From a virus: a stretch of 64,000 nt of DNA. The stretch is from IMG/VR virus record IMGVR_UViG_3300048905_000128. One strand, 5' to 3'. The position numbers and the translations under genes were made by a program. Below the pieces are notes generated by a model. That model saw only the letters and a list, made by a program, of their open reading frames with translations. It was not told the DNA's origin and did no database searches. How positions within the stretch are numbered: the stretch's first letter is position 1; each line of letters opens with the position of its first letter. Positions 1-64,000 of this stretch are shown here, piece by piece.

Positions 1-146
1 GGGCAGTGCCCCGCGAGCTTGAGCGCGAGGGCGTAGCGGTCGCCGAGACGGAGCAGCCCGTCCCCAGACGCGATCATGTTGTCGGAGTAGGCGGCCTTGG
101 CGCGGTCGAGGCAGTCGAGGAGTTCGGCGCGGTGGTCGGTACTCAC
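1..146 (-). CDS. hypothetical protein, partial (runs off left edge)
   Basis: GTG at 146 overlaps the stop of the upstream gene (GTGA). An open GC3-rich frame (VSTDHRAELLDCLDRAKAAYSDNMIASGDG...) runs to the window edge. Absent from the ORF track because it is truncated. Confidence 0.4.
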   Translation of the reverse strand, partial: MSTDHRAELLDCLDRAKAAYSDNMIASGDGLLRLGDRYALALKLAGHC

Positions 147-682
147 CGGGCACCACCCGCCAAGATCAGGGCGGCCACGAACAGGCAAGCGTGATGCAGC
201 GCCTGGTCGGCGAGGTACGGGCCGTGCAGTGGCGCGGGCACCTGCTGCTCCTGGACGTTGCCGTGCAGGGTGCTACCCCAAGTGTGGTCTCGGAGGCGAC
301 GTTCCTTCGCCATCTCCGGTGTCTCGGTCAACACGACGAGTTCCGGCACCGTCATCTGCCCGCGGGCGAAGCTCGACGAGCCGGTGGCGCGCAGAATCGC
401 GCGGACGGGCCAGCGCCGGTCGAGCAGCGCGTGGGTGCCTGTGGACCACGCCGAGGCGAGCGCGAGCCGCCACCACGCGGGCCGGACGCCGAGCGGGTAC
501 AGCGCGGCGACGGCGAGCGCCTGGGCGGCCTGATAGGAGCCGACATGCCCGGCCATCGCCCGCCAGCTGGTCGCCTTCGTCGCGGCCTGGTGATCCGTCT
601 GGATCACGTGGTCGGCGAGATCGTGTGCGGCCATCAGGGCGGCGTAGACGGCGCCGAGGCGTGCGGCCGGGGCGTCACCCAT
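143..682 (-). CDS. membrane protein, DUF3307-like
   Basis: 179-aa track ORF with an AGGAGA SD upstream of ATG 682. It has hydrophobic segments, and the HDLADHVIQTDHQAATK motif recalls DUF3307 (from memory). Confidence 0.7.
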   Translation of the reverse strand: MGDAPAARLGAVYAALMAAHDLADHVIQTDHQAATKATSWRAMAGHVGSYQAAQALAVAALYPLGVRPAWWRLALASAWSTGTHALLDRRWPVRAILRATGSSSFARGQMTVPELVVLTETPEMAKERRLRDHTWGSTLHGNVQEQQVPAPLHGPYLADQALHHACLFVAALILAGGAR

Positions 683-938
683 GGGTGGTCTCCTGTAGCT
701 CGGGGGCGGGTTCGGTGGCGGCCAGCTCGACGACGGTTTCCGCGAGGGTTAGGACGTGCGCGAGGATCCCGGAGGGCGGGGGCTCCGACGGCCGGGCGCC
801 GAGGTGGACGGCGCCGTCGCGGAGCAGCGCGACCAGGGGCTCGGCGAACGGGGACGACTGTCGGGCGGCCTCAGCTTCGAGCAGCTTGGCGGCCTTGCGG
901 CAGGTGCGGGCATAGTTGGCGGGTCGGGTGCTGCTCAT
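675..938 (-). CDS. hypothetical protein (87 aa)
   Basis: Internal ATG 938 of track ORF 675..1178, whose N-terminal part is Arg/Pro junk. ATGA overlap with the upstream stop. Confidence 0.55.
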   Translation of the reverse strand: MSSTRPANYARTCRKAAKLLEAEAARQSSPFAEPLVALLRDGAVHLGARPSEPPPSGILAHVLTLAETVVELAATEPAPELQETTHG

Positions 939-1417
939 GCGGTCACCGGGCCGAGGCCGCCGCCGGGGGTTCCGGCCAGGAGGTCGGCGTCGTTGACGGC
1001 GACCCGGATGCGGACCGCTTCGGGGCCGCCGAACTGTTCGACGTCCTCCGTGACGATGTTGACGGTCAGCTCGCCGTCGTCGTCGAAGTAGGCGAGGACG
1101 AGGGCGCCGCCGATGCGGATTGCGGGCCGGTCGTCGTCGGTGCGTTGCGGGAGGAACTGGGCGGACCGGTTCACCCACTCGGCTTCGACGGCGGTGGTGG
1201 CGAGCCGGAACCGTTGTCCGGCACTGGCGAGGATCGAGCGCTCGCCGTCGTCGAGGATGATGCGGTGGGTGGCGGGGCGGGCGATGCCGATGCGGGCCTG
1301 CTCGGGGATGGGTTCGACGCGGAGCACGGTCGCCGCGTTCCGCATCGAGATGGCGATGCGGTCGCCTGGGTGTAGCTCGTCGACGGCGCGGGATTCGAGG
1401 TCGGTGGTGAGTGTCAT
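935..1417 (-). CDS. hypothetical protein (160 aa)
   Basis: Internal ATG 1417 (MTLTTDLESRAV...) of track ORF 935..1567. ATGA overlap with the upstream gene; non-repetitive composition. Confidence 0.6.
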   Translation of the reverse strand: MTLTTDLESRAVDELHPGDRIAISMRNAATVLRVEPIPEQARIGIARPATHRIILDDGERSILASAGQRFRLATTAVEAEWVNRSAQFLPQRTDDDRPAIRIGGALVLAYFDDDGELTVNIVTEDVEQFGGPEAVRIRVAVNDADLLAGTPGGGLGPVTA

Positions 1418-1725
1418 GCCGCCGCCTCGATCCGGAGGAGCTCGCGGAGCTGGGCGGCGCACGCCCGGTAGCCCTCGGCGACTCCTTCGTCGTGGAACTC
1501 GGACGACGACAGGGTGATGGACAGGTCCGGCGGGAGGTCTGTCTGCTCGTCGGCGGCCCGGTCCCACCGGTCGGGGAGCCCGGCCAGCTCGGCGGCCGCG
1601 TCGGTCTCGGCGAGCAGCAGCCGCAGGTACTTCGCGGTGAGGTGGTCGGACAGGGTGACGGTTCCGGCTGCGACGCGGCGGGCGTGGGCCCGCTGCCCGT
1701 CGGTGAGCCGCTCTGGGGCGGGCAT
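1414..1725 (-). CDS. hypothetical protein (103 aa)
   Basis: Internal ATG 1725 (MPAPERLTDGQ...) of ORF 1414..1965. A CCCCTACCCC leader motif lies at 1744-1753 just upstream. Confidence 0.65.
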   Translation of the reverse strand: MPAPERLTDGQRAHARRVAAGTVTLSDHLTAKYLRLLLAETDAAAELAGLPDRWDRAADEQTDLPPDLSITLSSSEFHDEGVAEGYRACAAQLRELLRIEAAA

Positions 1726-1798
1726 GACGGTCCTGCTCTCTGTGGGGTAGGGGTCGATCGCGCGGCGGGGTGACCGGCGGTCTATCGGGTCTATCTTG

Positions 1799-1836
1799 CC
1801 GGGCCGGTCCGACGTTTCAGAGCCGGACCGGCCCGG
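1799..1836 (-). terminator. GC-rich hairpin downstream of gene 1839..2024
   Basis: CCGGGCCGGTCCG (1799-1811) pairs with CGGACCGGCCCGG (1824-1836), giving a 13-bp perfect stem. Confidence 0.55.
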
Positions 1837-1838
1837 GA

Positions 1839-2024
1839 TCACGCCAAGGCGGTGACGTGGTGGGCGAGCCCGCCGAGGAGGGCCCAGATGAAGCGGATGC
1901 CGTCGACGCCCAGCTCGACCGGGTTGTATCCGGCGGTCACCAGGCCGACCAGCACGGCCATGCACAACGCGATGACGGCAAACGAGACGATCCGCGGGGC
2001 GGCGGGGGCGGTGGGCTTCGTCAT
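1839..2024 (-). CDS. small membrane protein (61 aa), possibly leaderless
   Basis: ATG 2024 (MTKPTAPAAPRIVSFAVIALCMAVLVGLV...) with two hydrophobic helices. The start lies 7 nt downstream of the TAGGGT -10-like hexamer and has no SD. Confidence 0.6.
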   Translation of the reverse strand: MTKPTAPAAPRIVSFAVIALCMAVLVGLVTAGYNPVELGVDGIRFIWALLGGLAHHVTALA

Positions 2025-2026
2025 GG

Positions 2027-2266
2027 CTATGACCCTACACCATCTCCGCCGTTTTTGACCCCAGAATCTTCGGGGTTGTGTTCGGGGTCCTCCACCCCCT
2101 CCAACCATTCGGCCGTCCGCACGAACCCCTCGAACAGATAGCTCAGCATCCGCAGGAACGTCGTACCGGCCAGCAGCAGCGGGAAACCCACCACACCGGC
2201 CCGCACCGTCCCCGGCGCGAGCACCACCTCATCCACCCACCGCCACACCCGCCCGCCCACGCTCAC
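2027..2266 (-). CDS. hypothetical membrane protein (79 aa)
   Basis: Track ORF. GTG 2266 overlaps the upstream stop (GTGA). One hydrophobic helix. The 3' end runs through the promoter repeat. Confidence 0.45.
   Translation of the reverse strand: MSVGGRVWRWVDEVVLAPGTVRAGVVGFPLLLAGTTFLRMLSYLFEGFVRTAEWLEGVEDPEHNPEDSGVKNGGDGVGS
2032..2067 (-). promoter_or_regulatory. repeated promoter/operator cassette, copy 1
   Basis: On the minus strand: ATTCTGGGGTCAAAAA, a 14-nt spacer, then TAGGGT. The architecture is the same as in 7 other copies. Confidence 0.6.
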
Positions 2267-3129
2267 GACAGCGCCTCACGCCGCTCGCCCTCCGGGACGT
2301 CGTCGACGTCGACCACCGACGCCCCGTAGCCGCACGAACTGTTCGATGCCAGCTCGGCGGCCGCGTCGAGCAGCCAGTCGTCCCGCTGCTTCTCGGTCAG
2401 CGCCTCCCACCACGCCCGGGACACGACGAGGTGATCGGTGACGTCACCGCCGGGCCACTCAGCGGTGCAGCGGATCCACACCTGCGCCGCCGGGTCGTCC
2501 CGGTCGAAGTCGCTCATCCCGTCGAACGTGAACGCGGGCGGCTCTGCGGCCTGCGCCCGCAGCCGGTCCAGCTCGCCGAGGACAGCCGACAGCGAGACCG
2601 GGGTGAGCGACATGGCGACGCCCAGCCGGACGCACTCGCGAGCGTCGTCGAGCAGCTCGGCGAGCTGTTCGCGCCCCACCGGGACCGGCAGCTCCGCGTG
2701 GCCGGTGTCGTTCCGGGCGGATCTCAGGATGCGGTCGAGTTGCGCCTTGTGGCGTCCCGAGGGGGAGCGCTCCCCGCCTTCCCAGCCGACGACGGTCCGA
2801 CGGGAGACGCCGAGCGAGTCGGCGAGCTGCTGATGTGTCAGGTTGGCGATCTCGCGGCGCCGCCGTATCTGGACAGGGGTCCAGTCCGCGGTTCGGTCCT
2901 CGCCGTCATGGGGCTGCTCGACGAGCACAACGGGCCCGGCGAGCCTCTGCAGGTGCCCGATGACGCCCTGTAGCACGCGGGCGAGGTCGACCTGTGCACG
3001 CACGATGTCCATGCGGCCGCTGTCGGTTTCTGGGTTCGCCCAGCCGATCGAGTCCTGGGCGACCTTCACCCGGTGAGAGAGATCGCGGAGCCGGTCCAGG
3101 TCGAGCTGGTCGAGGCGCTCGTCGGTCAT
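2263..3129 (-). CDS. XRE-family helix-turn-helix protein (288 aa)
   Basis: Internal ATG 3129 (MTDERLDQLD...). HTH segment IRRRREIANLTHQQLADSLGVSRRTVVGWEGGERSPS. ATGA coupling to the upstream gene. Confidence 0.75.
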   Translation of the reverse strand: MTDERLDQLDLDRLRDLSHRVKVAQDSIGWANPETDSGRMDIVRAQVDLARVLQGVIGHLQRLAGPVVLVEQPHDGEDRTADWTPVQIRRRREIANLTHQQLADSLGVSRRTVVGWEGGERSPSGRHKAQLDRILRSARNDTGHAELPVPVGREQLAELLDDARECVRLGVAMSLTPVSLSAVLGELDRLRAQAAEPPAFTFDGMSDFDRDDPAAQVWIRCTAEWPGGDVTDHLVVSRAWWEALTEKQRDDWLLDAAAELASNSSCGYGASVVDVDDVPEGERREALS

Positions 3130-3500
3130 CGGGGGTCCGCCTCGGCGTAGGCGATGAACGCGTCGAGGGCGGCGCGCACGCGGCGGGCCTGGTCGACGTC
3201 GAGGTGCCCGCGGCGGCCGGGCTCGGCATCCGAGCCGATCCACACGGCATGCTTGTCAGCCAGCGACGACCGCTGCACGGAGAACGAATGGCCGTAGAGG
3301 TCGACGAACTGGGCCCAGACGGCGAACCCGCGCGGGGTGCGAGCGGGCGGCTCGGCGGCGGTCTCGTTCTCGACTTCCTCGGCGCGCAGCAGCAGCCACT
3401 CCGCCACTGCGGCCTGGGTGGTCTCGCCGTAGCGGTTGCAGATGGCGGGCAGGTCGTCGCCGGTGGCCATGGCGCGCAGCTCGTCGGACGTGTCGGTCAT
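3126..3500 (-). CDS. hypothetical protein (124 aa)
   Basis: Internal ATG 3500 (MTDTSDELRAM...), preceded by AGGAGGG and CCCCTACCCC (3520-3529). Confidence 0.65.
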   Translation of the reverse strand: MTDTSDELRAMATGDDLPAICNRYGETTQAAVAEWLLLRAEEVENETAAEPPARTPRGFAVWAQFVDLYGHSFSVQRSSLADKHAVWIGSDAEPGRRGHLDVDQARRVRAALDAFIAYAEADPR

Positions 3501-3553
3501 GGTGCCCTCCTGGGCGGTTGGGGTAGGGGTCCGGCGGCCGGTGGAGCGACCGG

Positions 3554-3955
3554 CTACAGCTCGAGGTCCGGCACGGTGAGGACGTCGGGGGCGGTGGCGT
3601 GGTTGACCAGCTCGTCGACCAGCAGGGGGCGGCCGTCCGGGTCGACGATCACGAGCCGGTCGGCGGTGACGGGAGTGGCCGGGATGGTGAGGCCGGGCCG
3701 GTAGCGGCGCCACGGGGAGACGCGGACGGTGCCGGCGAACAGGGCGACGGCGCGGTACGGGCCGGGGACGGTGGTCTCGGCGCGGGGCGGGCTGATCGGC
3801 GCGAGGGTGTCGGGGTCGATCAGCCCGGATACTCCGAGCTCGAACGCGGTCACGTCGAGGCAGAGCAGGGCGTCGACGAGGGCGGCCATGTCGATGTCGT
3901 CGGGCATGGCGTTGACGAGGAAGTCGACGGCGGCGGCGCGGTCGCGGATGTCCAT
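3554..3955 (-). CDS. hypothetical protein (133 aa)
   Basis: Track ORF with a GGAAGGA SD upstream of ATG 3955; acidic, non-repetitive. Confidence 0.65.
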   Translation of the reverse strand: MDIRDRAAAVDFLVNAMPDDIDMAALVDALLCLDVTAFELGVSGLIDPDTLAPISPPRAETTVPGPYRAVALFAGTVRVSPWRRYRPGLTIPATPVTADRLVIVDPDGRPLLVDELVNHATAPDVLTVPDLEL

Positions 3956-3978
3956 GGCGGGATCCTTCCGGATGGTGT

Positions 3979-4009
3979 GCCGGGCCCGGGGTTGCGCGCC
4001 GGGCCCGGC
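3979..4009 (-). terminator. GC hairpin after gene 4017..4412
   Basis: GCCGGGCCCGG and CCGGGCCCGGC form an 11-bp perfect stem. Confidence 0.55.
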
Positions 4010-4016
4010 TGGGCGG

Positions 4017-4412
4017 TTAGCGGGTGGCGTGGGTGGTGTCGGCGACGAACCGGCCCTGGGCGTCGCGGCCGGTGTGCAGCCCGGTGATCTCGCGGCGGGG
4101 GGCCTGGGCGTTCTTGCCCTCCCGGATGTTCTCGATGGCCCGGATGGCGTCGGCGACGCCGCCGCCGAGGTGGTGGCGGCCGTCGCGGGTGTACCAGCCG
4201 ACCCGGGCGACGTTCAGGAGCTTGACGGTGCGGGTGCGGGCCTCGTCGCAGGCGATGTACCGCTGGGGGACGAGGACGTCGAATGAGGTGGGGCCGTACC
4301 AGCGGAGCTCGGCGCGGACGTCGCCGATGGCGATGGTGGCGATGGCCTCGACGATCATCCGGATGGTGCGGGGGAGGGTGTCGAGGGCGGGCGGTGCGGT
4401 GCGGGTCTTCAT
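4017..4412 (-). CDS. hypothetical protein (131 aa)
   Basis: Track ORF. The leader is GAACCCCTACCCCGGAGGAcacgATG, with the promoter repeat upstream. Confidence 0.7.
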   Translation of the reverse strand: MKTRTAPPALDTLPRTIRMIVEAIATIAIGDVRAELRWYGPTSFDVLVPQRYIACDEARTRTVKLLNVARVGWYTRDGRHHLGGGVADAIRAIENIREGKNAQAPRREITGLHTGRDAQGRFVADTTHATR

Positions 4413-4449
4413 CGTGTCCTCCGGGGTAGGGGTTCCGGCTACAGGTGTA

Positions 4450-4485
4450 ACCCTACACCACCGTTGCCATTTCTGACCCCACTAT
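4450..4485 (-). promoter_or_regulatory. repeated promoter/operator cassette, copy 2
   Basis: On the minus strand: ATAGTGGGGTCAGAAA, a 14-nt spacer, then TAGGGT. Confidence 0.6.
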
Positions 4486-4486
4486 T

Positions 4487-4741
4487 TCAGCCGGTGTGTT
4501 CGGCGTCCTTCGCGACGAGGTGGCGCGGGTTCGGCCGCAGAACCGGCGCCTCCCGGTTAGCCGCCCACGCGTACGTCTCCCGCTCGACCACGCCCCGGCA
4601 GTTCACCACCGTGTAGACGGTGTCCCCGGCCCGGTACACGTCGAGGACGGCCCGCCATCCGGCGACCGGCAGGCGGAGCCAGTCCCCCACGGCGACGTCA
4701 GCGACGGGCAGGGTCAGGGCGAGGCGGGCGGGCGTGTCCAT
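4487..4741 (-). CDS. hypothetical protein (84 aa)
   Basis: Internal ATG 4741 (MDTPARLALTLPV...) with an AGGAGGAACCCC SD. Confidence 0.6.
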   Translation of the reverse strand: MDTPARLALTLPVADVAVGDWLRLPVAGWRAVLDVYRAGDTVYTVVNCRGVVERETYAWAANREAPVLRPNPRHLVAKDAEHTG

Positions 4742-4785
4742 GGGGTTCCTCCTGGGGCTGTACGGGTCGGTGAGGGATGAACGGC

Positions 4786-4809
4786 CCGGCCCCGGGGTTC
4801 CGGGGCCGG
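4786..4809 (-). terminator. GC hairpin after gene 4821..5252
   Basis: CCGGCCCCGG, loop ggtt, CCGGGGCCGG: a 10-bp perfect stem. Confidence 0.55.
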
Positions 4810-4820
4810 ACCAGGGGGAC

Positions 4821-5252
4821 TCAGCGGTGGAACAGCTCGGCGACCTCGTCGGGGCCGACCTCGTCGAAGCGGGAGACGCCCGGGATCTCCTCCATGACGC
4901 CGAGGATGCGGACGTGGAGCTCCTCGACCTTCCCGGCGCTGCCGTGCATCGACTCGATGACGGCGAGGCGACCATCGGTGAGGCGGCACCGGCGGCCGTT
5001 GTCGTCCATGGTCACCGAGGGGCGGACCTGGGCCTCCCAGTACGCGACGTTCAGCTTCCCGGCCGCGAGGCGGCAGGTCGGGCACGACCCGGCGAGGCCG
5101 GTCACGATGCCGTGGTTGGCGAAGCTGCGGCGCTTGGTGGCGCACATGATCGCGGGGGCGGCGTGGCCGTCGAGGTGGGCGAGGTGGCCGACGCCGCCGT
5201 TGTCGACGAGGAGCAGGAACTCGGGGACCGTCGTGGTGGCGGTGGTGTTCAT
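4821..5252 (-). CDS. hypothetical protein (143 aa)
   Basis: Internal ATG 5252 (MNTTATTTVPEF...). The leader is CCCCTACTCCGGAGGtcaccATG. Confidence 0.7.
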   Translation of the reverse strand: MNTTATTTVPEFLLLVDNGGVGHLAHLDGHAAPAIMCATKRRSFANHGIVTGLAGSCPTCRLAAGKLNVAYWEAQVRPSVTMDDNGRRCRLTDGRLAVIESMHGSAGKVEELHVRILGVMEEIPGVSRFDEVGPDEVAELFHR

Positions 5253-5288
5253 GGTGACCTCCGGAGTAGGGGTTCGTGCTGTGGTTTC

Positions 5289-5324
5289 ACCATACACCAT
5301 ATCGCGAGTTTTTGACCCCACTAA
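5289..5324 (-). promoter_or_regulatory. repeated promoter/operator cassette, copy 3
   Basis: On the minus strand: TTAGTGGGGTCAAAAA, a 14-nt spacer, then TATGGT. Confidence 0.6.
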
Positions 5325-5548
5325 TTCGAGGGTTGTGCTCGGGGTCCTTCCAGTTCCGCGAGGGCCAGCTCACGCCCCGCCTCGTAGCCCGCCGAGAACG
5401 CAGACATGATCGCGGCCGCTCCCCCACCGACCGGCATCCCCGCGATGGCCGCCCGCACGTCGACGTCGAGCGCGGGTGCGGCCGGGCGGCCCGCATCCCA
5501 GGCCGCCCGACCCAGGGCCTCGAACCGGGCCCGCTCCTCCCCCGTCAT
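5321..5548 (-). CDS. hypothetical protein (75 aa)
   Basis: Internal ATG 5548 (MTGEERARFEALG...) of ORF 5321..6028. ATGA overlap with the upstream stop. Confidence 0.5.
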   Translation of the reverse strand: MTGEERARFEALGRAAWDAGRPAAPALDVDVRAAIAGMPVGGGAAAIMSAFSAGYEAGRELALAELEGPRAQPSN

Positions 5549-5937
5549 CGGGCCAGCTCCGCGCGCTTCGCCTCCGCGTCGACGTCGGTCGCCAGGCCGT
5601 CCGCGAGGACCTGGCCGTCCGGGGTGACGACCTGCCAGCAGCGCACGTCGCCGGTGACGATGTCGTGGTAGGACCGCACGAACGGCTCGGCGAGCACGAA
5701 CGAGGAGCGGCGGACGTGCTCGAGGGTGCGCTCGCGCTGTGCGCCCGGCTCGCCTTCCAGCCGCACGAGCTCGTACCGGTCGCTGCCGTGCCGCTGCTGG
5801 TCGGCGCATGCCTGGCGGTCGCAGTCGCACCAGCCGAGGACGCGGTACCGGCCGCGGTGCTCGGTGAGGGAGCCCCGGTAGTCGACCAGCGCGCCGGGGC
5901 GGGGCGGGGCGGTCTCGGCGGTCAGGTCGGCGGTCAT
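5545..5937 (-). CDS. hypothetical protein (130 aa)
   Basis: Track ORF. The leader is CGACTACCCCCGAGGAGcgaccATG. Confidence 0.65.
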   Translation of the reverse strand: MTADLTAETAPPRPGALVDYRGSLTEHRGRYRVLGWCDCDRQACADQQRHGSDRYELVRLEGEPGAQRERTLEHVRRSSFVLAEPFVRSYHDIVTGDVRCWQVVTPDGQVLADGLATDVDAEAKRAELAR

Positions 5938-5972
5938 GGTCGCTCCTCGGGGGTAGTCGAGCGGGGACGTGA

Positions 5973-5997
5973 GCCCGGCCCCATGTCGGGGCCGGGC
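5973..5997 (-). terminator. GC hairpin after gene 6004..6255
   Basis: GCCCGGCCCC and GGGGCCGGGC form a 10-bp stem. Confidence 0.5.
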
Positions 5998-6003
5998 GGG
6001 CGG

Positions 6004-6255
6004 CTATACCGCCGCGGCGGCCCGCCACTGGTCGGCGGCGAGGTGGGCGCGCTCGGCGCGGGTGATGGCGGTCTCGGCGACCTGGCGCCCGATCTCGAGC
6101 GCGCGGTCGCGGGTGATGTCGCCCTCAAGGCGGGTGAAGCCGACGAGGCGAGGGTCGACCATGCGGAACCCCCAGGCGGAGCCGGCGAGGTTGAGCTGCC
6201 GGACCTCGACCTCGACGCCGTTGGTGCCGGTGATGGTGGTGGTGGTGACGGCCAT
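6004..6255 (-). CDS. hypothetical protein (83 aa)
   Basis: Internal ATG 6255 (MAVTTTTITGTNG...) of the 448-aa track ORF. The leader is GAACCCCTACCCCAGGAGcaccccATG. Confidence 0.6.
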   Translation of the reverse strand: MAVTTTTITGTNGVEVEVRQLNLAGSAWGFRMVDPRLVGFTRLEGDITRDRALEIGRQVAETAITRAERAHLAADQWRAAAAV

Positions 6256-6293
6256 GGGGTGCTCCTGGGGTAGGGGTTCCGTTCGGTGTGGTT

Positions 6294-6614
6294 TCACCCT
6301 ACACCCTGGCCGTCGTTTCTGACCCCAGTAATTTGGAGGACGTGGGACACATCGGCCGCCGGGTCGCCCTCGGCGACCGGACTGGGCAGCACACGCGTCG
6401 GCGCCGACACCGCAGCCGGGGCCGCCGGACCCACCCCAGGGATCGACGGCAACGCCAGCCCGACCAGCCCGAAAGCGACCAGCAAGCCGACGAGCACGCC
6501 GCCGATCCACACGCGGATGTCGGGGTCGATGTCGGACCAGCGGCGGCGCCGCGGCCGCTCGACGGCCGGGGCGGGCGGCTCGATGCGAAGGAAGCGGGTG
6601 GTGGGCGTGTCCAT
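6294..6614 (-). CDS. membrane protein (106 aa)
   Basis: Track ORF with a transmembrane helix (VWIGGVLVGLLVAFGLVGLAL). CCCCTACCCC lies at 6635-6644 plus a GCAGGAG SD. Confidence 0.6.
   Translation of the reverse strand: MDTPTTRFLRIEPPAPAVERPRRRRWSDIDPDIRVWIGGVLVGLLVAFGLVGLALPSIPGVGPAAPAAVSAPTRVLPSPVAEGDPAADVSHVLQITGVRNDGQGVG
6296..6331 (-). promoter_or_regulatory. repeated promoter/operator cassette, copy 4
   Basis: On the minus strand: TTACTGGGGTCAGAAA, a 14-nt spacer, then TAGGGT. Confidence 0.6.
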
Positions 6615-6651
6615 CGTGGGCTCCTGCGGGGTGTGGGGTAGGGGTCGGGGC

Positions 6652-6682
6652 GGCCCGGCCGTCAGGGGTGGACGGCCGGGCC
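6652..6682 (-). terminator. GC hairpin after gene 6690..7454
   Basis: GGCCCGGCCGTC and GACGGCCGGGCC form a 12-bp perfect stem. Confidence 0.55.
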
Positions 6683-6689
6683 CGGGGAG

Positions 6690-7454
6690 TCAGCCCTGCA
6701 GCTCGGCGAGGTACTCGGTGACCGCCGCCTCGACGTCGGCGGCGAGCAGGCACCGCTGCAGCCGCACCATGACCTCGCCGCGCTGGACCGTCTTGCGGGC
6801 CGGGCGGGTGCGACCCTGGCCGCGCTGGGCGAGCCGCTCGACGCGGGCCGTCCACCACTGCACCCCGGCCTCGACGTCGACCAGGTGGCGCTGCCCGTCG
6901 ACCTCCCGGCCCGGGTAAGCCTTGTCGGACAGGACGGCCCCATACATGCGCTGCGGGGTGAAGTCCTCGGCGACCAGGCCGCGCTCCCGCAGGATCGCCA
7001 CCAGCCGGTACGGGGTGACCAGCCCGTCCGGACGCTCGACGACCCGACGGGCCCGCTTCGACTCCGGGTGCTCGTCGGTGCAGGCGTCGAGGTCCTCGCA
7101 CTCGTCGCGGGTGTGGTCGGCGACGACCACTGCGTCGACCGGCTCGCTGTAGGTCTCGGCGATGCCGTCGAGCGCGGCCTCGACGCCCTTGTCCTCGACC
7201 GGGGCCGGGGCGTCGCAGGCCTCGTCGACCTCGGGGGCCTCGGCGATCTCCTCGGCGGTCGGGGTGTCGACCAGCTCGATGCGGTCGATGCGGACCCGCT
7301 TCGTCAGGGTGGCCGCCTTGCCCTTCACCTCGACCTCGACGACAACCCAACCGGCGTCGAGGTCGACGGACTGGACGATGCCGGGGCGGGCGGCCCGACG
7401 GGGGTCGAGCGTGACGTCGACGGTCTGGCCGACCTGGGGGGCGGTGGTGTTCAT
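6690..7454 (-). CDS. hypothetical acidic protein (254 aa)
   Basis: Track ORF 6690..7460. The second ATG (7454) is preferred because the GGAG abuts the first ATG. The leader is GAACCCCTACCCCACGGAG. Confidence 0.7.
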   Translation of the reverse strand: MNTTAPQVGQTVDVTLDPRRAARPGIVQSVDLDAGWVVVEVEVKGKAATLTKRVRIDRIELVDTPTAEEIAEAPEVDEACDAPAPVEDKGVEAALDGIAETYSEPVDAVVVADHTRDECEDLDACTDEHPESKRARRVVERPDGLVTPYRLVAILRERGLVAEDFTPQRMYGAVLSDKAYPGREVDGQRHLVDVEAGVQWWTARVERLAQRGQGRTRPARKTVQRGEVMVRLQRCLLAADVEAAVTEYLAELQG

Positions 7455-7494
7455 CGTCATCTCCGTGGGGTAGGGGTTCCTGCTGACATGGATA

Positions 7495-7530
7495 ACCCTA
7501 CACGCCTTCCACCGTTTTTGACCCCAGAAA
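7495..7530 (-). promoter_or_regulatory. repeated promoter/operator cassette, copy 5
   Basis: On the minus strand: TTTCTGGGGTCAAAAA, a 14-nt spacer, then TAGGGT. Confidence 0.6.
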
Positions 7531-7701
7531 CTAGCATCGAGTTGTGTGCTCTACGTCCTCCACGTCCGACCGCCATATGTACGACAGCCCCCACACGCGC
7601 GAGACGACGCAGGCGCGGGCGACCGACCTGGGGGTTTGTGGTGTGGGTGGTGTGGGGGTGCTGGTCGGGCGGTCTGTCCTGTGTGGTCTACGTCCTCCAC
7701 A

Positions 7702-7737
7702 TTTCTGGGGCCAGATATTCGGTTTTTGGTGTAGGGT
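7702..7737 (+). promoter_or_regulatory. repeated promoter/operator cassette, copy 6 (divergent from copy 5)
   Basis: TTTCTGGGGCCAGATA, a 14-nt spacer, then TAGGGT, upstream of gene 7776. Confidence 0.55.
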
Positions 7738-7775
7738 TAACCCGTCGGATCGAGCAGGGGAGGGAGGTGAACGGT

Positions 7776-8042
7776 ATGGCAGACAAGCTGGGCGACAAGA
7801 TCATGTTGGCGGCGGCCGACCAGGGATGGACGGTCGTCGACCACGGGACCATGGTCCGGTTCGTCAGCAGCCAGGTGGCGGCGTCTTTCGACGTCCCCCA
7901 TGAGCTGCTGGACGACCCGGCGATGGAGCCGACCCTTCGGGGCACGGTGCTCCTGGACATGATCGTCGCGGGACACCTGCAGTGGCCTTGGCCGCCGGAC
8001 CACGTCGAGTGGATCCACGGTGAGACGCCGCTGATGGAGTGA
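7776..8042 (+). CDS. hypothetical protein (88 aa)
   Basis: Internal ATG 7776 (MADKLGDKIML...) of ORF 6885..8042 with a GGGAGGGAGG SD. Confidence 0.65.
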   Translation: MADKLGDKIMLAAADQGWTVVDHGTMVRFVSSQVAASFDVPHELLDDPAMEPTLRGTVLLDMIVAGHLQWPWPPDHVEWIHGETPLME

Positions 8043-8047
8043 TCCCG

Positions 8048-8090
8048 GGGCGGGGGTCCTGCCGGGGTATGACCGGCAGGGCCCCCGCCC
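8048..8090 (+). terminator. long GC hairpin
   Basis: GGGCGGGGGTCCTGCCGG pairs with CCGGCAGGGCCCCCGCCC, an 18-bp stem with one mismatch. Confidence 0.6.
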
Positions 8091-8125
8091 GCCCAGCATC
8101 GCAGGACACGCCACTCAACCCGAAG

Positions 8126-8148
8126 GCCCTAGACAAACAGTCTAGGGC
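8126..8148. promoter_or_regulatory. perfect palindrome GCCCTAGAC-N5-GTCTAGGGC (operator-like)
   Basis: 9-bp arms, 19 nt upstream of ATG 8167. The core TAGAC-N5-GTCTA is the same as at 22899-22913. Confidence 0.5.
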
Positions 8149-8166
8149 TGGGCACCATACCGACCC

Positions 8167-8685
8167 ATGACTCCTACCCCCACCGAACCCCTCAGCCTCC
8201 GCATCGTCCTCGAAGTCGACGGCCACCCCATCGCAACCAGCATGGCGAACGTCCTCGGCCGCGAAACCGCGAAGCGCCTCGGCGGCACCCTCGCCGGCGT
8301 CGGCCACCTCGGCGACAACCGGCTGTCACTCACCATCGGAACAACCCCACCCGAGAACGGCAGCCTCGCCACCCAGCTCACCAACCTCGATGTCGCCGTG
8401 CACACCGTCCTCGCCGAGACCGGGCTCCGCGACCCCGACAGCATCCGCACCGCCGACCTGCAAGGCATGACCTACCGCGAGGTCACCCGCAGAATCGCCG
8501 AACACACCACACCCGACGTCGTGGGCGTCGAAGAAGCCTGCGAGATCCTCGACGTCAACCGGGCCCGCCTCTACGAGCTCCGCGCCAACGACAAGCGGTT
8601 CCCCGCCGCCTTCCGCCGCGGAGTGTGGATGCGCGCCAGCATGGAGCGCTACGCATCCATCCGCCACCAGCGCGAAGCAGGCTGA
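8167..8685 (+). CDS. DNA-binding protein with C-terminal excisionase/MerR-type HTH (172 aa)
   Basis: Track ORF. The C-terminal segment VVGVEEACEILDVNRARLYELRANDKRFPAAF resembles Xis/AlpA-type HTH. Confidence 0.6.
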   Translation: MTPTPTEPLSLRIVLEVDGHPIATSMANVLGRETAKRLGGTLAGVGHLGDNRLSLTIGTTPPENGSLATQLTNLDVAVHTVLAETGLRDPDSIRTADLQGMTYREVTRRIAEHTTPDVVGVEEACEILDVNRARLYELRANDKRFPAAFRRGVWMRASMERYASIRHQREAG

Positions 8686-8715
8686 CCCCGTATACGTCGA
8701 CCCCTGCCCCGACGC

Positions 8716-8757
8716 GACGGAGCCCCGCCGACCCGAGAGAGTCGACGGGGCTCCGTC
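8716..8757. terminator. hairpin between convergent genes
   Basis: GACGGAGCCCCG (8716-8727) pairs with CGGGGCTCCGTC (8746-8757). Confidence 0.5.
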
Positions 8758-8842
8758 AGCACCTACCCGCCCAGCCCCCTGGACGTGCACCAACGACGCT
8801 ACACGGGCACACCGACAATCCCCGGCCGACAACCCGGACCGA

Positions 8843-9175
8843 TCACAGCACGTCGCCCGGGCCGTGCCAGCGCAACCGGGCCGTCCTGCGCAGGTGGACC
8901 TCGACACCCGACGGGAGCCGCAGCCACGAGCCGCCGCCCGTCGCCAGCGCCGCCCACCGGCCGGCGATCGCCTCAGCATCCGCCCTCGACCAGCCCGGCG
9001 TGCCGATCTCCACCTGGCCGCCCGGGACCTCGACCAGGTACCGGCCCGCCTCGGCGGCGAAGTCCACGGAGGCGAACCCGGCCGTCATCGCCAGCGAGGG
9101 CGAGTAGCCCAGCCCGGACCGGTGCAGCCACCACCGCCACCGGCCGACGCGTGCCGGGCGACGTATACGGCTCAC
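8843..9175 (-). CDS. hypothetical protein (110 aa)
   Basis: GTG 9175 inside ORF 8843..9259, in GTGA overlap with the upstream stop. Last gene of the coupled operon. Confidence 0.5.
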   Translation of the reverse strand: MSRIRRPARVGRWRWWLHRSGLGYSPSLAMTAGFASVDFAAEAGRYLVEVPGGQVEIGTPGWSRADAEAIAGRWAALATGGGSWLRLPSGVEVHLRRTARLRWHGPGDVL

Positions 9176-9459
9176 CGGTGCACCCCCGGACCGGCGAGCA
9201 GGCGGGAGACCACCCGCCACAGCCCGGCCAGCACGCCCAGCAGCAGCCACAACGGCCACACCGCCAGGACCAGCCAGGCCGAGGCAAGCGCCTCACCGTG
9301 CACGTCCTGCGCCGCCTGCCGTTCGTCGAGCCAGCCATCGACGGCGGCCCGACGTCTCGCCACGTGCACGAGCACGGTCCGCCGATAGCAGCGGCGGCCG
9401 ACCACCACGCCGATCGCCACGTAGACGACTACCACGGCCGCCCAGGCGAGCCCGCTCAC
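9172..9459 (-). CDS. membrane protein (95 aa)
   Basis: GTG 9459 (VSGLAWAAVVVVYVAIGVVV...) in GTGA overlap; two or three hydrophobic helices. Confidence 0.55.
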   Translation of the reverse strand: MSGLAWAAVVVVYVAIGVVVGRRCYRRTVLVHVARRRAAVDGWLDERQAAQDVHGEALASAWLVLAVWPLWLLLGVLAGLWRVVSRLLAGPGVHR

Positions 9460-9803
9460 CGGCCCCACCGCCGTGCGAGCTCCTCCGCGCCGTCCCTCGG
9501 GTACAGGGAGGCGCCGGACTCCATCCGCTGCACCAACTGCTTGACCCGCTCCTCGTGGCGGACAGCCGCATCCGGGTCCGCCGCCCCATACAGCACGGTC
9601 CGCAGGATCCGGGTCCGGGCGGGCTCGCCGACCCCCTCGTCCTCCATCACCAGATCGAGGGTGTGCAGCAGCCGCCGCAGCAGCGCCACGTCGTGCGCGA
9701 ACTCGGCGGACGTCCGCGCCGCCTCGTCGGCCTGCGGATACCGGGCGAGGTAGCGGTCGATCACCTCCCGGGCGCGCTCCCGGATCACGACTCCACCGCC
9801 CAT
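9456..9803 (-). CDS. hypothetical protein (115 aa)
   Basis: Track ORF. An alternative GTG 9788 gives a GTGA overlap with the upstream stop. Confidence 0.6.
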   Translation of the reverse strand: MGGGVVIRERAREVIDRYLARYPQADEAARTSAEFAHDVALLRRLLHTLDLVMEDEGVGEPARTRILRTVLYGAADPDAAVRHEERVKQLVQRMESGASLYPRDGAEELARRWGR

Positions 9804-10249
9804 TCCGGCCGGTAGCCGTCCCGATCTCGGTAGCCAGCCGCGATGATCCGCACCGCGTCCGCAGCTGCGTCTCGACGGCCTTGCGCCACATCACGATCCG
9901 GCCCTACCAGGGTCCTCATGTGCAGCCACGCCTCCGCCCGTTCGTACAGTGCGAGCAGGGCGCGAGCCGCGGCCACCTGAGCGAGGACCGCGGCCGGGTC
10001 GTGGCGAGCGATGTGCTCCGCCTGGTCTCCACTGTGGCCGCCCTCGTCGTAGAGCTGAATGTCGCCGCCGACCACGCAGCACTCACCGTGTCCGGGCGGC
10101 AGATCGTTGTCGTCGAAGTCGACGTGCCCGCACTCGCGAGTCCACACACCGGCCTCTGGCCGGTCCGCCCCCGCACCGGCGGCGCGGGCCACGCGCTCGT
10201 CGTCGTCGAGCTGCGCATACAGCCACACCAGGCAGTTCACGACGCTCAC
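9785..10249 (-). CDS. DUF6221-like protein (154 aa)
   Basis: GTG 10249 in GTGA overlap. The motif AEHIARHDPAAVLAQVAAARALLALYE is recalled from DUF6221 phage proteins. Confidence 0.6.
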   Translation of the reverse strand: MSVVNCLVWLYAQLDDDERVARAAGAGADRPEAGVWTRECGHVDFDDNDLPPGHGECCVVGGDIQLYDEGGHSGDQAEHIARHDPAAVLAQVAAARALLALYERAEAWLHMRTLVGPDRDVAQGRRDAAADAVRIIAAGYRDRDGYRPEWAVES

Positions 10250-10443
10250 CGCGACCACCACCGCAGCCGCCGCGGCACGAACGCCGTCCACTCGTTACGC
10301 GACCACCGAGCCACCCGCCCGTCGACCAGGTAGAGCGACCAGCGGATTCCGCACTCGCACTGCCACACCATGCCCGTCGCCATGGGCTGGTCCCCGGTGT
10401 CCGGCTCGCAGTCGTGGCCCGGCTTGATGATCTGTCCGCTCAC
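10246..10443 (-). CDS. hypothetical protein (65 aa)
   Basis: GTG 10443 in GTGA overlap with the upstream stop; sequence VSGQIIKPGHDCEPDTGDQPMATGMVWQCECGIRW... Confidence 0.5.
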   Translation of the reverse strand: MSGQIIKPGHDCEPDTGDQPMATGMVWQCECGIRWSLYLVDGRVARWSRNEWTAFVPRRLRWWSR

Positions 10444-10823
10444 CGGCGCCGCCCATCCAACCGCGGAAGCGCAGGCCCGGTGCTCCGCCTGCGTTTCGCC
10501 CACAGCGCCCGCTCGAGCGGATCGTCGGGGATCGGATCGGCTTCGGGGAGCACGCCGGCCTCGGCGAGCTGCGCGCCGATCTCCCGCATCGTCGCCGCGG
10601 CCTGCTCCAACGGCGGGGCGACCATCTCGAAGATCGCGCGGGCCACCTCGTGCAGGTGGGCGACACAGCGCTCTAACGCGGCGCGGAGCTCGTCGTTCAC
10701 CGCCTCCGTAGCCTCCCGATGCGACACATCGTGCTCGCGGGCGTAGGCGTATACGGCGGCCTCGTACTGCAGGGCGAACCACGCCTTCCCGTTCCGGCGC
10801 GCCCACTCCAGCGGGGTCACCAC
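10440..10823 (-). CDS. hypothetical protein (127 aa)
   Basis: Track ORF whose start overlaps the upstream stop; helical, non-repetitive. Confidence 0.6.
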   Translation of the reverse strand: MVTPLEWARRNGKAWFALQYEAAVYAYAREHDVSHREATEAVNDELRAALERCVAHLHEVARAIFEMVAPPLEQAAATMREIGAQLAEAGVLPEADPIPDDPLERALWAKRRRSTGPALPRLDGRRR

Positions 10824-11284
10824 CGTTCCCCCAGCACCGGCAGGACGGTGGCCTCGACGATGCAGGCGAGCATGATCGGCCGCCGAGGGACCACACCGAA
10901 GAGCCCGGGGCCGGGCCGGAACATGCCGGGCAGATCGGCGCGCGGGATCCGGTGCCAGCCCTCGAACAGCTCGGCGATCGGCGCCGTCGACGACACCAGC
11001 CGATCCCGAACCTTCCCCAAGTCGTACGACATGGCGTGCGGGTCACCCCACCACGACACCACCCGGTCCACCTCGAGATGTGTGCGGGCCAGGTGGTCGC
11101 AGCGGTGGTGGCCGTCCTCCTCCGCGCGGTCGAGCACGTCGAGATGTCCCCGCCACAGCGTCTCGGCAGGCACGGCCGCCAGGCAGCGGATCACCTTCCG
11201 GGACCGCCACGTCGCGGTGATGTGCTCGACGATCGCGGCCTGCCGGGCGTCCACCCGGTCGACAGTCAGGGTCTCGATCTTCAC
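10817..11284 (-). CDS. hypothetical protein (155 aa)
   Basis: Track ORF with a GTGA overlap to the upstream gene. Confidence 0.65.
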   Translation of the reverse strand: MKIETLTVDRVDARQAAIVEHITATWRSRKVIRCLAAVPAETLWRGHLDVLDRAEEDGHHRCDHLARTHLEVDRVVSWWGDPHAMSYDLGKVRDRLVSSTAPIAELFEGWHRIPRADLPGMFRPGPGLFGVVPRRPIMLACIVEATVLPVLGERW

Positions 11285-11505
11285 GTGCCCTCCGGGGGGA
11301 GCGGGGAGTGGTCGAAGTGGTGCGGGTCGTACGGGTGCCGGAACGTCGGGGCAGGCCCGCCGGTCGTCTGACCGGCCACGCGGTCCGTATACGCGGCGAG
11401 CAGGGTTGCGATGTCGCGCGACAGGCCGGTGACCCCGATCGCGTGGAGCCTGGGCACGGCCTCACGGAGCCGGACCAGGGCGCCGGGCAGCTCGGCGGCG
11501 CTCAC
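11281..11505 (-). CDS. hypothetical protein (74 aa)
   Basis: Track ORF with a GTGA overlap to the RHH gene. Confidence 0.55.
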   Translation of the reverse strand: MSAAELPGALVRLREAVPRLHAIGVTGLSRDIATLLAAYTDRVAGQTTGGPAPTFRHPYDPHHFDHSPLPPEGT

Positions 11506-11681
11506 CGGGCGGCCCGACGTCTACGGGCGCGCTCGGCGAGGGCCTCCGACAGGAGGATGCGCAGCATCGCCGACAGGTTCCCGCCGGTCTCGCCGCGGGC
11601 CTCCTCCCGTATACGGGCCTTCGCGTCCGGGTATACGCGCGTGCACATGACCTCGCGGGGCGGCCTCGTCTGGTCGCTCAC
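11502..11681 (-). CDS. ribbon-helix-helix (CopG-like) protein (59 aa)
   Basis: Hand-translated, because it falls below the 60-aa track cutoff: VSDQTRPPREVMCTRVYPDAKARIREEARGETGGNLSAMLRILLSEALAERARRRRAAR. GTGA overlaps at both ends; strand-helix-helix pattern. Confidence 0.55.
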   Translation of the reverse strand: MSDQTRPPREVMCTRVYPDAKARIREEARGETGGNLSAMLRILLSEALAERARRRRAAR

Positions 11682-12136
11682 CGGGCGCCACCTGCCCGTA
11701 TACGCGACTGGTCGCGGGCCGACCGGCGCTGCTCCGGTGTCGCGGGGAGGACGTCGAGCCGGTCATAGCCGACCCCGGGGGCGGGCACCGGGATGACGGG
11801 CGGCCAGCAGACACCGTCGGGGCCGGGAGTCTCGGCGGCCGCCACCGCCATCCGGGGCAGCCGCGAGGAGACGTCGACGAACACGACGACCGCCTCCACC
11901 TGGCGGTGCTCGATCAGCGGGATCGGGGAGCCCGGGATCTGCTCGGTGCGGCCACCGCCGCGGCCCCACGCGGCGGCGACGTCACGGGCGGGCCGGATCC
12001 CCTGGTGCAGCAGCACATGCTCCCCCCACCTCGGGCGCAGCTGCTCGACGGTGCGGGCCGCGGTGCGGGCGTCGGGCCACTCGGTGCCGGTGACCACGAG
12101 CAGCTGCCGGGGCCGCTTCGCGGGGCGGCGGGTCAC
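11678..12136 (-). CDS. hypothetical protein (152 aa)
   Basis: GTG 12136 (VTRRPAKRPRQLLVVTGTEWPD...) in GTGA overlap. Confidence 0.6.
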   Translation of the reverse strand: MTRRPAKRPRQLLVVTGTEWPDARTAARTVEQLRPRWGEHVLLHQGIRPARDVAAAWGRGGGRTEQIPGSPIPLIEHRQVEAVVVFVDVSSRLPRMAVAAAETPGPDGVCWPPVIPVPAPGVGYDRLDVLPATPEQRRSARDQSRIRAGGAR

Positions 12137-12405
12137 AGCAGCCCCGCATGGCGGCGGGCGGCGACACGCTCCCGCAGGGCCCGGTTCTCCGCCTCGACGG
12201 CGCCCAGGCGGGCGCGGAGCTGGTCGAGCTGCTCGACGAGGGCCACGACGCCCGGGGTGTGCCCGTACCAGACGGTTGCGGCGGCCTCGGCGTCGTCGAG
12301 GCGGGGGCCGACCGCGTGGAGCACGTGCACCGTCCCGTCGGGGAACCGCTGCACAGCGGCCCCGAGGTCGGGGATCCACCCGAGGTCGGGGAGCTGGGCG
12401 GTCAC
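12133..12405 (-). CDS. hypothetical protein (90 aa), C-terminal coiled coil
   Basis: GTG 12405 (VTAQLPDLGWIPDL...) in GTGA overlap. Confidence 0.55.
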   Translation of the reverse strand: MTAQLPDLGWIPDLGAAVQRFPDGTVHVLHAVGPRLDDAEAAATVWYGHTPGVVALVEQLDQLRARLGAVEAENRALRERVAARRHAGLL

Positions 12406-12854
12406 GGGGTGGGGGTGATCGCGGAGGAGACGATGCGCTGGGCGGCGGTGCCCTGTGCGACGGTGCGCCGCTCGGCGGCCAGGGCCTCCCGGATCCGGTC
12501 GAGGGGGATCACGGTCGACTCGGCGTTGCGGTCCTCGAGCGCGTGACGGCCGGGCGCCGGGCGGGCCGGGACGGGGTGGAGCTGGGCGCTGTGAGAGAGC
12601 ACCGGGGCGGGCGGGGGCGGGGGCGGGCTGGTCGGCCGGGCGGGGGGCTGCGTCGCGGTCGACCGGCCTGCGACCGAAGGCCAGTCGAACTCCGCGGCGG
12701 TGATGGGCGGGCCCCAGGAGCGGGTCGGCTCCGGTTCGGGCTGGTCGAGGCCGAAGTCCCGCCACATGCGCTCGCGCTGCACGAGCCGGACGGTCAGGCC
12801 GGCGACGAGGCCGACCAGCAGGATCAGGGCGATCTCGACAGTGGTTTCGATCAT
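12402..12854 (-). CDS. membrane-anchored Pro-rich protein (150 aa)
   Basis: ATG 12854 (MIETTVEIALILLVGLVAGL...) with an N-terminal transmembrane helix. Confidence 0.6.
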   Translation of the reverse strand: MIETTVEIALILLVGLVAGLTVRLVQRERMWRDFGLDQPEPEPTRSWGPPITAAEFDWPSVAGRSTATQPPARPTSPPPPPPAPVLSHSAQLHPVPARPAPGRHALEDRNAESTVIPLDRIREALAAERRTVAQGTAAQRIVSSAITPTP

Positions 12855-12917
12855 CGGGGGTAGCACCCTTTCCGGGCGATGAAGTGCAGCGCGGCGGGGT
12901 TGTCCGCGCTGGTCGTG

Positions 12918-13220
12918 CTATCCGGCCGCGTCTCTGCGGCCCTTTCGGGTGCCGGCCTGCCCGCACCCGGGTTTGCGGGGGTCACTGCCGGGGATCCACC
13001 AGCAGCGGCAACGCCAGTTGTCGTAGCCGCCGATGGTGCCGTGCGGGCACTCTCGGTCGGTCTGCACCATCCGGCCGTCCGGCCCTCTGACGAGGGTGGT
13101 GTTCTTCGCGTCCCGCTCCTTCTGGCGCAGGTCCGCGAAGTGTGCTCGGCATCGGTAGTCCGGGCAGCCTTTGCGGGGATGCTTGAGGTGGTCGTGCGGC
13201 GGGATCGGCCGCCCGTTCAC
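12918..13220 (-). CDS. Cys/His-rich protein (99 aa)
   Basis: The only in-frame start after the SD region is GTG 13220 (VNGRPIPPHDHLKHPRKGCPDYRCRAHF...CPHGTIGGYDNWRCRCW). It is coupled by GTGA to a 21-codon uORF. Confidence 0.5.
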   Translation of the reverse strand: MNGRPIPPHDHLKHPRKGCPDYRCRAHFADLRQKERDAKNTTLVRGPDGRMVQTDRECPHGTIGGYDNWRCRCWWIPGSDPRKPGCGQAGTRKGRRDAAG

Positions 13221-13282
13221 GACAGCGAACGGGCGTTGTTCTCGCGTGGCGGGGCGCTGGCTGTTCGGGCTGGTCGTCTCAT
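13217..13282 (-). other. 21-codon upstream ORF (MRRPARTASAPPRENNARSLS)
   Basis: CCCCTACCCCCGGAG plus 9 nt precede ATG 13282. The stop TGA overlaps GTG 13220 of the main ORF. Confidence 0.35.
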
Positions 13283-13379
13283 GACGGTGGACTCCGGGGG
13301 TAGGGGTCGCAGGGTGCGTCCCGGGCGGGCTCTTTGGGGCGAAGAGCCTGTCCGGTACCCACACGATACCGCCGATTAT

Positions 13380-13685
13380 CTATCGGGACACTCCGGCCGG
13401 GTGGCGGCGTGTCGAGCACACCCGCCCCGGCACCGCCCGACGCCGCCCCCGGCTACACCACGCCCCGACCGGCGCACCGCACCCGCCGTCCTCCGACCGG
13501 CACGGCTGCACCAGCGGGTTCGGCCGCCACCCGCGCTCAGCCCGGACAGCCGCCACCAGCTCGGCGACCCGCGACGGGTCGGCCGGGTGCTCGCACGGGC
13601 CCGGATCGCGGAGATCCTCGCGGTACTCCTCGACGTCCGGGACGTGCGACAGCCCGAGGTCTGTCGGGTCCCGCTCCACGTCCAT
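13380..13685 (-). CDS. hypothetical Cys-containing protein (101 aa)
   Basis: Internal ATG 13685 (MDVERDPTDLGLSHVPDVEEYRE...). A degenerate promoter-repeat-like sequence lies upstream (13690-13745). Confidence 0.5.
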   Translation of the reverse strand: MDVERDPTDLGLSHVPDVEEYREDLRDPGPCEHPADPSRVAELVAAVRAERGWRPNPLVQPCRSEDGGCGAPVGAWCSRGRRRAVPGRVCSTRRHPAGVSR

Positions 13686-13701
13686 AGCCAGAGCATACGG
13701 G

Positions 13702-14886
13702 TTACACCACCAACGCCGCATCAGTTTCCGGGGTCGATAAACCCGGCTGCCCGTCCGGGATGAACTCCCGTGTCCGCCCCAGCCCCCGCCGCCTCGGCGC
13801 AGGCTTCGGCGCCGACTTGCGCGGCTGGTAGATCCGCCGCGCAGCCGCACGACCGGCCTCCGCGATCGGGGCGGGCTCCGTCTCGGCAGCGCGCCGGGCC
13901 TCCTCGGCCGCCTCCTCGGCGGCCGCCAGCTCAGCCACGACGACCCGATGCGGAGTCGTGTGGTCGCACGGCGTCCGCGGCGACAACAGGACCCCGGGAT
14001 GCCCAGGCTGGCACCGGTCGCCCACCGGGTTGCACATCTCGCACGCCGCCAGGACGGCCGCCGTTTCGCGGGTCTCAACGGCGACCGGGTCCGGGGCCGC
14101 CTCGTGGCGGACCCGCTGCTGCCGGTTGTGGTTCTTGACCCGCTGGCACTTCCAGCAGCCCGGCACGTCGAACTCGGGATCGGCCCGGATCGCCGCGAGG
14201 TGCTCGGCGCACGCCCACTCCGACTCGGGGTCCGTCCACTTCGACTTCGGCAGGGGTGGGGGGGCGTCCGGGACCGGCCCCGTCTCGGGCTGGCCGTCGA
14301 CGGTCTCAGCTGCCCCCCCGGTCCCCCTGATGGTTCCTAAATGGTTCAAGGGGTCCCGCTCCGGGACCCCTGCTACGTCCCGCTCCGGGACGGGGGTAGT
14401 CCCGGAGCGGGACCTTGCCGACACATGGTCCCGCTCCGGGACTATGTCGTCGACCTGGGGATCATCGTCGCATGGTCCCGCTGCGGGACTATGTTCGCCA
14501 CCTGGGGTTTCTTCGGCGTCTAGGGCGTCGTCGGTCGGGGTCGGGTCGTCCTCGAACAGGGCTTCGAGCTCGTCCATCTCCTCCTTCGAGACGACTCGCT
14601 TCCGCGCCTTGAGGGCCTCGATGTTGAGTCGGTAGGCGTTCGAGCGCCGCGACCCGTTCCGGCGACGGCGGGCCCGACGCTCGATCAGGCCGTCCTCGTT
14701 CTCCAGCTCCTTGAGGAGCCGGAACACAGTCGATCGCGGGATGCCCGACGACCCCATCAGGTGCTCAATGCCGGGCTTGCACAGCCCGACGACGTTCGCG
14801 TTGTTGGCGATGGCGATCAGCAGCATCCGCTTGTTGACCGGGCCGACGTCGGACTCGAGGACAGCGTTCAGGGCCGGGATGCTCAC
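13702..14886 (-). CDS. winged-helix DNA-binding protein, candidate replication initiator (394 aa)
   Basis: GTG 14886 (VSIPALNAVLESDVGPVNKRMLLIAIANNANVVGLCKPGIEHLMGSSGIPRSTVFRLLKELENEDGLIERR) is a wHTH. Five palindromic iterons lie inside the gene. It is coupled to a 22-codon uORF. Confidence 0.7.
   Translation of the reverse strand: MSIPALNAVLESDVGPVNKRMLLIAIANNANVVGLCKPGIEHLMGSSGIPRSTVFRLLKELENEDGLIERRARRRRNGSRRSNAYRLNIEALKARKRVVSKEEMDELEALFEDDPTPTDDALDAEETPGGEHSPAAGPCDDDPQVDDIVPERDHVSARSRSGTTPVPERDVAGVPERDPLNHLGTIRGTGGAAETVDGQPETGPVPDAPPPLPKSKWTDPESEWACAEHLAAIRADPEFDVPGCWKCQRVKNHNRQQRVRHEAAPDPVAVETRETAAVLAACEMCNPVGDRCQPGHPGVLLSPRTPCDHTTPHRVVVAELAAAEEAAEEARRAAETEPAPIAEAGRAAARRIYQPRKSAPKPAPRRRGLGRTREFIPDGQPGLSTPETDAALVV
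14353..14489. repeat. five copies of the 15-bp palindrome GTCCCG-N3-CGGGAC (iteron-like)
   Basis: Copies at 14353-14367, 14377-14391, 14399-14413, 14428-14442 and 14475-14489. Confidence 0.8.
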
Positions 14887-14951
14887 CAGACGACCCCCGC
14901 CCTCTTGAGCGCGGCCATCGAGCCGGGCGGTGGTTCGTGGGCAGGCGTCAT
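14883..14951 (-). other. 22-codon upstream ORF (MTPAHEPPPGSMAALKRAGVVW)
   Basis: CCCCTACCCCAGGGAGG plus 9 nt precede ATG 14951. The stop TGA overlaps GTG 14886 of the rep-like gene. Confidence 0.35.
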
Positions 14952-15027
14952 CGCGACGCACCTCCCTGGGGTAGGGGTCGATCGAGCGCGGTGGGGTTGA
15001 CCGGCTCGGGGGTAGGTGGGGTGAACA

Positions 15028-15711
15028 CTAAGCCGCCCCCCGCTGGTGGGAAAGCCGGGCCGGGGCCGGTGCGGGTTCCGCGACGTCCGGGGCGGTGGCG
15101 AGGAGGATCTCGACGACGGCGATCGGGCAGCCGAGACGTTGGGCGATCCGCGACGTGTGCATCCACTGGGCGCGCAGTGTCCGGACGGGGATCCACCAGT
15201 GTTCGGCGGGCAGGTCGGTGATCGGGGCGAGCCCGGCGGCGACACGGGCCACCAGGGTGCCGTCCACGCCCGCGAGGATCGAGCCGTGGCGTACGGCCGG
15301 GTTGTCGATGTCGTGGCCGTACCAGTCCTGCCGGGACGCCCAGCGGTGCGCCTGGGCGGCGAGCCGGGCGTGCGGGGATGGGCCGGGGCAAGACTCGAGG
15401 TCGATGAACAGGACGGTGATCTTCTCGGCGAGCGCCACGGTGACGGTGCGGGCCCCGCCGTCGCGGATCTTCGAGATGAGCCGCGGGGACTCGTCGAGCG
15501 CTTCGGCGATGTCGGGGACGGGCCAGCCTTCGGCGGCGAGGGCGCGCAGGCGGCGAACGGTTCCGCGGGCGTCGGTGCGCGGCACCTTTTTACTGTCGGG
15601 AGGGTTCTTCTTTCGGGTCGGCGGTGTGAATGTGTTGGGCGGCCGGGATGCGATTTCTTCGGTTGACTGTGCAACCAACGCCGGCGACGGTGAGTGATTG
15701 ACGCAGGTCAT
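15028..15711 (-). CDS. DNA-binding protein with two HTH-like segments; start uncertain
   Basis: Track ORF 15028..15828. GC3 becomes high only after about 15585 (GTG, VPRTDARGTVRRL...). HTH-like segments are WPVPDIAEALDESPRLISKIRDG and WMHTSRIAQRLGCPIAVVEILL. Confidence 0.55.
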   Translation of the reverse strand: MTCVNHSPSPALVAQSTEEIASRPPNTFTPPTRKKNPPDSKKVPRTDARGTVRRLRALAAEGWPVPDIAEALDESPRLISKIRDGGARTVTVALAEKITVLFIDLESCPGPSPHARLAAQAHRWASRQDWYGHDIDNPAVRHGSILAGVDGTLVARVAAGLAPITDLPAEHWWIPVRTLRAQWMHTSRIAQRLGCPIAVVEILLATAPDVAEPAPAPARLSHQRGAA

Positions 15712-15736
15712 GGGCGTAACCGTCGTGGCCGCTGCG

Positions 15737-15844
15737 TCACTTGTCGCAAAGATCGCAGCCGGGTGGATGAAGGCGACAGACGCTTGGGGACGTGTCATCA
15801 TGCGTGCTGCACCCGACTTGTGGTGCATGCCGCCAGATCGCCAT
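15737..15844 (-). CDS. possible 35-aa Cys-rich miniprotein
   Basis: CCCCTACCCCTAGGAGctgcgATG is a well-formed start (ATG 15844). Product: MAIWRHAPQVGCSTHDDTSPSVCRLHPPGCDLCDK. GC3 is only moderate. Confidence 0.35.
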   Translation of the reverse strand: MAIWRHAPQVGCSTHDDTSPSVCRLHPPGCDLCDK

Positions 15845-16039
15845 CGCAGCTCCTAGGGGTAGGGGTCGATGCGAGGCGGGCGGCATCGGCGAGCCGGTGC
15901 GGAGAGGGCCCCTCCGCGCCGGCTCGCCCCATGTCACCAGCCAGGCAGCTACCGGTCGGTACGGATACGGGTCTCGCGGAGCCGTCCGTCCGCCGTGTCA
16001 GTCGCGCCCCTACGTCCTCGCGCGCCGTTCCCCGACTCT

Positions 16040-16068
16040 GCCGCCCCGCTGGGGTCATGCGGGGCGGC
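16040..16068. terminator. GC hairpin
   Basis: GCCGCCCCGC and GCGGGGCGGC form a 10-bp perfect stem. Confidence 0.45.
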
Positions 16069-16342
16069 ACGCCAGAGGCGGAGGTTCTCAGCCGCGCCAC
16101 GCCGTGAGTAGCGTCCGTCACACCCTTGTGTGGAGTGCGGCGGACGGGGGTACCACCCCGGAGTCCGCAGATTTCGACCTCAAACATTTGAATCATCCCG
16201 CATCCGTTCGGCGTTACCGTCGTTGCGGAATCAGGACCTATGGCGTGCGCCATATACAGATTCACCGCACAACGGAATTTGAAGGGCAAATACGGCATCT
16301 CGGCCGCACTTGTGTTGTTGCTTACGCAAACAACGTGGCGGA

Positions 16343-16561
16343 TCAGCTCGTCAGCTGATATCCGCTCGCCACTCCCCCGCCGTTCGGGCCGACAGCCCGC
16401 AACACGCGGATCAGCCCCGCCCGTTCCAGCTCGCGCGTCGCACGCTGTGCAGTGCGGGACGACGTCCCGATCACCCGCGCCAGCTCGGCCACCGTCAGCG
16501 ACCGAGCCCCCTGCGCGCACACGACCCGCAGATGCGACAGCAGACGATCCCTCGCGGACAT
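16343..16561 (-). CDS. small winged-HTH regulator (72 aa; possible extension to 16666)
   Basis: ATG 16561 (MSARDRLLSHLRVVCAQGARSLTVAELARVIGTSSRTAQRATRELERAGLIRVL). Confidence 0.55.
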   Translation of the reverse strand: MSARDRLLSHLRVVCAQGARSLTVAELARVIGTSSRTAQRATRELERAGLIRVLRAVGPNGGGVASGYQLTS

Positions 16562-16822
16562 GCTCGACGATTCCGGCGCGCCTGCTTGAGGACGCGCATC
16601 ACCCACAGCTAGGGTCATCCCTAGACCAACTCTCTCGGTCACCTCTTCCCCTCGGGCGCCAACCATCGGGGTAGAGGTCTGCCCGCTCGTCGGGCATGGG
16701 CGAACCGTATCCCCGATTACATCCACAGCCGGGCAGGCTCGGTCAGCCCGGCGTGTCACCCCCCGACGGTCGGAACAATCGGGGACACCACTCGGCGCGG
16801 CGGCCCTCGACAGCCGCCCCAG

Positions 16823-17230
16823 ATGACCTACGCTCGCGGTGTGGCAGGACAAGAGCAGCGCACCACGACGCTCCCCCGCGGGCTGAACCGCCGATTCGGC
16901 GACCTCGTGAAGGCCCGCGGCGTCACCCGCGCATCCGTCCTGTACGCGCTGCTCCGCGAGGCCGCCGCCGCCGTCGTCGCAGGCCAGGGTGACCTGCTCC
17001 CCAAGGCCCCGCCGTCGGGGCGCCTCGAACGTGGCAGCGTCGGACCCGTCGACGAGGTCCGGTGGACCCAAGGTCTCGCCGAATACACCGACTGGTGCCA
17101 ACTCTACGAGTCCGTGGGTTCGTCTCTGGTCGTCGTGGCACGCGCCCGCGTGGCCGCCTACGTCGAGGCCGGTGGAGACTCGGTCCGGATGTCGTGGGCC
17201 GTCAAAAGGACCCTGAGCACAGCGGCCTAA
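16823..17230 (+). CDS. hypothetical protein with RHH-like N-terminus (135 aa)
   Basis: Track ORF. The segment TTTLPRGLNRRFGDLVKARGVTRASVLYALLREAA fits a strand-helix-helix pattern. Confidence 0.55.
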   Translation: MTYARGVAGQEQRTTTLPRGLNRRFGDLVKARGVTRASVLYALLREAAAAVVAGQGDLLPKAPPSGRLERGSVGPVDEVRWTQGLAEYTDWCQLYESVGSSLVVVARARVAAYVEAGGDSVRMSWAVKRTLSTAA

Positions 17231-17237
17231 CCCACCG

Positions 17238-17267
17238 TTGACCCCCCTTATATGGGGGGCGTATCGT
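17238..17267 (+). promoter_or_regulatory. candidate sigma70-type promoter (TTGACC, 18 nt, TATCGT)
   Basis: -35 at 17238-17243 and -10 at 17262-17267. In-frame GTGs at 17269 and 17275 suggest a leaderless or near-leaderless mRNA. Confidence 0.4.
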
Positions 17268-17268
17268 C

Positions 17269-18000
17269 GTGGGCGTGAACACCCCTACCCCAGGTGTTCA
17301 GCAGGTCACCCCGCCTGCTGACGCCGCGCCGTTCGTCGGCGCCCTCGTTCCCGTCCCGACCGCTGGCGCGCTGCCCGGTCTCCCCTCCCCCGCCGAGACC
17401 CGGCGCCTGCTCAAGGAGGGTGTGAACGCGGCCGTCGGCCGTGTCCGCGCCCAGCGGGTCGCCCAGAAGCCCGGCGACTACTTCCCGCTGATCCTCGACC
17501 TCACCGCGCTGCGGGAGCTGCTCGGCGAGTACGTCGACGCATTCAAGGCGATCATGGCGATCCTGCTGCAGGTGATCGAGGAGGAGCACCTCGAGGCCGC
17601 GGGCGAGCAAGACGGCATTCCGAACACCGGTCTCGACGTCCCCGACAGCGACGGAACCGTCGTGAAGGTCCGCGCCAAGACGTCGAACAAGCACGTCATC
17701 GACCCCGATCAGGTCCTCGGGCCCATCGCCGCACTCGTCATGGAGCGGTGGGTGATGCGCACCGTCCGCGAACCCGACACGGCCCTGATCGCCGCCGAGG
17801 CCCCCGAGGAGTACGCGATCGAGGTCGCCCGCGAGGCCCTCGCGATGATGGGCTCCGCGAAGATGCAGACGTCGCGGCTCAAGGAGCTGCGGCTCACCCT
17901 CGGCCAGATGGGACTGCACCAGCTCGCCGACGTGGTCAAGGACGCCGAGACCACCACCCGCAAGTTCGAGGGCACCACCGTGGAGCGCAAGACCGCCTGA
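17269..18000 (+). CDS. hypothetical protein (243 aa)
   Basis: Track ORF directly upstream of recT. The start may be GTG 17275. Confidence 0.65.
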   Translation: MGVNTPTPGVQQVTPPADAAPFVGALVPVPTAGALPGLPSPAETRRLLKEGVNAAVGRVRAQRVAQKPGDYFPLILDLTALRELLGEYVDAFKAIMAILLQVIEEEHLEAAGEQDGIPNTGLDVPDSDGTVVKVRAKTSNKHVIDPDQVLGPIAALVMERWVMRTVREPDTALIAAEAPEEYAIEVAREALAMMGSAKMQTSRLKELRLTLGQMGLHQLADVVKDAETTTRKFEGTTVERKTA

Positions 18001-18097
18001 CCGCGGGGTCCGTACCCCTGGGCCCGCGCCGCTGTACCCCGCAACGCCTTGACGCCGCGACCTACCCCGCGCGGCTCCTACCCCGGAAGGCACCGCC

Positions 18098-19741
18098 ATG
18101 ACGGCATCCGTACTCGACGCGCCCGCGTCGCCCGACCCCGACCAGCCAGACCCCGCGAAGGGCATCGCGGTCCGCCAGGGCCCGACCCCCACGAACGCCA
18201 TCACCCGACGGGCCACCATGGCCGAGAAGGTGCACTGGGCAGAGCAGATGGCCCGGTCGACCCTCGTCCCCGACGCCTACCGCGGCAAGCCCGCGAACCT
18301 GCTGTTCGCCTGCGAGTACGCCGAGTCCCTCAACCTCCCGACGATGGCCGCCATCCAGGGCATCCACGTCATCAAGGGCAAGCCGTCCGCGTCGGCCGCA
18401 CTTATGACGGCGCTGGTCCGCAACGCCGGTCACCGCGTGCGGTCCGGGTGGAAGCGCACCAGCGATGACGGGCCGTGGGGCATCGGCTGGTGCGAGATCG
18501 TCCGCAAGGACGACCCCGACTTCACGTTCCGCGCCGAGTGGCGGCTCGACGACGCCGCCCGCGCCGGCCTCTGCACGATCACCGCCGAGGGGAACCCCTA
18601 CTGCCGCTCCGACAAGGGCGAGCCGCAGAGCTGGGAGAAGTACCCGAAGGCGATGCTGACTTGGCGTGCGGTCACCGAATGCGTCCGTCAGGCGTGCGAG
18701 GAAGTGCTCTACGGGGCCCACTACACCCCGGAGGAGATGGGCATGGAGATGTCCGCCGACGGGGAGCCGATCATCATTGAGGGCGAGCTCGTCCGCACGA
18801 ACAACATCGCGCCCAAGCTGGTCGGGGATCCCGACCCGATCGACTGGGCGCCTCACATCGCGAAGGCCGGGACGGACCCCGTCGAGCTGGGCAAGCTCCT
18901 CGCCTGGGCTCGCAACGAGGCCCCCGAGGACTTCGTGCTGCACGACCGCATCAGCGGGGCGGTGCCGTGGCAGCTGATGATCGACGAGGCCGCCGACCGG
19001 GACGCCGCGGTCGCGCTGTACCGGCGGGCGAAGGGCATGCGCCCGAACGATGTCGAGCTGCTGGCCCGGATCACCGCCAAGGGCGAGACGTTCCCCAAGC
19101 CCGAGAAGGGGCCACAGCCGGGCGACGTCGACGACGACGGCATCGAGGAGGCGGACGTCGTCGACGTCCCGCCGGTCGGGTCGGAGGCCGCCGAGGAGAT
19201 CGAAGCCCACGAGGCCGCCGCCGAGTTCCACGCCACGCCGACCGCCGGATCCGACGCCGCCGAGGCGCTCGACGGCCACCAGCCGCCCGACGGGTTCCCC
19301 GCGCCCACGAAGGGCCGCAGCCTGAGCAAAGGCGACATCGCGAAGGCCGCGTCGGCGCTGGTGACGTTCCTGCTCGACGAGCACGACCTCGATATGGTCG
19401 AGCTGGCTATGTCGGAGGTCCACCCGGCAGCGGCCCGCACCGACGTGTCCGGCCTGCTGGGCGAGCACGCCGAGACCCTCGACGCGCAGGGCCGCACCAC
19501 CCTGGCGCAGCTCGCCGACCTCGTCATGGGCTACATCGCCCGCCACGGCCACGCCGTCACCGCAGTGGCCGAGCCCTCCGGCATCATCCACGACACCGGT
19601 AGCGCCCTGACCGACCAGCAGATCGCGGCCGCCGGGCTGGTCGCCCGGATGAGCGACCAGCAGGTTGAGGAACACTTCCACCGGTTCGCACGGCAGCAGG
19701 TCCGCGAGGCGCGTGACCTCGAATGGGATGGCGAGCTGTGA
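18098..19741 (+). CDS. recT: RecT-family single-strand annealing protein with long acidic C-terminal extension
   Basis: 547-aa ORF containing LVPDAYRGKPANLLFACEYAESLNLPTMAAIQGIHVIKGKPSASAALMTALVRNAGH, typical of RecT. GGAAGG SD. Confidence 0.85.
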   Translation: MTASVLDAPASPDPDQPDPAKGIAVRQGPTPTNAITRRATMAEKVHWAEQMARSTLVPDAYRGKPANLLFACEYAESLNLPTMAAIQGIHVIKGKPSASAALMTALVRNAGHRVRSGWKRTSDDGPWGIGWCEIVRKDDPDFTFRAEWRLDDAARAGLCTITAEGNPYCRSDKGEPQSWEKYPKAMLTWRAVTECVRQACEEVLYGAHYTPEEMGMEMSADGEPIIIEGELVRTNNIAPKLVGDPDPIDWAPHIAKAGTDPVELGKLLAWARNEAPEDFVLHDRISGAVPWQLMIDEAADRDAAVALYRRAKGMRPNDVELLARITAKGETFPKPEKGPQPGDVDDDGIEEADVVDVPPVGSEAAEEIEAHEAAAEFHATPTAGSDAAEALDGHQPPDGFPAPTKGRSLSKGDIAKAASALVTFLLDEHDLDMVELAMSEVHPAAARTDVSGLLGEHAETLDAQGRTTLAQLADLVMGYIARHGHAVTAVAEPSGIIHDTGSALTDQQIAAAGLVARMSDQQVEEHFHRFARQQVREARDLEWDGEL

Positions 19742-19974
19742 GCGGCCGCGAGTCGCGCCGGAAGGACAAGCGGCCCCGCTGTCTCGCCGACGGTGACAAG
19801 GTGATCTTCGAGTCGGAGGAGCAGGCCCGGTACGCCCTCTTCGAGGCCCGGATGCGGAAGGCGCTCTACCCGAACAACTACGGGAACCGCCGGGAAGCCC
19901 GCTACTACCCGTGCACCCGCAACCCGATGCACTTCCACCTGACCAGCCAGGACGAGCCCTCCCGCTCGCGCTGA
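19738..19974 (+). CDS. hypothetical protein (78 aa)
   Basis: GTG 19738 in GTGA overlap with the recT stop; sequence ...REARYYPCTRNPMHFHLTS. Confidence 0.55.
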   Translation: MSGRESRRKDKRPRCLADGDKVIFESEEQARYALFEARMRKALYPNNYGNRREARYYPCTRNPMHFHLTSQDEPSRSR

Positions 19975-19980
19975 CCCCAC

Positions 19981-20016
19981 GGCCCGGCCGCCGACCTACC
20001 CCTCGGCGGCCGGGCC
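19981..20016 (+). terminator. 14-bp-stem hairpin with CCTACCCC in the loop
   Basis: GGCCCGGCCGCCGA, loop cctacccc, TCGGCGGCCGGGCC. Confidence 0.55.
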
Positions 20017-20046
20017 CGACCCCTACCCCACAACCGGAGCCCAGCC

Positions 20047-20430
20047 ATGTATGTGAGACCCGACTTCGACCTGGTCGGCTACCTGCTGACCCTCCCCGAC
20101 GACCTGAGCCCCGTCGCATGGGAGCTGCACGAGCTGAGATGGATGCTGTCCGCGCTGTGCGCCGAGATCGGCACGCAGGCGTGGTTCTCCGAGCAGGGCG
20201 AGAACACCCACCCCGCCCGGCGCATCTGCGCCGCCTGCCCCGTCCGGTACGACTGCCTCGTCTACGGGCTGCGCAACCGCGAGGAGTACGGGGTGTTCGG
20301 CGGGCTCACCGCCAACGAACGCGACATCGTCCTCGCCCGGCACAAGCAGATGCGCCGCGGCACCCTGCCCCAGCCGGTCGCCGCCGCCCTGGCCGCCGCC
20401 CTCGACGACGACCAGGCGGTCGCCGCGTGA
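20047..20430 (+). CDS. WhiB-like transcription factor
   Basis: C-X24-C-X2-C-X5-C pattern (LCAEIG...RRICAACPVRYDCLVYGL) plus a GVFGGLTANER turn. CCCCTACCCC lies at 20020. Confidence 0.85.
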   Translation: MYVRPDFDLVGYLLTLPDDLSPVAWELHELRWMLSALCAEIGTQAWFSEQGENTHPARRICAACPVRYDCLVYGLRNREEYGVFGGLTANERDIVLARHKQMRRGTLPQPVAAALAAALDDDQAVAA

Positions 20431-20789
20431 GCACGATCGCCACCATCGGACAGGTCGTCACCGGCCACACCTGGCGCGCCAACAGCGAGGACGAGCTACA
20501 GGCCGGGCTCGCCGCGGCGCTCACCGCGGCCGGGGTCGACGTCGAACGGGAGCACCGGCTCGACGCCCGCAACCGGCTCGACCTGTGGACCGTCGACGGC
20601 ATCGCCATCGAGGTGAAGACGTCACGCCGCACCACCACCGCGGACGTGCTCCGTCAGGTTCGCCGCTACGCCGAACACGACGAGGTTTCGGCGGTCGTGG
20701 TGCTGTCGACGGTCCCCTCCCACACCCTGCTACCGGCGATGATCGGCGGGAAGCCGTGCCATGCCTACCACCTGCGGGGCGCTCTGTGA
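20427..20789 (+). CDS. PD-(D/E)xK (VRR-NUC-like) nuclease (120 aa)
   Basis: GTG 20427 in GTGA overlap. The motif DLWTVDGIAIEVKTS fits D...ExK. It is paired with the SNF2 helicase. Confidence 0.7.
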   Translation: MSTIATIGQVVTGHTWRANSEDELQAGLAAALTAAGVDVEREHRLDARNRLDLWTVDGIAIEVKTSRRTTTADVLRQVRRYAEHDEVSAVVVLSTVPSHTLLPAMIGGKPCHAYHLRGAL

Positions 20790-22510
20790 CCGCCACGTAC
20801 GGCACGCTGCGGCACTCCGTACCGGAGGGGAAGGGCCGCCCGGTGTGGGCGGTCAAGGCCGAGCCGCACGTGATGATCCGGCTCAAGCGCACCCTGCCCC
20901 GCATCCAGGCGTCACGGACCGGGGAGATCACGGTGGTCGATACCCCGGAGATGGCGCGCGAGCTCGCGTGGTTCATGGACCGGTTCCCGCTCACCGTCGA
21001 CCCGATCGCCCGGGCTCGCCTCGACAAGCGGCTGGGCGAGCACCGGGCACGTGAGGAGGACGTCGCCGCTGTGCTGCAGGGCAACGGCGGGTTACCCGGC
21101 CTCGTCGAACCGGCACGGACGCCGCGGGACTATCAGCAGGTCGCGGCGGCGATGATGCGCGCCTCCCGGCGCATGATCCTCGGCGACGACCTCGGGCTGG
21201 GGAAGACGTTCGAGAGCCTGCTGCTGCTCGCCCAGGAGGACGCGCTCCCCGCGCTCGTCGTGACCCAGACGCACCTGCCGTGGCAGTGGATCGGGGAGCT
21301 GGGGCAGACGTGGCCGCTGCTGCTCGGTCACATCCTGCGGGGCACGAAGCCGTACGACCTGGCGAACATCCGCGCGCACCGCGGCTATGTGCCCGACGTG
21401 CTCGTGTCCGGGTACTCGCGGGTCGCGGGCTGGGCCGACACGCTGGCCGGGAAGATCAAAACGGTGATCTTGGACGAGTGCCAGGAGCTGCGTAACGGGG
21501 TGGAGACGGCGAAGGGCACGGCGATCGCGCAGATCGCCGACCAGGCGAACTACGTGGTGGGGCTGTCCGCGACGCCGATCTACAACTACGGCGAGGAGAT
21601 GTGGAGCATCCTGTCGATCATCGCGCCCGACGCGTTGGGTGACAGACAGGAGTTTCGGCGCGAGTGGTGCAAGAACGTCACCCAGAACGGGCACGCGATC
21701 GTCGAGAACCCGGCCGCGCTCGGCGGCTACCTGCGCGACCAAGGGCTGTTCCTTCGCAGGACGCGCGCCGAGGTGGGCCGCGAGCTGGGCAGCGAACCGC
21801 AGCGGATCCGCGTCGACGTCGAGTCCGACCCGAAGGCCCTCGAAGCGCTCAAGGCCGACACCCTCGCGCTCGCCCGGCTGATCCTCGACCAGTCCACCGA
21901 GCACACCCGCCGCTTCGTCGCCATGGGCAGCCTCGACGCCCAGATTCGGCAGGCCACCGGCATAGCGAAGGCCCCGTACGTGGCCGCGTTCGTGCGGCTG
22001 CTCCTCGAGTCCACGCCGAAGCTCGTCCTGTTCGGCTGGCACCACAGCGTGTACGACATCTGGCGGGAGGAGCTGGCCGACGCCAACCCGGTGTTCTACA
22101 CCGGCGACGAGACCGCGGCGCAGAAGCGCAAGGCGGTGGAGGCGTTCATCGACGGTGACGCCCGCGTGCTCGTCATGTCGCTGCGGTCCGGGGCCGGTCT
22201 CGACGGACTGCAGAAGGCGACGTCGGTGTGCGTGTTCGGCGAGCTGGGCTGGTCGCCCGGCGTGCACGCGCAGGCGATTGGCAGGCTGCAGCGCGATGGG
22301 CAGGCCGCCCCGGTGCTCGCCTACTTCCCCGTGTCCGATGGCGGATCCGATCCGGTGATGGACTCGGTGCTGCAGCTCAAGTCCGCGCAGGCCGAGCCGA
22401 TGCTTGACCCCGACGCGCCTGTGTTCGTCCCGACCGCCGAGGACGCCGCCGACCACGTCCGGCTCCTCGCCGAGCAGCTCGTCGCGCGCGCCGCCACCGA
22501 CGCCGCCTGA
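20786..22510 (+). CDS. SNF2/DEAD-like helicase (574 aa)
   Basis: GTG 20786 in GTGA overlap. Motifs DDLGLGKT (I), VILDECQ (II), LSATPIYN (III) and QAIGRLQRDGQ (VI). Confidence 0.85.
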   Translation: MTATYGTLRHSVPEGKGRPVWAVKAEPHVMIRLKRTLPRIQASRTGEITVVDTPEMARELAWFMDRFPLTVDPIARARLDKRLGEHRAREEDVAAVLQGNGGLPGLVEPARTPRDYQQVAAAMMRASRRMILGDDLGLGKTFESLLLLAQEDALPALVVTQTHLPWQWIGELGQTWPLLLGHILRGTKPYDLANIRAHRGYVPDVLVSGYSRVAGWADTLAGKIKTVILDECQELRNGVETAKGTAIAQIADQANYVVGLSATPIYNYGEEMWSILSIIAPDALGDRQEFRREWCKNVTQNGHAIVENPAALGGYLRDQGLFLRRTRAEVGRELGSEPQRIRVDVESDPKALEALKADTLALARLILDQSTEHTRRFVAMGSLDAQIRQATGIAKAPYVAAFVRLLLESTPKLVLFGWHHSVYDIWREELADANPVFYTGDETAAQKRKAVEAFIDGDARVLVMSLRSGAGLDGLQKATSVCVFGELGWSPGVHAQAIGRLQRDGQAAPVLAYFPVSDGGSDPVMDSVLQLKSAQAEPMLDPDAPVFVPTAEDAADHVRLLAEQLVARAATDAA

Positions 22511-22521
22511 ACTCCGAGAGC

Positions 22522-22890
22522 GTGGCCCGCCGGATCGTCCGCGAACGATCCGGCGGGGTGTGCGAGGGCTGCGGTGCGGCCAGGGCGACGAGCTGGTCGC
22601 ACCGGATCGGCCGCGGCGTGGGCGGGTGGTGGTCGCCCGAGAACGGCCTCGACCTATGCGGGGACGGCGTCACCGGATGCCATGGGTGGGCGACCAGGGA
22701 ACGGCACGCGACCAGGCCGGACGCTGCGCGGGCGAAGGGGTGGGTGATCCGATCGACGGACGACCCGGCGACGTTCCCGGCGCTGACCGCGATGTGGGGA
22801 TGGGTGCAGCTCACCGAGGACGGGCTCTATATCCCATCCGACCCACCCGAAATTAGTGGGGTCAGAAACGTGAGACTTGGTGTATGGTGA
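22522..22890 (+). CDS. HNH endonuclease
   Basis: CEGCG...SHRIGRGVGGWWSPENGLDLCGDGVTGCH. The 3' end overlaps promoter repeat copy 7. Confidence 0.8.
   Translation: MARRIVRERSGGVCEGCGAARATSWSHRIGRGVGGWWSPENGLDLCGDGVTGCHGWATRERHATRPDAARAKGWVIRSTDDPATFPALTAMWGWVQLTEDGLYIPSDPPEISGVRNVRLGVW
22853..22888 (+). promoter_or_regulatory. repeated promoter/operator cassette, copy 7
   Basis: TTAGTGGGGTCAGAAA, a 14-nt spacer, then TATGGT. It is followed by the CCCTAGAC-N5-GTCTA palindrome (22896-22913) and CCCCTACCCC (22914). Confidence 0.6.
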
Positions 22891-22938
22891 AAGCACCCTA
22901 GACGGGTTGTCTACCCCTACCCCGACCGGAGCGCCGCC

Positions 22939-23436
22939 ATGACGAAGCCCCGCACGACCTGCCCGAGCTGCAACCGCAACGTCGCGATCGTGTCCAAATC
23001 CGGCGGGCTCGCCTACCACCGCTGCGAGCCCGTAGACCTCACCGAGGCCCGCGCCAACGTCATCCGCCACCGGGGCGCACGGGAGCGCGCCGTCCAGCTG
23101 CGCCGCGAGGTCCCCGCCGTGCTCCGCCGCGCCCTGGTCCGCGGCACCACCACCACCGTCGTCCTCGGCGCTCTCGGCGGGGTCGGTGTCGCCACCAGCT
23201 CTGTCGTGTGGCTCGCCTGGATCGCCGTGGTCGCCGCCGGGCTGGTCGCTCTGGTCACCGGGTGGTTCATCGAGACCACCGCCCGTGCTGTCCCCCGGCT
23301 CGACGCCGCGATCGTCGCGGCAACCGAGAAGTGCGGCCGGGCTGTGGACGAGCTGCGGGCGGTCGAGGCGTCCCTCCCGCTGCACGTCGTGTTCCCCGAG
23401 GTTTACCCGGCCCCGGAGGACCCCCACCACATCTAG
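22939..23436 (+). CDS. membrane protein with N-terminal CxxC...HxC zinc-ribbon-like motif (165 aa)
   Basis: Track ORF with two adjacent transmembrane helices (VVLGALGGVGVATSSVVWLAWIAVVAAGLVALVTGWF). Confidence 0.65.
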   Translation: MTKPRTTCPSCNRNVAIVSKSGGLAYHRCEPVDLTEARANVIRHRGARERAVQLRREVPAVLRRALVRGTTTTVVLGALGGVGVATSSVVWLAWIAVVAAGLVALVTGWFIETTARAVPRLDAAIVAATEKCGRAVDELRAVEASLPLHVVFPEVYPAPEDPHHI

Positions 23437-23440
23437 CAAG

Positions 23441-23476
23441 TTTCTGGGGTCAAAAACGGTCGGTGTGGTGTATGGT
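23441..23476 (+). promoter_or_regulatory. repeated promoter/operator cassette, copy 8
   Basis: TTTCTGGGGTCAAAAA, a 14-nt spacer, then TATGGT, followed by GACCCCTACCCCAGGAGatcgacATG. Confidence 0.6.
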
Positions 23477-23515
23477 GAAACCAAGCAACCGAGACCCCTA
23501 CCCCAGGAGATCGAC

Positions 23516-24202
23516 ATGACCGCCACCGCCACCACCTACCGCGGAGCCAAGGAGATCGCCGCAGACATCCGCAAGGCCGTCCGCGCCGCCACCAAGGACG
23601 AGAACGACGTCCTGTCCGGCATGAAGATCAGCGTGCGCACCCGCTACGCCTCGATGATGTCCGCGATCGACATCGTCATCGGCGCCGCGTTCGGCGACCT
23701 CTCCGAGGCCGACCCCGACGCCCCCGAGTGGAACCCCGAGCAGCGCCGCTGGACCGCCCCGGCCGTCGCCGTCATCGCCCGGCTGTACGAGCTGGCCGCC
23801 GAGGGGATGGCGTGGGCCGACAACACCATGCACTTCTGCGGCGTCTCCACCGAGGACGGCGTCAGCGCCCCCACCGAGTACCACCTCGGCGCTCTGGTGG
23901 CCCGATACCGGGACGAGGCCGAGTGCGCCGCCGCCGAGGCCGCGGCCGCCGCGCAGGCTGACGAGCCGGCTCCGACCGTCGTCGTCGACCCGGCCCCGGC
24001 CCGCCCGGTCCTGCACCTCATCACCGCCGACGAGGCCCTGATCCTCGAGTCCCTCGGCGGCACCTACGGCGACGTCGCCCAGACCGTCGCCCAGCTCGCC
24101 GTCGAGGCCGGGATCCAGGACAGCACGATCAGCGACCCCGCCCGGACGGCGGCCCGGTTCCGGGCGGTGTTCGCCGCCCTCGACGTCGAGCCCCCCGCCT
24201 GA
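23516..24202 (+). CDS. hypothetical protein (228 aa)
   Basis: Internal ATG 23516 (MTATATTYRGAKEIAADIRK...) of ORF 23186..24202. Confidence 0.65.
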   Translation: MTATATTYRGAKEIAADIRKAVRAATKDENDVLSGMKISVRTRYASMMSAIDIVIGAAFGDLSEADPDAPEWNPEQRRWTAPAVAVIARLYELAAEGMAWADNTMHFCGVSTEDGVSAPTEYHLGALVARYRDEAECAAAEAAAAAQADEPAPTVVVDPAPARPVLHLITADEALILESLGGTYGDVAQTVAQLAVEAGIQDSTISDPARTAARFRAVFAALDVEPPA

Positions 24203-24273
24203 TCCCCGGGCCCGGCCGCACACCCCGGCGGCCGGGCCCGTCACGACCCCTACCCCACGCAAGGAGGGCCACC

Positions 24274-24441
24274 GTGCCCGAGCTCCCCGACTACTACCCG
24301 CCCACCCCCGCCTACGGGACCCGGATCGTCTGGGTCAAACAGTGCACCTGCTCCGGGCCGCCCCACGAGCCGAACTGCGGGCAGGTCCCCGCCGACGAGC
24401 TGCCCGGTTCCGGGTTCACGCAGACGTTCGGGCCCCGATGA
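24274..24441 (+). CDS. hypothetical protein (55 aa)
   Basis: Hand-translated, because it falls below the track cutoff: VPELPDYYPPTPAYGTRIVWVKQCTCSGPPHEPNCGQ... CCCCTACCCC at 24247 and AAGGAGGG SD. ATGA overlap with the next gene. Confidence 0.45.
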   Translation: MPELPDYYPPTPAYGTRIVWVKQCTCSGPPHEPNCGQVPADELPGSGFTQTFGPR

Positions 24442-24671
24442 CCGACTGCGAGACGTGCACCAGCCCGGCAACCCGTGAACGCTCCTTCGTGCGGACGGTG
24501 GGCGTCGACGAGCCCGAGGGCGGCGCCTACGCCTCCTGCGACAACCCCGAGTGTGACCAGGAATCCCACGACTACATCACGGCTGTAGGCCACTACATCG
24601 AAACCTATTTACTGTCCCCGGAAATCCGGTACGCTGGCGGGGAACCGATCATCGTGGAGGAGAGGAGATGA
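24438..24671 (+). CDS. hypothetical Cys-rich protein (77 aa)
   Basis: ATG 24438 (MTDCETCTSPATRE...). Confidence 0.55.
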   Translation: MTDCETCTSPATRERSFVRTVGVDEPEGGAYASCDNPECDQESHDYITAVGHYIETYLLSPEIRYAGGEPIIVEERR

Positions 24672-25120
24672 CCGTCATGAACACCGTCACGAAGCTACCG
24701 ACCAAGGTCGCCGACCTGGCCGATCTCATCAGGCAGCACACCGACGACCCGGAGGGCGAGCAGATCCTCCGCGCGAAGCTCATCGACCAGGAGGGCGACA
24801 AGCGGGCCGAACGGCTGTGGCTGCGCTCCCTCGGCCACCTCGAGGCCGCCCGCAAGCGCGCCGAGCGGGAGGCCGCCGAGGCCGCGAAACCCAAGCGCGG
24901 CCCCGGACGGCCACCGGTGAACCCGGACGGCACGAACACCCGCCCCAAGTGGACGCCCGCCCCCGGCCAGCTCAAGCGGATCGAGCGGGTCGTCCACACC
25001 CGCCAGGCCACCCCCAGCGACGGCCGCACCGACCCCACCGACACGAGCTCGGCAACCCGCGAAGCCGTCGAACTGTGGCTGCAGCACTGGGAGAAGGAGC
25101 TGAACCTCCCCCGCGCGTAG
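24668..25120 (+). CDS. hypothetical protein (150 aa)
   Basis: Track ORF with a GGAGGAGAGGAG SD and ATGA overlap. Confidence 0.65.
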   Translation: MTVMNTVTKLPTKVADLADLIRQHTDDPEGEQILRAKLIDQEGDKRAERLWLRSLGHLEAARKRAEREAAEAAKPKRGPGRPPVNPDGTNTRPKWTPAPGQLKRIERVVHTRQATPSDGRTDPTDTSSATREAVELWLQHWEKELNLPRA

Positions 25121-25131
25121 CCCGACACGAC

Positions 25132-25166
25132 GAGGGCCCCCGATCCGATCCGGATCGGGGGCCCTC
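25132..25166. terminator. bidirectional hairpin between convergent modules
   Basis: GAGGGCCCCCGATCCG, loop atc, CGGATCGGGGGCCCTC: a 16-bp perfect stem. Confidence 0.65.
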
Positions 25167-25172
25167 CTGCGT

Positions 25173-25493
25173 TCAGGCCGCCTCGTCGAGGTGCCGGTAC
25201 CGCCGCGGCTGGCGGCGGGCCCGCCACCAGGCCCGCCACCACCGCCGAGGGGCCCGATGCCGCCCCCAGAGCACCACCAGCAGCCCCACCGCCGCCACCA
25301 CGACCCCGAGGAGCGGGTGACCGTTCACGGCCAGCAGGAGCGCCACCCCAACCCCCGTCATGACCTGCCAGACATTCGCCCGGACCGGCGCGGGCGGGTC
25401 CGGTTCCGGGCGGGTGTCCCCGACGACGATCACCCGCTGCGCCGGGTAATGCCGGGAGAACGGGAACCGCTCGTCGGCCTCCTCCGGGGTCAC
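25173..25493 (-). CDS. small membrane protein (106 aa)
   Basis: Track ORF with a GTGA overlap; two transmembrane helices and an Arg/Trp-rich tail. Confidence 0.55.
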   Translation of the reverse strand: MTPEEADERFPFSRHYPAQRVIVVGDTRPEPDPPAPVRANVWQVMTGVGVALLLAVNGHPLLGVVVAAVGLLVVLWGRHRAPRRWWRAWWRARRQPRRYRHLDEAA

Positions 25494-25831
25494 GCCGCGC
25501 CCTCCCCACGGATCAGCCGCAGCGCCGGACGGCCCAGCTCGACGTCGTGGTCCTCGACGACCGCGACAGGTTGCGCGGCCACCGCGGGCAGCGGGGCCGG
25601 CTGCGCCTCGCGGGCGTCGCGCTCGGCGGCCGCCGCGACAAGGTCACGGACCCGCAACTCCATCGCGGCCCGCCGCGCCGCCCACACGAGCACCAGCAGG
25701 GCGACGAGCCCGCCGACCGTCCAACCCCACCCGACCCGCCAGATCGCCAGAGTCACGACCGCGACGACCGCGACCGTCCCGTAACCCCACGGCCACACCC
25801 ACAGATCGGATGTCGCGGTCGAGGCCCTCAT
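25490..25831 (-). CDS. small membrane protein (113 aa)
   Basis: ATG 25831 (MRASTATSDLWVWPWGYGTVAVVAVVTLAIW...) with two transmembrane helices. Confidence 0.5.
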   Translation of the reverse strand: MRASTATSDLWVWPWGYGTVAVVAVVTLAIWRVGWGWTVGGLVALLVLVWAARRAAMELRVRDLVAAAAERDAREAQPAPLPAVAAQPVAVVEDHDVELGRPALRLIRGEGAA

Positions 25832-25836
25832 TCCGC

Positions 25837-26040
25837 TCACTCGCTCCTCCTCATGAACCCGAGCCGGATCCGCTTCCCCGACCCGCCGCAGCGCGGGCAC
25901 GGTCTCGATGCGGACTTACTGAGCGGCGACACGAACCGCCCCGCCCCGTCGCATTTGCGACACGGCTTGCGCCAGTAGCGGCGCGCATCCCACAGCCACA
26001 CGACCGCGACAACCACCACGAGCGCGACCAGCAGGGTCAC
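25837..26040 (-). CDS. membrane-anchored DnaJ-type zinc-finger protein (67 aa)
   Basis: N-terminal transmembrane helix plus two CxxCxGxG motifs (CRKCDGAG, CPRCGGSG). GTGA overlap. Confidence 0.6.
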   Translation of the reverse strand: MTLLVALVVVVAVVWLWDARRYWRKPCRKCDGAGRFVSPLSKSASRPCPRCGGSGKRIRLGFMRRSE

Positions 26041-26813
26041 AGCCGACCCCCAACCGCCGCCGCCGCGGAGTCACGCACCTCGGCGAGCCACGGCCACAAC
26101 CCAGCACCCAGCCACAGCGCCGCCGCCGTCATCCCGGCGAGCAGCACGACCTCCACCACGCCTCCGGTGTGGAACCGCAGCGGCCTGGGCAGCCCGACCG
26201 GGTACCAGCGCCGCCCCCGGATCGACAGCGGCCACAACAGCGGCGCCCCCGACTCGGTCAGCGCATCCCCGACGTCGTGCACGAGCATCCCCACCGCGAC
26301 AGCTGTCCCGGCCCAGGCGTGCCCGGCCCCGACCGTCCACCACAACCCGGCCGTCAGCAGCCCGGCCGCGGCCAGGGACGGCGGCCCGGGGATCAGGTGG
26401 TCGATGCCCTTCACGGCGAGGGCCAGGCCGACGAACACCACCGACCACAGCGCCCACGACCCCCACACGGCCACCGCGGCGTTCACGCCGACGCCGAGAG
26501 CGACGGCCGCCGCCCCGGTGTGGGTGAGCGCCCGATGAGTGCCCTCGCCGTGATCGCCGGGCCCGGCCGTCGCCCGGAACACGGCCGCCGACAGCGGCCG
26601 CACCACCCGGGAGGCGAGCCACGACGCCGGACCGAACCGGCGTGTGGCGGTCGACGTCGGGTGGTCGAGGTCGGGCAGCAGGCTGAACCCGGCCGTCAGC
26701 ACCGCGAACACGAGCGCGTCCTCACGGCTGTGCACACCCGCGAGCGCGGGCGCCGCGGACGCGAGCGCCAGGCCCACGAACGCACCCGACGTCGCATGAC
26801 TCACGCCCATCAC
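26037..26813 (-). CDS. membrane-bound metal-dependent hydrolase-like protein (DUF457/YdjM-like)
   Basis: LLPDLDHPTSTATRRFG and HRALTHTG motifs with multiple transmembrane helices. GGAGG SD 8 nt before GTG 26813. Confidence 0.6.
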   Translation of the reverse strand: MMGVSHATSGAFVGLALASAAPALAGVHSREDALVFAVLTAGFSLLPDLDHPTSTATRRFGPASWLASRVVRPLSAAVFRATAGPGDHGEGTHRALTHTGAAAVALGVGVNAAVAVWGSWALWSVVFVGLALAVKGIDHLIPGPPSLAAAGLLTAGLWWTVGAGHAWAGTAVAVGMLVHDVGDALTESGAPLLWPLSIRGRRWYPVGLPRPLRFHTGGVVEVVLLAGMTAAALWLGAGLWPWLAEVRDSAAAAVGGRL

Positions 26814-26955
26814 GTGATCCGCCTCCGCTCGTTCGTTCGCTCGTTCGCCCTCATCGCGCCCCCAATGCGCGCAGGCGTGTGCGGGTGTGCGCGGGCGCTT
26901 GCGCTCTCGCACGCGCGCACGTACGCGCGCGCGCACGGTGGGGTCACGGTGGGGT

Positions 26956-28767
26956 TCATGTCCGCACCCACTTGCCGCGCCCGCTGTTGCGGGCCCGGCC
27001 CGCCTCGGCGAGCTTCCGCAGCGCCCGGTCGACCCGGCCCCGATCCACGTCGAGGGCCTTCGCGATGGCCGTCGGCCCGATCCCGCCCTCGGCGGGGAGC
27101 TGGGCGAGCACCTCGTCCTCGAAGTCCGCCGCGGCGACCGCGAGGGATGGGGCGACCTCGAGCGCAGGCACCGGCCTGTGGTCGACGACCTGGGAGGTGG
27201 AGCCCGACAGGATCCCGGCCGACCCGTGGTCGAGCATGATCGCGCCCGCGTCGACGGCGGCCCGGATCAGCCGCTCCCGCTCACCGTCGGTCAGGTACAC
27301 GCCCTTCGCCACGCGCGGGATGTTGTGCTCGTCGTCGCGGAGCAGCCACGTACCGGCCTGCAACTGCGTGCCGTCCCAGCCCTGCTTCACCGCGGAGCCC
27401 CACAGGATGCCGTTCATGTGCTGGTCGAGGCGGCCCCCGAACACGGCCATCATCTGCGCCCGGAACTCGGTGGACCCGGCATCCTCCTTCGTGCCGTTCT
27501 GCAGCATCACGTAGATCCACACCTCGGCCTTGCGGGCACGCTCGGCGAGCACCGTCAACGGGCCCACGATCTCCGGGCCCAGCGCCCTGACCAGCGACGG
27601 AAGCTCGTCGATCACCAGGAAGATGGGGGTGCCGTCCCACTTCTTGAGCTTCCGTTTGCGCATGTCGCGCTCGCGGTGCTCCACGGCCGCCATCACGCGG
27701 TTGAGCAGCTCACTGGCCTGCCCGGCGGTCGTCGCGACCGGGGCGAGCATCGTCGGCTCCCACTCCCCCAGCGACACCCCGCCCGCCATGTCGACCCCGA
27801 CGACCCCGGCCCGGCCGATCGTCATCCACGCCATGAGCGTGTCGCCCATGACGGACTTCCCGCCGCCGGACTGGGCGCAGATCATCGTGTGGCGGGTCAT
27901 CTTGTGCCCGAGCGGCGCCCGGTCCTCGAGCCTCGCCACGTTGCACAGCTCCGAACGCAGGTCTATCTGCCCGAACGGGATCGGGCCGGTCTTCGGGACC
28001 CCCGGGTGCGGGATGACGCCCTGCCACGGGTTCCGCGGCACGATCCGCACCAGCACCCGCCGCGAAGACGCCGCCTGCGAGATCGTCACCGCCCCCGGTC
28101 GCAGATGCGTGGACAGGGCGGACTCGACCTCCCTCGCGGTCCCGCCGACGCTCTTGACCGTCTGGGCGCGTCGCAGCTCGATGACCAAGTCGGTGACGAG
28201 CCGGTCGCCAGTCGTCAAAGACGGGATCACCCGCGACCCCTCGAAGGCCTTGATCGACGATGCGACATGCGGCCACCGTCGCGCCCACCGCGACGAGCGA
28301 CGCCGCGACCGGAACCGGCGATGCCACCACCACGGCAGCCCGAGCGATGCGACAGTCGCAGCCCACGCGATCCACGCCGGCTGCGACATCCCCGCCCACG
28401 CGATGAACGCCATCCAGCCGCCGCCGACCGCGACGAGCGCCGCCAGGTAGGTGCGTTCGCTGTCGCGGTCGAGCACGCCTTTGCGTCCGGCGTCGATCCG
28501 CTCCGGGACGAACCACGCCAGGGCCCGCTGCAGCCACGGCGACAGCCGGTGCCCGGCGTGTAGCAGCACCGGTGCGACACCGAGTGCGACGAGCGCGACC
28601 ACCGCGGCCGCCCAGGGTGCGACAGCGTGTAGCAGCAGGCCTGCGACGAGGATCCCGGCCGCGACAGCCCACGGGGCCAGCCCGGACCGGTACCGCCACA
28701 GCCGCCGCGACACCCACCGGGCCGCCCGCCAGGTGCGGCGAGCGGTCCGCTTCGTCGACGCCTTCAC
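26956..28767 (-). CDS. FtsK/SpoIIIE-family DNA translocase (TraB-like), N-terminal membrane anchor, C-terminal wHTH
   Basis: 603 aa with Walker A (AQSGGGKSV), Walker B (IFLVIDELP) and N-terminal transmembrane helices. The C-terminus is GIGPTAIAKALDVDRGRVDRALRKLAEAGRA. Confidence 0.85.
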   Translation of the reverse strand: MKASTKRTARRTWRAARWVSRRLWRYRSGLAPWAVAAGILVAGLLLHAVAPWAAAVVALVALGVAPVLLHAGHRLSPWLQRALAWFVPERIDAGRKGVLDRDSERTYLAALVAVGGGWMAFIAWAGMSQPAWIAWAATVASLGLPWWWHRRFRSRRRSSRWARRWPHVASSIKAFEGSRVIPSLTTGDRLVTDLVIELRRAQTVKSVGGTAREVESALSTHLRPGAVTISQAASSRRVLVRIVPRNPWQGVIPHPGVPKTGPIPFGQIDLRSELCNVARLEDRAPLGHKMTRHTMICAQSGGGKSVMGDTLMAWMTIGRAGVVGVDMAGGVSLGEWEPTMLAPVATTAGQASELLNRVMAAVEHRERDMRKRKLKKWDGTPIFLVIDELPSLVRALGPEIVGPLTVLAERARKAEVWIYVMLQNGTKEDAGSTEFRAQMMAVFGGRLDQHMNGILWGSAVKQGWDGTQLQAGTWLLRDDEHNIPRVAKGVYLTDGERERLIRAAVDAGAIMLDHGSAGILSGSTSQVVDHRPVPALEVAPSLAVAAADFEDEVLAQLPAEGGIGPTAIAKALDVDRGRVDRALRKLAEAGRARNSGRGKWVRT

Positions 28768-29633
28768 GCCGTCACCTTCCGGGCCGCCCGCCGGGCGGCC
28801 TGACGGTCACGGTTGTAGCGCCTGCGGGCCTCCTCGACCGTCTCCCCCGGCATCGGCTTCGCCGAGAGCACCCCGGACGTCGTGTCGCGACGTCGCGGTG
28901 TCGCAGGCTTCGCCGGGCGGGCCTGCGCACGCACCGTCGCCGGCGACGTCGCGGCAGCCGCGACACGAGACGCGACCGGCTCAGCCGCGACAACCGGCGT
29001 CGGGGGCGGCTCCGGCCCTGTGGCGGCCGTCGCCTCGGCCTTCCGTGTCGCCTTCCAGCTCTCCCACGCTGCACGAGGGTCATCGGTGAAGGTGTCGATC
29101 GAGTGCCGCCACACCCGCGGCGTCACGAGCGGGAAAGCGAACCACCGCGACAGCCCGAACACCGCCCCGTGCGTGTCCGACGTCCCCCGCGCGGCGAGGA
29201 TGATCGCCTGGCGGCGGCGGGTGTGCATCCCCCACAGCCACGGCGACATCACCGAGAACACGGCGAACATGAATGCGAGCGGTGTCGGCGCCCAATGGTC
29301 GGAGAAATGCCACCACTGCAGCAGTGCCGCCCCGATCGCCAGCCCGTACGACGCGAGACGGCGACGGGCCGCCTGCAGTGTGGCGTTGCGGAGCAGCTCG
29401 TCATGGGCGTGCCACTGCACCGACAGTGACAGCGACTCGAACCCGGCCGACGCGGCGATCGACAGCGCGATACGGGCCCCGAGAGGCCAGCCGCTCGACT
29501 CGGTGATCCCCAGCAGGGCGATCACCTGCCCCGTCATCGCCAGACCGGTGTCGAGCACCAGCGGGACGAGCAGGTGCAGCGTCGGGAGGTGGCGGGCCCA
29601 GTACCCGGGCCGCTCCCCCGTGTCGGCGCTCAT
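28764..29633 (-). CDS. polytopic membrane protein, DUF2637-like (289 aa)
   Basis: ATG 29633 in ATGA overlap. Four hydrophobic helices and a basic C-terminal tail. Adjacency to the FtsK-like gene is as in actinobacterial conjugative elements (from memory). Confidence 0.6.
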   Translation of the reverse strand: MSADTGERPGYWARHLPTLHLLVPLVLDTGLAMTGQVIALLGITESSGWPLGARIALSIAASAGFESLSLSVQWHAHDELLRNATLQAARRRLASYGLAIGAALLQWWHFSDHWAPTPLAFMFAVFSVMSPWLWGMHTRRRQAIILAARGTSDTHGAVFGLSRWFAFPLVTPRVWRHSIDTFTDDPRAAWESWKATRKAEATAATGPEPPPTPVVAAEPVASRVAAAATSPATVRAQARPAKPATPRRRDTTSGVLSAKPMPGETVEEARRRYNRDRQAARRAARKVTA

Positions 29634-29842
29634 GCGACGTTCCCGCGCTGCTCGAGGTTCTCGATCCACGACTGCAGCTGTGCGCGGACGACCTCGGCTG
29701 CGTCGGCGGCCAGCGCGGGCGGCGCGTTCCGGATCGCCGCGGCGAGACGGTCACCGAGCACGCGGATCAGCGCGTCGGGGGTGGTGGCCGCGGCTTCCCG
29801 CGCGGCGAAGAACGCGACGCGGTTGTCCAGGGTCCCAGGCAT
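29630..29842 (-). CDS. hypothetical protein (70 aa)
   Basis: ATG 29842 (MPGTLDNRVAFFAAREAA...) with a GAGAGGA SD. Confidence 0.5.
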   Translation of the reverse strand: MPGTLDNRVAFFAAREAAATTPDALIRVLGDRLAAAIRNAPPALAADAAEVVRAQLQSWIENLEQRGNVA

Positions 29843-29872
29843 TACGAGTCCTCTCGGGGTCGTGCGGGTCGC

Positions 29873-29907
29873 GCGGCAGCCCGGGGGCGCCATCCCAGGG
29901 CTGCCGC
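29873..29907 (-). terminator. GC hairpin
   Basis: GCGGCAGCCC pairs with GGGCTGCCGC. It lies between CCCCTACCCC (29914) and the SD of gene 29842. Confidence 0.45.
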
Positions 29908-29930
29908 GCAGGTGGGGTAGGGGTCGCAGG

Positions 29931-30116
29931 TCAGCCGATCTGTCGGTTGCAGCCGACGCAGTAGGCGGAGGAGAAGAGCAGCCCGGAGTGCACGCACACG
30001 TCGGCGTCGGCGCACTCCGGGTGCCGCTCGACGTGCTTGTCCATCCGCTTGTTCGCGGCCTTCCGATCCCCCGCGCTCACCGTGTTGGGCTGCCAGTGCG
30101 CCCGGTGGTTCGCCAC
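29931..30116 (-). CDS. small zinc-ribbon-like protein (61 aa)
   Basis: AAGGAGA SD 5 nt before GTG 30116. Sequence: VANHRAHWQPNTV...HPECADADVCVHSGLLFSSAYCVGCNRQIG. Confidence 0.5.
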   Translation of the reverse strand: MANHRAHWQPNTVSAGDRKAANKRMDKHVERHPECADADVCVHSGLLFSSAYCVGCNRQIG

Positions 30117-30245
30117 TGCTGTCTCCTTGCGTGTGCGCGCACGCGGTCGCGGGCGTGCGCGCGTTGTGTGATTCGGTCGCCCGCCGGGGCTCCGGGAGGG
30201 GACTCGGAGGGCGGCACCCGGCGGGCGACCGCTGCACGCCACGCT

Positions 30246-30264
30246 ATCCAATGACTGATTGGAT
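30246..30264. promoter_or_regulatory. palindrome ATCCAAT-N5-ATTGGAT (operator-like), with an extra ATCCAA half-site at 30272
   Basis: Lies in the divergent intergenic region upstream of the XRE cassette. TTGACT is at 30285-30290. Confidence 0.5.
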
Positions 30265-30342
30265 CGTCTACCATCCAAGGGCACGTTGACTCGATCGGCG
30301 CAGCGCCGGACACTCGAACCGCTGACCGCGGGAAGGGGACCC

Positions 30343-30561
30343 ATGAAGATCACGACGCTGCGCACCATGGCCGGAACGAACAAGTGCCCGGACATCGAGA
30401 GCTGTCCTGCTGTGCTCACCACCGACACCACCGACGACCTGTTCGTCGTCACGAGAGTGGTCGACGACCCGGCCGTACTCGCCGAGTTCGCACACCTGGT
30501 CGGCCCAGGCGAGCAGCTCGGCTACGTGCCGCGCGAGCTGCTCAAGGACCTGGAGGTCTGA
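30343..30561 (+). CDS. hypothetical small protein (72 aa)
   Basis: ATG 30343 (MKITTLRTMAGTNKCPDIESCPAVLTTDTTDDLFVVTRVVDDP...) with a GGAAGGGGA SD. Confidence 0.55.
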   Translation: MKITTLRTMAGTNKCPDIESCPAVLTTDTTDDLFVVTRVVDDPAVLAEFAHLVGPGEQLGYVPRELLKDLEV

Positions 30562-30563
30562 GC

Positions 30564-31127
30564 ATGGGCGACTTCCTGGAGCCCCACGAGGTCGGGCCCG
30601 TCATCCGCTCCTACCTGCGCGGGGAGGGCGACGTCGCGTGGCGGATCGAGCAGCTCCCTGCCTACGCGGTCACCTCCGACGGAGACGACTTCCGGCGTTG
30701 GCAGGCTGGGGAGCTCGAACCGACGTGGGAGCGCAAGCAGCTCAACTTCGATGTCCTCGCCCAGCGTGCGGCCAACGGGATCCGCTCGGAGCGGGTGCGG
30801 ATCTTCACCCCCGAGCTGACCGAGTACGAGCGGTACGCCTGCGAATGGGGCTACGCGCTGAATGGCCCGGCGGGCGAGGACATCCGCGTCCTGCATCGCG
30901 GCGAGCACAGGATCCCGCCGCTCCTCGGCTTCGACTACTGGCTCCTCAACGACACGGCAGTGATCCGGATGCACTACGACGAGGTCGGCCGGTGGTGCGG
31001 CGGCGAGTTCGCGCCCGAGCTCCTCGACGTCTGCCGCCGCGAGCGGGCCGCGCTGTGGGCGGCAGCCGAGCCCTTCGACACCTGGTATGCCCGCCACCCT
31101 GAGCTGCAGAGACGACTGGCAGCCTGA
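30564..31127 (+). CDS. DUF6879-like protein (187 aa)
   Basis: ATG 30564 with a GGAGG SD. MGDFLEPHEV...YWLLNDTAVIRMHYDEVGRW. The family assignment is from memory. Confidence 0.6.
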   Translation: MGDFLEPHEVGPVIRSYLRGEGDVAWRIEQLPAYAVTSDGDDFRRWQAGELEPTWERKQLNFDVLAQRAANGIRSERVRIFTPELTEYERYACEWGYALNGPAGEDIRVLHRGEHRIPPLLGFDYWLLNDTAVIRMHYDEVGRWCGGEFAPELLDVCRRERAALWAAAEPFDTWYARHPELQRRLAA

Positions 31128-31132
31128 TCGAC

Positions 31133-31987
31133 ATGACGGACAGTGCGTTTCCGGAGCGGCCCCCGCACAAGCTGGGGCCGCTCCTCCGCGCTGCCCGCCG
31201 AATCGCCGGCCTGTCGCAGAGCGCCGTGGCGAAGTCGACGAGCCTCCCCCAGTCGTCGGTGTCCCGCATGGAGCAGGACCCGCCGGGCAGCGTCCCGACA
31301 CCGAAGCAGGCAGTCGAGCTGGCGGACCTCTACCGGCTCCCCCACGAGTGGAGGGACCAACTGGTGCAGCTCGCCGAAGATCACAAAGAGCAGCGCGAGG
31401 AGCATCGATTCGTCGTCGTCCGCGGCCGCAACGTGCTGCACGTGCAGCGACGATTCCGTCGCCTCGAAGAGTCCGTGCAACGGATGCGGTCGTACTCGTC
31501 CGGGGTCGTGCTCGGTCAGCTGCAGTCACCGCGGTACGCGGCAGCCATCTTCGGCCAGCCCGCCGACTCCGAGGTCGTGCGCGAGCGTCTTGCCCGCGGA
31601 GTGCAGTCGGCAGCCAACAGCGGCCGCCGCTACGAGGTCGTGATGACCGAAGGGACCGCGTACCCGGGTCTGGGATCCGCCGAGGTGATGGTCGAGCAGT
31701 TCGAGCACCTGATCGAGGTGAGCCGTCTCCCCCACGTTGACCTGCGATGGATCGGCCGCGGCACGGTGCTCGACTCCCCGTCGTCGGTCCCCGGTTTCAA
31801 CATCTATGACGACACCGCGGTGGTCCTCAGCCAGGTCGATGGCGCTGCCACCCTCGACGACCCGGACGACATACTCCGCTACGTCGCCGAGTTTGATCGA
31901 CTCTGGGGTGCCGCCGCGGCTGGTGCCGAGGCGCGCGACGCGCTCGCCGAGGTCTCCGGCTGGTACTCCCGCTGGGCCGCCCAGTGA
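31133..31987 (+). CDS. XRE HTH regulator with DUF5753-like C-terminal domain (284 aa)
   Basis: HTH segment LGPLLRAARRIAGLSQSAVAKSTSLPQSSVSRMEQ, then a long C-terminal domain as in WhiJ/Scr1-type regulators (from memory). Confidence 0.75.
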   Translation: MTDSAFPERPPHKLGPLLRAARRIAGLSQSAVAKSTSLPQSSVSRMEQDPPGSVPTPKQAVELADLYRLPHEWRDQLVQLAEDHKEQREEHRFVVVRGRNVLHVQRRFRRLEESVQRMRSYSSGVVLGQLQSPRYAAAIFGQPADSEVVRERLARGVQSAANSGRRYEVVMTEGTAYPGLGSAEVMVEQFEHLIEVSRLPHVDLRWIGRGTVLDSPSSVPGFNIYDDTAVVLSQVDGAATLDDPDDILRYVAEFDRLWGAAAAGAEARDALAEVSGWYSRWAAQ

Positions 31988-32163
31988 GGCGCACCCGGAC
32001 CGCCGGATGCGAGAGCACCGGGCCTCGTCGTCGATCCCGCTCGGTCACGGGTTAAATCCCGCACGGGACGACACGTATTCGACCCCGGAATAGGTGACGG
32101 GTGTTCTGCGGTCTCTCCCCGTACTCTGCGAGGGCCCTACCCGTGCCCCGGAAGGTTCTCGCC

Positions 32164-32526
32164 GTGCCCCGTCTCCTCCCCCCACCCACCGGTCACCCGA
32201 CGCCCGAGACGTCTGAGCTGATCGCCCGGATCTACGCGCTCGCCGATGCCCCGTACGAGGACGGGGAGGACCGGCTGACGGCTATCCGGGACCTGCACCA
32301 CCTGTTCGATGCGGCGTCGGCGGCATGGGAGGTGGCCGTCGCCCGGGCGGCTGGTGAGGTGGAGACGGGTGCGACGCTGCAGGACATCGCGGACGTGTGC
32401 GGCATGGATTACGGGACGATCCGGGACCGCGCCGAGAAGGGGCGCGAGCGGGTCGGTGGCCGGGAGCGCGCACGGCTCGAAGCGGGGATGAAGGCGAGAC
32501 GGAGCCGGGGGCCCCGTAAGTCGTGA
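32164..32526 (+). CDS. HTH-containing protein (120 aa)
   Basis: GGAAGG SD 8 nt before GTG 32164. HTH-like segment ATLQDIADVCGMDYGTIRDRAEKG. Confidence 0.55.
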   Translation: MPRLLPPPTGHPTPETSELIARIYALADAPYEDGEDRLTAIRDLHHLFDAASAAWEVAVARAAGEVETGATLQDIADVCGMDYGTIRDRAEKGRERVGGRERARLEAGMKARRSRGPRKS

Positions 32527-32783
32527 CGCCCCGCCACTCCCCCGCCGCCCGCTGAGATCGATTCTCCCGATTCCCGCGCCCGCGAGCACGGGCGGCCCCG
32601 ACTGGCGCGTCCTCGTGGCGCTCAGCCCCTCGGAATGGCCATGCGGCCCCCGGGCCGGGCGTCGGGAACCGGCCCGGGAGCGGTGTGACGTGTGGGCAGC
32701 CCGCTACCCGACCGCACCCCGCCAAGAGGCCGCACGCGGGTAGCCAGTGAGTGGCCGACCGGCTGCCACCCTGCCGCACACCA

Positions 32784-32892
32784 GCGGCCAACAGGCGGCC
32801 AACATGCGGGCAACGGGCGGCACGGTGGTGGCCGACAGACGGCCAGTGTGCCGCGTGTCGGCCCGTCATGGATGGGACACGTGCCGCGTGTC
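32784..32892. repeat. phased short repeats upstream of parA (candidate centromere/operator)
   Basis: Four tandem 11-bp units at 32784-32827: GCGGCCAACAG, GCGGCCAACAT, GCGGGCAACGG, GCGGCACGGTG. GTGCCGCGTGTC occurs at 32848 and 32881, 33 bp apart. Confidence 0.6.
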
Positions 32893-32987
32893 TGTCGCCA
32901 ACCGGTGGGGGAGTGGTGGTGTACTTTCCGCGCGCAACCGGCCCACCTGCCACCCGCACCCCACAAGCCCCCCAGGAGCTCCCCGCC

Positions 32988-33893
32988 ATGATCGAGCGCA
33001 CCGTGTCCTTCATCAACGGGAAGGGTGGCGTCGGGAAGACGTCGCTCACCGCGAACCTCGGTGGGCTGATCGCCGCCGCCGGGTATCGGGTCCTGCTGTG
33101 CGATCTCGACCGCCAGGGAAACCTGGCCCGCGACCTCGGCATCAAAAATGACCCCAGAAATGATCTAGGTCGGTCGATGTTCGTCGCCGCCACCACCGGG
33201 GCCCCACTCGCACCCGTGGAGAACGTGCGACCGAACCTCGACGTCATCCCCGGCGGGAAGGTCATCGGCGAGATGGCGGGCGCGCTCTACTCCCGGGCCA
33301 TCCGCGGCGAGAGCGTCGACACAGCCGTCGAGCAGGCCCTCGCACCGCTCGCCGGGAACTACGACCTCATCCTGTTGGACTGCCCGCCGGGGGAGGAGAC
33401 GGTGCAGCGCATGGCGTTGACCACGTCGGAGTACGTCGTCATCCCCACCAAGAGCGACGCCGCATCCCTCGACGGGCTCGTCGAGGTCTCCGAGCTGTTC
33501 GCCGCCGTCCGCCAGTCGAGCAACCCGTACGTGCAGCTCCTCGGCGTGGTGCTGTTCGGGACCGGGGTGACGTCGAAGCGGATCGCCGCCGACACCCGCA
33601 AAGCGGTGGCGCGGGACCTGGGGAACCCCGACCTCGTGTTCGACGCCCGGATCCGGCACGTCGAGGCGGCCGCCGTGAACACCCGCGACGTCGGCCGTCT
33701 CGTCCACGAAGTCGAGGCCGACCTGCCCGCCGCGAAGGCGGCCCGGCTCGCGCAGCTGCGAGCCGGGCGGCACCGGGCCGACGACGCCGGGCCCCGGCTC
33801 GCCGCATCGGCCGCCGGGCTGGCCGCCGACTATGCGGCGCTCGCCCAGGAGTTCACCGCCCGTCTCGCCGAGCGCGTCGAGGTGGCGCCATGA
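32988..33893 (+). CDS. parA: ParA-family partition ATPase (301 aa)
   Basis: Deviant Walker A FINGKGGVGKTS, plus LLDCPPG. AGGAG SD before ATG 32988. Confidence 0.9.
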   Translation: MIERTVSFINGKGGVGKTSLTANLGGLIAAAGYRVLLCDLDRQGNLARDLGIKNDPRNDLGRSMFVAATTGAPLAPVENVRPNLDVIPGGKVIGEMAGALYSRAIRGESVDTAVEQALAPLAGNYDLILLDCPPGEETVQRMALTTSEYVVIPTKSDAASLDGLVEVSELFAAVRQSSNPYVQLLGVVLFGTGVTSKRIAADTRKAVARDLGNPDLVFDARIRHVEAAAVNTRDVGRLVHEVEADLPAAKAARLAQLRAGRHRADDAGPRLAASAAGLAADYAALAQEFTARLAERVEVAP

Positions 33894-34411
33894 CGCAGGA
33901 CCCCCGCGACCTGTCCGCGATGACGTCCCCGCCACCCGCCCGGGCGGCCGGGCTCGCACTCCCGCCGAGGCGGCAGACAGCGGCGCCCGCCCCCGAACGG
34001 GAACCGGTGGGGGAGGAGCCCGAGAAGCGGGCCCGCCCGCCGAAACGCAAGCCCGCCGAGAAACCCGCAGGGCGCACGAAGCTGCAGTACACCGCCTACT
34101 TCCCGCTCCCCGTCGTCGAAGCCATCGAGCGCGACCTCGCAGGCCGGTCATGGTCGGAGTGGTTCCTCGACGCCTTCCGCGCCCACCACCACGAGCTCGA
34201 CGACCGCTTCGACAAGGGGGTGCCGGGGGACGACTCCGGGCTCCCCGCCCGCCCTCGCGGCGCACGGAAGGCCGTCGACAGGCCCACACCCAAGCAGCTC
34301 CGTCTGACGGCCGAGGAGATCGCCGTCCTCGAGTCCAAGCGGGAGAAGGTCGGCAGCCCCAACCGGTCCGAGTTTCTCACTGTGCTCGCGGAGCTCCACC
34401 TGGCGAGGTGA
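33890..34411 (+). CDS. partition partner, tandem ribbon-helix-helix (ParG-like) protein
   Basis: ATGA overlap with the parA stop. Basic Pro-rich N-terminus. Two RHH-like units: YTAYFPLPVVEAIERDLAGRSWSEWFLDAF and LRLTAEEIAVLESKREKVGSPNRSEFLTVLAELHL. Confidence 0.6.
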   Translation: MTQDPRDLSAMTSPPPARAAGLALPPRRQTAAPAPEREPVGEEPEKRARPPKRKPAEKPAGRTKLQYTAYFPLPVVEAIERDLAGRSWSEWFLDAFRAHHHELDDRFDKGVPGDDSGLPARPRGARKAVDRPTPKQLRLTAEEIAVLESKREKVGSPNRSEFLTVLAELHLAR

Positions 34412-34509
34412 CGCCCGTCCTCGTCGTCTACCGGTAACGACGATTCCACGTCACAACGATGTTGGTTGTGGGAGCACCACCCGACCCCTACCCCCGAGAG
34501 AGGCCCCTC

Positions 34510-35133
34510 GTGTCCCAGCACACCCACCGCCCCGACCCTGCGACACCCGCCCCGGCCCAGCCTCGCGGCCAGAACTGGGTTCCGCCACAGCCGCAGCCGG
34601 TCCCGGCGCAGGCCCAGCACGCCTACACGGCGCCGACCCGCGTCCAGCACCCGACGAACACCCCCGTCGAGCTGCCCGCGCCCGCGAAGAAGTCGGCCCG
34701 CCGCTTCGTCCTGCCGCTCGTCACGTTCGTGCTCGGCCTGCTGATCGGGCTCGTCGCCCACGGCGGAGGATCCAGCACCCCCACCTCGTCGGCGGCGTCC
34801 CCGACCACGCAGGCCGCAGCCCCGGCAGCCGCAGCCCCGGCAGCCCCGGCAGCCGCGGCCCCGGCGGCGGCGCCCGCCCAGCCGGCCGGGCCGCAGACCT
34901 CGTTCTCGGATGGCACCTACACCGTGCCGGACGAGATCGCGCCCGGCACGTACAGCGCCGACGGATCGAAGGGCACCCTCGGGTCCTGCTACTGGGCGCG
35001 GGAGAAGGACACGAGCGGCGACATGGGGGCGATCATCGCCAACGGGAACGCCGCCGGCCCCGTCACCGTGACGATCAAGGCCAGCGACAAGGCGTTCGAG
35101 ACGTCGGGCGGCTGCACCTGGACGAAGAAGTAG
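34510..35133 (+). CDS. membrane-anchored secreted-domain protein (207 aa), moron candidate
   Basis: CCCCTACCCCCGAGAGAGG lies before GTG 34510. It has a transmembrane helix (FVLPLVTFVLGLLIGLV), an Ala/Pro linker and a C-terminal domain with two Cys (GTYTVPDEIAPGTYSADG...CYWAR...GGCTW). Confidence 0.65.
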   Translation: MSQHTHRPDPATPAPAQPRGQNWVPPQPQPVPAQAQHAYTAPTRVQHPTNTPVELPAPAKKSARRFVLPLVTFVLGLLIGLVAHGGGSSTPTSSAASPTTQAAAPAAAAPAAPAAAAPAAAPAQPAGPQTSFSDGTYTVPDEIAPGTYSADGSKGTLGSCYWAREKDTSGDMGAIIANGNAAGPVTVTIKASDKAFETSGGCTWTKK

Positions 35134-35147
35134 CCCCGGACACGACG

Positions 35148-35191
35148 AAACGGCCCCGGCCACCCGCGAAAGCAGGTGGCCGGGGCCGTTT
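35148..35191. terminator. bidirectional terminator
   Basis: AAACGGCCCCGGCCACC, a 10-nt loop, GGTGGCCGGGGCCGTTT: a 17-bp perfect stem flanked by A and T runs. Confidence 0.75.
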
Positions 35192-35204
35192 CATGTTCGG
35201 ATGG

Positions 35205-36125
35205 TCAGCGCGACAGCGCGATCACCGAGGCGTTCACCTCGGCCGTCGGGTCGCATCGGCCCTCGACGGTGACCGCGACACAGCCGTCGAGCACCACGAC
35301 GCCGTGGATCAGGTTCCGCGGCGACCCGGGGATGTTCACCTCGCCGTTCGGGAGTACGACGCCGTGCTCGTCGAGCTGGCAGACCCGGAAGTCGGCGGTA
35401 CCGCCGTCGGGGCCGTACGCCATCCCGAACTTCACCCAGCAGGCGCGCAGGGCCGCGGACTGGGGTCCGGCCTCGGCGGCGGTGATGAGCCGCCGGAACG
35501 TGCCGTCGGGGCGGACGGTGATCGAAACGTCGGACACGGGGTCCTCCTCGGACGGGGCCGCCGCGGCGGCCGGGGAGCTGGTGGGGGAGCCGGTGACGGC
35601 GGCCATGAACTCGGGCCACGGGAACCCCGGCCCGGGGTCGGTGTGGGTGGACTGGTGCCACGTCTCGGAGACGTCGACGTGCCCGCAGATCCCGTGCCCG
35701 CCCTCGTGGAGCTCCGGGACGCCGATCCGGACGGCCGGGATCGCGAACCGGGCACACAGCTCGGCAGTGCGCCCGGCGGCCCGGACGACGGCGGGCCACA
35801 CGGCGGGGGAGAGCCACTGCTCCCGCGTGTAGGTGGCCTCCCCGCACACCTCGATGCCGATGCTGTGCTGGTTGGGCGGCGCATGCCAGGCGATGTGCGC
35901 GTCGGGGACGCAGTGCTGCTCCCCGGCGACGTCGACGACGTAGTGGGCGGACCCACGCGCCTCAGCCGTGTCGAAGTAGTGGGCCGTCGAGGCGGCCTGT
36001 CCTGCAGCGGACGCCTCCGGATAGCCCAGATCCGGGCAGGTCGCGTGGATGACGACCCGGGTCGGCATCAGGTTGCCCGGCCCGTCGTCGTGGACGGCCT
36101 GCAGAGTGACCGGCGGTTCCGCCAC
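35205..36125 (-). CDS. endolysin, N-acetylmuramoyl-L-alanine amidase (Amidase_2/PGRP-like) plus C-terminal domain
   Basis: GTG 36125 after GGGGA. Motifs VVIHATC, HYVVD, IAWHAPPNQHSIGIEVCG and HVDVS...HTDPG. Confidence 0.85.
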   Translation of the reverse strand: MAEPPVTLQAVHDDGPGNLMPTRVVIHATCPDLGYPEASAAGQAASTAHYFDTAEARGSAHYVVDVAGEQHCVPDAHIAWHAPPNQHSIGIEVCGEATYTREQWLSPAVWPAVVRAAGRTAELCARFAIPAVRIGVPELHEGGHGICGHVDVSETWHQSTHTDPGPGFPWPEFMAAVTGSPTSSPAAAAAPSEEDPVSDVSITVRPDGTFRRLITAAEAGPQSAALRACWVKFGMAYGPDGGTADFRVCQLDEHGVVLPNGEVNIPGSPRNLIHGVVVLDGCVAVTVEGRCDPTAEVNASVIALSR

Positions 36126-36138
36126 GGCGTCCCCTCTC

Positions 36139-39100
36139 TCAGATGGTGGTGATCGGTGTCGCGGCCCGGTAGAGGCCGCGGGCGTACGGGCGTCCGGCCC
36201 GGGGGAGACCGGTCGCGTAGGGCTGGCCTGCGCGCAGAGCACCGACCGGGCCCGGGCCGACCCCGAACGGGGCCGCCGAATCCCGCGCGGCCGCCACATC
36301 GGTAGCGGTCCGTGTGACCGCGTGGATCCGGGTGGCCGTGTCGAGGGCTGCGGCCTGGTCGACGACCGCCCGACCCCGCTGCGACGGGGCCCTCACCGCG
36401 ACATCGGTTGCGGCCGCGACATCCGCGGCGGTAAAGGCCCTCGTCGAGGTGGGCCCCGCCTGGTCGGCTGCGGGGGCCGCATCGGAGGCGGTGCGGGACA
36501 CCACCAGGTGACGGAGCACCGTGTCCGCTGCCGTCGCGGCATCGGCGATCAGCCGCGACAGCGACACCGCGGCCGTGGTGACATCGGAGGCCGGTGCGAC
36601 ATCCGATGCAAACCGGGGGAGCCCCGCCGGTACGAACACGCTGTCGAATGCCGGGGCCGAATCCTGGGCGGTCCGCGACCGTGACAGCGGGCTGCGGGTG
36701 GCGGCCGGTGTCGCCGAGGCCGAGTCGGTGACGTCGCGGCTGGTCGAGAGGTTCGCCCGGGTGGCGACGTCGACCGCTACGGCGACGTCCTGCGCCGTGT
36801 GTTGGAGCTGCACGGCCCGGCCCGCGACGTCGAGCGCCGGGGCCGAATCGGCGCTGCCCCGGGTGGGGGACAGCGCAGCCCGGGACGCCACGTCGACTGC
36901 AGCTGCGACATCCACGGCGGTGCGGCCGACACCGTCCGGGGCTCGGGTCGCCCCGTCGAGCGCCGCCGCGGTGTCGGCGACGGTCCGCCCGATCGAGGCG
37001 GCCGCCGTCGCCGCATCGACCGCGGCGGCCTGGTCGTCGGCGGTCCGGGCCCCGAGCTCGGGGGGGCGCCCGGCCTGATCCGTTGCCGCCGCGGTGTCGG
37101 CGGCCTGCCGGTCGACGGTGACCTGCCCGGCCGCGGTGTCGACGGCCGGGGCGTGGTCGACGACGAACTGGCCGCCCGCCGCTGACGTCCCCGCCGTGTC
37201 CACGGCGGGCGCCGAGTCGGCGGCCGACCGGGATCTCGTCGTTGCTGCTCGTCCCGCCGAGTCCACGGCCGGGGCGGAGTCGCCTGCCTGGCGGGATGCC
37301 ACCGTGCTCCGGGCCGCGCTGTCTGTCGCTGGCGCGGTGTCGGTGACGGTGCGGGACAGCCGGACAGCCGGTGTAGCACCGTCGACCGCAGGGGCGGTGT
37401 CCGTGGTGCTCCGTAGCGGCGACATCGTGGCCCGTGCCGCGACGTCGACGGCCGCCGCGACATCGGATGCTGTCGTAGCGCCGCCGAGCTGGTCGGCCGC
37501 CGAGTCCACGGCCGGGGCGGAGTCTGTCGCAGTGCGGGACCATGTCGCGCCACCCCGGTTTGCGACATCGGTCGCAGCCGCGGTGTCACCGGCCGTGCGG
37601 GCGGCCGAGAACGGGGCCCGGCCCGCCGAGTCGGTCGCGGCGGCGGTGTCCGTTGCGACCCGGGCGGGGGTCAGAGCAGACCGGGTGGCCGAGTCGGTCG
37701 CGGCCGCGGTGTCCCCGCCGGTTCGGGAGAAGATCGAGCCTGCACGGGCGGCGGTATCCGTCGCCGGCGCGAGGTCACCACCGGTGCGGCTGACCGCCAG
37801 TGCCGTCCGGCTGGCTGTGTCGGTAGCCGCGGCGGTGTCGGCGGCCGTCCTAGACCACGTGTCCGCCGAGCGTGTGGCGCTGTCGGTCGCCGCAGCGGTG
37901 TCGGCCCCGGTCCGGGTGACGAGCAGGGCCGCCCGGGTGGCCGTGTCGGCGGCTGGGGCCGTGTCGGTCGCGGTCCGGGCCCGGGTGATCGTCGAGCGGG
38001 TCGCGGTGTCCGCCGCCGGGGCCGAGTCGGTCGCGCCGATCGTGCTGGCCTGGGCGCCCCGCACCACCGCGTCGCCGGCCGGGGCCGAGTCCGATGCGGT
38101 GCGGATGGACGAGGTGGCCGCCCGTGAGGCCGCATCGGTGGCGGCCGCCGAGTCGACGGGGGAGCGGCCCGCCGTGGTCGTGCGGGCTACGGAGTCCGTC
38201 GCGGCCGCCGTGTCGGCGCCCGACCGGGACTTGAGTACCGCTCCGTGGGTAGCGGAGTCGCTGGCCGGGGCCGAGTCCGACGCGGTCGCCAAATGCGACC
38301 CCGACGTGCCGAGCAGCGCGTTCGTGACGAGGCCGCCGATGATGGCGTGTCCGGCGTCGGTCGGGTGATAGTCCGACGTCCAGTCGGTGGTTCCGGGGCC
38401 GCCGGTGCCGGACATCCACGTCTCGGCGTCGATGACCAGCAGGTTTCCGTCGGTTGCCGCGTAGCTCCTGATGGCGGCGGCGTACGCCGCCCACGTCGGG
38501 CTGGCCGTCGCGGCGGTCGGGGACACGTTGTGCGCGATGAACAGGGCGATCGACGGCACCTTCGTGAGGGCGCGCGCCCATCCGACCAGGGTGGTCAGGT
38601 AGCCGATGTACGCGGCCGTCGTGGTGTTCGCCGACCAGTCGTTGAGCCCCAGCTCGATGAGCACGAGGTCGGGGCTGAGGGCATCCCACGTGGCCGGGAG
38701 CGTGTTCGACCCGACCGCGTCGAAGCCGCTCGCATACTGCTGGGCGGTGATGCCGACGCGGGCCCCGTCGTAGAGCGTGATCCCGCTGGTGGCGTCGCCG
38801 TCGAAGACGACGAGGCCGCCGACGTACGCGTTCTGCGCTGCGTTCGTGGCGACCTGCACGGTGTGGGACCCGGAGGCGCCGAGGGTGATGGTCGTCGGCG
38901 TCCAGGTGGGCGCACCGCCGTTGTCGGCGGTCACGGTGACCGGGGAGCCGCCGTCGACGGAGTAGGTGAACTGGGAGGCGCCGCTGTAGGCGCCGTACCA
39001 GAGCTGCGCCGAGGTGCCGGTGACCGTCCACGTGAGGGTGGCGGTGGTGCCCAGTAGTCGAGTGTTGAAGCCGAACGGTCCGGACCAGAAGTCCGTATTG

Positions 39101-39564
39101 CTGCTGCCAGTTTCGGCGATCCCGGTTGTGCCCCAAGGGGAATCGGGGCCATACACCTGGTACTTCGCCGGGATGGCGCCGACGCCGCCCGCGGCCAGGC
39201 CCAGCCGTGCCCGGATCGCCGCGACCGTGAGGCTCGCCCACCGGTTGGCCCGGACGGACGCCCCCTGCCCTTCCCCGACGGAGTCGCCGATGACAAGCAG
39301 CCGGGCCCGACCCGTCCCTACCTGGGCCGCCGAGAGCGCCGTGTTCCATGCGGTCAGCGGTCCACTGGCGGGCACAGCCCGGTCGCCCGCTGTGTCCGTC
39401 GCCCCGGCCGTGTCCGCGGCCGACCGGGCACGGGTCGCCACACTGCGGGTCGCGGTGTCGGTGGCCGGGGCCGAATCCGAGGCGGACAGATTCGCCTGGA
39501 CCTGCGAGGCCACCACGGGCGCGGCCCGCAGGCGGCGGGGGATGCTGCGGCCGAGGATCGCCAC
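36139..39564 (-). CDS. 1141-aa minor tail-like protein: SGNH/GDSL hydrolase domain plus about 32 tandem 21-aa repeats
   Basis: GDS block LLVIGDSVGEGQG, GLNDW block and DYHPTDAGH (DxxH) block. From about aa 427 to 1105 the protein is a run of units such as RTGADTAAATDSATRSADTWS. Confidence 0.8.
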   Translation of the reverse strand: MAILGRSIPRRLRAAPVVASQVQANLSASDSAPATDTATRSVATRARSAADTAGATDTAGDRAVPASGPLTAWNTALSAAQVGTGRARLLVIGDSVGEGQGASVRANRWASLTVAAIRARLGLAAGGVGAIPAKYQVYGPDSPWGTTGIAETGSSNTDFWSGPFGFNTRLLGTTATLTWTVTGTSAQLWYGAYSGASQFTYSVDGGSPVTVTADNGGAPTWTPTTITLGASGSHTVQVATNAAQNAYVGGLVVFDGDATSGITLYDGARVGITAQQYASGFDAVGSNTLPATWDALSPDLVLIELGLNDWSANTTTAAYIGYLTTLVGWARALTKVPSIALFIAHNVSPTAATASPTWAAYAAAIRSYAATDGNLLVIDAETWMSGTGGPGTTDWTSDYHPTDAGHAIIGGLVTNALLGTSGSHLATASDSAPASDSATHGAVLKSRSGADTAAATDSVARTTTAGRSPVDSAAATDAASRAATSSIRTASDSAPAGDAVVRGAQASTIGATDSAPAADTATRSTITRARTATDTAPAADTATRAALLVTRTGADTAAATDSATRSADTWSRTAADTAAATDTASRTALAVSRTGGDLAPATDTAARAGSIFSRTGGDTAAATDSATRSALTPARVATDTAAATDSAGRAPFSAARTAGDTAAATDVANRGGATWSRTATDSAPAVDSAADQLGGATTASDVAAAVDVAARATMSPLRSTTDTAPAVDGATPAVRLSRTVTDTAPATDSAARSTVASRQAGDSAPAVDSAGRAATTRSRSAADSAPAVDTAGTSAAGGQFVVDHAPAVDTAAGQVTVDRQAADTAAATDQAGRPPELGARTADDQAAAVDAATAAASIGRTVADTAAALDGATRAPDGVGRTAVDVAAAVDVASRAALSPTRGSADSAPALDVAGRAVQLQHTAQDVAVAVDVATRANLSTSRDVTDSASATPAATRSPLSRSRTAQDSAPAFDSVFVPAGLPRFASDVAPASDVTTAAVSLSRLIADAATAADTVLRHLVVSRTASDAAPAADQAGPTSTRAFTAADVAAATDVAVRAPSQRGRAVVDQAAALDTATRIHAVTRTATDVAAARDSAAPFGVGPGPVGALRAGQPYATGLPRAGRPYARGLYRAATPITTI
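36250..38286 (-). repeat. in-frame degenerate 63-bp (21-aa) tandem repeat array
   Basis: Consensus R-T-x-x-D-T/S-A-A/P-A-x-D-x-A-x-R-x5; two further units at the N-terminus (aa 27-62). Confidence 0.8.
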
Positions 39565-39593
39565 CGAATGACCCCCCTCCTACTGTCGGCGGG

Positions 39594-40091
39594 TCATTCG
39601 TCGTAGACGATGTAGCAGTTCGCGGATACCGCGGTGGCGGTCGTCATCCGGATGCGCAGCACCCGCGTGGGCGGGACCACGAACTCGCGTCCGAGGGACC
39701 ACTCGTAGTCGTACTGCGACACCCCGATCGGGGCGATCCACTCGTCGCCGGTGCGGGTCGCGGTGATCGAGCCCTCCGCGGTCGAGGTGTAGCCGGTCCC
39801 GGACGTCGACAGGGTCACCCCGGAGGCCGGGGTGGTCTCACCGGCGCTGTAGGGCTGCACACCGGCGGCGACGTGCGCGGTCACGGTCGCCGCGACGGTG
39901 CCGGTCTCGAGCAGCTCGCACGAGACGACGGCGGTCGGGGCGGACGAGAACCGCACGCCCCACCGCACGACCCGCATCGCGCGGGTCGAGTGGAGGACCT
40001 GCAGCATCGTCTTGATCGAGGTGCCGGTCGTGACCGGTGTGCGGGCCGCCGTCGTCGGCATCGCGCTGTTCCACACGACGAACTGAGTCAT
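39594..40091 (-). CDS. minor structural protein (165 aa), paralog of 50668..51129
   Basis: AGGAGA SD before ATG 40091. The C-terminus SLGREFVVPPTRVLRIRMTTATAVSANCYIVYDE parallels PLGREPRGVGGSGNRIGLRVTTATGSTPNARAYIEIEE. Confidence 0.65.
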   Translation of the reverse strand: MTQFVVWNSAMPTTAARTPVTTGTSIKTMLQVLHSTRAMRVVRWGVRFSSAPTAVVSCELLETGTVAATVTAHVAAGVQPYSAGETTPASGVTLSTSGTGYTSTAEGSITATRTGDEWIAPIGVSQYDYEWSLGREFVVPPTRVLRIRMTTATAVSANCYIVYDE

Positions 40092-40108
40092 GGTGTCTGT
40101 CTCTCCTG

Positions 40109-40786
40109 CTACCAGTTGGCCGCGCGGCGGCGAGGCGTGTAGAGCTGCCGGGCGGGGATGACCAGCTCCGGGACGCCGGGCGGATCGGCGTCGGTGGTGG
40201 TGGCGGTCGACCCGGCAGTGAGCGTGTTCCCGAGCCCCGAATCGTCGGCTGTCGACGCCGAGACGAACCGGTGGTAGCGCAGCAGCCCGGTGGGTGACAC
40301 GGGCCTGAACTGTGTGAACTCGGCTGTCATCTGGTCGTCGGTGAGCGCGACGTTCCAGAGCTTCACCCCGGCGAGGCGACCGGGCCACCATCCCGAGTAT
40401 TCGTCCGAGCCGAGAAACAGTCGGGTCGGGGTGATCGCGGATACCGACGTGGCGGTGTACTTGGTGAGCGCGCTACCGAGGCTTGCCGCGAAGAACGCCA
40501 CTGACGTCCCGGACACGACGAAGCCGAGCTGATACCAGGTGTTCAGCGCGAACGCGTACCCGCCTGGGGCGACGTTGTTGTCCGAGAAGAACAGCTGAGT
40601 GGATCCCGAGTTCGTGCACAGATACCAGGCGTTCTGCCCGGTCGCGGTCGGCGCGAGGTACAGGACGGAGCCGCCGGCCGGGTTCGCGGTGGCGTAGGCC
40701 CAGCACACCCCCGAGTAGGTGGACCCGCCGGGGGCGCCGTTGCCGGCCGTGTAGGCGTCCGTGGCGGCGGCGAAGCGGACGGACAC
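40109..40786 (-). CDS. LamG/concanavalin-like lectin domain protein (225 aa)
   Basis: NTWYQLGFVVSGTSVAFF...RLFLGSDEYSGWWPGRLAGVKLWNVALTDDQM is typical of the Laminin_G_3 fold. Confidence 0.7.
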   Translation of the reverse strand: MSVRFAAATDAYTAGNGAPGGSTYSGVCWAYATANPAGGSVLYLAPTATGQNAWYLCTNSGSTQLFFSDNNVAPGGYAFALNTWYQLGFVVSGTSVAFFAASLGSALTKYTATSVSAITPTRLFLGSDEYSGWWPGRLAGVKLWNVALTDDQMTAEFTQFRPVSPTGLLRYHRFVSASTADDSGLGNTLTAGSTATTTDADPPGVPELVIPARQLYTPRRRAANW

Positions 40787-40798
40787 CGGCGGCCCCCT

Positions 40799-41167
40799 CT
40801 ACTGGATCAGGCGGTCGACCGCGAGGAAGGGGCCCCGTCCGGGGATGCCGGGCTGACCGAGGGGGTTGGTGATCTGCAGCTCGAACATCGCCGAGGTCCA
40901 CGTCCACGCGGCGGTGATCTCGCCGAGGAGCTGGAGGACGACGCCGTCGTCTGTGCAGGTCAGGTTGTTGTTGGCGGCCGACCACTCGTAGTAGAGGGTC
41001 TGGTCGCCGCCTTCCTGGCAGACCTGGGCGATGGCGGACCATCCGGCCATGGAGATCACGGCGGCGGAGTCGTCGAGGATCGGGATGGTGATCGTGAACG
41101 TCTCACCCTTGTTGACCTTGAAGTTGAGTGGGGTCGTCCGAACGTCCAACCCGAGCGCGGCCGTCAC
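40799..41167 (-). CDS. hypothetical structural protein (122 aa)
   Basis: Track ORF with a GTGA overlap to the upstream gene. Confidence 0.6.
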   Translation of the reverse strand: MTAALGLDVRTTPLNFKVNKGETFTITIPILDDSAAVISMAGWSAIAQVCQEGGDQTLYYEWSAANNNLTCTDDGVVLQLLGEITAAWTWTSAMFELQITNPLGQPGIPGRGPFLAVDRLIQ

Positions 41168-41505
41168 CCCGTCTCGCAGCTGTAGACGCCCGCCGACCGG
41201 TAGGTCAGCGGACAGTCCTCCACCCGACCGCCGACGTGCACCCGCACCGACACTGGGGGGACGGTCACGGTCTGGACGACCGGCGGGGGCGGATCGGCCG
41301 TCACCGGCGCCGTGGGGGCCGCGGACGGGGTGATCCGGCCGAACAGGTGCACCCCATCCGACACCGCCGTCCCCTGCAGGGCAGGAGCGCCGAGCACGAA
41401 CACGACCACCGCCACGACCACACCCGCCGTCGCGGCCAGAGCCTCGACAGGGAACACGCGGCTGGGCGAGCTGGGGCGCCGGTGGGCGCCCACCTGATGG
41501 GCCAC
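41164..41505 (-). CDS. membrane-anchored protein (113 aa)
   Basis: GGAAAGGAGGGG SD. It has a transmembrane helix (AATAGVVVAVVVFVLGA), a Pro-rich linker and two C-terminal Cys. Confidence 0.6.
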   Translation of the reverse strand: MAHQVGAHRRPSSPSRVFPVEALAATAGVVVAVVVFVLGAPALQGTAVSDGVHLFGRITPSAAPTAPVTADPPPPVVQTVTVPPVSVRVHVGGRVEDCPLTYRSAGVYSCETG

Positions 41506-41531
41506 GAGGCCCCTCCTTTCCGACGATGGGT

Positions 41532-41569
41532 GTCGCCGGACCCGGCCCTCTCCCTCCGGGCCCGGCGAC
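41532..41569 (-). terminator. GC hairpin after the holin
   Basis: GTCGCCGGACCCGG pairs with CCGGGCCCGGCGAC, a 14-bp stem with one mismatch. Confidence 0.45.
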
Positions 41570-41572
41570 AGA

Positions 41573-41962
41573 TCAGGACCCGGTCGGGACGGCCGGGATC
41601 TCGGCGGTCGACTCGGCGTCCGCCGGGGACGTCACCGACGACACAGCCGGGGCGGTGGCGGCCTGCACCGCCGAGATGTGACCGCGCAGCAGGTCCTCGA
41701 GATCGTCGATCAGCCCCGGCACGGCGGCCCGGGCGTCGGCCTCGACATCGGCGATCAGCTTCGTGCGGTTCGACGACGCGGCGTTCACCCCGACGACCTT
41801 GAGCAGCGCCAGGAGCGCGGCAACCCCGCCCCCGGCGAGCGCGGCCCGCCAGTCGAAGGTCTGCAGCGTGACGGCGGTTCCGCCCGCGGCGATGGATCCG
41901 GCGAAGGCCTGGACGAAGGTCCAGCCGACGCGCTCGGCGAGATCGAAGAGGGTGGCGTTCAC
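41573..41962 (-). CDS. holin (phage r1t-like family)
   Basis: GTG 41962 in GTGA overlap. ERVGWTFVQAFAGSIAAGG...FDWRAALAGGGVAALLALLKVV resembles r1t-type holins. Confidence 0.7.
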   Translation of the reverse strand: MNATLFDLAERVGWTFVQAFAGSIAAGGTAVTLQTFDWRAALAGGGVAALLALLKVVGVNAASSNRTKLIADVEADARAAVPGLIDDLEDLLRGHISAVQAATAPAVSSVTSPADAESTAEIPAVPTGS

Positions 41963-42588
41963 GGGGCTGCTCCGTTCGTGCCCGCCGTCGGGGTCGGGCA
42001 TGCGTAGTTGGGTGCCTGGTCGGTGCCGGGGTCGTTGGGGTCGCGGGTACAGACCGAACTGGTGCCGTCCGCGTAGCGCTCGGTGATCCGGGCAGGCGGG
42101 GCGCCGTCAGCCCCGGGTTTCCCGTCGACACCGTTGGTGCCGTTCGTTCCGTTGGCGCCGTCCACCCCGGGTTTCCCGTCCACCCCGGGTTTCCCGTCAG
42201 CCCCGGGTTTCCCGTCGGCCCCGTTGGTGCCGTCGCGACCGACGCACTGGCTCGGCGTGGACAGGCACGGCGGGGACTGACCGTCGTGGCCGTTCTGCCC
42301 CGGCGGGCCTTGGGTCCCGTCCCTTCCGTTGACCGGGGCGGGGGTGACTACGGGGGTGTGTCCGAGCGAGCGCACCTGATCTGCGAGCTGCGATGCGGAG
42401 TCGCCGAGGGACACGACCTCGCCCTGCAGCGTGTCGATCTGGCGGTGCGAGCCGAGCCAGAGCGTGAACAGGGCGATCGCGGCCGTCACTATCAGCCCGA
42501 ACAGGATCAGCAGTAGTCGGATCGTGCGGGGTTCGCGCGCCTGGTCGGCGGCCGTCGCGGTGATCGCCGCCCGTAGATCATCAGTCAC
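41959..42588 (-). CDS. membrane-anchored collagen-like repeat protein (209 aa)
   Basis: GTG 42588. Transmembrane helix IRLLLILFGLIVTAAIALFTLWL, then Gly-X-Y runs of 5 and 15 triplets (GRDGTNGADGKPGADGKPGVDGKPGVDG...). Confidence 0.7.
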   Translation of the reverse strand: MTDDLRAAITATAADQAREPRTIRLLLILFGLIVTAAIALFTLWLGSHRQIDTLQGEVVSLGDSASQLADQVRSLGHTPVVTPAPVNGRDGTQGPPGQNGHDGQSPPCLSTPSQCVGRDGTNGADGKPGADGKPGVDGKPGVDGANGTNGTNGVDGKPGADGAPPARITERYADGTSSVCTRDPNDPGTDQAPNYACPTPTAGTNGAAP

Positions 42589-42880
42589 CGTCGCCTCCGT
42601 CGTCGGTGAGGTCGTCGGCGACCTTCTCTGCCAGCTCGCCCAGCTCCACCAGCGCCTTGAGGCGGGCTGTGAGGACGTCGTCAGGGTCGCCGCGCTTGGC
42701 GTGCTTGTGTCTCTTGTGCGATGGCGGCCGACTGGCGGTCGCGAGCTCGGCGGCCTTCCCGGCTGCCTGCTCGCGCTGTCGTCCCGAGGAGCGCACCGCG
42801 ATGATGATCGCTGCCGTGGCGGAGCCGAGCGCCGTGACGAGGCTGGCGATAGCCGTGACGAGCGCGGCTGCTCCGTCCAC
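42581..42880 (-). CDS. small membrane protein (99 aa), holin-like topology
   Basis: GGGAAGGTGA SD. N-terminal transmembrane helix and a charged C-terminus. Confidence 0.55.
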   Translation of the reverse strand: MDGAAALVTAIASLVTALGSATAAIIIAVRSSGRQREQAAGKAAELATASRPPSHKRHKHAKRGDPDDVLTARLKALVELGELAEKVADDLTDDGGDGD

Positions 42881-42956
42881 CGGTCACCTTCCCTGCAGTG
42901 CTGCGCGGCCCCCTCCGGCCCGGCTGGCGCGAGGTGGGGGGCCGCAAGGCGGTCAT

Positions 42957-43427
42957 TCATGTCTGGGCGGCCGGGATGCTCTGCGGGCGGGGCTCGGGGG
43001 CGACCACGACGTGCTGCCAGTCGAAGTCGCCTTTCGCGACCCCGTGCTCGTTGCGGTGCGGCCACTCGTGGGACAGCACCCGGTAGTGCTGCCCGGCGAT
43101 CGACACCTCCTGCCCGGTCCGTAGCGGCGCCGAGACCGGCCCGGACATCAGCTCCTCGCCCTGCGGGGTGCGAACCTTCACCCGTGCCGCGGGGGTGCTG
43201 CTGACGACCCGGAATGCGGGGTCGAGGCTCACCGCGGGGTGCGGCTCCGAGCTGACGACGAGCTCCGCGCTACCGCCGTCGGCGGCGATGTGGACGTCGA
43301 GGAGTGTGTGCTGGTAGTGGGGGTCGAGGCCGGGCATCGTGATGTGCCGCTGCAGGAGGTCGTGGAAGGTGTCGGGTCGGAAACCGCCGGCCCGCTGGGC
43401 GTGCACGGTGAAGCGGCCTGTGAACAT
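42957..43427 (-). CDS. hypothetical protein (156 aa)
   Basis: GGAGG SD 5 nt before the internal ATG 43427 (MFTGRFTVHAQRAGG...). Confidence 0.6.
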   Translation of the reverse strand: MFTGRFTVHAQRAGGFRPDTFHDLLQRHITMPGLDPHYQHTLLDVHIAADGGSAELVVSSEPHPAVSLDPAFRVVSSTPAARVKVRTPQGEELMSGPVSAPLRTGQEVSIAGQHYRVLSHEWPHRNEHGVAKGDFDWQHVVVAPEPRPQSIPAAQT

Positions 43428-43456
43428 CGGGGCCTCCGAGGTCGAGGGGGGATGGT

Positions 43457-45514
43457 TCAGACCGCGTACTGGCGGTACCAGGCGACGTCCATGCGGCAGG
43501 GGTTCATGGGGGCCCCGGGGCCGCTGCCTGAGTCGAGCTGCGCGGTGGGGTGCATCGGCGACGCGGTCTGTACGTAGCCGTTGGTGTCGTCGAAGATCAG
43601 CGTGCCGTTCAGGTACACCCGGACATGGCCGGGAATCCACTCCACCGCATAGTTGTTGAATTGCGTCAGGTCGACGGCGTTTCCTTCTTGGGCGTCCTGG
43701 CCGCCGCCATAGTGGATGTAGATGCTGAAGGTGCTGTCGCCGACGTTCGACTCCGAGAAGTCCTGTTCGCCGTCGTCGGGCCAGTTCTCCGAGTCCGGCC
43801 ACATGAGCAGCACCGGGTGGTAGTCGTCGGCCCCGCCGCCGCCGGTGCGGTAGTGGCGCATCCGCGCTTCCCACCGGTGATACCGCGTGTTGTTGTCGTG
43901 TTTGTAGGAGACCGCGCCGCCGTGATTGTCGGCGGAGCCGGTGATGGTCAACATTCCGTTAGCGACGGAACACTGTTCCGGGTAGCGGACACCCGTCCCG
44001 TTTGTTTGCCCGAATGTGTTGTAGACGTCCCACTTCGCAGGGTCGGGGTCGCCCGAATACCCGAACTCGTCCCCGCCGATCGGGCTGCCCCAGCCCTGGG
44101 TGACCGCGGCCTGGACACCGTCGTCGGCTGACCCGCCCGTCGACCCGCCGCCCGTGCCTCCGGTGCCCGACCCGGTCCCGGTGTTGCCTCCCCCTGCCGC
44201 GTTCCCGGACCCCGACGTTCCCCCGGACGCCCCGACTGTGGCGCCCGCGGAGTCCCACACCGCCGACATCCACGTGCCACCCCAGTACGGGGCCGTGGCC
44301 GCGCCGTCCGCGGCGGACTGGCTGATCAGCCCGTACACCTTCGTCCCGGCCGGGAGGAAGTCCGAGAGGACCACCTGCACCCGTATCGGGTTCCCGATCC
44401 GGGCCGGTTCGTCCTTGACCGCGACGATGTTCGTCGGGGTGTCGAGGGCGATGTAGGCGGACATCGACCCTGCACCGATGTTGCCCCAGGCGCACTGGAC
44501 GACGACGTCGTACCAGCCTGCGGTGGCGATCGTGATGTGGTCGGGTGACCCGGAGCTCCACATGCCGTCGGGGTCGAATCCGGCGTCGACACCCGACCAT
44601 GTGATCGTCTTGAGCTCGTTCTGGTTGCTGGTCATCGGGCTGGCCAGCAGCCGGGCCAGGGGCCGCCCGGTCGGGGCGGACGCGGCGTGTTTCCCGGTCG
44701 TCAACACGGCGAGGGTGTCGACGTCGTCGGCGATGGTCGTCAGCTGGGCTGCGTGGACGAGGACCCCGTCGACGAAGGTGGGCAGCGCCGCCATCGGGGT
44801 GTTCGAGCCCCCACCACCAGTACCGCCGCCACCGGTACCGCCGTCGCCGCCGCCCGCGGTGGTGGTGCGGATCGCGAACAGCTTCGACGCCGCCCCAAAG
44901 GCGGGCGCCCGGTCCGCCGTCGCCGAGCGGGCCCCGGTGCTACCGGCCGCGGTCAGGGTCTGGACGGCCACGGCGAGGGTGACGTGCCCGGACGGGTCAG
45001 ACACCTGCCCGTTGGTGGGGATCGCCATACCGGCCGGGGCGGTGTAGGTGATCGCCGCACCGAACTGGATGCCGCCGAACACGGCGACGAGGAGGTCGTC
45101 GGTTCCGGTGGGGGACACCGCGCCGACGGTCTGCGTAGTGCCCGGGGGGGCGCCCTGGCTGACCACGACGTCGGTCGGTGTGCCGTCGATCGCCCCGCCG
45201 TCGCGGACGTGGAGGACGACGAGCGCGTTCTCGTTGGGGGCGGTCACGGACAGGGTGTGCGTGCCGGCGGCGGTGCACACCTTCGACCAGCCGGCGAGGT
45301 TGAAGTTCTCGTAGTCGGGGGCTTCCGGGGAGCCCAGGCGGGCCCCCACGGGCGTCCACGGGGCGTTGTCGGCGTCGTCGGCGACACCGAGGGCGGCGGT
45401 GGAGTAGCCGTTCCCGACGAGCGCGACGAGCTGGTCGGAGGCTTCGACGTTCAGGACGTCGAGTGTGGCGCCGCCGTTGTCCGCGTTGCTGTAGACGGCG
45501 ATCAGGTCGGGCAC
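43457..45514 (-). CDS. tail fibre/minor tail protein with C-terminal glycoside hydrolase family 16 domain
   Basis: 685 aa with Gly-rich linkers. The C-terminal WPDDGEQDFSE fits the GH16 ExDxxE motif. The middle module is paralogous to 45534..46124 and 46121..46822. Confidence 0.8.
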   Translation of the reverse strand: MPDLIAVYSNADNGGATLDVLNVEASDQLVALVGNGYSTAALGVADDADNAPWTPVGARLGSPEAPDYENFNLAGWSKVCTAAGTHTLSVTAPNENALVVLHVRDGGAIDGTPTDVVVSQGAPPGTTQTVGAVSPTGTDDLLVAVFGGIQFGAAITYTAPAGMAIPTNGQVSDPSGHVTLAVAVQTLTAAGSTGARSATADRAPAFGAASKLFAIRTTTAGGGDGGTGGGGTGGGGSNTPMAALPTFVDGVLVHAAQLTTIADDVDTLAVLTTGKHAASAPTGRPLARLLASPMTSNQNELKTITWSGVDAGFDPDGMWSSGSPDHITIATAGWYDVVVQCAWGNIGAGSMSAYIALDTPTNIVAVKDEPARIGNPIRVQVVLSDFLPAGTKVYGLISQSAADGAATAPYWGGTWMSAVWDSAGATVGASGGTSGSGNAAGGGNTGTGSGTGGTGGGSTGGSADDGVQAAVTQGWGSPIGGDEFGYSGDPDPAKWDVYNTFGQTNGTGVRYPEQCSVANGMLTITGSADNHGGAVSYKHDNNTRYHRWEARMRHYRTGGGGADDYHPVLLMWPDSENWPDDGEQDFSESNVGDSTFSIYIHYGGGQDAQEGNAVDLTQFNNYAVEWIPGHVRVYLNGTLIFDDTNGYVQTASPMHPTAQLDSGSGPGAPMNPCRMDVAWYRQYAV

Positions 45515-45533
45515 GGGGCGTCTCCGTTCATGC

Positions 45534-46124
45534 TCAGTAGGGGGCGTCCCAGATCGCGGAGAGCCACGTCCCGTAGTTGCCGGATTTGCGGAGCTGCACG
45601 TCGCCGCCGGTGTCCTGCCACACCCCGACGAAGATCGACGCCCCGGCGTCGAGGTGCTCGTACGCCATGCACTGGTGGCGCAGCTCGGTGGCCCCGCCGA
45701 GTACGACGTTCTCCGAGTCGGTGACGTTCGTCGGGTCGCCGGTCCCGTTCACGAGGATCTGCACGACGCGTTCGCTGGCTCCCGCCGCGCTCTCCCAGGA
45801 GGCGCCTGCGACGAGCCGATACCAGCCGGGGGTCTTGACGGTGAGGTGGTCGTTCGTGGCCGGGTCGAACATGGCGTCGGTGTCGATGGTGGCCGCACCC
45901 CAGGACACGATCTGTGTCGTCCCGCCCGCCCCCGAGGGGATGGGCACCCCACCGGAGAGCACCACCTTGCACGCCGGTTTCGCTGTGAGCCCGGACGCGG
46001 CCGGTTTGCCCTGCGTGATCTGGCAGAGCGTGTCGACGTTGTACGACAGCAGGTTCAGCTCGAACTGGTGGACGAAGTCGTCGGGGATCCAGTCGTCGGG
46101 CAGCGGGAGAAGGGATGCGCTCAC
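45534..46124 (-). CDS. minor tail protein, receptor-binding-module paralog (196 aa)
   Basis: Shares GKPxA, VSW, DxDxM/W, TPGWYR and WxSAxWD blocks with its neighbours. GTGA overlap. Confidence 0.7.
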   Translation of the reverse strand: MSASLLPLPDDWIPDDFVHQFELNLLSYNVDTLCQITQGKPAASGLTAKPACKVVLSGGVPIPSGAGGTTQIVSWGAATIDTDAMFDPATNDHLTVKTPGWYRLVAGASWESAAGASERVVQILVNGTGDPTNVTDSENVVLGGATELRHQCMAYEHLDAGASIFVGVWQDTGGDVQLRKSGNYGTWLSAIWDAPY

Positions 46125-46822
46125 AGCTGCCGCTCCCAGCTTGCGGACATCCAGCAGCCCCAGCGGGTATTCGGGAGCAGGTAGAGGCCCGACAGGGTGA
46201 CGTTCCCGCTACCACCCTGCACTGTGTAGGTGGTTTGTGAGCTTTGGAAGACTTGCCCGTAGATGGTGGTTCCGGCCTCGCAGCGCACGAGCGCCGAGCA
46301 TTGCTGGCGGATCGGGCGGGCAGGCTCCGGCTCGATGGACGCCGTGCAGTCACCCATGAGCGTGTTCGAGCTGGCGACGACGTTGTTCCCGGCACCGTCG
46401 CCCACCGAGTTGTCGACGGTGCCGTTGACGGTGATCTGGCAGACCCGTTCGACGGTCGCGGCGTCGGCGGTGGCGGAGAAATCCCACGTCACCTGCATGC
46501 GGACCCGGTACCAGCCGGGAGTACGGACGAGGAAGTGATCCTTGTCGGCGGTGTTCCACAGGTGGTCGGTGTCGTAGTCGTCGACATCCCAGGAGACGAC
46601 GGCCTCGCCGGTGTTGGTCTGCGACCCGCCGATCCGGTTCGGCACCAGCTGTGTGTTCAGCAGCCGCACCTTGGCCGCCGGTTTCGCCGCGTGCCCGGTG
46701 GCCACCGGCTTACCGGTGGCCACCTGCGACAGCGCGTCGATCTGCGCTTTCAGGGCGTTGAGCGAGGCGGCGGTGACGACCACGCCGTCGGTGAACGTGG
46801 GAAGGGCGGCCATCGCGACCAC
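46121..46822 (-). CDS. minor tail protein, receptor-binding-module paralog (233 aa)
   Basis: TAGGAGG SD 7 nt before GTG 46822 (VVAMAALPTFTDGVVV...). Confidence 0.7.
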   Translation of the reverse strand: MVAMAALPTFTDGVVVTAASLNALKAQIDALSQVATGKPVATGHAAKPAAKVRLLNTQLVPNRIGGSQTNTGEAVVSWDVDDYDTDHLWNTADKDHFLVRTPGWYRVRMQVTWDFSATADAATVERVCQITVNGTVDNSVGDGAGNNVVASSNTLMGDCTASIEPEPARPIRQQCSALVRCEAGTTIYGQVFQSSQTTYTVQGGSGNVTLSGLYLLPNTRWGCWMSASWERQL

Positions 46823-46833
46823 CGGCTCACCTC

Positions 46834-49584
46834 CTAGAAGATCGGGACGGTGGTCTGGCCCAACACGCCGCGCGTCGGGTCTTCGAGCACCCACGCCGAG
46901 TCGACGAACACGGGGGAGAGCTGCAGGTCCACGGTCCACTCCGACGTGTCGGCGACCACCTTGATTTCGATCTTCTCGACGTAGTAGTCGTGAGAGAACG
47001 ACAAGGCGGGGGAGCGGCGGAACACCCTCACCCGTTGCTGCAGCTCGAGGCCGAGCACGACCGGCCACAGCGACGGGTTCGCCGCCGGACGCAGCGTCAG
47101 CTTGGTGATCCGGGTACGTGGCGCCCCATAGCGGGCGAGGTAGAAGATGCCCGCCTGCTCGACGTCGAAGTCGGTGTTGACCTGCAGCTCTTGGGTGAGG
47201 ATCCGTTGCCCGTAGCGGTCCTGAGCGGCCTGGTCCACCATCGGGGCGATGTTGCTGTTGTCCGGCCTGGTCAGGTTCGCCTGCGTGAACACGTACGTGG
47301 GGTCGTGGTCGGTCGAGTAGTCCGAGTAGGGCAGCTCCGACTCGTCGTTGTCGGGGTCCTCCCCGAACACGGCCACCGGCTCCTGGTCGAGGTAGCGGTA
47401 ATCGCGGTCGGGCCACTGGACGGCGCCCGCCACGTCGGCGAACAGCACCGCCCGTTCGGTCTCGCCGATCTCCTGTAGGACGTCGAGCATCGTCCGGGTG
47501 TCATAGGAGAAATCCGGGGCCATTCGGGCGTAGCCGCCCATGTAGCCGCGCGGCCCCTTCCAGTACTTGTCGAGCAGCCGCGCCACCCGGGCACCGGACC
47601 GCTCGCCCTTGTACCCGATGCCGCGCTGGTAGTGCGCGAGCCGCCGCGCCGTCATGTCGGCGATCGACCACGCATAGTTGTAGACGGCCCACCTGCTGAC
47701 GGACCCCTGGGCCTGCGGCTCCCCGAACTGGCTGCTCGCCTCGTGGTACAGGGTGTTGAACCCGAGGAAGCGGGGGTAGCCGCCCGCGGAACCGCCCGGG
47801 GTGATCGAGAGATAGCCGAGGGCGTCCCCGTCCATCGCGACATACCAGCGGGCGCCGACGACGGCCTGCCACATGTAGTGCCACTCGCCGTCGTCGAACG
47901 TCTCGAAGCTCAACGAGTCCGCGAGCCCGTATGAGGCGCCCGACCCGGCGATCCCGGTCCGGAGCGCGAACCGCAGCTGCCCGCCGTAGCCGAGCGCGGC
48001 GACGGTGGGCACATTCCAGTTGAGGCCGTGCGGATCTGCGACGTCGAGGAGTTCGAGGGTGCCGAACTGGATGGTGCCCGCGTTGTAGCGCACCCACAGC
48101 TCCCACATGAACCCGCCTGCGGTGTCCAGTGAGACGAACCCGCCCTGCACGGTCATCTCGGTGGAGCCGCCGGTCGAGGGGAACACGGCGGGGGCGTCCT
48201 TGCTCTCGCCCCTGGCTGGGTCGCCGCCTGGGTTCTGGTTGGCGAACGTCACGGCGGGGGTGCCGTCGGGTGCGGCGTCCGACCCCCAGTTGATCGACCC
48301 GCCGTCGGGGATCACCCACCGAGTGAAGCCGTTGGGGCCCTTGCCCAGCTCGGCACCGGTGTTCGGGCTGACCTGGTTGCTCATCGGGTGGTACAGCATG
48401 GGGGTGTCGGCGGCGATCTCGGCGTCGTAGCTTTGCGCGATCGCGGTCCGGGAGAGGATCGCGAGGGCGTCGACGGCCTGTAGCGGTCGCTGTGCCCGCG
48501 TGCCGGACATGTCGTAGTTGGTGGGCCAGCGTTCGACGTAGCCGGTGAACTGCGGGTAGAGCACGGGGCCGGTGAGCGTGGCGTCGCTCAGGGACGGCCC
48601 GAACTCCAACTGGTAGTCATCCACGTAGAATGTCGGATTCGCGACGCCTGCACCGAAGATGATGATCTGTTCGGCGGTGTCGACCGTCTGCCAGTTGAAG
48701 AAGATCCGCGTCCACACGTTCTGTGCAGCCGCAACCGCCGACTGCGTCGTGTCCCCGCCCGCATCGACGACCTGCGCCATCACCGTGCACCCACCCGTCG
48801 GGCGCACCCACACCGACCACGTGTAGTCGAGCGCGGGCACCGTCGGCGGCACGATCGCCACCCCATGCCCCGCGCCCGCCGCCGCCTGCACCACCTTGAG
48901 CGACGACGAACCCGAGTGGTGCTGCTCGGTCACCACCGTCCGCGTCGTCGCCTCATCGAGCACCACCCACGGCGCCGCCGGATCCGCCGAACCCGCAGCC
49001 TCGAAGTCGGGCCGGTAGTCGACCCCGAGCGTCGGGTTGAAGATGTTCCCGCTGCCCGGCTGATTCGGCCACATCCCCCACACCCGAACCGCCCGGTACG
49101 CGGTGACCGCGTTGTCCCCGACGTTGTACGGCGAGGACGGGCTGTCCGGGTTCAGCATCTCCAGCGGGTCCGGCACGTCGATCTCACACGTCCCGGCCTG
49201 GACCTGGTCCAGCTCGTACTGACGTCCGCGCGACGTCGACCACGACCGCACCACCAGGCGCCGCCCAACCCGGTTGAGGGACTGCCGGGCCGCCCCCGGC
49301 ACACCGGGCGGCCCCTGGGTGAAGTCCACGTCGAACCCCACGACAGGCCAGTTCGGGTTCGGCAGCGTCGCCACCGGCGGGGCGGCGAGCTTGAGCGCCC
49401 CCGCAACATCGGTGGCCCCGGCGACGTCCTGCACGGTGCGGGACTGCGCAGGCATCCGCCACGACACCGAGTCCACGGCGGGCGCCGAATCGAACGCCAG
49501 CCCAGGAGTGACCGGCGCCGCCAGCACCCCCGGCGACACCCCGCGTGCCGGCCGGGCGGAGTAGCTCCGACCGATGCGAGCCAT
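46834..49584 (-). CDS. large minor tail protein (916 aa) with CBM4_9-like carbohydrate-binding module
   Basis: Track ORF. The block ...SLKVVQAAAGAGHGVAI...WTRIFFNW...ANPTFYVDDYQLEF is typical of CBM_4_9. Confidence 0.8.
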   Translation of the reverse strand: MARIGRSYSARPARGVSPGVLAAPVTPGLAFDSAPAVDSVSWRMPAQSRTVQDVAGATDVAGALKLAAPPVATLPNPNWPVVGFDVDFTQGPPGVPGAARQSLNRVGRRLVVRSWSTSRGRQYELDQVQAGTCEIDVPDPLEMLNPDSPSSPYNVGDNAVTAYRAVRVWGMWPNQPGSGNIFNPTLGVDYRPDFEAAGSADPAAPWVVLDEATTRTVVTEQHHSGSSSLKVVQAAAGAGHGVAIVPPTVPALDYTWSVWVRPTGGCTVMAQVVDAGGDTTQSAVAAAQNVWTRIFFNWQTVDTAEQIIIFGAGVANPTFYVDDYQLEFGPSLSDATLTGPVLYPQFTGYVERWPTNYDMSGTRAQRPLQAVDALAILSRTAIAQSYDAEIAADTPMLYHPMSNQVSPNTGAELGKGPNGFTRWVIPDGGSINWGSDAAPDGTPAVTFANQNPGGDPARGESKDAPAVFPSTGGSTEMTVQGGFVSLDTAGGFMWELWVRYNAGTIQFGTLELLDVADPHGLNWNVPTVAALGYGGQLRFALRTGIAGSGASYGLADSLSFETFDDGEWHYMWQAVVGARWYVAMDGDALGYLSITPGGSAGGYPRFLGFNTLYHEASSQFGEPQAQGSVSRWAVYNYAWSIADMTARRLAHYQRGIGYKGERSGARVARLLDKYWKGPRGYMGGYARMAPDFSYDTRTMLDVLQEIGETERAVLFADVAGAVQWPDRDYRYLDQEPVAVFGEDPDNDESELPYSDYSTDHDPTYVFTQANLTRPDNSNIAPMVDQAAQDRYGQRILTQELQVNTDFDVEQAGIFYLARYGAPRTRITKLTLRPAANPSLWPVVLGLELQQRVRVFRRSPALSFSHDYYVEKIEIKVVADTSEWTVDLQLSPVFVDSAWVLEDPTRGVLGQTTVPIF

Positions 49585-49607
49585 GAGCTACCCCCGTCCC
49601 GGGTCGA

Positions 49608-50234
49608 TCAGTTGGTGACGGAGTGCGTGATCGTCAGCTGATCCCCGGACGCGTTGATCGTCGCCGCCGCGCTCAGCGTCGTGTGGAACAGCGGAGCACC
49701 ACCCTGGGCGCGCTGAAAGATCCCGTCCGAGTACACGGTGACCGGCAGACCCGAGTCGGAGCCGTTCGCCGTGAACGTCGCGGTCAGCGTGTAGCCCGCC
49801 GCCGACGTCGTGTGCGTGTACCCGGCGGCCTTGCGGTAGAGCCCGCCCGCGGTGGTCGCGTACTCCGAGCCGAGCGCGGTGTCGCCCGCCGCCGGGGCGG
49901 TGTTGCTCGTGTCCAGGCCCATGAAGTAGGCGGCGGCCTGGCCCGGCAGCACGACGAACCCCGGCGTGCCGGTGGGGATCGACCCGGCCGTGGTGCCGCC
50001 CGGGGTCGACGGGTTGTACCACTTGTCCACGGTCAGGACGCTGGTCGTGTGGCTGACGATGTAGCCGTAGACGCCCCCGACCGCGACGATGTGGCCGACG
50101 AGCGCCGGGCTCGCCGGGAACGGGGTGCCCGTCGCCGTGATCGTCGTCGAGGTCGCCGACGACATGGTCGCGGTGACCTGCGTCGGGTCGCCCATCTGAC
50201 CGGCCTGCTGGTCGTTGCCTGCGTTGGTCTTCAC
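49608..50234 (-). CDS. minor tail protein (208 aa)
   Basis: Track ORF. Two CCCCTACCCC copies plus GGGAG lie upstream of GTG 50234. Confidence 0.7.
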   Translation of the reverse strand: MKTNAGNDQQAGQMGDPTQVTATMSSATSTTITATGTPFPASPALVGHIVAVGGVYGYIVSHTTSVLTVDKWYNPSTPGGTTAGSIPTGTPGFVVLPGQAAAYFMGLDTSNTAPAAGDTALGSEYATTAGGLYRKAAGYTHTTSAAGYTLTATFTANGSDSGLPVTVYSDGIFQRAQGGAPLFHTTLSAAATINASGDQLTITHSVTN

Positions 50235-50250
50235 TTCGAGGTGCTCCCGT

Positions 50251-50276
50251 GGGGTAGGGGTCGACAGGGGTAGGGG
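50251..50276 (-). repeat. tandem double copy of the CCCCTACCCC leader motif
   Basis: GGGGTAGGGG at 50251-50260 and 50267-50276; the only copies in the late operon. Confidence 0.7.
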
Positions 50277-50606
50277 TCAGCCCTGGACGGTCTGACCGGG
50301 AGCGCCCGCGACTGCCGCGGCGGGCACAGCGGGGCGACCGATGGGGACGTCGCCGCCCCAGGCCGCGACGAGCGCGGCGGTGAGGGCCGGGTCGGACGTC
50401 TCGATCCACGCGGGCTTCGTGACGGCGCTGTGACGCGCCCACGCCCCGTCGTCGTGGGTGATCGAGCGGACGATCGAGGGGATCGGCTCGTCGTCCGGGA
50501 ACACGGACGTGGTGATCTGCTCGCCGAGGTCCTCCCCGGTGGCGTGGTGGACGGCCTGCGGGTTGCCCATGACGATGGTCAGCACGGGGGTTACTCCTCT
50601 GGACAT
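50277..50606 (-). CDS. hypothetical structural protein (about 109 aa; start 50606 or 50585)
   Basis: ATG 50606 (MSRGVTPVLTIVMGN...). The alternative GTG 50585 has a GAGGAG SD. Confidence 0.55.
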   Translation of the reverse strand: MSRGVTPVLTIVMGNPQAVHHATGEDLGEQITTSVFPDDEPIPSIVRSITHDDGAWARHSAVTKPAWIETSDPALTAALVAAWGGDVPIGRPAVPAAAVAGAPGQTVQG

Positions 50607-50667
50607 GACGAAGCCCCGACACCGGGGAGGCGTCGGGGCTGGGGGACTCGAGCAGGCCCGGCGGGCT

Positions 50668-51129
50668 CTACTCTTCGATCTCGATGTAGGCGCGGGCGTT
50701 GGGGGTGGACCCGGTCGCGGTGGTGACACGCAGCCCGATCCGGTTTCCGGACCCGCCGACGCCACGCGGCTCACGGCCCAGCGGGAACTGCACCATGACG
50801 AGCCCCCCGAAGGGCTGCACGTACCAGGTGCGGATGATCTCGATGGCCGACGGCTCCGCGGTCAGGGCGGCGATCGCTGTCGCCGCGGCGACGGCCGCGG
50901 TGGGCATGCTGCCCCGCACGGGTGTCACGGACGTCCCGGCGGGTGACCCGATCGTCGTGGTCCGGTAGAGCTCGACGAGCGCCCCCGTCGCGGTGGCGGA
51001 CGCGTCGAACGAGACGGCCAGCTCGGTGATGACGAAGTCGACGGTCGGGACGATCAGCAGCAGGGATTTCGCGGTCGCCGCCGAGAGCGCGACCGCCGAG
51101 GGGGTTGATATGACGTGGGTACGCCCCAC
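50668..51129 (-). CDS. minor structural protein (153 aa), paralog of 39594..40091
   Basis: AGGAGG SD 6 nt before GTG 51129. Confidence 0.65.
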   Translation of the reverse strand: MGRTHVISTPSAVALSAATAKSLLLIVPTVDFVITELAVSFDASATATGALVELYRTTTIGSPAGTSVTPVRGSMPTAAVAAATAIAALTAEPSAIEIIRTWYVQPFGGLVMVQFPLGREPRGVGGSGNRIGLRVTTATGSTPNARAYIEIEE

Positions 51130-51145
51130 GGTGAGCCTCCTGAGG

Positions 51146-51856
51146 TCAGAGCAGAGCGGCCCGGTGAACGGGGGTCCGCGGGGCAGTCGAGGGCTTGGGG
51201 GGCGCCCCGGCGGTGACAGGCACGAACAGCCCGCCAACCGACACCCACTGCCCGGCCGGGGCGGCGGGGGCGGTGGTGGTGATCGAGCCGGACCCGACGG
51301 CCAGGTCGTAGGCGTAGACGCTGGTGTAGCCGTCGATCACATACGTGAACCCGGATGTGCTCCCCGCCGATCCGACGTTCGTGGGGACTGCGCAGCCGAC
51401 GTAGAGCCGCCCAGACCCCGCCGAGGTGAGCGTCGGGAAGTCCATGGTCGTCGCCGTGCCGGTCCCGCTGGTCGCGGTCGCGGGCGTGCCGTCGAGCGCC
51501 CACGTGGCACCGGCGATGTCGGTGTGGAACTGCGAGCCGGTCCACTGGCTGTTCACGGTGCCGATCGCGGCGGCCGGGGTGCCGACGATGGTGTCGGCTT
51601 GCCCGGCCGCCGTGACGATCCCCGCGAACCACGTCAGCCCCATGACCTCGGCGCCGCCCACGGCTTGGATGAGCCCGAGCCGCCCGAACGACCAGTTGAT
51701 GTAGGTCGAGGTGACGGATGCGAAGTAGTTCGTTGTGCTCGACGTCTGGATCACGAGGGTGACGAGGTCCCCGACGGCGCCGGTGGTGATCGCCTGGGTG
51801 GTTTTGCCGTCGGCGTTGGAGTCGACGTCCCCGCCGGATACCCGGGTTGTGGTCAC
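51146..51856 (-). CDS. minor tail protein (236 aa)
   Basis: Track ORF immediately downstream of the tape measure gene. Confidence 0.7.
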   Translation of the reverse strand: MTTTRVSGGDVDSNADGKTTQAITTGAVGDLVTLVIQTSSTTNYFASVTSTYINWSFGRLGLIQAVGGAEVMGLTWFAGIVTAAGQADTIVGTPAAAIGTVNSQWTGSQFHTDIAGATWALDGTPATATSGTGTATTMDFPTLTSAGSGRLYVGCAVPTNVGSAGSTSGFTYVIDGYTSVYAYDLAVGSGSITTTAPAAPAGQWVSVGGLFVPVTAGAPPKPSTAPRTPVHRAALL

Positions 51857-51860
51857 CGGG

Positions 51861-54800
51861 TCACCGCCCCGTGCCGAAGCCGTAGGTGGTGCCCGATCCG
51901 GTGTTCCGGATGCCGTGCTTGAGGAGCTCCTGCTGTAGCTCGGTGACGAGGTCCTTGGTGGTCCACACGTTGCCCTGCACAGTCGGTTGGACGTTGACGA
52001 CGGTGATCTGCTGGCCGGTGGGGGCGCCGGCGAGGATGCCGGGGCGTCCGGCCAGCAGGTTGGGGGTCGCCGCGAGGGCGGCCCCGTCGGACCCGATCGT
52101 CGAGGCGGTGAGCGACAGCCCGGACAGGGCGCCGCTGGTGGAACGGGTGGCGGCGATGATCTGGTTGGCGGCTGCCTGGGCTGCGGTGACGGCGAGGGGC
52201 GCTGCGGCGTCGATGCCGTTCGCGAGGCCTTGCATCAGCCACATGCCGGACTCGTGGGCGATCTTCGACGGGGAGGAGATCCCGAGGGCGGACTTCACGC
52301 CGCCCCACAGCGAGGACGCCCAGCCGGTCAGCTTGTCCCACACCCAGCCGGTCATCGAGGAGATGCCGTTCCACAGCCCGGCGAGTAGGTCGTGTCCGGC
52401 GTTGACGAGCCAGTCACCGGCGGACGCGAAGAAGTCCTTGATCTTCCCGGGCAGTTCGGACAGGAATCCGGTGAACTGCTCCCACTGGACTTTGATGCCA
52501 TTCCAGAGGCCCTGAACGACGTCCCCGCCGATGCTGTGGAAGATCGTCGACGGCGACGCGATGCCGAGCCCGCGCTTGAATCCGTCGATGAAGTTCGAGA
52601 TAAACGAAGTGATGCCATCCCAGATTGTGGAAAAGAATCCGGTGATGCCATTCCACAGGCCCTGCAGGATGTTCTTTCCGGCGTCGAGCAGCCAGCTACC
52701 TGCGTCGGAGAAGAAGTGGCCGATCTTGCTCGGCAGCGAGGTGAAGAAGTCCACCTCGATCTGCCACTGGCGCTTGCCGGACTCGATCCAGCCGTCCCAC
52801 ATCTCCTTCGCCTTGTCGGCGATCCAGTTCTTGGCGTCAGTGAAGAAGTCTTTTACTCGCTGAGGGATGGACTTGATGAAGGCGACCTCCATCTGCCAGC
52901 CCTCTTGGAACTTCTCTTTGAAGCCCTCCCACAGCGCCTTCGCCTTATCGGCAATCCAGTTCTTGGCGTCGGAAAAGAAGTCCTTGATCCGCTGAGGGAT
53001 GGATTTAATGAAGGCGACTTCCATCTGCCAGCCCTCTTGGAACTTCTGCTTGAAGCCCTCCCACAGTTCCTTCGCCTTATCGGCGATGGTGCGGGCCAGC
53101 TCGCCGAGCTTCTGACCCAAGATTTGTCCCCACTCGGCGGGGCTCTTGGACATGATCGTCTTGACCAGGTCGACCCCGGCCCGGAAGGGGGCGAGGAGGA
53201 AGTCACCGACCTTCGACAGGGCGGTCTTGACCGCGTCACCCGCAGCCGACAGCGCCGCCCCGATCTTCTCCGGAATGGATTTCACGAAACCGACGAGGTC
53301 GGAGATCCGGTCGCCGCACCAGTTGACGGCTGTGGTGAAAGCGGATTTGACCTTGTCCCACAGCCCGGAGAAGAAGTCGGCGACCCCCTGCCAGTGCTGC
53401 ACCAGCTCGTAGATGCCGTAGGCGAGCAGGGCGACCGCGGCGATGATCGCGAGGATCGGCCAGGTCGCGGCGATCACGCCGACCGCCGCCGTCGCGGCCG
53501 CGATGCCGAGGGCGACGAACGCGGCCACCAGGACCACGCCGATCACGACGGCCGCGATGGTGGCGACCGTCGAGTGCTGTGTGAGCCAGGTCGTCGCGGT
53601 CGAGAAGGCGCCGATGATCCCGGACACGACCGGGAGCAGCTTCTCCCCGATCTGGATCGCCAGGGCGCCGAGAGAGTCCTTCGCCTGACTCAGCTTGGTG
53701 TTGAACTCGTTCTGGATGTCGGCCCAGCCGCGGACGTGACCGCCCGCCTCGGTGGTTGCGCCCGAAACGTTCTTGATCGCCTGGTTGGTGTAGTCGGCGT
53801 TCTCGCCGGTCGTCATCAGGGCGACCTTGAGCCCGGTCGCATCGCCCATGACCTTCGTCATCGCGCCGCCGTAGGTCTGCAGCGCGGTCGCACCGTCCAT
53901 GTTCGTGGTGCCGAGCTGGTGGGTCTGACCGGCCAGGGTCGCGAACGACTGCGCCTGCTTCGCCGAGATGGGGTCGAGGGCCTTCGCCTGCTTGGTGAAG
54001 GCGGCGAGGCTGATCGACCCGTCCTCGAGTTTCGCCGCGAGCTGCTGAACGGCCGGGGTGCTGTTCTGCACCGCCGTCTTGAGCTGGGCGACGACCTGGT
54101 CCGTGCCGGGCGGCATCGCCTTCGACACGGCCTGCTGCAGGTACTGCATGGTTCCGGAGAGCCCGCGCTGCCCGAGCTTCGCTGAGACGTCGTCGGCGCT
54201 GATCCCGAGGAGCGCCATCTCCTGACGCTGGGTCGCGGTCGGGGCCTGCAGATGCCGGATGGCGTCCGCCATGTTCTGCGTCGCCTGGTCGGCCGAGATG
54301 CCGTGCGACGTCATCGAGGCGAGCGTGCCCAGCATGTCGTCGAGGGAGATGTTCGCCGCCGACGCGAGCGGGGCGACCGACGAGAGCGCGCCCGACAGCT
54401 CCTCGAAGGACATCTTGCCGGACGCGGTGGCCGCGACGAACTTGCTGGTCACGGTGGCCGCATCGTCGGCCTTGAGGTGGTAGTCGATCAGCGCGGTGGT
54501 GACCGCGTCCGAGACTGTCGTCAGGTCGGCGTTCTCGGCCTTCGCACCCTCGGCGGCGGCCTGCAGCACCTTGAGCCCATCGGCGCCGTGCTGCCCGCCG
54601 GACTCGATCTTGTACATGGCCTTGGCGAGGTCGTCGGCGCTGTACCCGACCTGACCGGCCATCTTGAGGATGCCGTCGCGAACCATGTCGAGGTTGCCCT
54701 CGGTCTCGTTCGCCGAGGTCACAAGGCGGGTGGTCGCCATGTCGAAGTCGCCGGCCATCTTCACCGTGACCCCGGCGACGATCCCGGCCGCTGCACCGAG

Positions 54801-55355
54801 CCCCATCAGCTGACCGGAGGTGAGGCCGACCATCCCGGCCGTGTCGGACAGCGTGGTCTTGAAGGTGTTAGCTGCTGTCGCGACGGTTCCCATCTCGATC
54901 GCCGAGCCGGACCACTTGGCGGCGGCGAGCTCGTTCGCAGCGACCAGCCGAGTCTCGGCCGCCTCCATCTCGGCGACGTCAGACAGCACTTTGTCCCGCA
55001 TGACGGACATCGCCGCGGCGCTGTCCCCGGCCGCCTTCTCGTAGCCGAGGGCGAGCTCCTGGGCGGACTTGGCGAGCATCGAGTTCGCGTCGATCAGCTC
55101 GCCGTCGATGGTGAACATGCGCCCGGTGGCGTCGATGTAGACCCCGACGGCGGCCAGCACCGCGGCCTGGACTTCCTCGGACATCGACACGGACGCCGCC
55201 GCGACGGTCTCGAACCCGCCCGCGGCCTCCGCGGAGGCCGCGGTGAGCGCGGCCGTCATCTCCTCGCCCGCGGCGGCGGCCTCGCCGAATCCTGCGGTGA
55301 GGGGGGCGGTCTCGGCGCGGAGGGAGACGTAGAGGTCTGCGACGGCGTCCGACAC
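51861..55355 (-). CDS. tape measure protein
   Basis: More than 1160 aa and helical, with a central transmembrane-like Ala/Ile/Val stretch and internal 44-aa repeats. It lies downstream of the G/GT chaperones. GAAGGGGG SD before GTG 55355; the alternative start is 55391. Confidence 0.9.
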   Translation of the reverse strand: MSDAVADLYVSLRAETAPLTAGFGEAAAAGEEMTAALTAASAEAAGGFETVAAASVSMSEEVQAAVLAAVGVYIDATGRMFTIDGELIDANSMLAKSAQELALGYEKAAGDSAAAMSVMRDKVLSDVAEMEAAETRLVAANELAAAKWSGSAIEMGTVATAANTFKTTLSDTAGMVGLTSGQLMGLGAAAGIVAGVTVKMAGDFDMATTRLVTSANETEGNLDMVRDGILKMAGQVGYSADDLAKAMYKIESGGQHGADGLKVLQAAAEGAKAENADLTTVSDAVTTALIDYHLKADDAATVTSKFVAATASGKMSFEELSGALSSVAPLASAANISLDDMLGTLASMTSHGISADQATQNMADAIRHLQAPTATQRQEMALLGISADDVSAKLGQRGLSGTMQYLQQAVSKAMPPGTDQVVAQLKTAVQNSTPAVQQLAAKLEDGSISLAAFTKQAKALDPISAKQAQSFATLAGQTHQLGTTNMDGATALQTYGGAMTKVMGDATGLKVALMTTGENADYTNQAIKNVSGATTEAGGHVRGWADIQNEFNTKLSQAKDSLGALAIQIGEKLLPVVSGIIGAFSTATTWLTQHSTVATIAAVVIGVVLVAAFVALGIAAATAAVGVIAATWPILAIIAAVALLAYGIYELVQHWQGVADFFSGLWDKVKSAFTTAVNWCGDRISDLVGFVKSIPEKIGAALSAAGDAVKTALSKVGDFLLAPFRAGVDLVKTIMSKSPAEWGQILGQKLGELARTIADKAKELWEGFKQKFQEGWQMEVAFIKSIPQRIKDFFSDAKNWIADKAKALWEGFKEKFQEGWQMEVAFIKSIPQRVKDFFTDAKNWIADKAKEMWDGWIESGKRQWQIEVDFFTSLPSKIGHFFSDAGSWLLDAGKNILQGLWNGITGFFSTIWDGITSFISNFIDGFKRGLGIASPSTIFHSIGGDVVQGLWNGIKVQWEQFTGFLSELPGKIKDFFASAGDWLVNAGHDLLAGLWNGISSMTGWVWDKLTGWASSLWGGVKSALGISSPSKIAHESGMWLMQGLANGIDAAAPLAVTAAQAAANQIIAATRSTSGALSGLSLTASTIGSDGAALAATPNLLAGRPGILAGAPTGQQITVVNVQPTVQGNVWTTKDLVTELQQELLKHGIRNTGSGTTYGFGTGR
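52690..53090 (-). repeat. three tandem 132-bp (44-aa) repeats inside the tape measure gene
   Basis: ADKAKELWEGFKQKFQEGWQMEVAFIKSIPQRIKDFFSDAKNWI occurs twice, nearly identical, plus one diverged copy. The anchor CGCCTT(A/G)TCGGC lies at 52809, 52941 and 53073. Confidence 0.8.
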
Positions 55356-55394
55356 CGGGCCCCCTTCGGTTCGGTGAGACAGGGGGCGCACAGC

Positions 55395-55868
55395 TCAGGC
55401 CAGGGTCATGCCCCAGGACTGGCCGTAGATTTCGCGGAAGATCACATAGACGGACACGGTGACGACCATGTGGAAGGCGGGCGCGAGGAACGGGTAGCGG
55501 ACCCTCGATCGCCCGGCGCCCTCGACTTCGAGGTAGCGGCCGTACTTGTTCGCCGGTGTCCGACGGCTGTAGGTGGGGTAGAGCCCGGTGGCGGTGCCGA
55601 CGAGCACCTCCCACCCGGTGGCGGTGCGGTGCACGTCGGAGTGGGTGATCGAACGGACCAGCGTCCCGGAGATTCGGGCGGGTCCGCTGCCCGGCCAGGC
55701 GGGGGTGGGGGTGCCGTAGCGGTGCTGACCGGTCGAGGCGTTGATCTTCGCCTGGCGTTCGACGGCCAGTGCGACGGGCGCGAGCGCGACCCGGCCCCGC
55801 ACCTCACCCTCCGCGGCCAGGCGGGTGAACAGCGCGGTCAGCACGCCCGGTAGGAGCTCCTCAGCCAC
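55395..55868 (-). CDS. HK97 gp10-family-like head-tail/tail completion protein (157 aa)
   Basis: GGGAGG SD before GTG 55868. ISGTLVRSITHS...VLVGT...YGRYLEVEGAGRSRVRYPFLAPAF resembles the HK97 gp10 family. Confidence 0.65.
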   Translation of the reverse strand: MAEELLPGVLTALFTRLAAEGEVRGRVALAPVALAVERQAKINASTGQHRYGTPTPAWPGSGPARISGTLVRSITHSDVHRTATGWEVLVGTATGLYPTYSRRTPANKYGRYLEVEGAGRSRVRYPFLAPAFHMVVTVSVYVIFREIYGQSWGMTLA

Positions 55869-56651
55869 CGGCCTCCCGTCTCGCCCGGTCGTGGGCTTCC
55901 TTCTCCGCGGTGCGGCGGGCCTGGATGAAGTCCCAGCAGTACCGGCGCACATAGGTGGGGGTGGACTGCAGGTCGTCCCACGTCCAGCGCATCTCGTGCA
56001 TCAGCTCGAAGTCCCGCCACTCGCTGGGGGGCGGCCCGGACGCCCACGTGCCGTCATAGATCGCCTCGACGGGGAGCAGGACGTCCTCGAAGTACTCCGA
56101 CCCGGGCTCTACTGAGGGTTTGCGGCCGCCTTGAGCTCCTCGGAGATCCGCGTGATGATCTGCATCGGCAGGCGGCGGACGAGGTCGACGGTGGCCGGGG
56201 TCGAGTGGCTGATCTTCGGCAGTTGCGGCTGGTCGAGTGGGGCCCCGGTGTCGGGGTCGACCGCTGCCGCGGTGGCGTCGTACACGCGCCAGGCGACGAG
56301 CAGGCCCGCGATGATCTCGTACATGGCGACCACGGCCTGGTCGTCGTCGAGGGGCCGCCCGTTCTCGTCGGTGGGGATCTCCCGGGGGCGCAGCTTGTCC
56401 GGGGGCTGCTGGCGCGGGTTGAGGATCGCCACCCACACCTGGTCGCCTTCCTCGGCGAGCTCGGGGAAGGGGATCGTGATGGTGCGGTTCGCGTAGCCGG
56501 CCACGGGGGGCTCCTTGAGCAGAGAGAGGACGTCGCGGGTCACCGACGCCAAGCAGGCGCCGGTGACCATCGCGACGAGGACTTGAGAGGGCACGCCGAT
56601 CAGCGCGGGGGCGACGAGCGCCAGGCCGACGAGCGCGAGGAAATAGCCCAC
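55861..56651 (-). CDS. tail assembly chaperone G-T fusion via -1 programmed frameshift
   Basis: The -1 frame is open from the slip site and encodes PSVEPGSEYFEDVLLPVEAIYDGTWASGPPPSEWRDFELMHEMRWTWDDLQ... through to 55861. Confidence 0.6.
56109..56651 (-). CDS. tail assembly chaperone (G-like); N-terminal start uncertain
   Basis: Lies between the major tail and tape measure genes. It ends ...ISEELKAAANPQ with the slippery heptamer 2 codons before the stop. Confidence 0.7.
   Translation of the reverse strand: MGYFLALVGLALVAPALIGVPSQVLVAMVTGACLASVTRDVLSLLKEPPVAGYANRTITIPFPELAEEGDQVWVAILNPRQQPPDKLRPREIPTDENGRPLDDDQAVVAMYEIIAGLLVAWRVYDATAAAVDPDTGAPLDQPQLPKISHSTPATVDLVRRLPMQIITRISEELKAAANPQ
56115..56121 (-). 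other. slippery heptamer A_AAC_CCT (X_XXY_YYZ in the zero frame)
   Basis: The minus strand reads gcA AAC CCT cag tag. Confidence 0.55.
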
Positions 56652-56652
56652 C

Positions 56653-57801
56653 TCAGTAGGCGGTGGAAGTGAAGTTCTTGATCGTCGCTGCGACGGCGCC
56701 GCCGTCGGTGGCGTTGTAGATCCCGGAGAGCGCGAACGACGCCTGGACGTAGTCGCCGCCCATGTCTCGCTTCCCGGAGTGCCAGCCCGACTTCGACATC
56801 GTCAACCCGAGGTAGGCGCCCCCGTTGGCGAGCGGCTGCACGAGCACCGCGGTGGCGGGCTGCTGCAGGTACTGCAGGTACAGATTCAGGTCGGTGTTGT
56901 TCTCGAAGATCGCCTTGTATGAGCCGTCAGCCTCGAGCGCGCCCTGGAAGATCTCGCGGGGCCCCTGGGTGCCGTCGGAGGAGTGGATGACGTCGACGGC
57001 CCGCTTCACGGTCAGGTCGTAGGACAGGCCGCGGTCGGACGAGGCGCCCGCGTTGGTCATCTGCCACTGCCAGCCGAGGTTCGGGGCGAGCTGTGTGAAC
57101 GTCGGGGTCATGGCCGACTGGGGGACCCCGGCGAAGCAGGAGGCCTTGAGCGCGAGGGTGACGGCCGCCTTCGGGTCGATCTTGATCTGCATCTCGGAGA
57201 ACACGACGTCGCTGTAGCCGAGGGTCTGCACGGTGTCGTACACGGTCAGCGAGTAGGTGGCCTTCGGCGCCGTCACGTCCTGCTTGAAGCTGTGGACGGA
57301 CTGGGCGACGACCGGGTCCCCGGAGGAGTGGGCCAGGGCCAGCCCCGCAGACCCCGTGTCGGCGCTCGTGACCGTCAGCGTGGTCCCGGCCGCGTTGGTG
57401 ACCTTCGCGTACTCGGTGGTGTTGCCCGAGCCGATCCGGATCACCGAGCCCGTCGCGATGGTGCTTGCGACGGTGATCGTGGTCGCACCCTGCGCCGACG
57501 CAGCGGACAGGGTCGTCGACGTCCCGGCCGTGACGGTGTCGGGGCCGACCACGCCGCGGAGGAAGTGCCCGATGAGGTCGGGGTAGGCCATCAGGTCGAT
57601 CGTCCAGTCGGCCTGAATGTTCCCGGCGTACATGCCCTGCAGCATGGTGTCGTTCGCCCGGATCGAGTTGTCCTTGATCTCGGTGATCTTGTCTTCGAAG
57701 TCGGCCTTCGAGAACGGGATGTAGGTGGTCGGCACGGTGTAGGTGCCGGGCGCCGACTCCTTCGCGAGTCCGAGGATCGCGGAGCGCGAGAGCTGCGTCA
57801 T
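56653..57801 (-). CDS. major tail protein (382 aa)
   Basis: AGGAGG SD. Its position upstream of the chaperones and its size and composition are typical of siphovirus tube proteins. Confidence 0.8.
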   Translation of the reverse strand: MTQLSRSAILGLAKESAPGTYTVPTTYIPFSKADFEDKITEIKDNSIRANDTMLQGMYAGNIQADWTIDLMAYPDLIGHFLRGVVGPDTVTAGTSTTLSAASAQGATTITVASTIATGSVIRIGSGNTTEYAKVTNAAGTTLTVTSADTGSAGLALAHSSGDPVVAQSVHSFKQDVTAPKATYSLTVYDTVQTLGYSDVVFSEMQIKIDPKAAVTLALKASCFAGVPQSAMTPTFTQLAPNLGWQWQMTNAGASSDRGLSYDLTVKRAVDVIHSSDGTQGPREIFQGALEADGSYKAIFENNTDLNLYLQYLQQPATAVLVQPLANGGAYLGLTMSKSGWHSGKRDMGGDYVQASFALSGIYNATDGGAVAATIKNFTSTAY

Positions 57802-57802
57802 G

Positions 57803-58045
57803 TCAGGCCTCCTGGGCGGGCACCGTCACGGCGCCCGGGGTCGCGGTGGTGGTCGGCGCGACGGGGGAGGGGGGCGTCGACGGGGTGGGGGGTGGGGACG
57901 GCGGGGCCGGGTCCTCGGGCTGGTCGACGGGCTCGAACCCGGCGAGCAGCTTGTCGAAGTCGATGTCGCCGTCCGGCGGGACCTCGACGGGCGGGTGCAG
58001 GGTCGGGAGGACAAGGGTGTAGCCGGTGACGTTGCGCTGCTGCAC
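57803..58045 (-). CDS. hypothetical Pro-rich protein (80 aa)
   Basis: GAAGGAG SD 4 nt before GTG 58045. Confidence 0.55.
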   Translation of the reverse strand: MQQRNVTGYTLVLPTLHPPVEVPPDGDIDFDKLLAGFEPVDQPEDPAPPSPPPTPSTPPSPVAPTTTATPGAVTVPAQEA

Positions 58046-58060
58046 GACGCTCCTTCGAGG

Positions 58061-58567
58061 TCAGGCGGTGTACTCGCGGCCGTCCGCGTCCCACAGGACT
58101 TCGCACCGCAGACAGGCGGGCGAGGCGGCGGCCGTCTGCTCCGGGTCCGAGTAGTGGACGGTGATCCGGCCAGGGCCGGGGGCCTCGGCGACGGACAGGA
58201 ACGCGCCCCCGTGGGTGTGATCGGCCCAGGACGCTTCGATCCGTTCGATCAGCAGGTCGAGGGCGTCATCGAGGGCCCGCTGCTCGTCCTCCCACAGCCC
58301 GGTCGATGTCGTGGTCGACCCGATCGGCCACCAGCACTTCGCCCTGAACTGCATCGAAGGGCGGCGGCGCTGTGTGGCGACCCGCGCGGTGGCGCGCTGC
58401 GGAGCCAGCAGGTAGATCCCCGTCGACCGGGTCTGCAGGGTGCGCGGCCAGTACGCCTGCACGACCTGCCACGGCCCCCCGTCGGCTTCGAGGAGCGACG
58501 GGAGACCGTCACCGGACCTCTTCAGCCAGGCGACTTCGGCATCCACGCGGCGGCCATCCTGGGGCAC
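58061..58567 (-). CDS. head-tail joining/tail terminator-like protein (168 aa)
   Basis: GAGGAGGAGG SD 6 nt before GTG 58567. The function is inferred from position only. Confidence 0.6.
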   Translation of the reverse strand: MPQDGRRVDAEVAWLKRSGDGLPSLLEADGGPWQVVQAYWPRTLQTRSTGIYLLAPQRATARVATQRRRPSMQFRAKCWWPIGSTTTSTGLWEDEQRALDDALDLLIERIEASWADHTHGGAFLSVAEAPGPGRITVHYSDPEQTAAASPACLRCEVLWDADGREYTA

Positions 58568-58570
58568 CGC

Positions 58571-59095
58571 TCACCTCCTCCTCGGGCGGACCCGGTGGTT
58601 ACGGTGCGGGCGGCGCCGCTTGAGGTGAGACCGTCCGGGCCGCCGCACACGGCTGTGGAGGAGCCCGCGGCTGGTGTGGTGGGTGCCGGTGCCCGCGGAG
58701 ATCAGCCCGTGCGCCGGGCGTGGCTTCCGGCGGCCCCGCTGTGGGGCGCTGACGGCCCGCGACGACGCGATGCCGGTCCGTCCGAGCTTGGCGCGCTGGG
58801 CAGCCCTCCGGGCCGTCCTTGCCGGTGTGGTGCCGACCGCGTGCCCGGCGGGGCGGGCCTTCTTCGGCGGCTTCGGCTTCGCCGGATGACGGGCCTTGAG
58901 CGACGCGCTGATCTTCGCCCTGGTCGCCGCCGAGATGGCGTGACCGGCGTGGGGGTGCTTCTTCCCCCTCAGCGCCGCACTGATCTTCGCCCTGGTGGCC
59001 GAGGAGACTGCGTGCCCGGCGTGGGGGTGCTTCTTCCCTTTGAGCGACGCGCTGATCTTCGCCCGGGTGGCTGCCGAGACGGCGTGACCGGCCAC
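58571..59095 (-). CDS. NUMOD3-repeat DNA-binding-like protein (174 aa)
   Basis: Three 23-aa units GHAVSxATRAKISAxLxGKKHPHA match the NUMOD3 signature (H-S-x-E-T-K-x-K-I-S...GK). The basic C-terminal half has high GC3. Confidence 0.55.
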   Translation of the reverse strand: MAGHAVSAATRAKISASLKGKKHPHAGHAVSSATRAKISAALRGKKHPHAGHAISAATRAKISASLKARHPAKPKPPKKARPAGHAVGTTPARTARRAAQRAKLGRTGIASSRAVSAPQRGRRKPRPAHGLISAGTGTHHTSRGLLHSRVRRPGRSHLKRRRPHRNHRVRPRRR

Positions 59096-59096
59096 G

Positions 59097-59771
59097 TCAG
59101 GCCGACCGCCCGTAGGGGAGCAGCCACGCCCCGGCGAGCTCCTCGAGGTTTCCGGCGTCGTGGGCCGTCTCCGGGCCGTGGATCGGGTCGAGCTCGCGGA
59201 CGCAGATCGCGGCCGCCATGTACTTGCACGCCCGCCGCAGGTCCGCGGGGACGGTGGAGTAGCCGCCCGAGTACGTCACCCGCAGCATCGAGGCGAGCGG
59301 GATGAACTCGCCGATCGCGAACCACACGTGTCCGGAGTCCGGCTCCGGACCCGACAGCACCCGCACCGACTGTGTGCCGCCGATCGAGCGGGTCACCTGC
59401 ACCGTGATGTCGGGCCCGTACTCCCACATCTCCGGGAACATGGGCGCGTACTCGTTGAGCCACACGTGCCGCACCATCGAACCGGCGTTGCCGAGGCTCG
59501 CCGCGTAGGACTGCGACAGGCTGGCCGTCTGGTCGAGCGGGATCCCACCCATGACGGCGTCGTACTCGTCGGGGTCGATCCCGCCCGCACGGTGGGATTC
59601 GGTGAGCGTGAACGGGGCCAGCCTGCGGTGTGTCTCGGTTTCGCAGGCCCGGGTGGCCTCGACGACGATCTGTTCGAGCGCGTCCGGCGGGAACGACTTC
59701 ACCAGGTCCGCGAAGGCGCCCTGCTGCAGCTCCGGGACGGTGCACAGCGGGACCGGGTTGTCGACGGCCAC
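59097..59771 (-). CDS. head-tail connector/adaptor-like protein (224 aa)
   Basis: Track ORF; function inferred from its position downstream of the capsid gene. Confidence 0.65.
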   Translation of the reverse strand: MAVDNPVPLCTVPELQQGAFADLVKSFPPDALEQIVVEATRACETETHRRLAPFTLTESHRAGGIDPDEYDAVMGGIPLDQTASLSQSYAASLGNAGSMVRHVWLNEYAPMFPEMWEYGPDITVQVTRSIGGTQSVRVLSGPEPDSGHVWFAIGEFIPLASMLRVTYSGGYSTVPADLRRACKYMAAAICVRELDPIHGPETAHDAGNLEELAGAWLLPYGRSA

Positions 59772-59774
59772 CGC

Positions 59775-60002
59775 TCAGGCCTTCGAGGCCGCGGCCCGAC
59801 GCTTCGCCGCGGGCTTCGCCGCGGCCTGCCCGGGGTCGTCGGTGCTGACGTCGATGCCCTCGGCGATGCTGAACCCGCCGTCGGGGATGGTGAGGAGCTC
59901 GGCGGCGTGGTAGTCGTCGACGGGCACGATCGCGCCGTCCTCGGGCCACACGTAGCCGGTGCTCGCGGACCCGGCGCGGGCCTTCCGGATGTGGACCGCC
60001 AC
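59775..60002 (-). CDS. hypothetical protein (75 aa)
   Basis: GGAAAGGGGG SD 5 nt before GTG 60002. Confidence 0.55.
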   Translation of the reverse strand: MAVHIRKARAGSASTGYVWPEDGAIVPVDDYHAAELLTIPDGGFSIAEGIDVSTDDPGQAAAKPAAKRRAAASKA

Positions 60003-60031
60003 GGCGGCCCCCTTTCCTGGGTCAGGACCAC

Positions 60032-60068
60032 GACGGCGGGCCCACCCGTGGGGGGTGGGCCCGCCGTC
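60032..60068 (-). terminator. 16-bp-stem hairpin immediately after the major capsid gene
   Basis: GACGGCGGGCCCACCC pairs with GGGTGGGCCCGCCGTC. Confidence 0.6.
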
Positions 60069-60074
60069 TGCGGG

Positions 60075-61448
60075 TCAGAGCGAGACGGCCACGCCGGTCA
60101 GCGCGCCGATGTACTTCGGCGCCCGGACCGCCAGGCAGGTGTCGCTGACCAGCGCGTAGGGCAGCGAGTCGGGCGACGAGGTGGTCGGGTAGATGTCGAC
60201 CGGGACGGCCTCCCGCACGTACGGGCGGCAGATGAAGTTCTCGTCGCGGGCCATCAGGTAGATCGGCTCACGCCCGGCGCTGGGCGCCTTCTTCGCCGTG
60301 TTCCCGCCGACGTACGCGGGCGGGACCTGGGCGGGCTGCGACGACCCGTTCTTCGGCGTCAGCTTGGTGCCGTCGTCGACGATCGAGGTGGTCGGGACGG
60401 GGGTGATGCCGTCCGCCGCGAGGCCGACGGTGGCGTCGACGACGCCGATCAGGGTCTCGGCGCCGGTGGCGGTGCCGCGGTAGACCTTGTAGAGGGTCGG
60501 CTGCAGCCCGTCGAGGCCGGTCGGGGTCGGGAAGGACAGGGTGACCGTCGAGGTGCCGCCGGTGGTGGTCTGCGACACCTCGGCGGACGCGGCGATCTCG
60601 CCCTGGCGGGCGATCACGGCGCTGACCTGGTAGTAGTACGTGTTCGCCGCGAGGGTGCCACCGGTGGTGGCGGGCGTGGTGGTCACCGTGCCGACCTGGA
60701 AGGACCGGGTCGACAGCATCGACGACTTGACCAGCGGGATGCCGCGGTAGGTGGGCACGAGCAGCCCGGCCGCGACCTCGACCTGGTCGACGAACCGCTG
60801 CTGGTTGGTGAGCAGCTGGGCGATCTTGGACACCGCCGAGTTCGACATCACGAACTGCCAGGACGAGTCGAACACCGACATGGCGGCGTTGGACTCGACC
60901 ATGTCTGCGAGCTCGTCGAGCAGAGCCAGCGACAGGGCACCCGAGTTGGCGGCGCCGGTGGCATCGATGCAGTTCTTGCCGTCACCCGAGTACTGCGACA
61001 CCTGCGAGTCCAGCCCGTCGAACTGCGGGTAGGCGCCGAACTGGGTTGCGCCCGCCGAACCCCACAGCAGGGCGTGCTCGGTGTCCCAGTAGAGGCCCTG
61101 GATGGAGCCCTCGATCTCGCGCGCCCGGAGGTCGCCGATGACCTGGCGGGTGACCTCCTCGGCGTAGCCGGTGATCGCGCCCACGATCTGCAGGTGCTTC
61201 ATCTGGAAGCTGTTCTGCACGTACGTGGAGTTCGACACGACCCGCGCGCCGCCGTCGATCACGAACCCGCCGTTGGGGTTCACGGTGCGCTGGTTGAAGT
61301 AGTAGGTGTCCGAGTCCCACTTGAGGGACGGGATCGAGCGGACCAGCGGGGAGTAGCGCCGCTGGTACTCGAGCAGCATCGGGCTGATGATCTTCGGGAT
61401 GAGGGCGGACGCACCGGCGGCGGTCAGGGCCTCGCGAAGCTCGGTCAC
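60075..61448 (-). CDS. major capsid protein (457 aa)
   Basis: AAGAGGAG SD before GTG 61448 (VTELREALTAAGASALIPK...). Size, position after the protease/scaffold gene and composition are typical of HK97-fold capsids. Confidence 0.85.
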   Translation of the reverse strand: MTELREALTAAGASALIPKIISPMLLEYQRRYSPLVRSIPSLKWDSDTYYFNQRTVNPNGGFVIDGGARVVSNSTYVQNSFQMKHLQIVGAITGYAEEVTRQVIGDLRAREIEGSIQGLYWDTEHALLWGSAGATQFGAYPQFDGLDSQVSQYSGDGKNCIDATGAANSGALSLALLDELADMVESNAAMSVFDSSWQFVMSNSAVSKIAQLLTNQQRFVDQVEVAAGLLVPTYRGIPLVKSSMLSTRSFQVGTVTTTPATTGGTLAANTYYYQVSAVIARQGEIAASAEVSQTTTGGTSTVTLSFPTPTGLDGLQPTLYKVYRGTATGAETLIGVVDATVGLAADGITPVPTTSIVDDGTKLTPKNGSSQPAQVPPAYVGGNTAKKAPSAGREPIYLMARDENFICRPYVREAVPVDIYPTTSSPDSLPYALVSDTCLAVRAPKYIGALTGVAVSL

Positions 61449-61584
61449 GGGGATGGGCTCCTCTTGGGCATGCGAAAGCCCCCGGCCAGGGTCGGCGCGG
61501 GGGCGGGGAGAGGGGGCGACCATCACTGCCTGAGAGGCACCAGCGCAGGGCTGGCGGTCCGGGGTGAAACGGTTGTGCGGGAAA

Positions 61585-61610
61585 GGCCCCGCCCGGTCAG
61601 GGGCGGGGCC
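61585..61610 (-). terminator. GC hairpin after the protease/scaffold gene
   Basis: GGCCCCGCCC, loop ggtcag, GGGCGGGGCC. Confidence 0.5.
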
Positions 61611-61616
61611 GGGGGG

Positions 61617-63341
61617 TCACTGCCCGGCGGCCTTGGCGCCGAGGACGGCACCGGCGGTCTGCGGGCGCACGTGCTGGCGCCACTCCTCCGGGGTGTACTC
61701 GTGCAGCGGCTTGAGCGGCCCGGTCCAGCCCTCCGGGTACCCGAAGTCGCCCGCGGCGGTGCTGGTGGCGGCCGCGCCGGTGCCCGGGGCGGTGAGCACA
61801 CCGGACGTGGACTCGACGAGGCCCTTCCGGGTCGGGCCGTTCGCCTCGACGTGCGCCTGCACGGCGCCCGGCAGCGCCGCCTTGACACCCTCGGCGACCA
61901 GCCGGGCGATGCGCTGCTCCTCGGTCTCCTGCACCGCGGCGGGCGCGGGGGCCGCCTCGGCGACCGGGGCCGCCGCAGCCGGGGCCGCCTCGACGGCCGC
62001 TGCGGGTGCCGCGACCTGGGCGCCGAGGCCACCGATAGCGCCGGCGAAGGACGCGAAGAGGTCCTTCACCTGCCCGAGGGACAGGCGGGGCTCGTCGACG
62101 GCCGGGGTGACGACGGCGGTCGGGGCCGGGGGCTCGATGTTCTCGACCGGCGCGGCCGCGGCGGGCGCCGGGGCCGCCTGGGCGGCGGGTGCGGCCGGGG
62201 TACCGGCCGCCGTGGGGGTCTGCTCCGACACGCGGGGCTCCTGTTCCTGTGCGGTCTGGCCGGTCGCCTGGTCGGCGGCCGGTGGAGAGGTCGTTTCCAT
62301 CGCGTCGTCGTCGGGGCGACGCGCGGTGGTCTCCTCGTCGCCGGTGTCGGCGTCGGGGATGTCGATGTCGCCGTCCTGGTCGGGGTCGACGGCGTTGAGC
62401 GCGGCGATCGCGCCGTCCATCGCCTTGCGGGCCGCCAACTCGAGGTCGGCCGGGTCGACCCCGTACGAGGACACGGAGATGTCGACGGTGCCGTTGTCCA
62501 GGCACACCCGGTAGCAGCCCGCCGTCTGCGGCCACAGCTCCATCTCGCGGACGGGCTCGGTGGTCATCACCCAGCCCTCGCGGGTGATCGTGGCGCCATG
62601 CTCGGCGAGGGCCTTCCGCACACGCTCGCGGACCCGCTTGCGCTGCCTGTCGGTGTAGCCGTGCTGCTCGCGCAGCGCCGCCCACGCCGCCCGGGCCTGC
62701 CCCATCGTGTCGAGCGGGAGGGCCTTCTCCCCGAGGTAGCCCGGATCCGCCCACCGCGACGGCGACGGGGCGGCCTCGACGAGCTGCACGGTGGCGTCCG
62801 TGGGGGCCGACTCGACGATGCGGCGGTCGTCGGCGGCGGTCTCCCGCGGGCTGGCGCCGACGCGGACGACACGGTCGATGTTCGCGCCGTCCACCCCCGG
62901 GGACTTGGTGAAGTCCAGCCCGTCGAGGGAGAGCCCGTCGGCGGTGGTGACGGTGCGGCCCTCGTGGGTGACCCGCCGGATCTCGCCCTTCCACGACCCC
63001 CGGATGCTCACGTTGCGCAGCACGGGGGGTGCGCCGCCCTCGGTTTCGATCAGCGGGAGGATCGAGCGGGCCGCCGGGTTGTCCACCAGGGCGAGCCGGT
63101 ACCGGGCGGCCCCGGACTCGTCGCAGGTGAGCTGGTCGAGACGGCCGGTGATCTTCTCGCTGTCGTCCTCGGCGTCGTGGTGGGTCATCGCGGTCATCGG
63201 GGTGATGTCCGGGCCGTCGGCGAGCCGGGTTTGTGCCTCGTCGACCGCGGCCCGGATCATGTCGGCGGTGTAGAGCCGCCCGTTCCGGGACACCCCGGGC
63301 TTCACGGCGGTGCCGTAGACGTACGCGAGCGTTCGAGCCAC
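61617..63341 (-). CDS. capsid maturation protease fused to Ala/Pro-rich scaffold-like C-terminus (574 aa)
   Basis: GGAGGAGGAG SD before GTG 63341. The N-terminal VSRNGRLYT motif is recalled from gp21/S77-type prohead proteases. The C-terminal half is low-complexity (AAPAPAAAAPV...). Confidence 0.7.
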   Translation of the reverse strand: MARTLAYVYGTAVKPGVSRNGRLYTADMIRAAVDEAQTRLADGPDITPMTAMTHHDAEDDSEKITGRLDQLTCDESGAARYRLALVDNPAARSILPLIETEGGAPPVLRNVSIRGSWKGEIRRVTHEGRTVTTADGLSLDGLDFTKSPGVDGANIDRVVRVGASPRETAADDRRIVESAPTDATVQLVEAAPSPSRWADPGYLGEKALPLDTMGQARAAWAALREQHGYTDRQRKRVRERVRKALAEHGATITREGWVMTTEPVREMELWPQTAGCYRVCLDNGTVDISVSSYGVDPADLELAARKAMDGAIAALNAVDPDQDGDIDIPDADTGDEETTARRPDDDAMETTSPPAADQATGQTAQEQEPRVSEQTPTAAGTPAAPAAQAAPAPAAAAPVENIEPPAPTAVVTPAVDEPRLSLGQVKDLFASFAGAIGGLGAQVAAPAAAVEAAPAAAAPVAEAAPAPAAVQETEEQRIARLVAEGVKAALPGAVQAHVEANGPTRKGLVESTSGVLTAPGTGAAATSTAAGDFGYPEGWTGPLKPLHEYTPEEWRQHVRPQTAGAVLGAKAAGQ

Positions 63342-63358
63342 GCGGCTCCTCCTCCTGG

Positions 63359-64000
63359 TCAGGACCCGCCGACGTAGCGGGCGATGCCCGGCGGGATGGC
63401 TTCGAGCGGGTTGGCAGGCATGAGCACGCACCGACACCACGGATGCCACCCCGGTGCGGGGGCCTGGTCGACCGGCCACGGGTTCTTCGACTCGTATTCC
63501 AGGCAGGTGGGGCACACGTTGCCGCCGCCCGCGGTGGAGTAGTCGACGGTGCGGATGCCCTCGCGGTCGTAGAGGGCGAGGGCGCCGCGCGAGTAGGCCT
63601 GATTCATGGCGAGGTCGACGAGCGTGGACACGGCGCGCGTGTCGGGGCCGTCGATCACGTCGGTGACCGCGCGCACGTAGTCGTCGTAGCCGCCGCCGTC
63701 CCGGACCTCGCGGGCGAGGGCGGCGCCGCCGTCGTTGGCGTTCCCGGCCACGACGCGGGACACCCAGCCCTGCGCCTCACCCCAGGACTCGCCGAGGCGT
63801 TCGAGCTGGTCCAGGGCGTCGTGGAACACGAGGTCGAAGTCGACGCCGGACTGTCCGGCGTGCTCGGCGATCAGCCCGACGGTCCCGGCCTGGCCCTCGG
63901 CCTGGGCCTCGACGATGGCGCGCTGCAGCGCGGTGACCATGTCCTGGTAGGTGCGCGCGGCCGGGTTCGCGATGACGTCGTGCACGAGCCGCTGCGCCTC
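63359..64000 (-). CDS. head morphogenesis protein, SPP1 gp7/MuF-like (partial, continues past right edge)
   Basis: NVCPTCLEYESKNPWPVDQAPAPGWHPWCRCVL is typical of the MuF C-terminus. Confidence 0.85.
   Translation of the reverse strand, partial: EAQRLVHDVIANPAARTYQDMVTALQRAIVEAQAEGQAGTVGLIAEHAGQSGVDFDLVFHDALDQLERLGESWGEAQGWVSRVVAGNANDGGAALAREVRDGGGYDDYVRAVTDVIDGPDTRAVSTLVDLAMNQAYSRGALALYDREGIRTVDYSTAGGGNVCPTCLEYESKNPWPVDQAPAPGWHPWCRCVLMPANPLEAIPPGIARYVGGS

What the first reader, a model, noticed from the sequence alone, without database searches (positions are those of the whole stretch)
14353..14489. Five 15-bp palindromic iterons (GTCCCG-N3-CGGGAC) inside the winged-helix rep-like gene: candidate origin of replication
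Copies lie at 14353, 14377, 14399, 14428 and 14475, within 137 bp. By base composition I expect about 0.04 such sites in the whole window.

The same DNA unit is translated in different frames and contexts: VPERD three times, RSRSG once and SPAAG once. The conserved feature is therefore the DNA palindrome, not a peptide repeat. Copies 4 and 5 share an extended CATGGTCCCGCTSCGGGACTATGT.

Origins embedded in the initiator gene are known for several phages and plasmids. Together with the par genes, this points to autonomous replication.
Basis: partly seen in the sequence, partly recalled or inferred. Interest (0 to 1): 0.7.

Follow-up and report, generated by a model that had tools for sequence, protein, structure and literature searches.

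The report
Phage replication origin inside its initiator gene
The five palindromes are real and are most likely the binding sites of a phage replication initiator, placed inside that initiator's own gene as in phage lambda; this layout is well known, here found in an undescribed actinobacterial phage, with a neighbouring 12-base repeat shared by many related phages.

Summary
**Observation: confirmed.** Five exact GTCCCG-N3-CGGGAC sites lie at 14353-14489. Shuffles give 0.11, and the window has no other exact copy. They lie in minus-strand gene 13702..14886 (394 aa), inside a tailed-phage-like contig.

**Interpretation: supported by comparative evidence; no experiment was possible.**
- The first ~112 residues form a winged-helix domain that matches phage 'replication initiation (O-like)' families.
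- The palindromes sit just after it, in a stretch predicted to be disordered.
- All seven independent relatives (39-68% identity, two from Pseudonocardia genomes) keep 4-5 copies at the same gene position, with spacing 57(47)/29/22/24.
- Orthologous sites are read in different frames, and no change is compensatory. The DNA is therefore what is conserved.
- More distant relatives have the same layout with a different palindrome (CCGGCAC-N3-GTGCCGG) and a different recognition helix.

**New here.** Directly after the last palindrome is CCCTTGAACC plus GAACC-N-TCA 12-mers (14322-14352), the least stable DNA in the gene. This signature retrieved 78 viral contigs, and 56 of 74 ORFs carry the same DNA-binding domain. 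All 18 lineages examined have their own repeat array.

**Verdict.** This is a lambda-style origin inside the initiator gene, a new member of a known kind. A ParA-like gene is present, and no integrase was found in the window.

The parts
13702..14886 (-). Initiator gene (394 aa, GTG start at 14886). It has an N-terminal winged-helix DNA-binding domain, a disordered linker that carries the origin, and a Cys-rich C-terminal domain.
   Evidence: ORF list and GC3 frame analysis. Identical protein P0001 in JGI gene calls. PHROG replication-initiation families hit residues 1-130: phrog_391 at 1e-13, phrog_1032 at 1.4e-12.
14551..14886 (-). Codes for residues 1-112, the winged-helix DNA-binding domain. 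It includes the invariant RRxRRRxNGSRRSNAY wing and the recognition-helix motif RSTVFRLL.
   Evidence: Protein alignment A1. AF2 model shows helix-helix-helix-strand-strand, pLDDT 60-74. The top fold matches are all winged-helix regulators, but none is significant. Weak Pfam wHTH hits.
14475..14489 (.). Iteron 1, the promoter-proximal one in gene order: GTCCCGCTGCGGGAC. It is extended to a palindrome of about 23 bp by CATG/TATG flanks.
   Evidence: The orthologous site is present in all 5-site relatives.
14428..14442 (.). Iteron 2: GTCCCGCTCCGGGAC, with CATG/TATG flanks.
14399..14413 (.). Iteron 3: GTCCCGGAGCGGGAC.
14377..14391 (.). Iteron 4: GTCCCGCTCCGGGAC, 22 bp from iteron 3.
14353..14367 (.). 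Iteron 5: GTCCCGCTCCGGGAC, 24 bp from iteron 4. It abuts the 12-mer element.
14322..14352 (-). Conserved 12-mer element: CCCTTGAACCATTTAGGAACCATCAGGGGGA on the gene strand. The invariant CCCTTGAACC is followed by GAACC-N-TCA repeats. It contains the lowest-GC 24-mer of the gene (42% against 71%). This is the candidate unwinding or loading site.
   Evidence: Present right after the last iteron in all 10 relatives found by protein similarity, and read in two different frames. The least stable 30-mer of the gene starts at 14321, 0.33rd percentile of the window. The signature retrieves 78 viral contigs, 56 of 74 in homologous initiator genes.
14230..14547 (-). Codes for residues 114-219, a predicted disordered linker. 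All the origin elements lie in this coding stretch.
   Evidence: AF2 pLDDT below 50 over residues 114-207 and 209-219. The protein alignment is poor here while the DNA motifs are invariant.
13831..14229 (-). Codes for residues 220-352, a Cys/His-rich, mostly helical C-terminal domain of unknown function. Relatives P0006, P0007 and L017 have a lambda-O-like C-terminal domain here instead.
   Evidence: Alignment A1. AF2 pLDDT reaches 90 around residues 290-330. No Pfam, NCBIfam, PHROG or PDB hit. O-like C-terminus in relatives.
32913..33893 (+). ParA-like P-loop ATPase. This is context only and not part of the origin.
   Evidence: Pfam AAA_31 at 1e-31, CbiA, ParA. A 36%-identical homologue lies 5 kb from the initiator gene in the Pseudonocardia spinosispora contig L002.

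Best explanation
This is a lambda-style origin of replication embedded in the gene of its own initiator.

**Proposed mechanism (inferred).**
1. The N-terminal winged-helix domain of the 394-aa protein binds, probably as a dimer, to each of the five 15-bp palindromes (half-site GTCCCG). These lie in the DNA that encodes the protein's own disordered linker.
2. The three iterons nearest the 12-mer element are 22 and 24 bp apart, about two helical turns. Bound dimers would then sit on one face of the helix and could assemble into an O-some-like nucleoprotein complex.
3. That complex would destabilise the adjacent 24-30 bp. This is the least stable duplex in the gene and carries the GAACC-N-TCA 12-mers.
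4. Those 12-mers are most likely recognised in duplex or single-stranded form, either by a conserved part of the initiator or by a conserved host replication factor.
5. The host helicase would then be recruited through the C-terminal domain. That domain is Cys-rich here and lambda-O-like in some relatives.

**Shown here:** the sequence anatomy, its conservation at DNA level, the co-variation of iteron and DNA-binding domain, and the family-wide layout.

**Inferred:** binding, phased assembly, melting, helicase loading, and whether the origin serves lytic replication, plasmid-state replication, or both.
For: 1. **Non-random cluster.** Five exact sites against 0.11 expected, and none elsewhere in the window.
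2. **The host gene looks like an initiator.** Its N-terminus matches eight PHROG 'replication initiation' families and has winged-helix topology.
3. **Conservation at DNA level.**
   - All seven independent GTCCCG-type relatives (39-68% identity; window plus L001, L002, L004, L006, L007, L008, L014) keep 4-5 sites at gene nt ~355-535.
   - Spacing is 57(47)/29/22/24 in the 5-site group and 99/74/22 in L006 and L008.
   - There are 38 copies in all: 33 perfect, 5 with a one-sided change, and none compensatory.
   - Orthologous sites are read in different frames, for example VPERD against GPGAGP.
   - Exact copies occur essentially only inside this gene.
4. **Specificity co-variation.** L012, L013 and L025 have CCGGCAC-N3-GTGCCGG-type palindromes (about 4 in L012 and L013, spacing 26/22/22 in L013; 3 partial copies in L025) and the recognition-helix motif SERKL in place of RSTVF. 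Sixteen further loci, 15 of them distinct lineages, have their own arrays of 3-7 repeats.
5. **Same layout as ori-lambda.** In lambda the iterons occupy O nt 349-433, spaced 20/24/23, and are followed by an easily melted tract (PMC7466680). Here they occupy nt 398-534, followed by the least stable 30-mer of the gene.
6. **The origin lies in a disordered linker.** The coding stretch has pLDDT below 50, which explains why DNA motifs can be imposed on it.
7. **Link to lambda O.** Relatives P0006 and L017 join this DNA-binding domain to a lambda-O-type C-terminal domain. P0006 matches phrog_391 over its full length at 4.6e-39, and BLASTP against lambda O gives 9e-7.
8. **The 12-mer element is under DNA-level selection.** A/T third positions are enriched in 9 of 10 relatives found independently of the DNA pattern (p from 1e-5 to 3e-3). 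It is also read in two frames.
Against: - There is no experimental evidence of binding or of replication.
- The low-GC element is short (about 24 bp at 42% GC). Twenty-six other places in the window reach an equally low 24-mer GC, so it is not a classical AT-rich tract.
- The window protein shows no direct homology to lambda O. hhalign gave probability 0.2 and matched only the C-terminal region. Its C-terminal domain is of unknown function.
- No helicase, helicase loader, primase or polymerase was recognised in the window, so the downstream steps are unsupported.
- The two distal iterons are spaced 29 and 47 bp, which is not in helical phase.
- The AF2 model is of modest quality (mean pLDDT 57), and the fold search gave no significant match.
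Confidence: 0.8

Rival explanations
1. The palindromes are bound by the protein, or by another HTH protein, but act only as regulatory operators or roadblocks. They would serve autoregulation of the early leftward operon, or copy control, and would not be the site where replication starts.
For: - 15-bp palindromes are typical operator sites for dimeric HTH proteins.
- The gene sits third in an operon, after two small HTH genes (16343..16561 and 15028..15711).
- No replisome-recruitment function could be assigned to the C-terminal domain.
Against: - Operators normally lie at promoters. They are not usually found as 4-7 phased copies in the middle of a coding region at a conserved position.
- The array is always joined to the conserved low-stability 12-mer element, which a pure operator does not need.
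- The protein family is annotated as, and related to, initiators or replisome organisers, and some members carry the lambda-O C-terminal domain.
Confidence: 0.08
2. The array is a segregation or transfer site. It would be either a centromere for the ParA-like system (32913..33893) or a clt-like site for the FtsK/SpoIIIE-like translocase (26956..28767). The second idea rests on the resemblance of TCCGGGAC to the Streptomyces TraB recognition sequence GACCCGGA, which I recall from memory.
For: - A ParA-like gene and an FtsK/SpoIIIE-like gene are both in the window.
- The iteron contains TCCGGGAC, one mismatch from the reverse complement of the TraB recognition octamer (from memory; not tested with tools).
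Against: - The palindromes travel with the initiator gene, not with these genes. Among the relatives, only L002 has a ParA homologue within the DNA fetched, and none has the FtsK-like gene (gene tables).
- The same architecture occurs in dozens of phage contigs of 48-71% GC, each with its own repeat sequence.
- From memory, centromeres normally flank the par operon and clt sites flank traB.
- The sites here are 18 kb from the ParA-like gene and 12 kb from the FtsK-like gene.
Confidence: 0.03
3. The feature acts at RNA or peptide level: stable hairpins in the mRNA (translation or stability control), or a repeated peptide in the linker.
For: The 201-nt RNA folds far better than shuffles: -118.7 kcal/mol, z = -6.5. 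VPERD occurs three times.
Against: - All copies within an element share one sequence, not just pairing potential.
- All five observed changes break a pair and none is compensated.
- Some lineages have repeats with no evident dyad symmetry (L030, L066).
- Orthologous copies are read in three frames, giving unrelated peptides.
- No T-run terminators follow the palindromes.
- The only Rfam matches are sub-threshold miRNA hairpins: 30.8 bits against a gathering score of 80.
Confidence: 0.03

Closest known systems
Phage lambda gene O and ori-lambda, and the lambdoid/Stx phages (NC_001416 38686-39585; PMC7466680)
   Same: - The origin lies inside the initiator gene, just after the part that encodes the N-terminal DNA-binding domain.
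- It holds 4-6 dyad-symmetric iterons of 15-19 bp, about 20-24 bp apart.
- An easily melted tract follows on the promoter-distal side.
- Iteron sequence differs between related phages, along with the initiator's specificity.
- Some relatives of the window protein (P0006, L017) carry a C-terminal domain homologous to that of O.
   Different: - The window protein shows no direct similarity to O. Only its relatives P0006 and L013 share two PHROG families (678, 345) with O's N-terminus.
- The C-terminal domain here is Cys-rich and unrelated to O.
- No P-like loader was found.
- The melted tract is a short conserved 12-mer repeat at 42% GC in a 72% GC genome, not a 40-bp AT tract.
- There are five iterons, two of them out of phase.
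phrog_391 'replication initiation O-like' and Pfam HTH_36 (PF13730) phage initiators
   Same: The N-terminal domain of the window protein aligns to profile positions 1-118 of phrog_391 at 1e-13. Relatives P0006 and P0007 carry Pfam HTH_36 and match phrog_391 end to end.
   Different: The window protein lacks the C-terminal two thirds of that family, the O/DnaD-like part. I found no published origin for this family.
Iteron-controlled plasmids and secondary chromosomes, such as RK2 TrfA with its 13-mers, F RepE, pPS10 RepA, and Vibrio cholerae chr2 RctB with its ATCA repeats (from my own knowledge; a review, PMC4980987, was listed but not read)
   Same: - An array of initiator-binding repeats sits next to an unwinding element.
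- That element itself carries short sequence-specific repeats, which the initiator can bind in single-stranded form.
   Different: - Plasmid iterons are direct repeats bound by monomers of WH1-WH2 Rep proteins, and usually lie outside the rep gene.
- There is no Rep_3-type match here.
- The sites here are palindromes inside the gene.
Gene-internal origins of Gram-positive phages, such as SPP1 gene 38/oriL and lactococcal TP901-1 (from my own knowledge; not checked with tools)
   Same: The replisome-organiser gene contains its own binding repeats followed by an AT-rich segment.
   Different: Different protein families and different repeat types. The hosts are low-GC.
RepA/parABS extrachromosomal mycobacteriophage prophages (PMC7157519)
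   Same: An actinobacterial temperate phage with a par gene and an HTH initiator. [quoted passage not shown]
   Different: - That RepA belongs to the pMSC262 plasmid family and lies next to parABS.
- The window protein had no tblastn match in the phage or plasmid collections.
- ParA lies 18 kb away here, and no ParB or parS was identified.

Membership tests
Lambda-type origin embedded in the initiator gene (functional class) | The repeat array lies inside the initiator ORF, immediately downstream of the segment that codes for the DNA-binding domain. | tested here: met
   The iterons occupy gene nt 398-534 (residues 133-178). The DNA-binding domain is residues 1-112. In lambda the iterons occupy O nt 349-433.
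Lambda-type origin embedded in the initiator gene (functional class) | Four or more dyad-symmetric iterons, spaced about two helical turns apart. | tested here: met
   There are five 15-bp palindromes. Spacing in gene order is 47/29/22/24; the three nearest the 12-mer element are 22 and 24 bp apart. Lambda's spacing is 20/24/23.
Lambda-type origin embedded in the initiator gene (functional class) | An easily melted (AT-rich) tract flanks the iterons on the promoter-distal side. | tested here: inconclusive
   The least stable 30-mer of the gene directly abuts the last iteron (-39.4 kcal/mol against a window mean of -48.4; 0.33rd percentile). It is only about 24 bp long at 42% GC, and 26 other places in the window reach an equally low 24-mer GC.
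Lambda-type origin embedded in the initiator gene (functional class) | Iteron sequence co-varies with the initiator's DNA-binding domain among related elements. | tested here: met
   GTCCCG-type iterons go with the helix motif RSTVF. CCGGCAC-type iterons go with SERKL. Fifteen further distinct lineages each have their own repeat.
Lambda-type origin embedded in the initiator gene (functional class) | The initiator binds the iterons, and the fragment supports initiator-dependent replication. | not testable with these tools
   This needs EMSA or footprinting, and a replication assay.
Lambda O protein family (homology) | An N-terminal domain homologous to that of O. | tested here: inconclusive
   hhalign of alignment A1 against lambda O found no N-terminal match, and Pfam gave no Phage_rep_O hit. 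However, relatives P0006 and L013 hit phrog_678 and phrog_345 in the same profile region as O's N-terminus. The window protein itself does not.
Lambda O protein family (homology) | A C-terminal, P-interacting domain homologous to that of O. | tested here: not met
   The window protein's C-terminus is Cys-rich and has no hits. The feature is met in relatives only: P0006 against O gives E = 9e-7, and L017 also has it.
phrog_391 / Pfam HTH_36 initiators | An N-terminal HTH_36-type winged helix. | tested here: met
   phrog_391 profile positions 1-118 at 1e-13. Pfam HTH_36 is recorded for P0006 and P0007. The window protein itself has only sub-threshold Pfam wHTH hits.
phrog_391 / Pfam HTH_36 initiators | A full-length match that includes the O/DnaD-like C-terminal part. 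| tested here: not met
   Only profile positions 1-118 of 298 are matched.
Iteron-plasmid Rep proteins (Rep_3 / WH1-WH2) | Rep_3-type protein, with direct-repeat iterons outside the gene. | tested here: not met
   No Rep_3 hit in Pfam or NCBIfam. The sites are palindromes inside the gene. No tblastn match in 72,556 plasmids.
Streptomyces TraB/clt transfer locus | Clustered 8-bp recognition repeats next to an FtsK-like traB gene. | tested here: not met
   The FtsK-like gene is 12 kb away and is absent from the DNA fetched for the relatives, while the palindromes persist. The motif resemblance is from memory only.
ParABS centromere | Repeats bound by ParB that flank the par operon. | tested here: not met
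   No ParB was recognised. The sites are 18 kb from the ParA-like gene. Relatives keep the sites without a ParA gene nearby.

The most novel reading that the evidence does not exclude
The GAACC-N-TCA 12-mer repeat (consensus TTGAACC-N-TCA-NNN, 2-4 copies) that abuts the iterons may be a previously undescribed, universal module of the origins of a large family of phage initiators with an HTH_36-type winged helix.

It is conserved as DNA in hosts from 48% to 72% GC, while the iterons next to it change with each lineage. It would be a sequence-specific unwinding or loading element, recognised in duplex or single-stranded form either by the invariant wing (RRxRRRxNGSRRSNAY) of the initiator or by a universally conserved host replication protein.

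If so, origins of this family could be predicted from sequence alone. The window's protein, with its Cys-rich C-terminus swapped in at the origin linker, would then show how such initiators exchange helicase-recruitment modules by recombination at the origin itself.
Probability: 0.35. Interest if true: 0.6.

Novelty: new member of a known kind. Interest (0 to 1): 0.4.

Why it matters
- It gives a precise, testable origin for an uncultured actinobacterial phage or phage-plasmid longer than 100 kb, and for related elements in Pseudonocardia: about 170 bp, at 14322-14489.
- If confirmed, the initiator gene is a compact self-contained replicon. That could be used to build vectors for Pseudonocardia and related high-GC actinomycetes.
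- The family-wide pattern of lineage-specific iterons next to a constant 12-mer offers a simple sequence rule for annotating origins in many phage genomes.
- The same pattern is a natural data set for learning the DNA-recognition code of this winged-helix domain.

Tried and rejected
- **Near-identity searches:** megablast of 13000-16000 against plasmids and against phages gave no match.
- **tblastn of the protein:** no match against phages or plasmids.
- **Protein search with the N-terminal 113 aa alone:** nothing found. Only 49 candidates shared words with the query, so this is a limit of the method and not evidence of absence.
- **hhalign of the family against lambda O:** no N-terminal match.
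- **PDB sequence search:** nothing meaningful.
- **Foldseek against PDB:** only non-significant winged-helix hits, from a modest model.
- **NCBIfam:** nothing.
- **Integrase, polymerase, primase, DnaB or loader in the window:** none found among the ORFs scanned. The 'Serglycin' hits come from my own Gly-Ser linkers.
- **Conservation of neighbouring genes by tblastn:** the upstream HTH gene, RecT, SNF2 and FtsK are not detectably conserved next to the initiator in relatives.
- **Literature:** searches for the 12-mer sequence and for an HTH_36 origin found nothing relevant.
- **Rfam:** only sub-threshold miRNA-hairpin matches caused by the palindromes.
- **GC skew:** follows gene orientation and was not informative about the origin.
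- **Readings rejected:** peptide repeat, RNA hairpin, terminator, parS and clt. The reasons are given under the rival explanations.
Full report
**1. Observation**

The pattern GTCCCG-N3-CGGGAC occurs exactly five times in the 64-kb window, at 14353, 14377, 14399, 14428 and 14475. Dinucleotide-preserving shuffles give a mean of 0.11 and a maximum of 2. Copies with up to two mismatches elsewhere are at chance level, 27 against 26.3 expected.

The two copies at 14428 and 14475 lie within a longer 42-nt direct repeat that is 83% identical. All five sites are inside a minus-strand ORF, 13702..14886. GC3 frame analysis selects this ORF as coding, and JGI calls it as an identical 394-aa protein on contigs of up to about 132 kb.

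In gene order the five sites are read in frames 1, 0, 2, 0, 0, as SPAAGP, VPERD, RSRSGT, VPERD, VPERD.

**2. Context**

The window has about 72% GC and no tRNA genes. It is phage-like:
- a tape-measure protein at 51861..55391 (phrog_58, 1.5e-83);
- a major head protein at 60075..61526, and a head-tail adaptor;
- an amidase endolysin at 35205..36299 and a holin-like gene;
- a RecT-like protein, an SNF2 helicase and WhiB.

A ParA-like ATPase is at 32913..33893 (AAA_31, 1e-31). The ORF after it has no recognisable ParB domain. No integrase, polymerase, primase, DnaB or loader was found among the ORFs I scanned. The window is only part of the contig.

The gene with the palindromes is third in a leftward operon. 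Ahead of it are a small MarR-like HTH gene (16343..16561) and a 227-aa HTH_23 protein (15028..15711). This operon diverges from a rightward RecT-WhiB-SNF2 operon.

**3. The protein**

Residues 1-130 match eight PHROG families annotated 'replication initiation (O-like)' or 'primosomal' (phrog_391 at 1e-13). Pfam gives only sub-threshold winged-helix hits.

An AlphaFold2 model built on a 7-sequence alignment has mean pLDDT 57. It shows three regions:
- residues 1-112 form a helix-helix-helix-strand-strand winged-helix unit, pLDDT 60-74;
- residues 114-219 are disordered, pLDDT below 50;
- residues 225-350 form a helical, Cys/His-rich C-terminal domain, pLDDT up to 90.

Foldseek against the PDB returned only winged-helix regulators at the top, none of them significant. 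All the palindromes lie in the DNA that encodes the disordered linker.

**4.

Protein search found six non-identical relatives at 39-68% identity, and I fetched their DNA. A scan of reference genomes added Pseudonocardia sp. NPDC049635 and re-found P. spinosispora DSM 44797.

- **The sites are kept.** All seven independent relatives have 4-5 copies of the same palindrome at the same place in the gene. Gene-sense start positions are:
  - window: 398/445/474/496/520;
  - L001: 370/427/456/478/503;
  - L002 and L004: 383/440/469/491/515;
  - L007: 386/443/472/494/518;
  - L014: 386 (one mismatch)/443/472/494/518;
  - L006 and L008: 355/454/528/550.
- **The sites are nearly invariant.** Of 38 copies, 33 are perfect, 5 carry a one-sided change that breaks a pair, and none carries a compensatory change. 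The central triplet is free.
- **The peptide is not conserved.** Orthologous copies are read in different frames, VPERD in some relatives and GPGAGP or SPAAGR in others. The protein alignment of this stretch is poor while the DNA is invariant.

So the DNA is what is conserved, and the condition for refutation (palindromes lost in relatives) is not met.

**5. Co-variation**

Two more distant viral contigs, L012 and L013, are 38-39% identical over residues 1-87. They lack GTCCCG sites. At the same place they carry four copies of a different palindrome, CCGGCAC-N3-GTGCCGG, spaced 26/22/22.

Their recognition-helix region reads CSERKL. All GTCCCG-type proteins have RSTVF there, with R51, S52 and T53 invariant. 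L025 has the CSERKL helix and also has the GCAC-N3-GTGC-type palindromes. A repeat that changes together with the DNA-binding domain encoded next to it is what is expected of an initiator and its own iterons.

**6. A second, constant element**

In all ten relatives found by protein similarity, the last iteron is followed at once by the invariant CCCTTGAACC. After that come 2-3 GAACC-N-TCA repeats with a 12-13 nt period.

- **Stability.** In the window this is 14322-14352. It contains the lowest-GC 24-mer of the gene (42% against 71%). The least stable 30-mer of the gene starts at 14321 (0.33rd percentile of the window). The element is short, and 26 other places in the window reach an equally low 24-mer GC.
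- **Frames.** It is read as PLEPSxEPS in most relatives and as PLNHLGT or PLNRHKNRH in the window, L006 and L008.
- **Codon usage.** In 9 of 10 relatives its third codon positions are A/T far more often than in the rest of the gene (p from 1e-5 to 3e-3).

The constraint is therefore on the DNA.

**7. Reach of the architecture**

Searching IMG/VR for CCCCTTGAACCNTCANNNGAACC gave 9 loci. Searching for TTGAACCNTCANNNGAACCNTCA gave 78. My own rough estimate, not a tool result, is that only a few would be expected for 18 specified bases.

Of 74 single-hit ORFs, 56 match an HMM of the window family's N-terminal domain at E < 1e-3. Most of the rest are truncated at contig ends or are low-GC EPS peptide repeats. 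Genome GC content ranges from 0.48 to 0.71.

I examined 13 representative lineages plus the six loci first recovered (L019 and L021 are one element), which makes 18 distinct lineages. Each has its own array of 3-7 repeats directly upstream of the 12-mers. Most are dyad-symmetric, and the proximal ones are spaced 21-23 bp. About ten loci read the 12-mers in the alternative frame, as LNRHRNHQ.

**8. Comparison with lambda**

In lambda, the four iterons occupy O nt 349-433 with spacing 20/24/23, and the AT-rich tract follows. The literature confirms three points (PMC7466680):
- the origin lies in the middle of gene O;
- each iteron is a roughly 19-bp inverted repeat;
- Stx phages have six iterons, and the two iterons nearest the AT-rich tract, together with that tract, suffice for unwinding.

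The layout here is the same. Homology is only partial:
- hhalign of the family against O shows no N-terminal match;
- lambda O matches phrog_391 only through its C-terminal domain, whereas relative P0006 matches phrog_391 end to end, and its C-terminus aligns to O (E = 9e-7);
- L017 has a clearly O-like C-terminus;
- P0006 and L013 also hit phrog_678 and phrog_345 in the profile region that O's N-terminus hits, which hints at remote relatedness of the DNA-binding domains.

The window protein keeps the DNA-binding domain and has a different, Cys-rich C-terminal domain. It appears that modules have been exchanged at the origin-bearing linker.

**9. Mechanism proposed**

These steps are inferred:
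1. Dimers of the winged-helix domain occupy the five palindromes.
2. The three proximal sites, 22 and 24 bp apart, align the dimers on one face of the helix and nucleate an O-some-like complex.
3. The adjoining 12-mer element melts or is specifically engaged.
4. The C-terminal domain recruits host replication proteins.
5. Transcription of the gene itself passes through the origin, as it does in lambda.

Shown here: anatomy, DNA-level conservation, co-variation, and family-wide architecture. Not shown: binding, melting, loading, and the mode of replication.

**10. Rivals**

- **Operator-only function.** It cannot be excluded, but it does not explain the constant 12-mer partner or the mid-gene position.
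- **Centromere or clt.** These readings fail because the sites travel with the initiator gene and not with ParA or the FtsK-like gene.
- **RNA hairpins.** The RNA does fold very stably (z = -6.5). However, the copies share sequence and not merely pairing potential, the changes are uncompensated, some lineages have non-palindromic repeats, no T-runs follow the palindromes, and the Rfam matches are sub-threshold hairpin noise.
- **Peptide repeat.** It is excluded by the different reading frames.

**11. Novelty and verdict**

An origin embedded in the initiator gene is textbook for lambda and is known for other phages. This is a new member of that kind, in uncultured actinobacterial phage-like elements related to Pseudonocardia contigs.

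I found no description of an origin for this initiator family, or of the conserved 12-mer, in the searchable literature. That search covers open-access papers only. The autonomous plasmid-like state remains possible but unproven: ParA is present, no integrase was seen in the window, and the two Pseudonocardia relatives sit on small separate contigs of 22.7 and 64.2 kb.

Noticed in passing
The same DNA signature marks homologous initiator genes in at least 56 viral contigs of 48-71% GC, each with different iterons, and it is read in two frames. I could not find it described in the literature I could search.
   Followed up: yes
window 13831-14229 (-); relatives P0006, P0007, L017: The initiator's C-terminal domain is Cys/His-rich (motifs such as WxC..H, CxxC, CEMC, CDH) and has no database match. 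Relatives with the same DNA-binding domain and the same iterons have a lambda-O/DnaD-like C-terminus instead. This suggests module exchange at the origin-bearing linker.
   Followed up: partly
window 32784-32821, just upstream of the ParA-like gene 32913..33893: An 11-nt tandem repeat, GCGGCCAACAG x 3.5, lies about 90 bp before the ParA-like gene. It could be a centromere-like site. The 173-aa ORF after ParA (33890..34411) has no recognisable ParB domain.
   Followed up: no
window 26956..28767 (-): A 603-aa protein with a marginal FtsK/SpoIIIE domain hit (25.3 bits against a cutoff of 24) lies in a phage context. A 289-aa ORF of unknown function is translationally coupled to it (its stop overlaps the FtsK-like start by 4 nt), and a YdjM-like membrane protein lies beyond a 142-bp gap.
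   Followed up: no
window 15712-16840: A divergent control region lies between the leftward operon (initiator) and the rightward operon (RecT/WhiB/SNF2). It holds the lowest-GC stretches of this part of the window (24-mers at 33-38% GC at 16166-16330), a 72-aa MarR-like HTH gene (16343..16561), and a 41-bp near-perfect palindrome at 15888-15928. It is probably the early promoter and immunity region.
   Followed up: no
window 42149-42234 and 58899-59092: Two intergenic tandem arrays: an 18-nt unit, CCGTCCACCCCGGGTTTC, x 3.3 between 42001 and 42581; and a 72-nt unit x 2.7 between head-region genes. Their function is unknown.
   Followed up: no
window 52790-53087: A 132-nt repeat x 2.3 lies inside the tape-measure gene. 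It is presumably a protein-level repeat.
   Followed up: no
L035, L056, L083 (IMG/VR GVMAG contigs), L085: The same 12-mer pattern occurs as long uninterrupted tandem arrays (3-5 consecutive 24-nt matches) in giant-virus MAG contigs. These are apparently unrelated to the initiator genes and remain unexplained.
   Followed up: no
window 30564..31987 (+): A DUF6879 gene is followed by an XRE-type HTH_31/DUF5753 gene. I recall this pair as typical of actinomycete chromosomes and plasmids. It sits between the FtsK-like and ParA-like genes.
   Followed up: no

Follow-up and report, generated by a model that had tools for sequence, protein, structure and literature searches.

Introduction

Plasmids of Streptomyces transfer double-stranded DNA from cell to cell by means of a pump in the membrane, aided by further membrane proteins. 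TraB of the Streptomyces plasmid pSVH1 binds arrays of 8-bp TRS repeats. In pWTY27, clt comprises the 3' end of traA together with the 159 bp that follow, and contains direct and inverted repeats (PMC3583192). That a phage might use a transfer system of this kind has precedent, in that the plasmid-phage pZL12 requires its tra locus for transfer (PMC3583192) and homologues of SpdB2 have previously been noted on actinophages (PMC4447253). Here we analyse a window of 64,000 nucleotides of viral DNA (IMG/VR record IMGVR_UViG_3300048905_000128), in which a preliminary description had read a minus-strand operon as an AICE- or plasmid-type transfer module within a complete siphovirus genome. We describe a short DNA site conserved after the translocase gene of this operon, which is new here. 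Such a conserved site beside the pump gene makes the virion-free spread of such phages directly testable.

Results

The region 25173-30116 holds eight minus-strand ORFs, all intact and with coding-type GC3, seven of which were called independently on identical metagenome contigs, the exception being the 67-aa ORF at 25837-26040. These calls bear out the single eight-gene operon proposed at the outset. Coupling had been said to extend over most of its length. It is seen at four of the seven junctions as 4-base stop/start overlaps, namely ATGA between the genes of the 70-aa and four-transmembrane (4-TM) proteins (29630-29633) and GTGA between those of the 4-TM protein and the translocase (28764-28767), of YdjM and the 67-aa protein (26037-26040) and of the 113-aa and 106-aa proteins (25490-25493), but the other three junctions are gaps of 88, 145 and 5 nt. 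The 145-nt gap, between the translocase and YdjM genes, presumes a YdjM start at 26810, as called on the identical contigs.

The gene at 26956..28767 (minus strand) encodes a 603-aa TraB-like dsDNA translocase of the FtsK/SpoIIIE type. This protein combines an FtsK-fold motor with a membrane anchor and a wHTH at its C terminus, as had been claimed: Pfam FtsK_SpoIIIE scores 25.3 bits (cut-off 24), the family profile matches solved FtsK structures (E 1.5e-21), and the AlphaFold model (pLDDT 85.6) arranges an N-terminal helical membrane domain, the motor, a disordered linker and the wHTH in this order. The membrane domain carries the motif PWWWHRR, and the P-loop motor carries SGGGKS and FLVIDE. 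The top structural match of the motor domain is FtsK on dsDNA (6t8o; E 1e-16; TM-score of the model normalised to the target 0.64-0.69), and the model also matches the conjugative coupling protein TcpA. The wHTH resembles Z-alpha-type wHTH domains in sequence and has no match to Pfam FtsK_gamma, and no PHROGs family matches the motor. A weak PADLOC match to mad8 (E 1.5e-6) is confined to the P-loop region.

The gene coupled upstream (28764..29669, minus strand) encodes the 4-TM membrane protein, which has a basic tail rich in Pro and Ala and is 289 aa (ATG 29633) or 301 aa long. It had been called DUF2637-like. Pfam, including its DUF2637 model, gave no match to the 301-aa protein, but a more distant link stands, since the protein family aligns with a Streptomyces plasmid protein annotated DUF2637 (hhalign 97% probability, E 5e-11); tblastn with the homologue P0031 likewise matches genes annotated DUF2637. 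The protein thus appears to be a remote relative of the plasmid DUF2637/Spd-type proteins. Its family A3 keeps the motifs ESxxLxVxWHAHDALL and SPWLWGLHTRR, and homologues lie beside an FtsK gene (L034), in an element with Int, Xis and Prim-Pol genes (L036) and in a Micromonospora prophage (L035). Other phage members of the translocase family have true DUF2637 genes coupled upstream of the translocase.

Downstream lies the gene of a polytopic membrane protein (26037..26810, minus strand; 257 aa, or 299 aa if the start is 26936), previously described as a DUF457-like membrane hydrolase and recognised here as the metal-dependent hydrolase YdjM/DUF457 (PF04307, E 9.7e-20; phrog_20744, E 3e-35). 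In at least ten related loci a YdjM gene is found about 1-3 kb from the translocase. The 67-aa protein that follows (25837..26040, minus strand) has a single, N-terminal TM helix and two CxxCxGxG motifs, in agreement with its first description; the Pfam DnaJ_CXXCXGXG score of 23.6 is under the cut-off of 32.7, and phrog_3931 matches with E 1e-6. It is 77% identical to the product of a 67-aa gene 3' of YdjM in L007, and in L048 a 67-aa gene again follows YdjM. From sequence, its motifs are those of a DnaJ/anti-TRAP-type zinc centre. The last two genes encode proteins of 113 aa (25490..25831, minus strand; 136 aa if the start is 25900) and 106 aa (25173..25493, minus strand), each with two predicted TM helices, as expected of the two small polytopic membrane proteins reported earlier. 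Family searches with the former gave no significant match, and the latter has a tail rich in Arg and Trp. At the operon's head, the 61-aa product of the first gene (29931..30116, minus strand; also called on the identical contigs) had been called a zinc-ribbon protein. It has four Cys, spaced C-x5-C-x11-C-x2-C, and may bind zinc, but it has no family match in Pfam, PHROGs, NCBIfam or PADLOC. The soluble 70-aa protein (29630..29842, minus strand) has no family match in Pfam or PHROGs.

A tblastn search of 50,697 phage records (E <= 1e-3) found no relative of the translocase. In annotated collections the only matches were TraB-type FtsK genes of three Streptomyces plasmids, whose proteins share 23-28% identity with it; in the two plasmids inspected (7 and 18 kb) a DUF2637 gene lies two genes downstream. 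The family comprises about 400 representative clusters and is found in uncultured phages of 60-100 kb, in Amycolatopsis prophages and in small AICE-like elements. In a simple neighbour-joining tree, which carries no support values, the phage clade is sister to a clade whose members sit in small integrative elements that carry integrase, GntR and Nudix genes; the plasmid TraB proteins of Streptomyces branch outside both, as the next outgroup. Proteins encoded by phages make up a deep clade of their own, with 30-50% identity across many phage genomes. One element, L015, is 16.0 kb long, sits in a tRNA-Thr gene with 45-bp repeats at its ends, and carries a tyrosine integrase, GntR and Nudix genes, with no space for virion genes; no Rep protein was identifiable in the AICE-like relatives. 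One member was found in a MAG of Mycobacterium, a host that is not mycelial. Close relatives adjoin large serine integrases or lie in chromosomal Amycolatopsis prophages, which rules out that the module is special to phage-plasmids. Taken together, the plasmid TraB matches, the AICE-like sister clade, the DUF2637 link and the conserved site support the original assignment to the AICE/plasmid transfer type. The intact, coupled genes and a family kept across many phages indicate that the module is maintained and not a relic.

The spacer 3' of the translocase gene (26811..26955) carries two perfect tandem 11-mers, ACCCCACCGTG, at 26934-26955, GCGAACGA repeats, an alternating purine/pyrimidine run of 30 nt (26908-26937) that is longer than the maximum in 200 Markov simulations, and, on the plus strand within 26856-26887, the conserved motif AATGCGCGCAGGCG. 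Across most loci of both clades a site of about 14 nt, TAYGCGCGCAGGCG, lies 8-125 nt 3' of the translocase stop and is flanked by locus-specific direct and inverted repeats. An unbiased 8-mer test found the top 8-mers in 11 of 19 loci, compared with no more than 6 in control windows taken outside the coding region. The best match of motif model R1 in the spacer reaches 23 bits (E 4e-5), all strong matches of this model over 707 kb adjoin a translocase gene, and each of three held-out loci has a single match 28-66 nt past the stop codon (E 5e-6 to 1.4e-4). Among loci the site occurs in both orientations, and neither a consensus RNA fold nor an Rfam family was found for its region, which fits a protein site on duplex DNA and makes it a candidate loading site (clt) or operator. 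Palindromes resembling the motif also occupy promoter positions, ahead of the operon and ahead of traB in plasmid p7, and would suit an operator no less well than a clt. The TraB-recognition 8-mer repeats for which a search had been suggested did not appear, as no 8-mer is over-represented or skewed across the 64-kb window.

A divergent control region (30117..30342) separates the operon from plus-strand genes at 30343-31987, which encode a 72-aa protein, a DUF6879 protein and an XRE-type HTH_31/DUF5753 regulator (Pfam E 1.7e-34 and 5.8e-31). It contains the palindrome GCGCGCACGC-N8-GCGTGCGCGC, about 20 nt 5' of the point where the first of these genes starts (AAGGAG/GTG), and the conserved motif recurs weakly at 30142-30168 (R1 12.5 bits, E 0.12). 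An alternating purine/pyrimidine run of 18 nt lies at 30128-30145 and the inverted repeat I1 at 30161-30244. The DUF6879 and HTH_31/DUF5753 pair is also divergent from the translocase module in L002, L008, L023 and L034. We propose these three genes as candidate regulators of the module, by analogy with the kor/traR position; the 64-kb window holds no GntR kor-type repressor. At the operon's other end, a perfect 16-nt inverted repeat (25132..25166; I10, 100% complementary) lies between the convergent genes 24668-25120 (plus strand) and 25173-25493 (minus strand). This hairpin is probably a bidirectional terminator without a T-tail; lacking a T run, it escaped a consensus terminator scan.

The window itself includes genes for a tape measure, a tail tube, a capsid-like protein and an endolysin. 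The terminase and portal genes lie about 1.5-7 kb beyond its right end, in an element of at least 101 kb, so the window, contrary to the earlier claim, does not span a complete siphovirus genome. The reported ParA system is present as a ParA-family partition ATPase gene (32751..33893, plus strand; AAA_31 E 1.5e-31, also CbiA and ParA), with an 11-bp repeat in 3.5 copies at 32784-32821 within the gene region. Of the reported rep-like gene with iterons, iteron-like 16-mers are found at 14352-14489, but the gene around them can be called no more than a putative rep gene. The reported absence of an integrase holds for the window and for 10 kb on either side, 84 kb in all, with at least 17 kb of the replicon lying beyond. 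The virion module is syntenic with that of the circular plasmid pAmyja1. With the ParA gene and the 84 kb free of integrase, this synteny makes phage-plasmid status plausible. The host is a high-GC actinomycete, probably a mycelial one.

Discussion

We see about an even chance that the operon is a TraB/Spd-type dsDNA translocation module by which a temperate siphovirus, probably a phage-plasmid and at least 101 kb in size, spreads without virions in a probably mycelial host. The translocase would assemble as a hexameric membrane pump and load through its wHTH onto the unpackaged replicon at the 14-nt site, which would serve as clt. Aided by the Spd-like pore protein and the small membrane proteins, the pump would drive phage or prophage dsDNA through septal cross-walls or hyphal contacts, and the prophage-plasmid could thereby colonise its mycelium, and perhaps adjacent ones, without virions. 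Repression of the operon would fall to the divergent DUF6879 and HTH_31/DUF5753 genes, as it does to kor/traR genes on plasmids. Alternatively, the palindromic part of the motif may be an operator of these regulators and not a loading site. Several observations count against transfer. Many family members reside in ordinary 60-kb phages or integrated prophages, whose need for it is not obvious, and one belongs to the Mycobacterium MAG; the 4-TM protein fails the Pfam DUF2637 model; there is no GntR repressor; the site is single-copy, with no TRS-like array; and palindromes occupy promoter positions.

The translocase might instead act like chromosomal FtsK/SpoIIIE, clearing low-copy plasmid-prophage or replicating phage DNA from closing vegetative or sporulation septa and so ensuring that a replicon of 100 kb or more is inherited, with no intercellular DNA movement. 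The fold and the best structural matches are those of FtsK itself, the wHTH next to a specific DNA site is reminiscent of FtsK-gamma and KOPS, ParA is about 4 kb away, and the family is present in integrated prophages, which have no need of conjugation. However, there is no skewed or repeated 8-mer to set a direction along the genome, the closest relatives outside phages are encoded by small integrative elements and conjugative plasmids and are not chromosomal FtsK proteins, a coupled membrane partner of the Spd/DUF2637 type is characteristic of transfer or spread modules, and an integrated prophage segregates with the chromosome anyway. We regard such a role in segregation as unlikely. It is distinctly less probable that the ATPase and the small membrane proteins bar incoming DNA or remodel the envelope, as in superinfection exclusion, anti-conjugation or defence, and export no DNA of their own. 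Although there is the weak match to mad8, the exclusion lipoprotein Ltp is encoded among the relatives' neighbours, an AICE-like element carries defence cargo, and YdjM and the small membrane proteins could affect the envelope, no defence family matches outside the generic P-loop. A sequence-specific wHTH with a conserved adjoining cis site is unexpected for an exclusion protein, and elements of AICE-like layout have no transfer-type gene other than one of this translocase family.

A motor that resolves or moves concatemeric DNA in lytic growth is very unlikely in our view. FtsK-like genes with a possible role in replication are annotated in cultured actinophages (PMC11536984), viral proteins, some of them from uncultured siphoviruses and named 'DNA translocase FtsK', are among the structural neighbours, and the ATPase gene is near the terminase in relatives of about 60 kb and in pSLE1. 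Yet the element has a dedicated terminase and portal, the membrane anchor and the coupled polytopic membrane proteins clash with a cytoplasmic replication role, and homologues occur in small elements without virion genes. Nor do we give much credit to a functionless module that recombination recently brought in from an AICE or plasmid, which is highly improbable despite the mosaic nature of actinophage genomes and the partial synteny of the ParA-DUF5753-DUF6879-FtsK-membrane protein block with L034, a 222-kb contig that does not look like phage. Eight intact ORFs with coding-type GC3 and stop/start overlaps, and phage-borne proteins that form a deep clade and preserve the cis site, speak against such a relic.

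Comparison with described systems helps to place the translocation module. Its predicted motor fold, membrane anchor, flexible linker and sequence-reading wHTH are shared with chromosomal FtsK; unlike the FtsK/KOPS system, the phage wHTH misses FtsK_gamma and the window has no polar repeated 8-mers. Cultured actinophages such as Streptomyces phage Geonosis also encode FtsK-superfamily ATPases (PMC11536984), but tblastn (E <= 1e-3) found no match between their FtsK-like proteins and the window translocase. The plasmid-phage pZL12 of Streptomyces and the related pSLE1 are replicons of about 86-90 kb that combine plasmid (ParAB) and siphovirus features with a conjugal transfer locus (PMC3583192). 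In pSLE1 a GntR gene is divergent from a run of small genes, at the end of which the transfer ATPase adjoins the terminase; however, this ATPase is annotated as being of the type IV coupling-protein type, pSLE1 has two integrases, and neither the window translocase nor the capsid-like protein has detectable similarity to it. The virion module is syntenic with pAmyja1 of Amycolatopsis japonica (NZ_CP008954.1, 92.5 kb) across the tape measure, tail tube, capsid-like protein and a 574-aa protein, with 26-65% protein identity. This plasmid has partition genes and is therefore a bona fide extrachromosomal relative, but it differs in having a tyrosine integrase and ParB-type instead of ParA-type genes, and no homologue of the translocase was found in it. 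With AICEs of the pSAM2 type the module shares a translocase whose sister clade resides in integrase/GntR/Nudix elements, and at least one AICE-like relative, which lies in a tRNA gene with att repeats at its ends, has the same cis motif after the translocase gene. The window element departs from AICEs in its virion and lysis genes, its ParA gene, its length of at least 101 kb and the absence of an integrase in 84 kb. The Streptomyces TraB/Spd systems of pSVH1, pIJ101 and pWTY27 resemble it in relying on one FtsK-like motor that is associated with the membrane and ends in a wHTH, in translationally coupled membrane proteins, small and polytopic, among them a 4-TM partner of the DUF2637/SpdB2 type, and in divergently transcribed regulators (PMC4447253, PMC3583192). 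The phage module differs from these in the distinct N-terminal domain of its translocase, with the PWWWHRR motif, in a DUF6879 and HTH_31/DUF5753 pair in place of a GntR repressor, in a single-copy site in place of the 8-bp TRS array of pSVH1, and in the addition of YdjM and the CxxCxGxG protein to an operon that sits in a phage. Its candidate site is nevertheless placed like the clt of pWTY27, directly after the tra gene (PMC3583192).

Results

The module at 25173-30116 consists of eight minus-strand genes in a row by GC3-based gene calling, in a window of 72% G+C, and seven of the eight were called independently on identical metagenome contigs. The eighth is a 67-aa ORF (25837-26040) that shares 77% identity with a 67-aa gene 3' of YdjM in the related locus L007, and a 67-aa gene stands at the same position in another relative, L048. 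The ATGA/GTGA coupling given in the preliminary description is present at four of the seven junctions, where stop and start codons overlap by four bases (ATGA at 29630-29633; GTGA at 28764-28767, 26037-26040 and 25490-25493), and a 145-nt spacer separates the translocase gene from YdjM. The operon starts about 20 nt past a palindrome in the divergent control region and ends in a perfect 16-nt hairpin (25132-25166), while a scan for consensus promoters and terminators was uninformative for DNA this GC-rich. Divergent from the module lies a regulator pair, DUF6879 and HTH_31/DUF5753 (30564-31987), which recurs in five otherwise different elements, namely the window, L002, L008, L023 and the 222-kb contig L034.

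The 603-aa translocase (26956-28767, minus strand) had been described as a membrane-anchored FtsK/SpoIIIE ATPase with a C-terminal wHTH, and Pfam, a PDB profile search and an AlphaFold model bear this out. The protein narrowly passes the Pfam model FtsK_SpoIIIE (PF01580, 25.3 bits; cut-off 24), and a profile of 20 family members matches solved FtsK motors in PDB with E 1.5e-21 and the conjugative coupling protein TcpA with E 8e-13. Together with Walker A (SGGGKS) and Walker B (FLVIDE) motifs and with the top Foldseek matches, FtsK on dsDNA (6t8o, E 1e-16) and TcpA, these results identify the P-loop motor of the FtsK/SpoIIIE family that a TraB translocase has. The model is confident (pLDDT 85.6) and gives the order N-terminal helical membrane domain, motor, disordered linker (residues 524-545) and wHTH (543-602). 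Membrane association of the N-terminus is indicated by hydropathy peaks at residues 53-71 and 108-126 and by long helices over residues 2-171 in the model. The wHTH, a predicted DNA reader, is recognized by its fold, and profile A7 of the translocase C-terminus matches wHTH domains with E 3e-10 to 1e-8. An NCBIfam search assigned neither the translocase nor its partners to a specific family. As a separate observation, family member P0015 (1004 aa) has an intein (PF14890) inside the translocase, and P0041 (1040 aa), whose profile match is split in two stretches, may have one as well.

Among the partner proteins, the DUF457-like membrane hydrolase is YdjM (PF04307, formerly DUF457), a solid match that scores 71.2 bits where the cut-off is 29 (E 9.7e-20). 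The transmembrane-anchored CxxCxGxG protein of 67 aa has one TM helix and both motifs, CRKCDGAG and CPRCGGSG, with scores under the Pfam cut-offs for DnaJ_CXXCXGXG (23.6; cut-off 32.7) and Anti-TRAP (24.1; cut-off 32), and the last two operon proteins, described as small and polytopic, have two predicted TM helices apiece. For the 301-aa protein (28764-29669, minus strand), whose gene is coupled by GTGA to the translocase gene, the suggested likeness to DUF2637 stands as a remote profile match to a plasmid protein but not as a match to Pfam DUF2637 (PF10935), which was missed at E <= 0.1 by the protein itself and at E <= 1 by its family of 13 members, including 12 homologues. Comparison of the family alignment A3 with a Streptomyces linear-plasmid protein annotated DUF2637 by hhalign gave 97.1% probability (E 5e-11, 109 columns), and tblastn of the homologue P0031 matched two plasmid genes annotated DUF2637. 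Neither direct BLASTP against DUF2637 proteins nor profile comparison with the phage DUF2637 set detected anything in the membrane domain; A3 aligned with that set (A4) only in the HTH region, at 23% probability, and the link emerged only via the plasmid intermediate. Homologues of the 301-aa protein begin with a charged stretch of about 100 residues and have four TM segments, and an HTH often follows at the C-terminus. With its remote homology, about four TM helices, a linker, the HTH in homologues and the FtsK neighbour, the protein shares the architecture of the Spd/DUF2637 type; published SpdB2 combines an N-terminal coiled coil with four predicted TM helices (PMC4447253). Many phage members of the translocase family have a true DUF2637 gene that overlaps the translocase start.

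Searches of 50,697 phage records by tblastn and megablast with the region or the translocase gave no match, and neither did the homologue P0031. The annotated matches of the translocase are three Streptomyces plasmids only, with TraB-type genes at 23-28% identity, and the two that were inspected (7 and 18 kb) show the gene order FtsK, small ORF, DUF2637. A word-indexed search found 27 metagenomic homologues, and an exhaustive profile search placed 417 representatives in the family at E <= 1e-30. The family occurs on contigs of 58-105 kb that look like phage and carry terminase, ThyX or PNKP genes, in chromosomal Amycolatopsis prophages and in elements with a large serine integrase adjoining the module, and in small integrative elements at 28-30% translocase identity. 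Since integrating relatives carry the module too, it is not peculiar to phage-plasmids. One relative, L015, is a 16.0-kb insertion in Cryptosporangium sp. (L015:800-16849) flanked by a perfect 45-bp repeat that lies in a tRNA-Thr gene. It encodes a tyrosine integrase, GntR, Nudix, the translocase and two paralogous HTH_17/DUF5919 regulators. This layout is AICE-like and leaves no space for virion genes, and no Rep gene was recognized in the element. Two further products, a RelA/SpoT-domain protein and an ApeA-HEPN protein, have the look of defence cargo.

A motif of about 14 nt, approximately TAYGCGCGCAGGCG, lies 8-125 nt past the translocase stop codon and is common to loci whose proteins are only 28-50% identical. 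It was first noticed by inspecting the window spacer (26811-26955) and then compared across loci. In an unbiased 8-mer test over the 200 nt that follow the stop codon, those found most often, CGCAGGCG and CGCGCGTA, occurred in 11 of 19 non-redundant loci, which is the level of codons for the most conserved protein motifs, against a maximum of 6 of 19 for the best 8-mer in control windows outside the gene. When a 36-column sequence-only model of the site was searched over 707 kb, all strong hits were the training sites plus an untrained site in L016; weaker hits fell upstream of traB on the 7-kb Streptomyces plasmid p7 (E 0.02), on a linear plasmid of 34 kb (E 0.024) and in the control region of the operon in the window itself (E 0.12). 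Three of three loci fetched later and held out contained exactly one hit each, 28-66 nt past the stop codon (E 5e-6, 1e-4 and 1.4e-4). The window spacer has two perfect tandem 11-mers beside the site and a perfectly alternating purine/pyrimidine run of 30 nt, which exceeds any in 200 Markov simulations, and other loci have their own inverted and direct repeats flanking the site.

An RNA element was rejected because the site has no Rfam family and no consensus RNA fold and is found in either orientation, and an att site was rejected too, since L015 has another sequence, a 45-mer in the tRNA-Thr gene, as its att repeat. The simplest reading of these sequences would be a protein-binding site in duplex DNA, and the promoter-proximal copies would fit an operator equally well as a clt. 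A TraB-type clt would have repeated 8-bp TRS for the wHTH to bind. The window differs in having one candidate site of about 14 nt rather than a TRS array: the TraB-recognition 8-mer repeats that were to be looked for did not appear, no 8-mer in the window being over-represented or skewed (maximum z 3.75) in a search for TraB-type repeats or KOPS-like skew, and GACCCGGA having 8 copies on one strand and 5 on the other.

Among solved structures, the wHTH (residues 543-603) matches Z-alpha domains best by sequence (ORF112, E 6e-9; ZBP1, E 3e-6), and these come ahead of ordinary regulator wHTH domains in the profile search. The wing Trp is near-invariant in the translocase wHTH, but the Z-alpha signature is incomplete: of the Asn/Tyr pair expected on helix 3, the Tyr has given way to another residue, and Asp stands for Asn in the window protein. 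The conserved site has an alternating CG core. At 26856-26937, the site and the 30-nt run form alternating pyrimidine/purine DNA adjacent to the gene of this wHTH; alternation of this kind is the classic Z-prone sequence type.

The window had been taken to hold a complete siphovirus genome. PHROGs and Pfam identify a tape measure, a tail tube, an SU10-like capsid protein and an endolysin, whereas terminase, portal and a 7-deazaguanine cluster lie 1.5-10 kb past the right end; the window is therefore not a complete phage, and the virion and lysis genes expected of a phage-plasmid are present once this flank is included. QueC, PTPS/QueD, radical-SAM QueE and GTP cyclohydrolase I (FolE) lie directly upstream of terminase and portal (L039:538-6830), and this queuosine-precursor cluster suggests that the phage DNA is modified. 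Identical genes occur on metagenome contigs of 86.7, 101.5 and 132.5 kb, and scans of IMG/VR and the JGI metagenome collection with exact 40-mers, aimed at the source contig, gave nothing. Contigs of different samples (L041 and L042 versus L043) diverge just past the left end of the window, to the left of position 143. There, one form has a gene of 466 aa with a dATP/dGTP pyrophosphohydrolase domain, and another has a gene of 265 aa among different neighbours; thus the element exists as several variants in these metagenomes. Within the virion region, a 72-bp tandem repeat (x2.7; 58899-59092) lies between the genes at 58061-58567 and 59097-59771, and a 132-bp repeat (x2.3; 52790-53087) lies inside the tape measure gene. 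Adjoining the Amidase_2 endolysin is a 1141-aa gene (about 36140-39565, minus strand) that the GC3-based calls lack; since one contig's annotation gives it a GDSL-lipase domain, it may encode a large protein to which a LysB-like lipid esterase is fused.

Neither an integrase nor a recombinase domain turned up in the window plus 10 kb on either side, with at least 17 kb of replicon beyond, so that the earlier statement on this point holds over the wider range. An AICE would have an integrase with excisionase and att sites; the integrase was not seen in this range, nor was a Rep protein of RepSA, RepAM or Prim-Pol type in the window. The ParA system was confirmed for ParA, which is clear in Pfam, and a family search of the window gave no ParB or Rep protein. 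An 11-bp tandem repeat (x3.5; GCGGCCAACAG) at or just before the parA 5' end (32784-32821) could be a centromere or operator. As to the rep-like gene with iterons, the iteron-like part stands: five to six copies of the 16-nt near-palindrome GGTCCCGCTCCGGGAC occur in both orientations at 14352-14489. As to the rep-like part, the 394-aa gene that encloses them (13702-14886) has a weak HTH_IclR match as its sole family match. From their sequence, the repeats look like iterons, and an origin could lie within this possibly rep-like gene. The sole annotated relative of the virion module is pAmyja1, a 92.5-kb circular Amycolatopsis japonica plasmid that is syntenic at 26-65% identity. ParA, the lack of a visible integrase, the iteron-like repeats and this synteny therefore make a plasmid-prophage lifestyle plausible but unproven.

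Discussion

The homology behind the proposal of an AICE/plasmid-type transfer module holds, and the module is of the TraB/Spd type. The mechanism with the best support, by analogy with its relatives, is transfer or intramycelial spread without particles, to which we give about an even chance. Rival explanations are that the translocase acts in septum clearing or segregation, or that the module is an accessory to replication or packaging. In a rough neighbour-joining tree, which has no support values and includes neither chromosomal FtsK nor packaging ATPases, the phage-borne translocases form one clade, the AICE-like ones are its sister and the plasmid TraB-type proteins lie outside. A role in exclusion or defence is a further rival. 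A PADLOC defence search gave as its sole match a weak P-loop match of the translocase to mad8, and with nothing beyond this the module was rejected as a defence system. The weakest of the rivals is a passive relic, as intact, coupled genes and the age of the clade within phages speak against it.

Beyond particle-free spread itself, we speculate, with considerable doubt, that the actinophage clade and the AICE-like elements share export of dsDNA with loading at TAYGCGCGCAGGCG, the CG core of which would be read by the Z-alpha-like wHTH. The clade would then include integrating prophages and plasmid-prophages alike, with TAYGCGCGCAGGCG as one universal loading site, and the viruses would move as naked dsDNA, without particles, between hyphal compartments or mycelia. 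For the wHTH, the alternating CG core may be a loading signal that is Z-prone or structure-specific; to our knowledge, recognition of this kind is not described for FtsK- or TraB-type motors.

If the module works like those of its relatives, temperate actinophages have a second way to spread, one that needs no particles. It would escape plaque assays and receptor-based resistance and would blur the boundary between phage, plasmid and AICE in the bacteria that are the main producers of antibiotics. With one translocase family, one coupled membrane partner and one 14-nt site, the earlier suggestion of Thoma et al. (2015) becomes a defined experiment, and this site could be mutated, gel-shifted or moved onto a non-mobile plasmid. 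The motif also offers a simple marker for such modules where the proteins are too divergent to annotate.

There are precedents for parts of this arrangement. FtsK-like genes of cultured Streptomyces phages are annotated with a possible role in replication (PMC11536984). New here are the conserved site and a distinct translocase lineage that cannot be detected in cultured phages, together with the link of this lineage to AICE-like elements and an operon composition, with YdjM and the CxxCxGxG protein, that recurs. For the Streptomyces plasmid-phage pZL12, transfer needs a tra gene and two neighbours (PMC3583192). In its relative pSLE1 (62770-76486, which is L045:12770-26486), about 15 small genes run divergently from a GntR gene, and the run ends, just upstream of the terminase genes, in proteins of 594 aa and 774 aa, the latter being the transfer ATPase, which the annotation assigns to a type IV coupling-protein family. 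The 60-kb phage contigs have a similar layout, with their FtsK-like gene close to the terminase. Known clt loci vary in sequence and combine direct and inverted repeats, and that of pWTY27 comprises the last 16 bp of traA and the next 159 bp (PMC3583192). The conserved site, a candidate clt, resembles these published loci: with flanking direct and inverted repeats, it lies directly after the translocase gene in both the phage-borne and the AICE-like clades.
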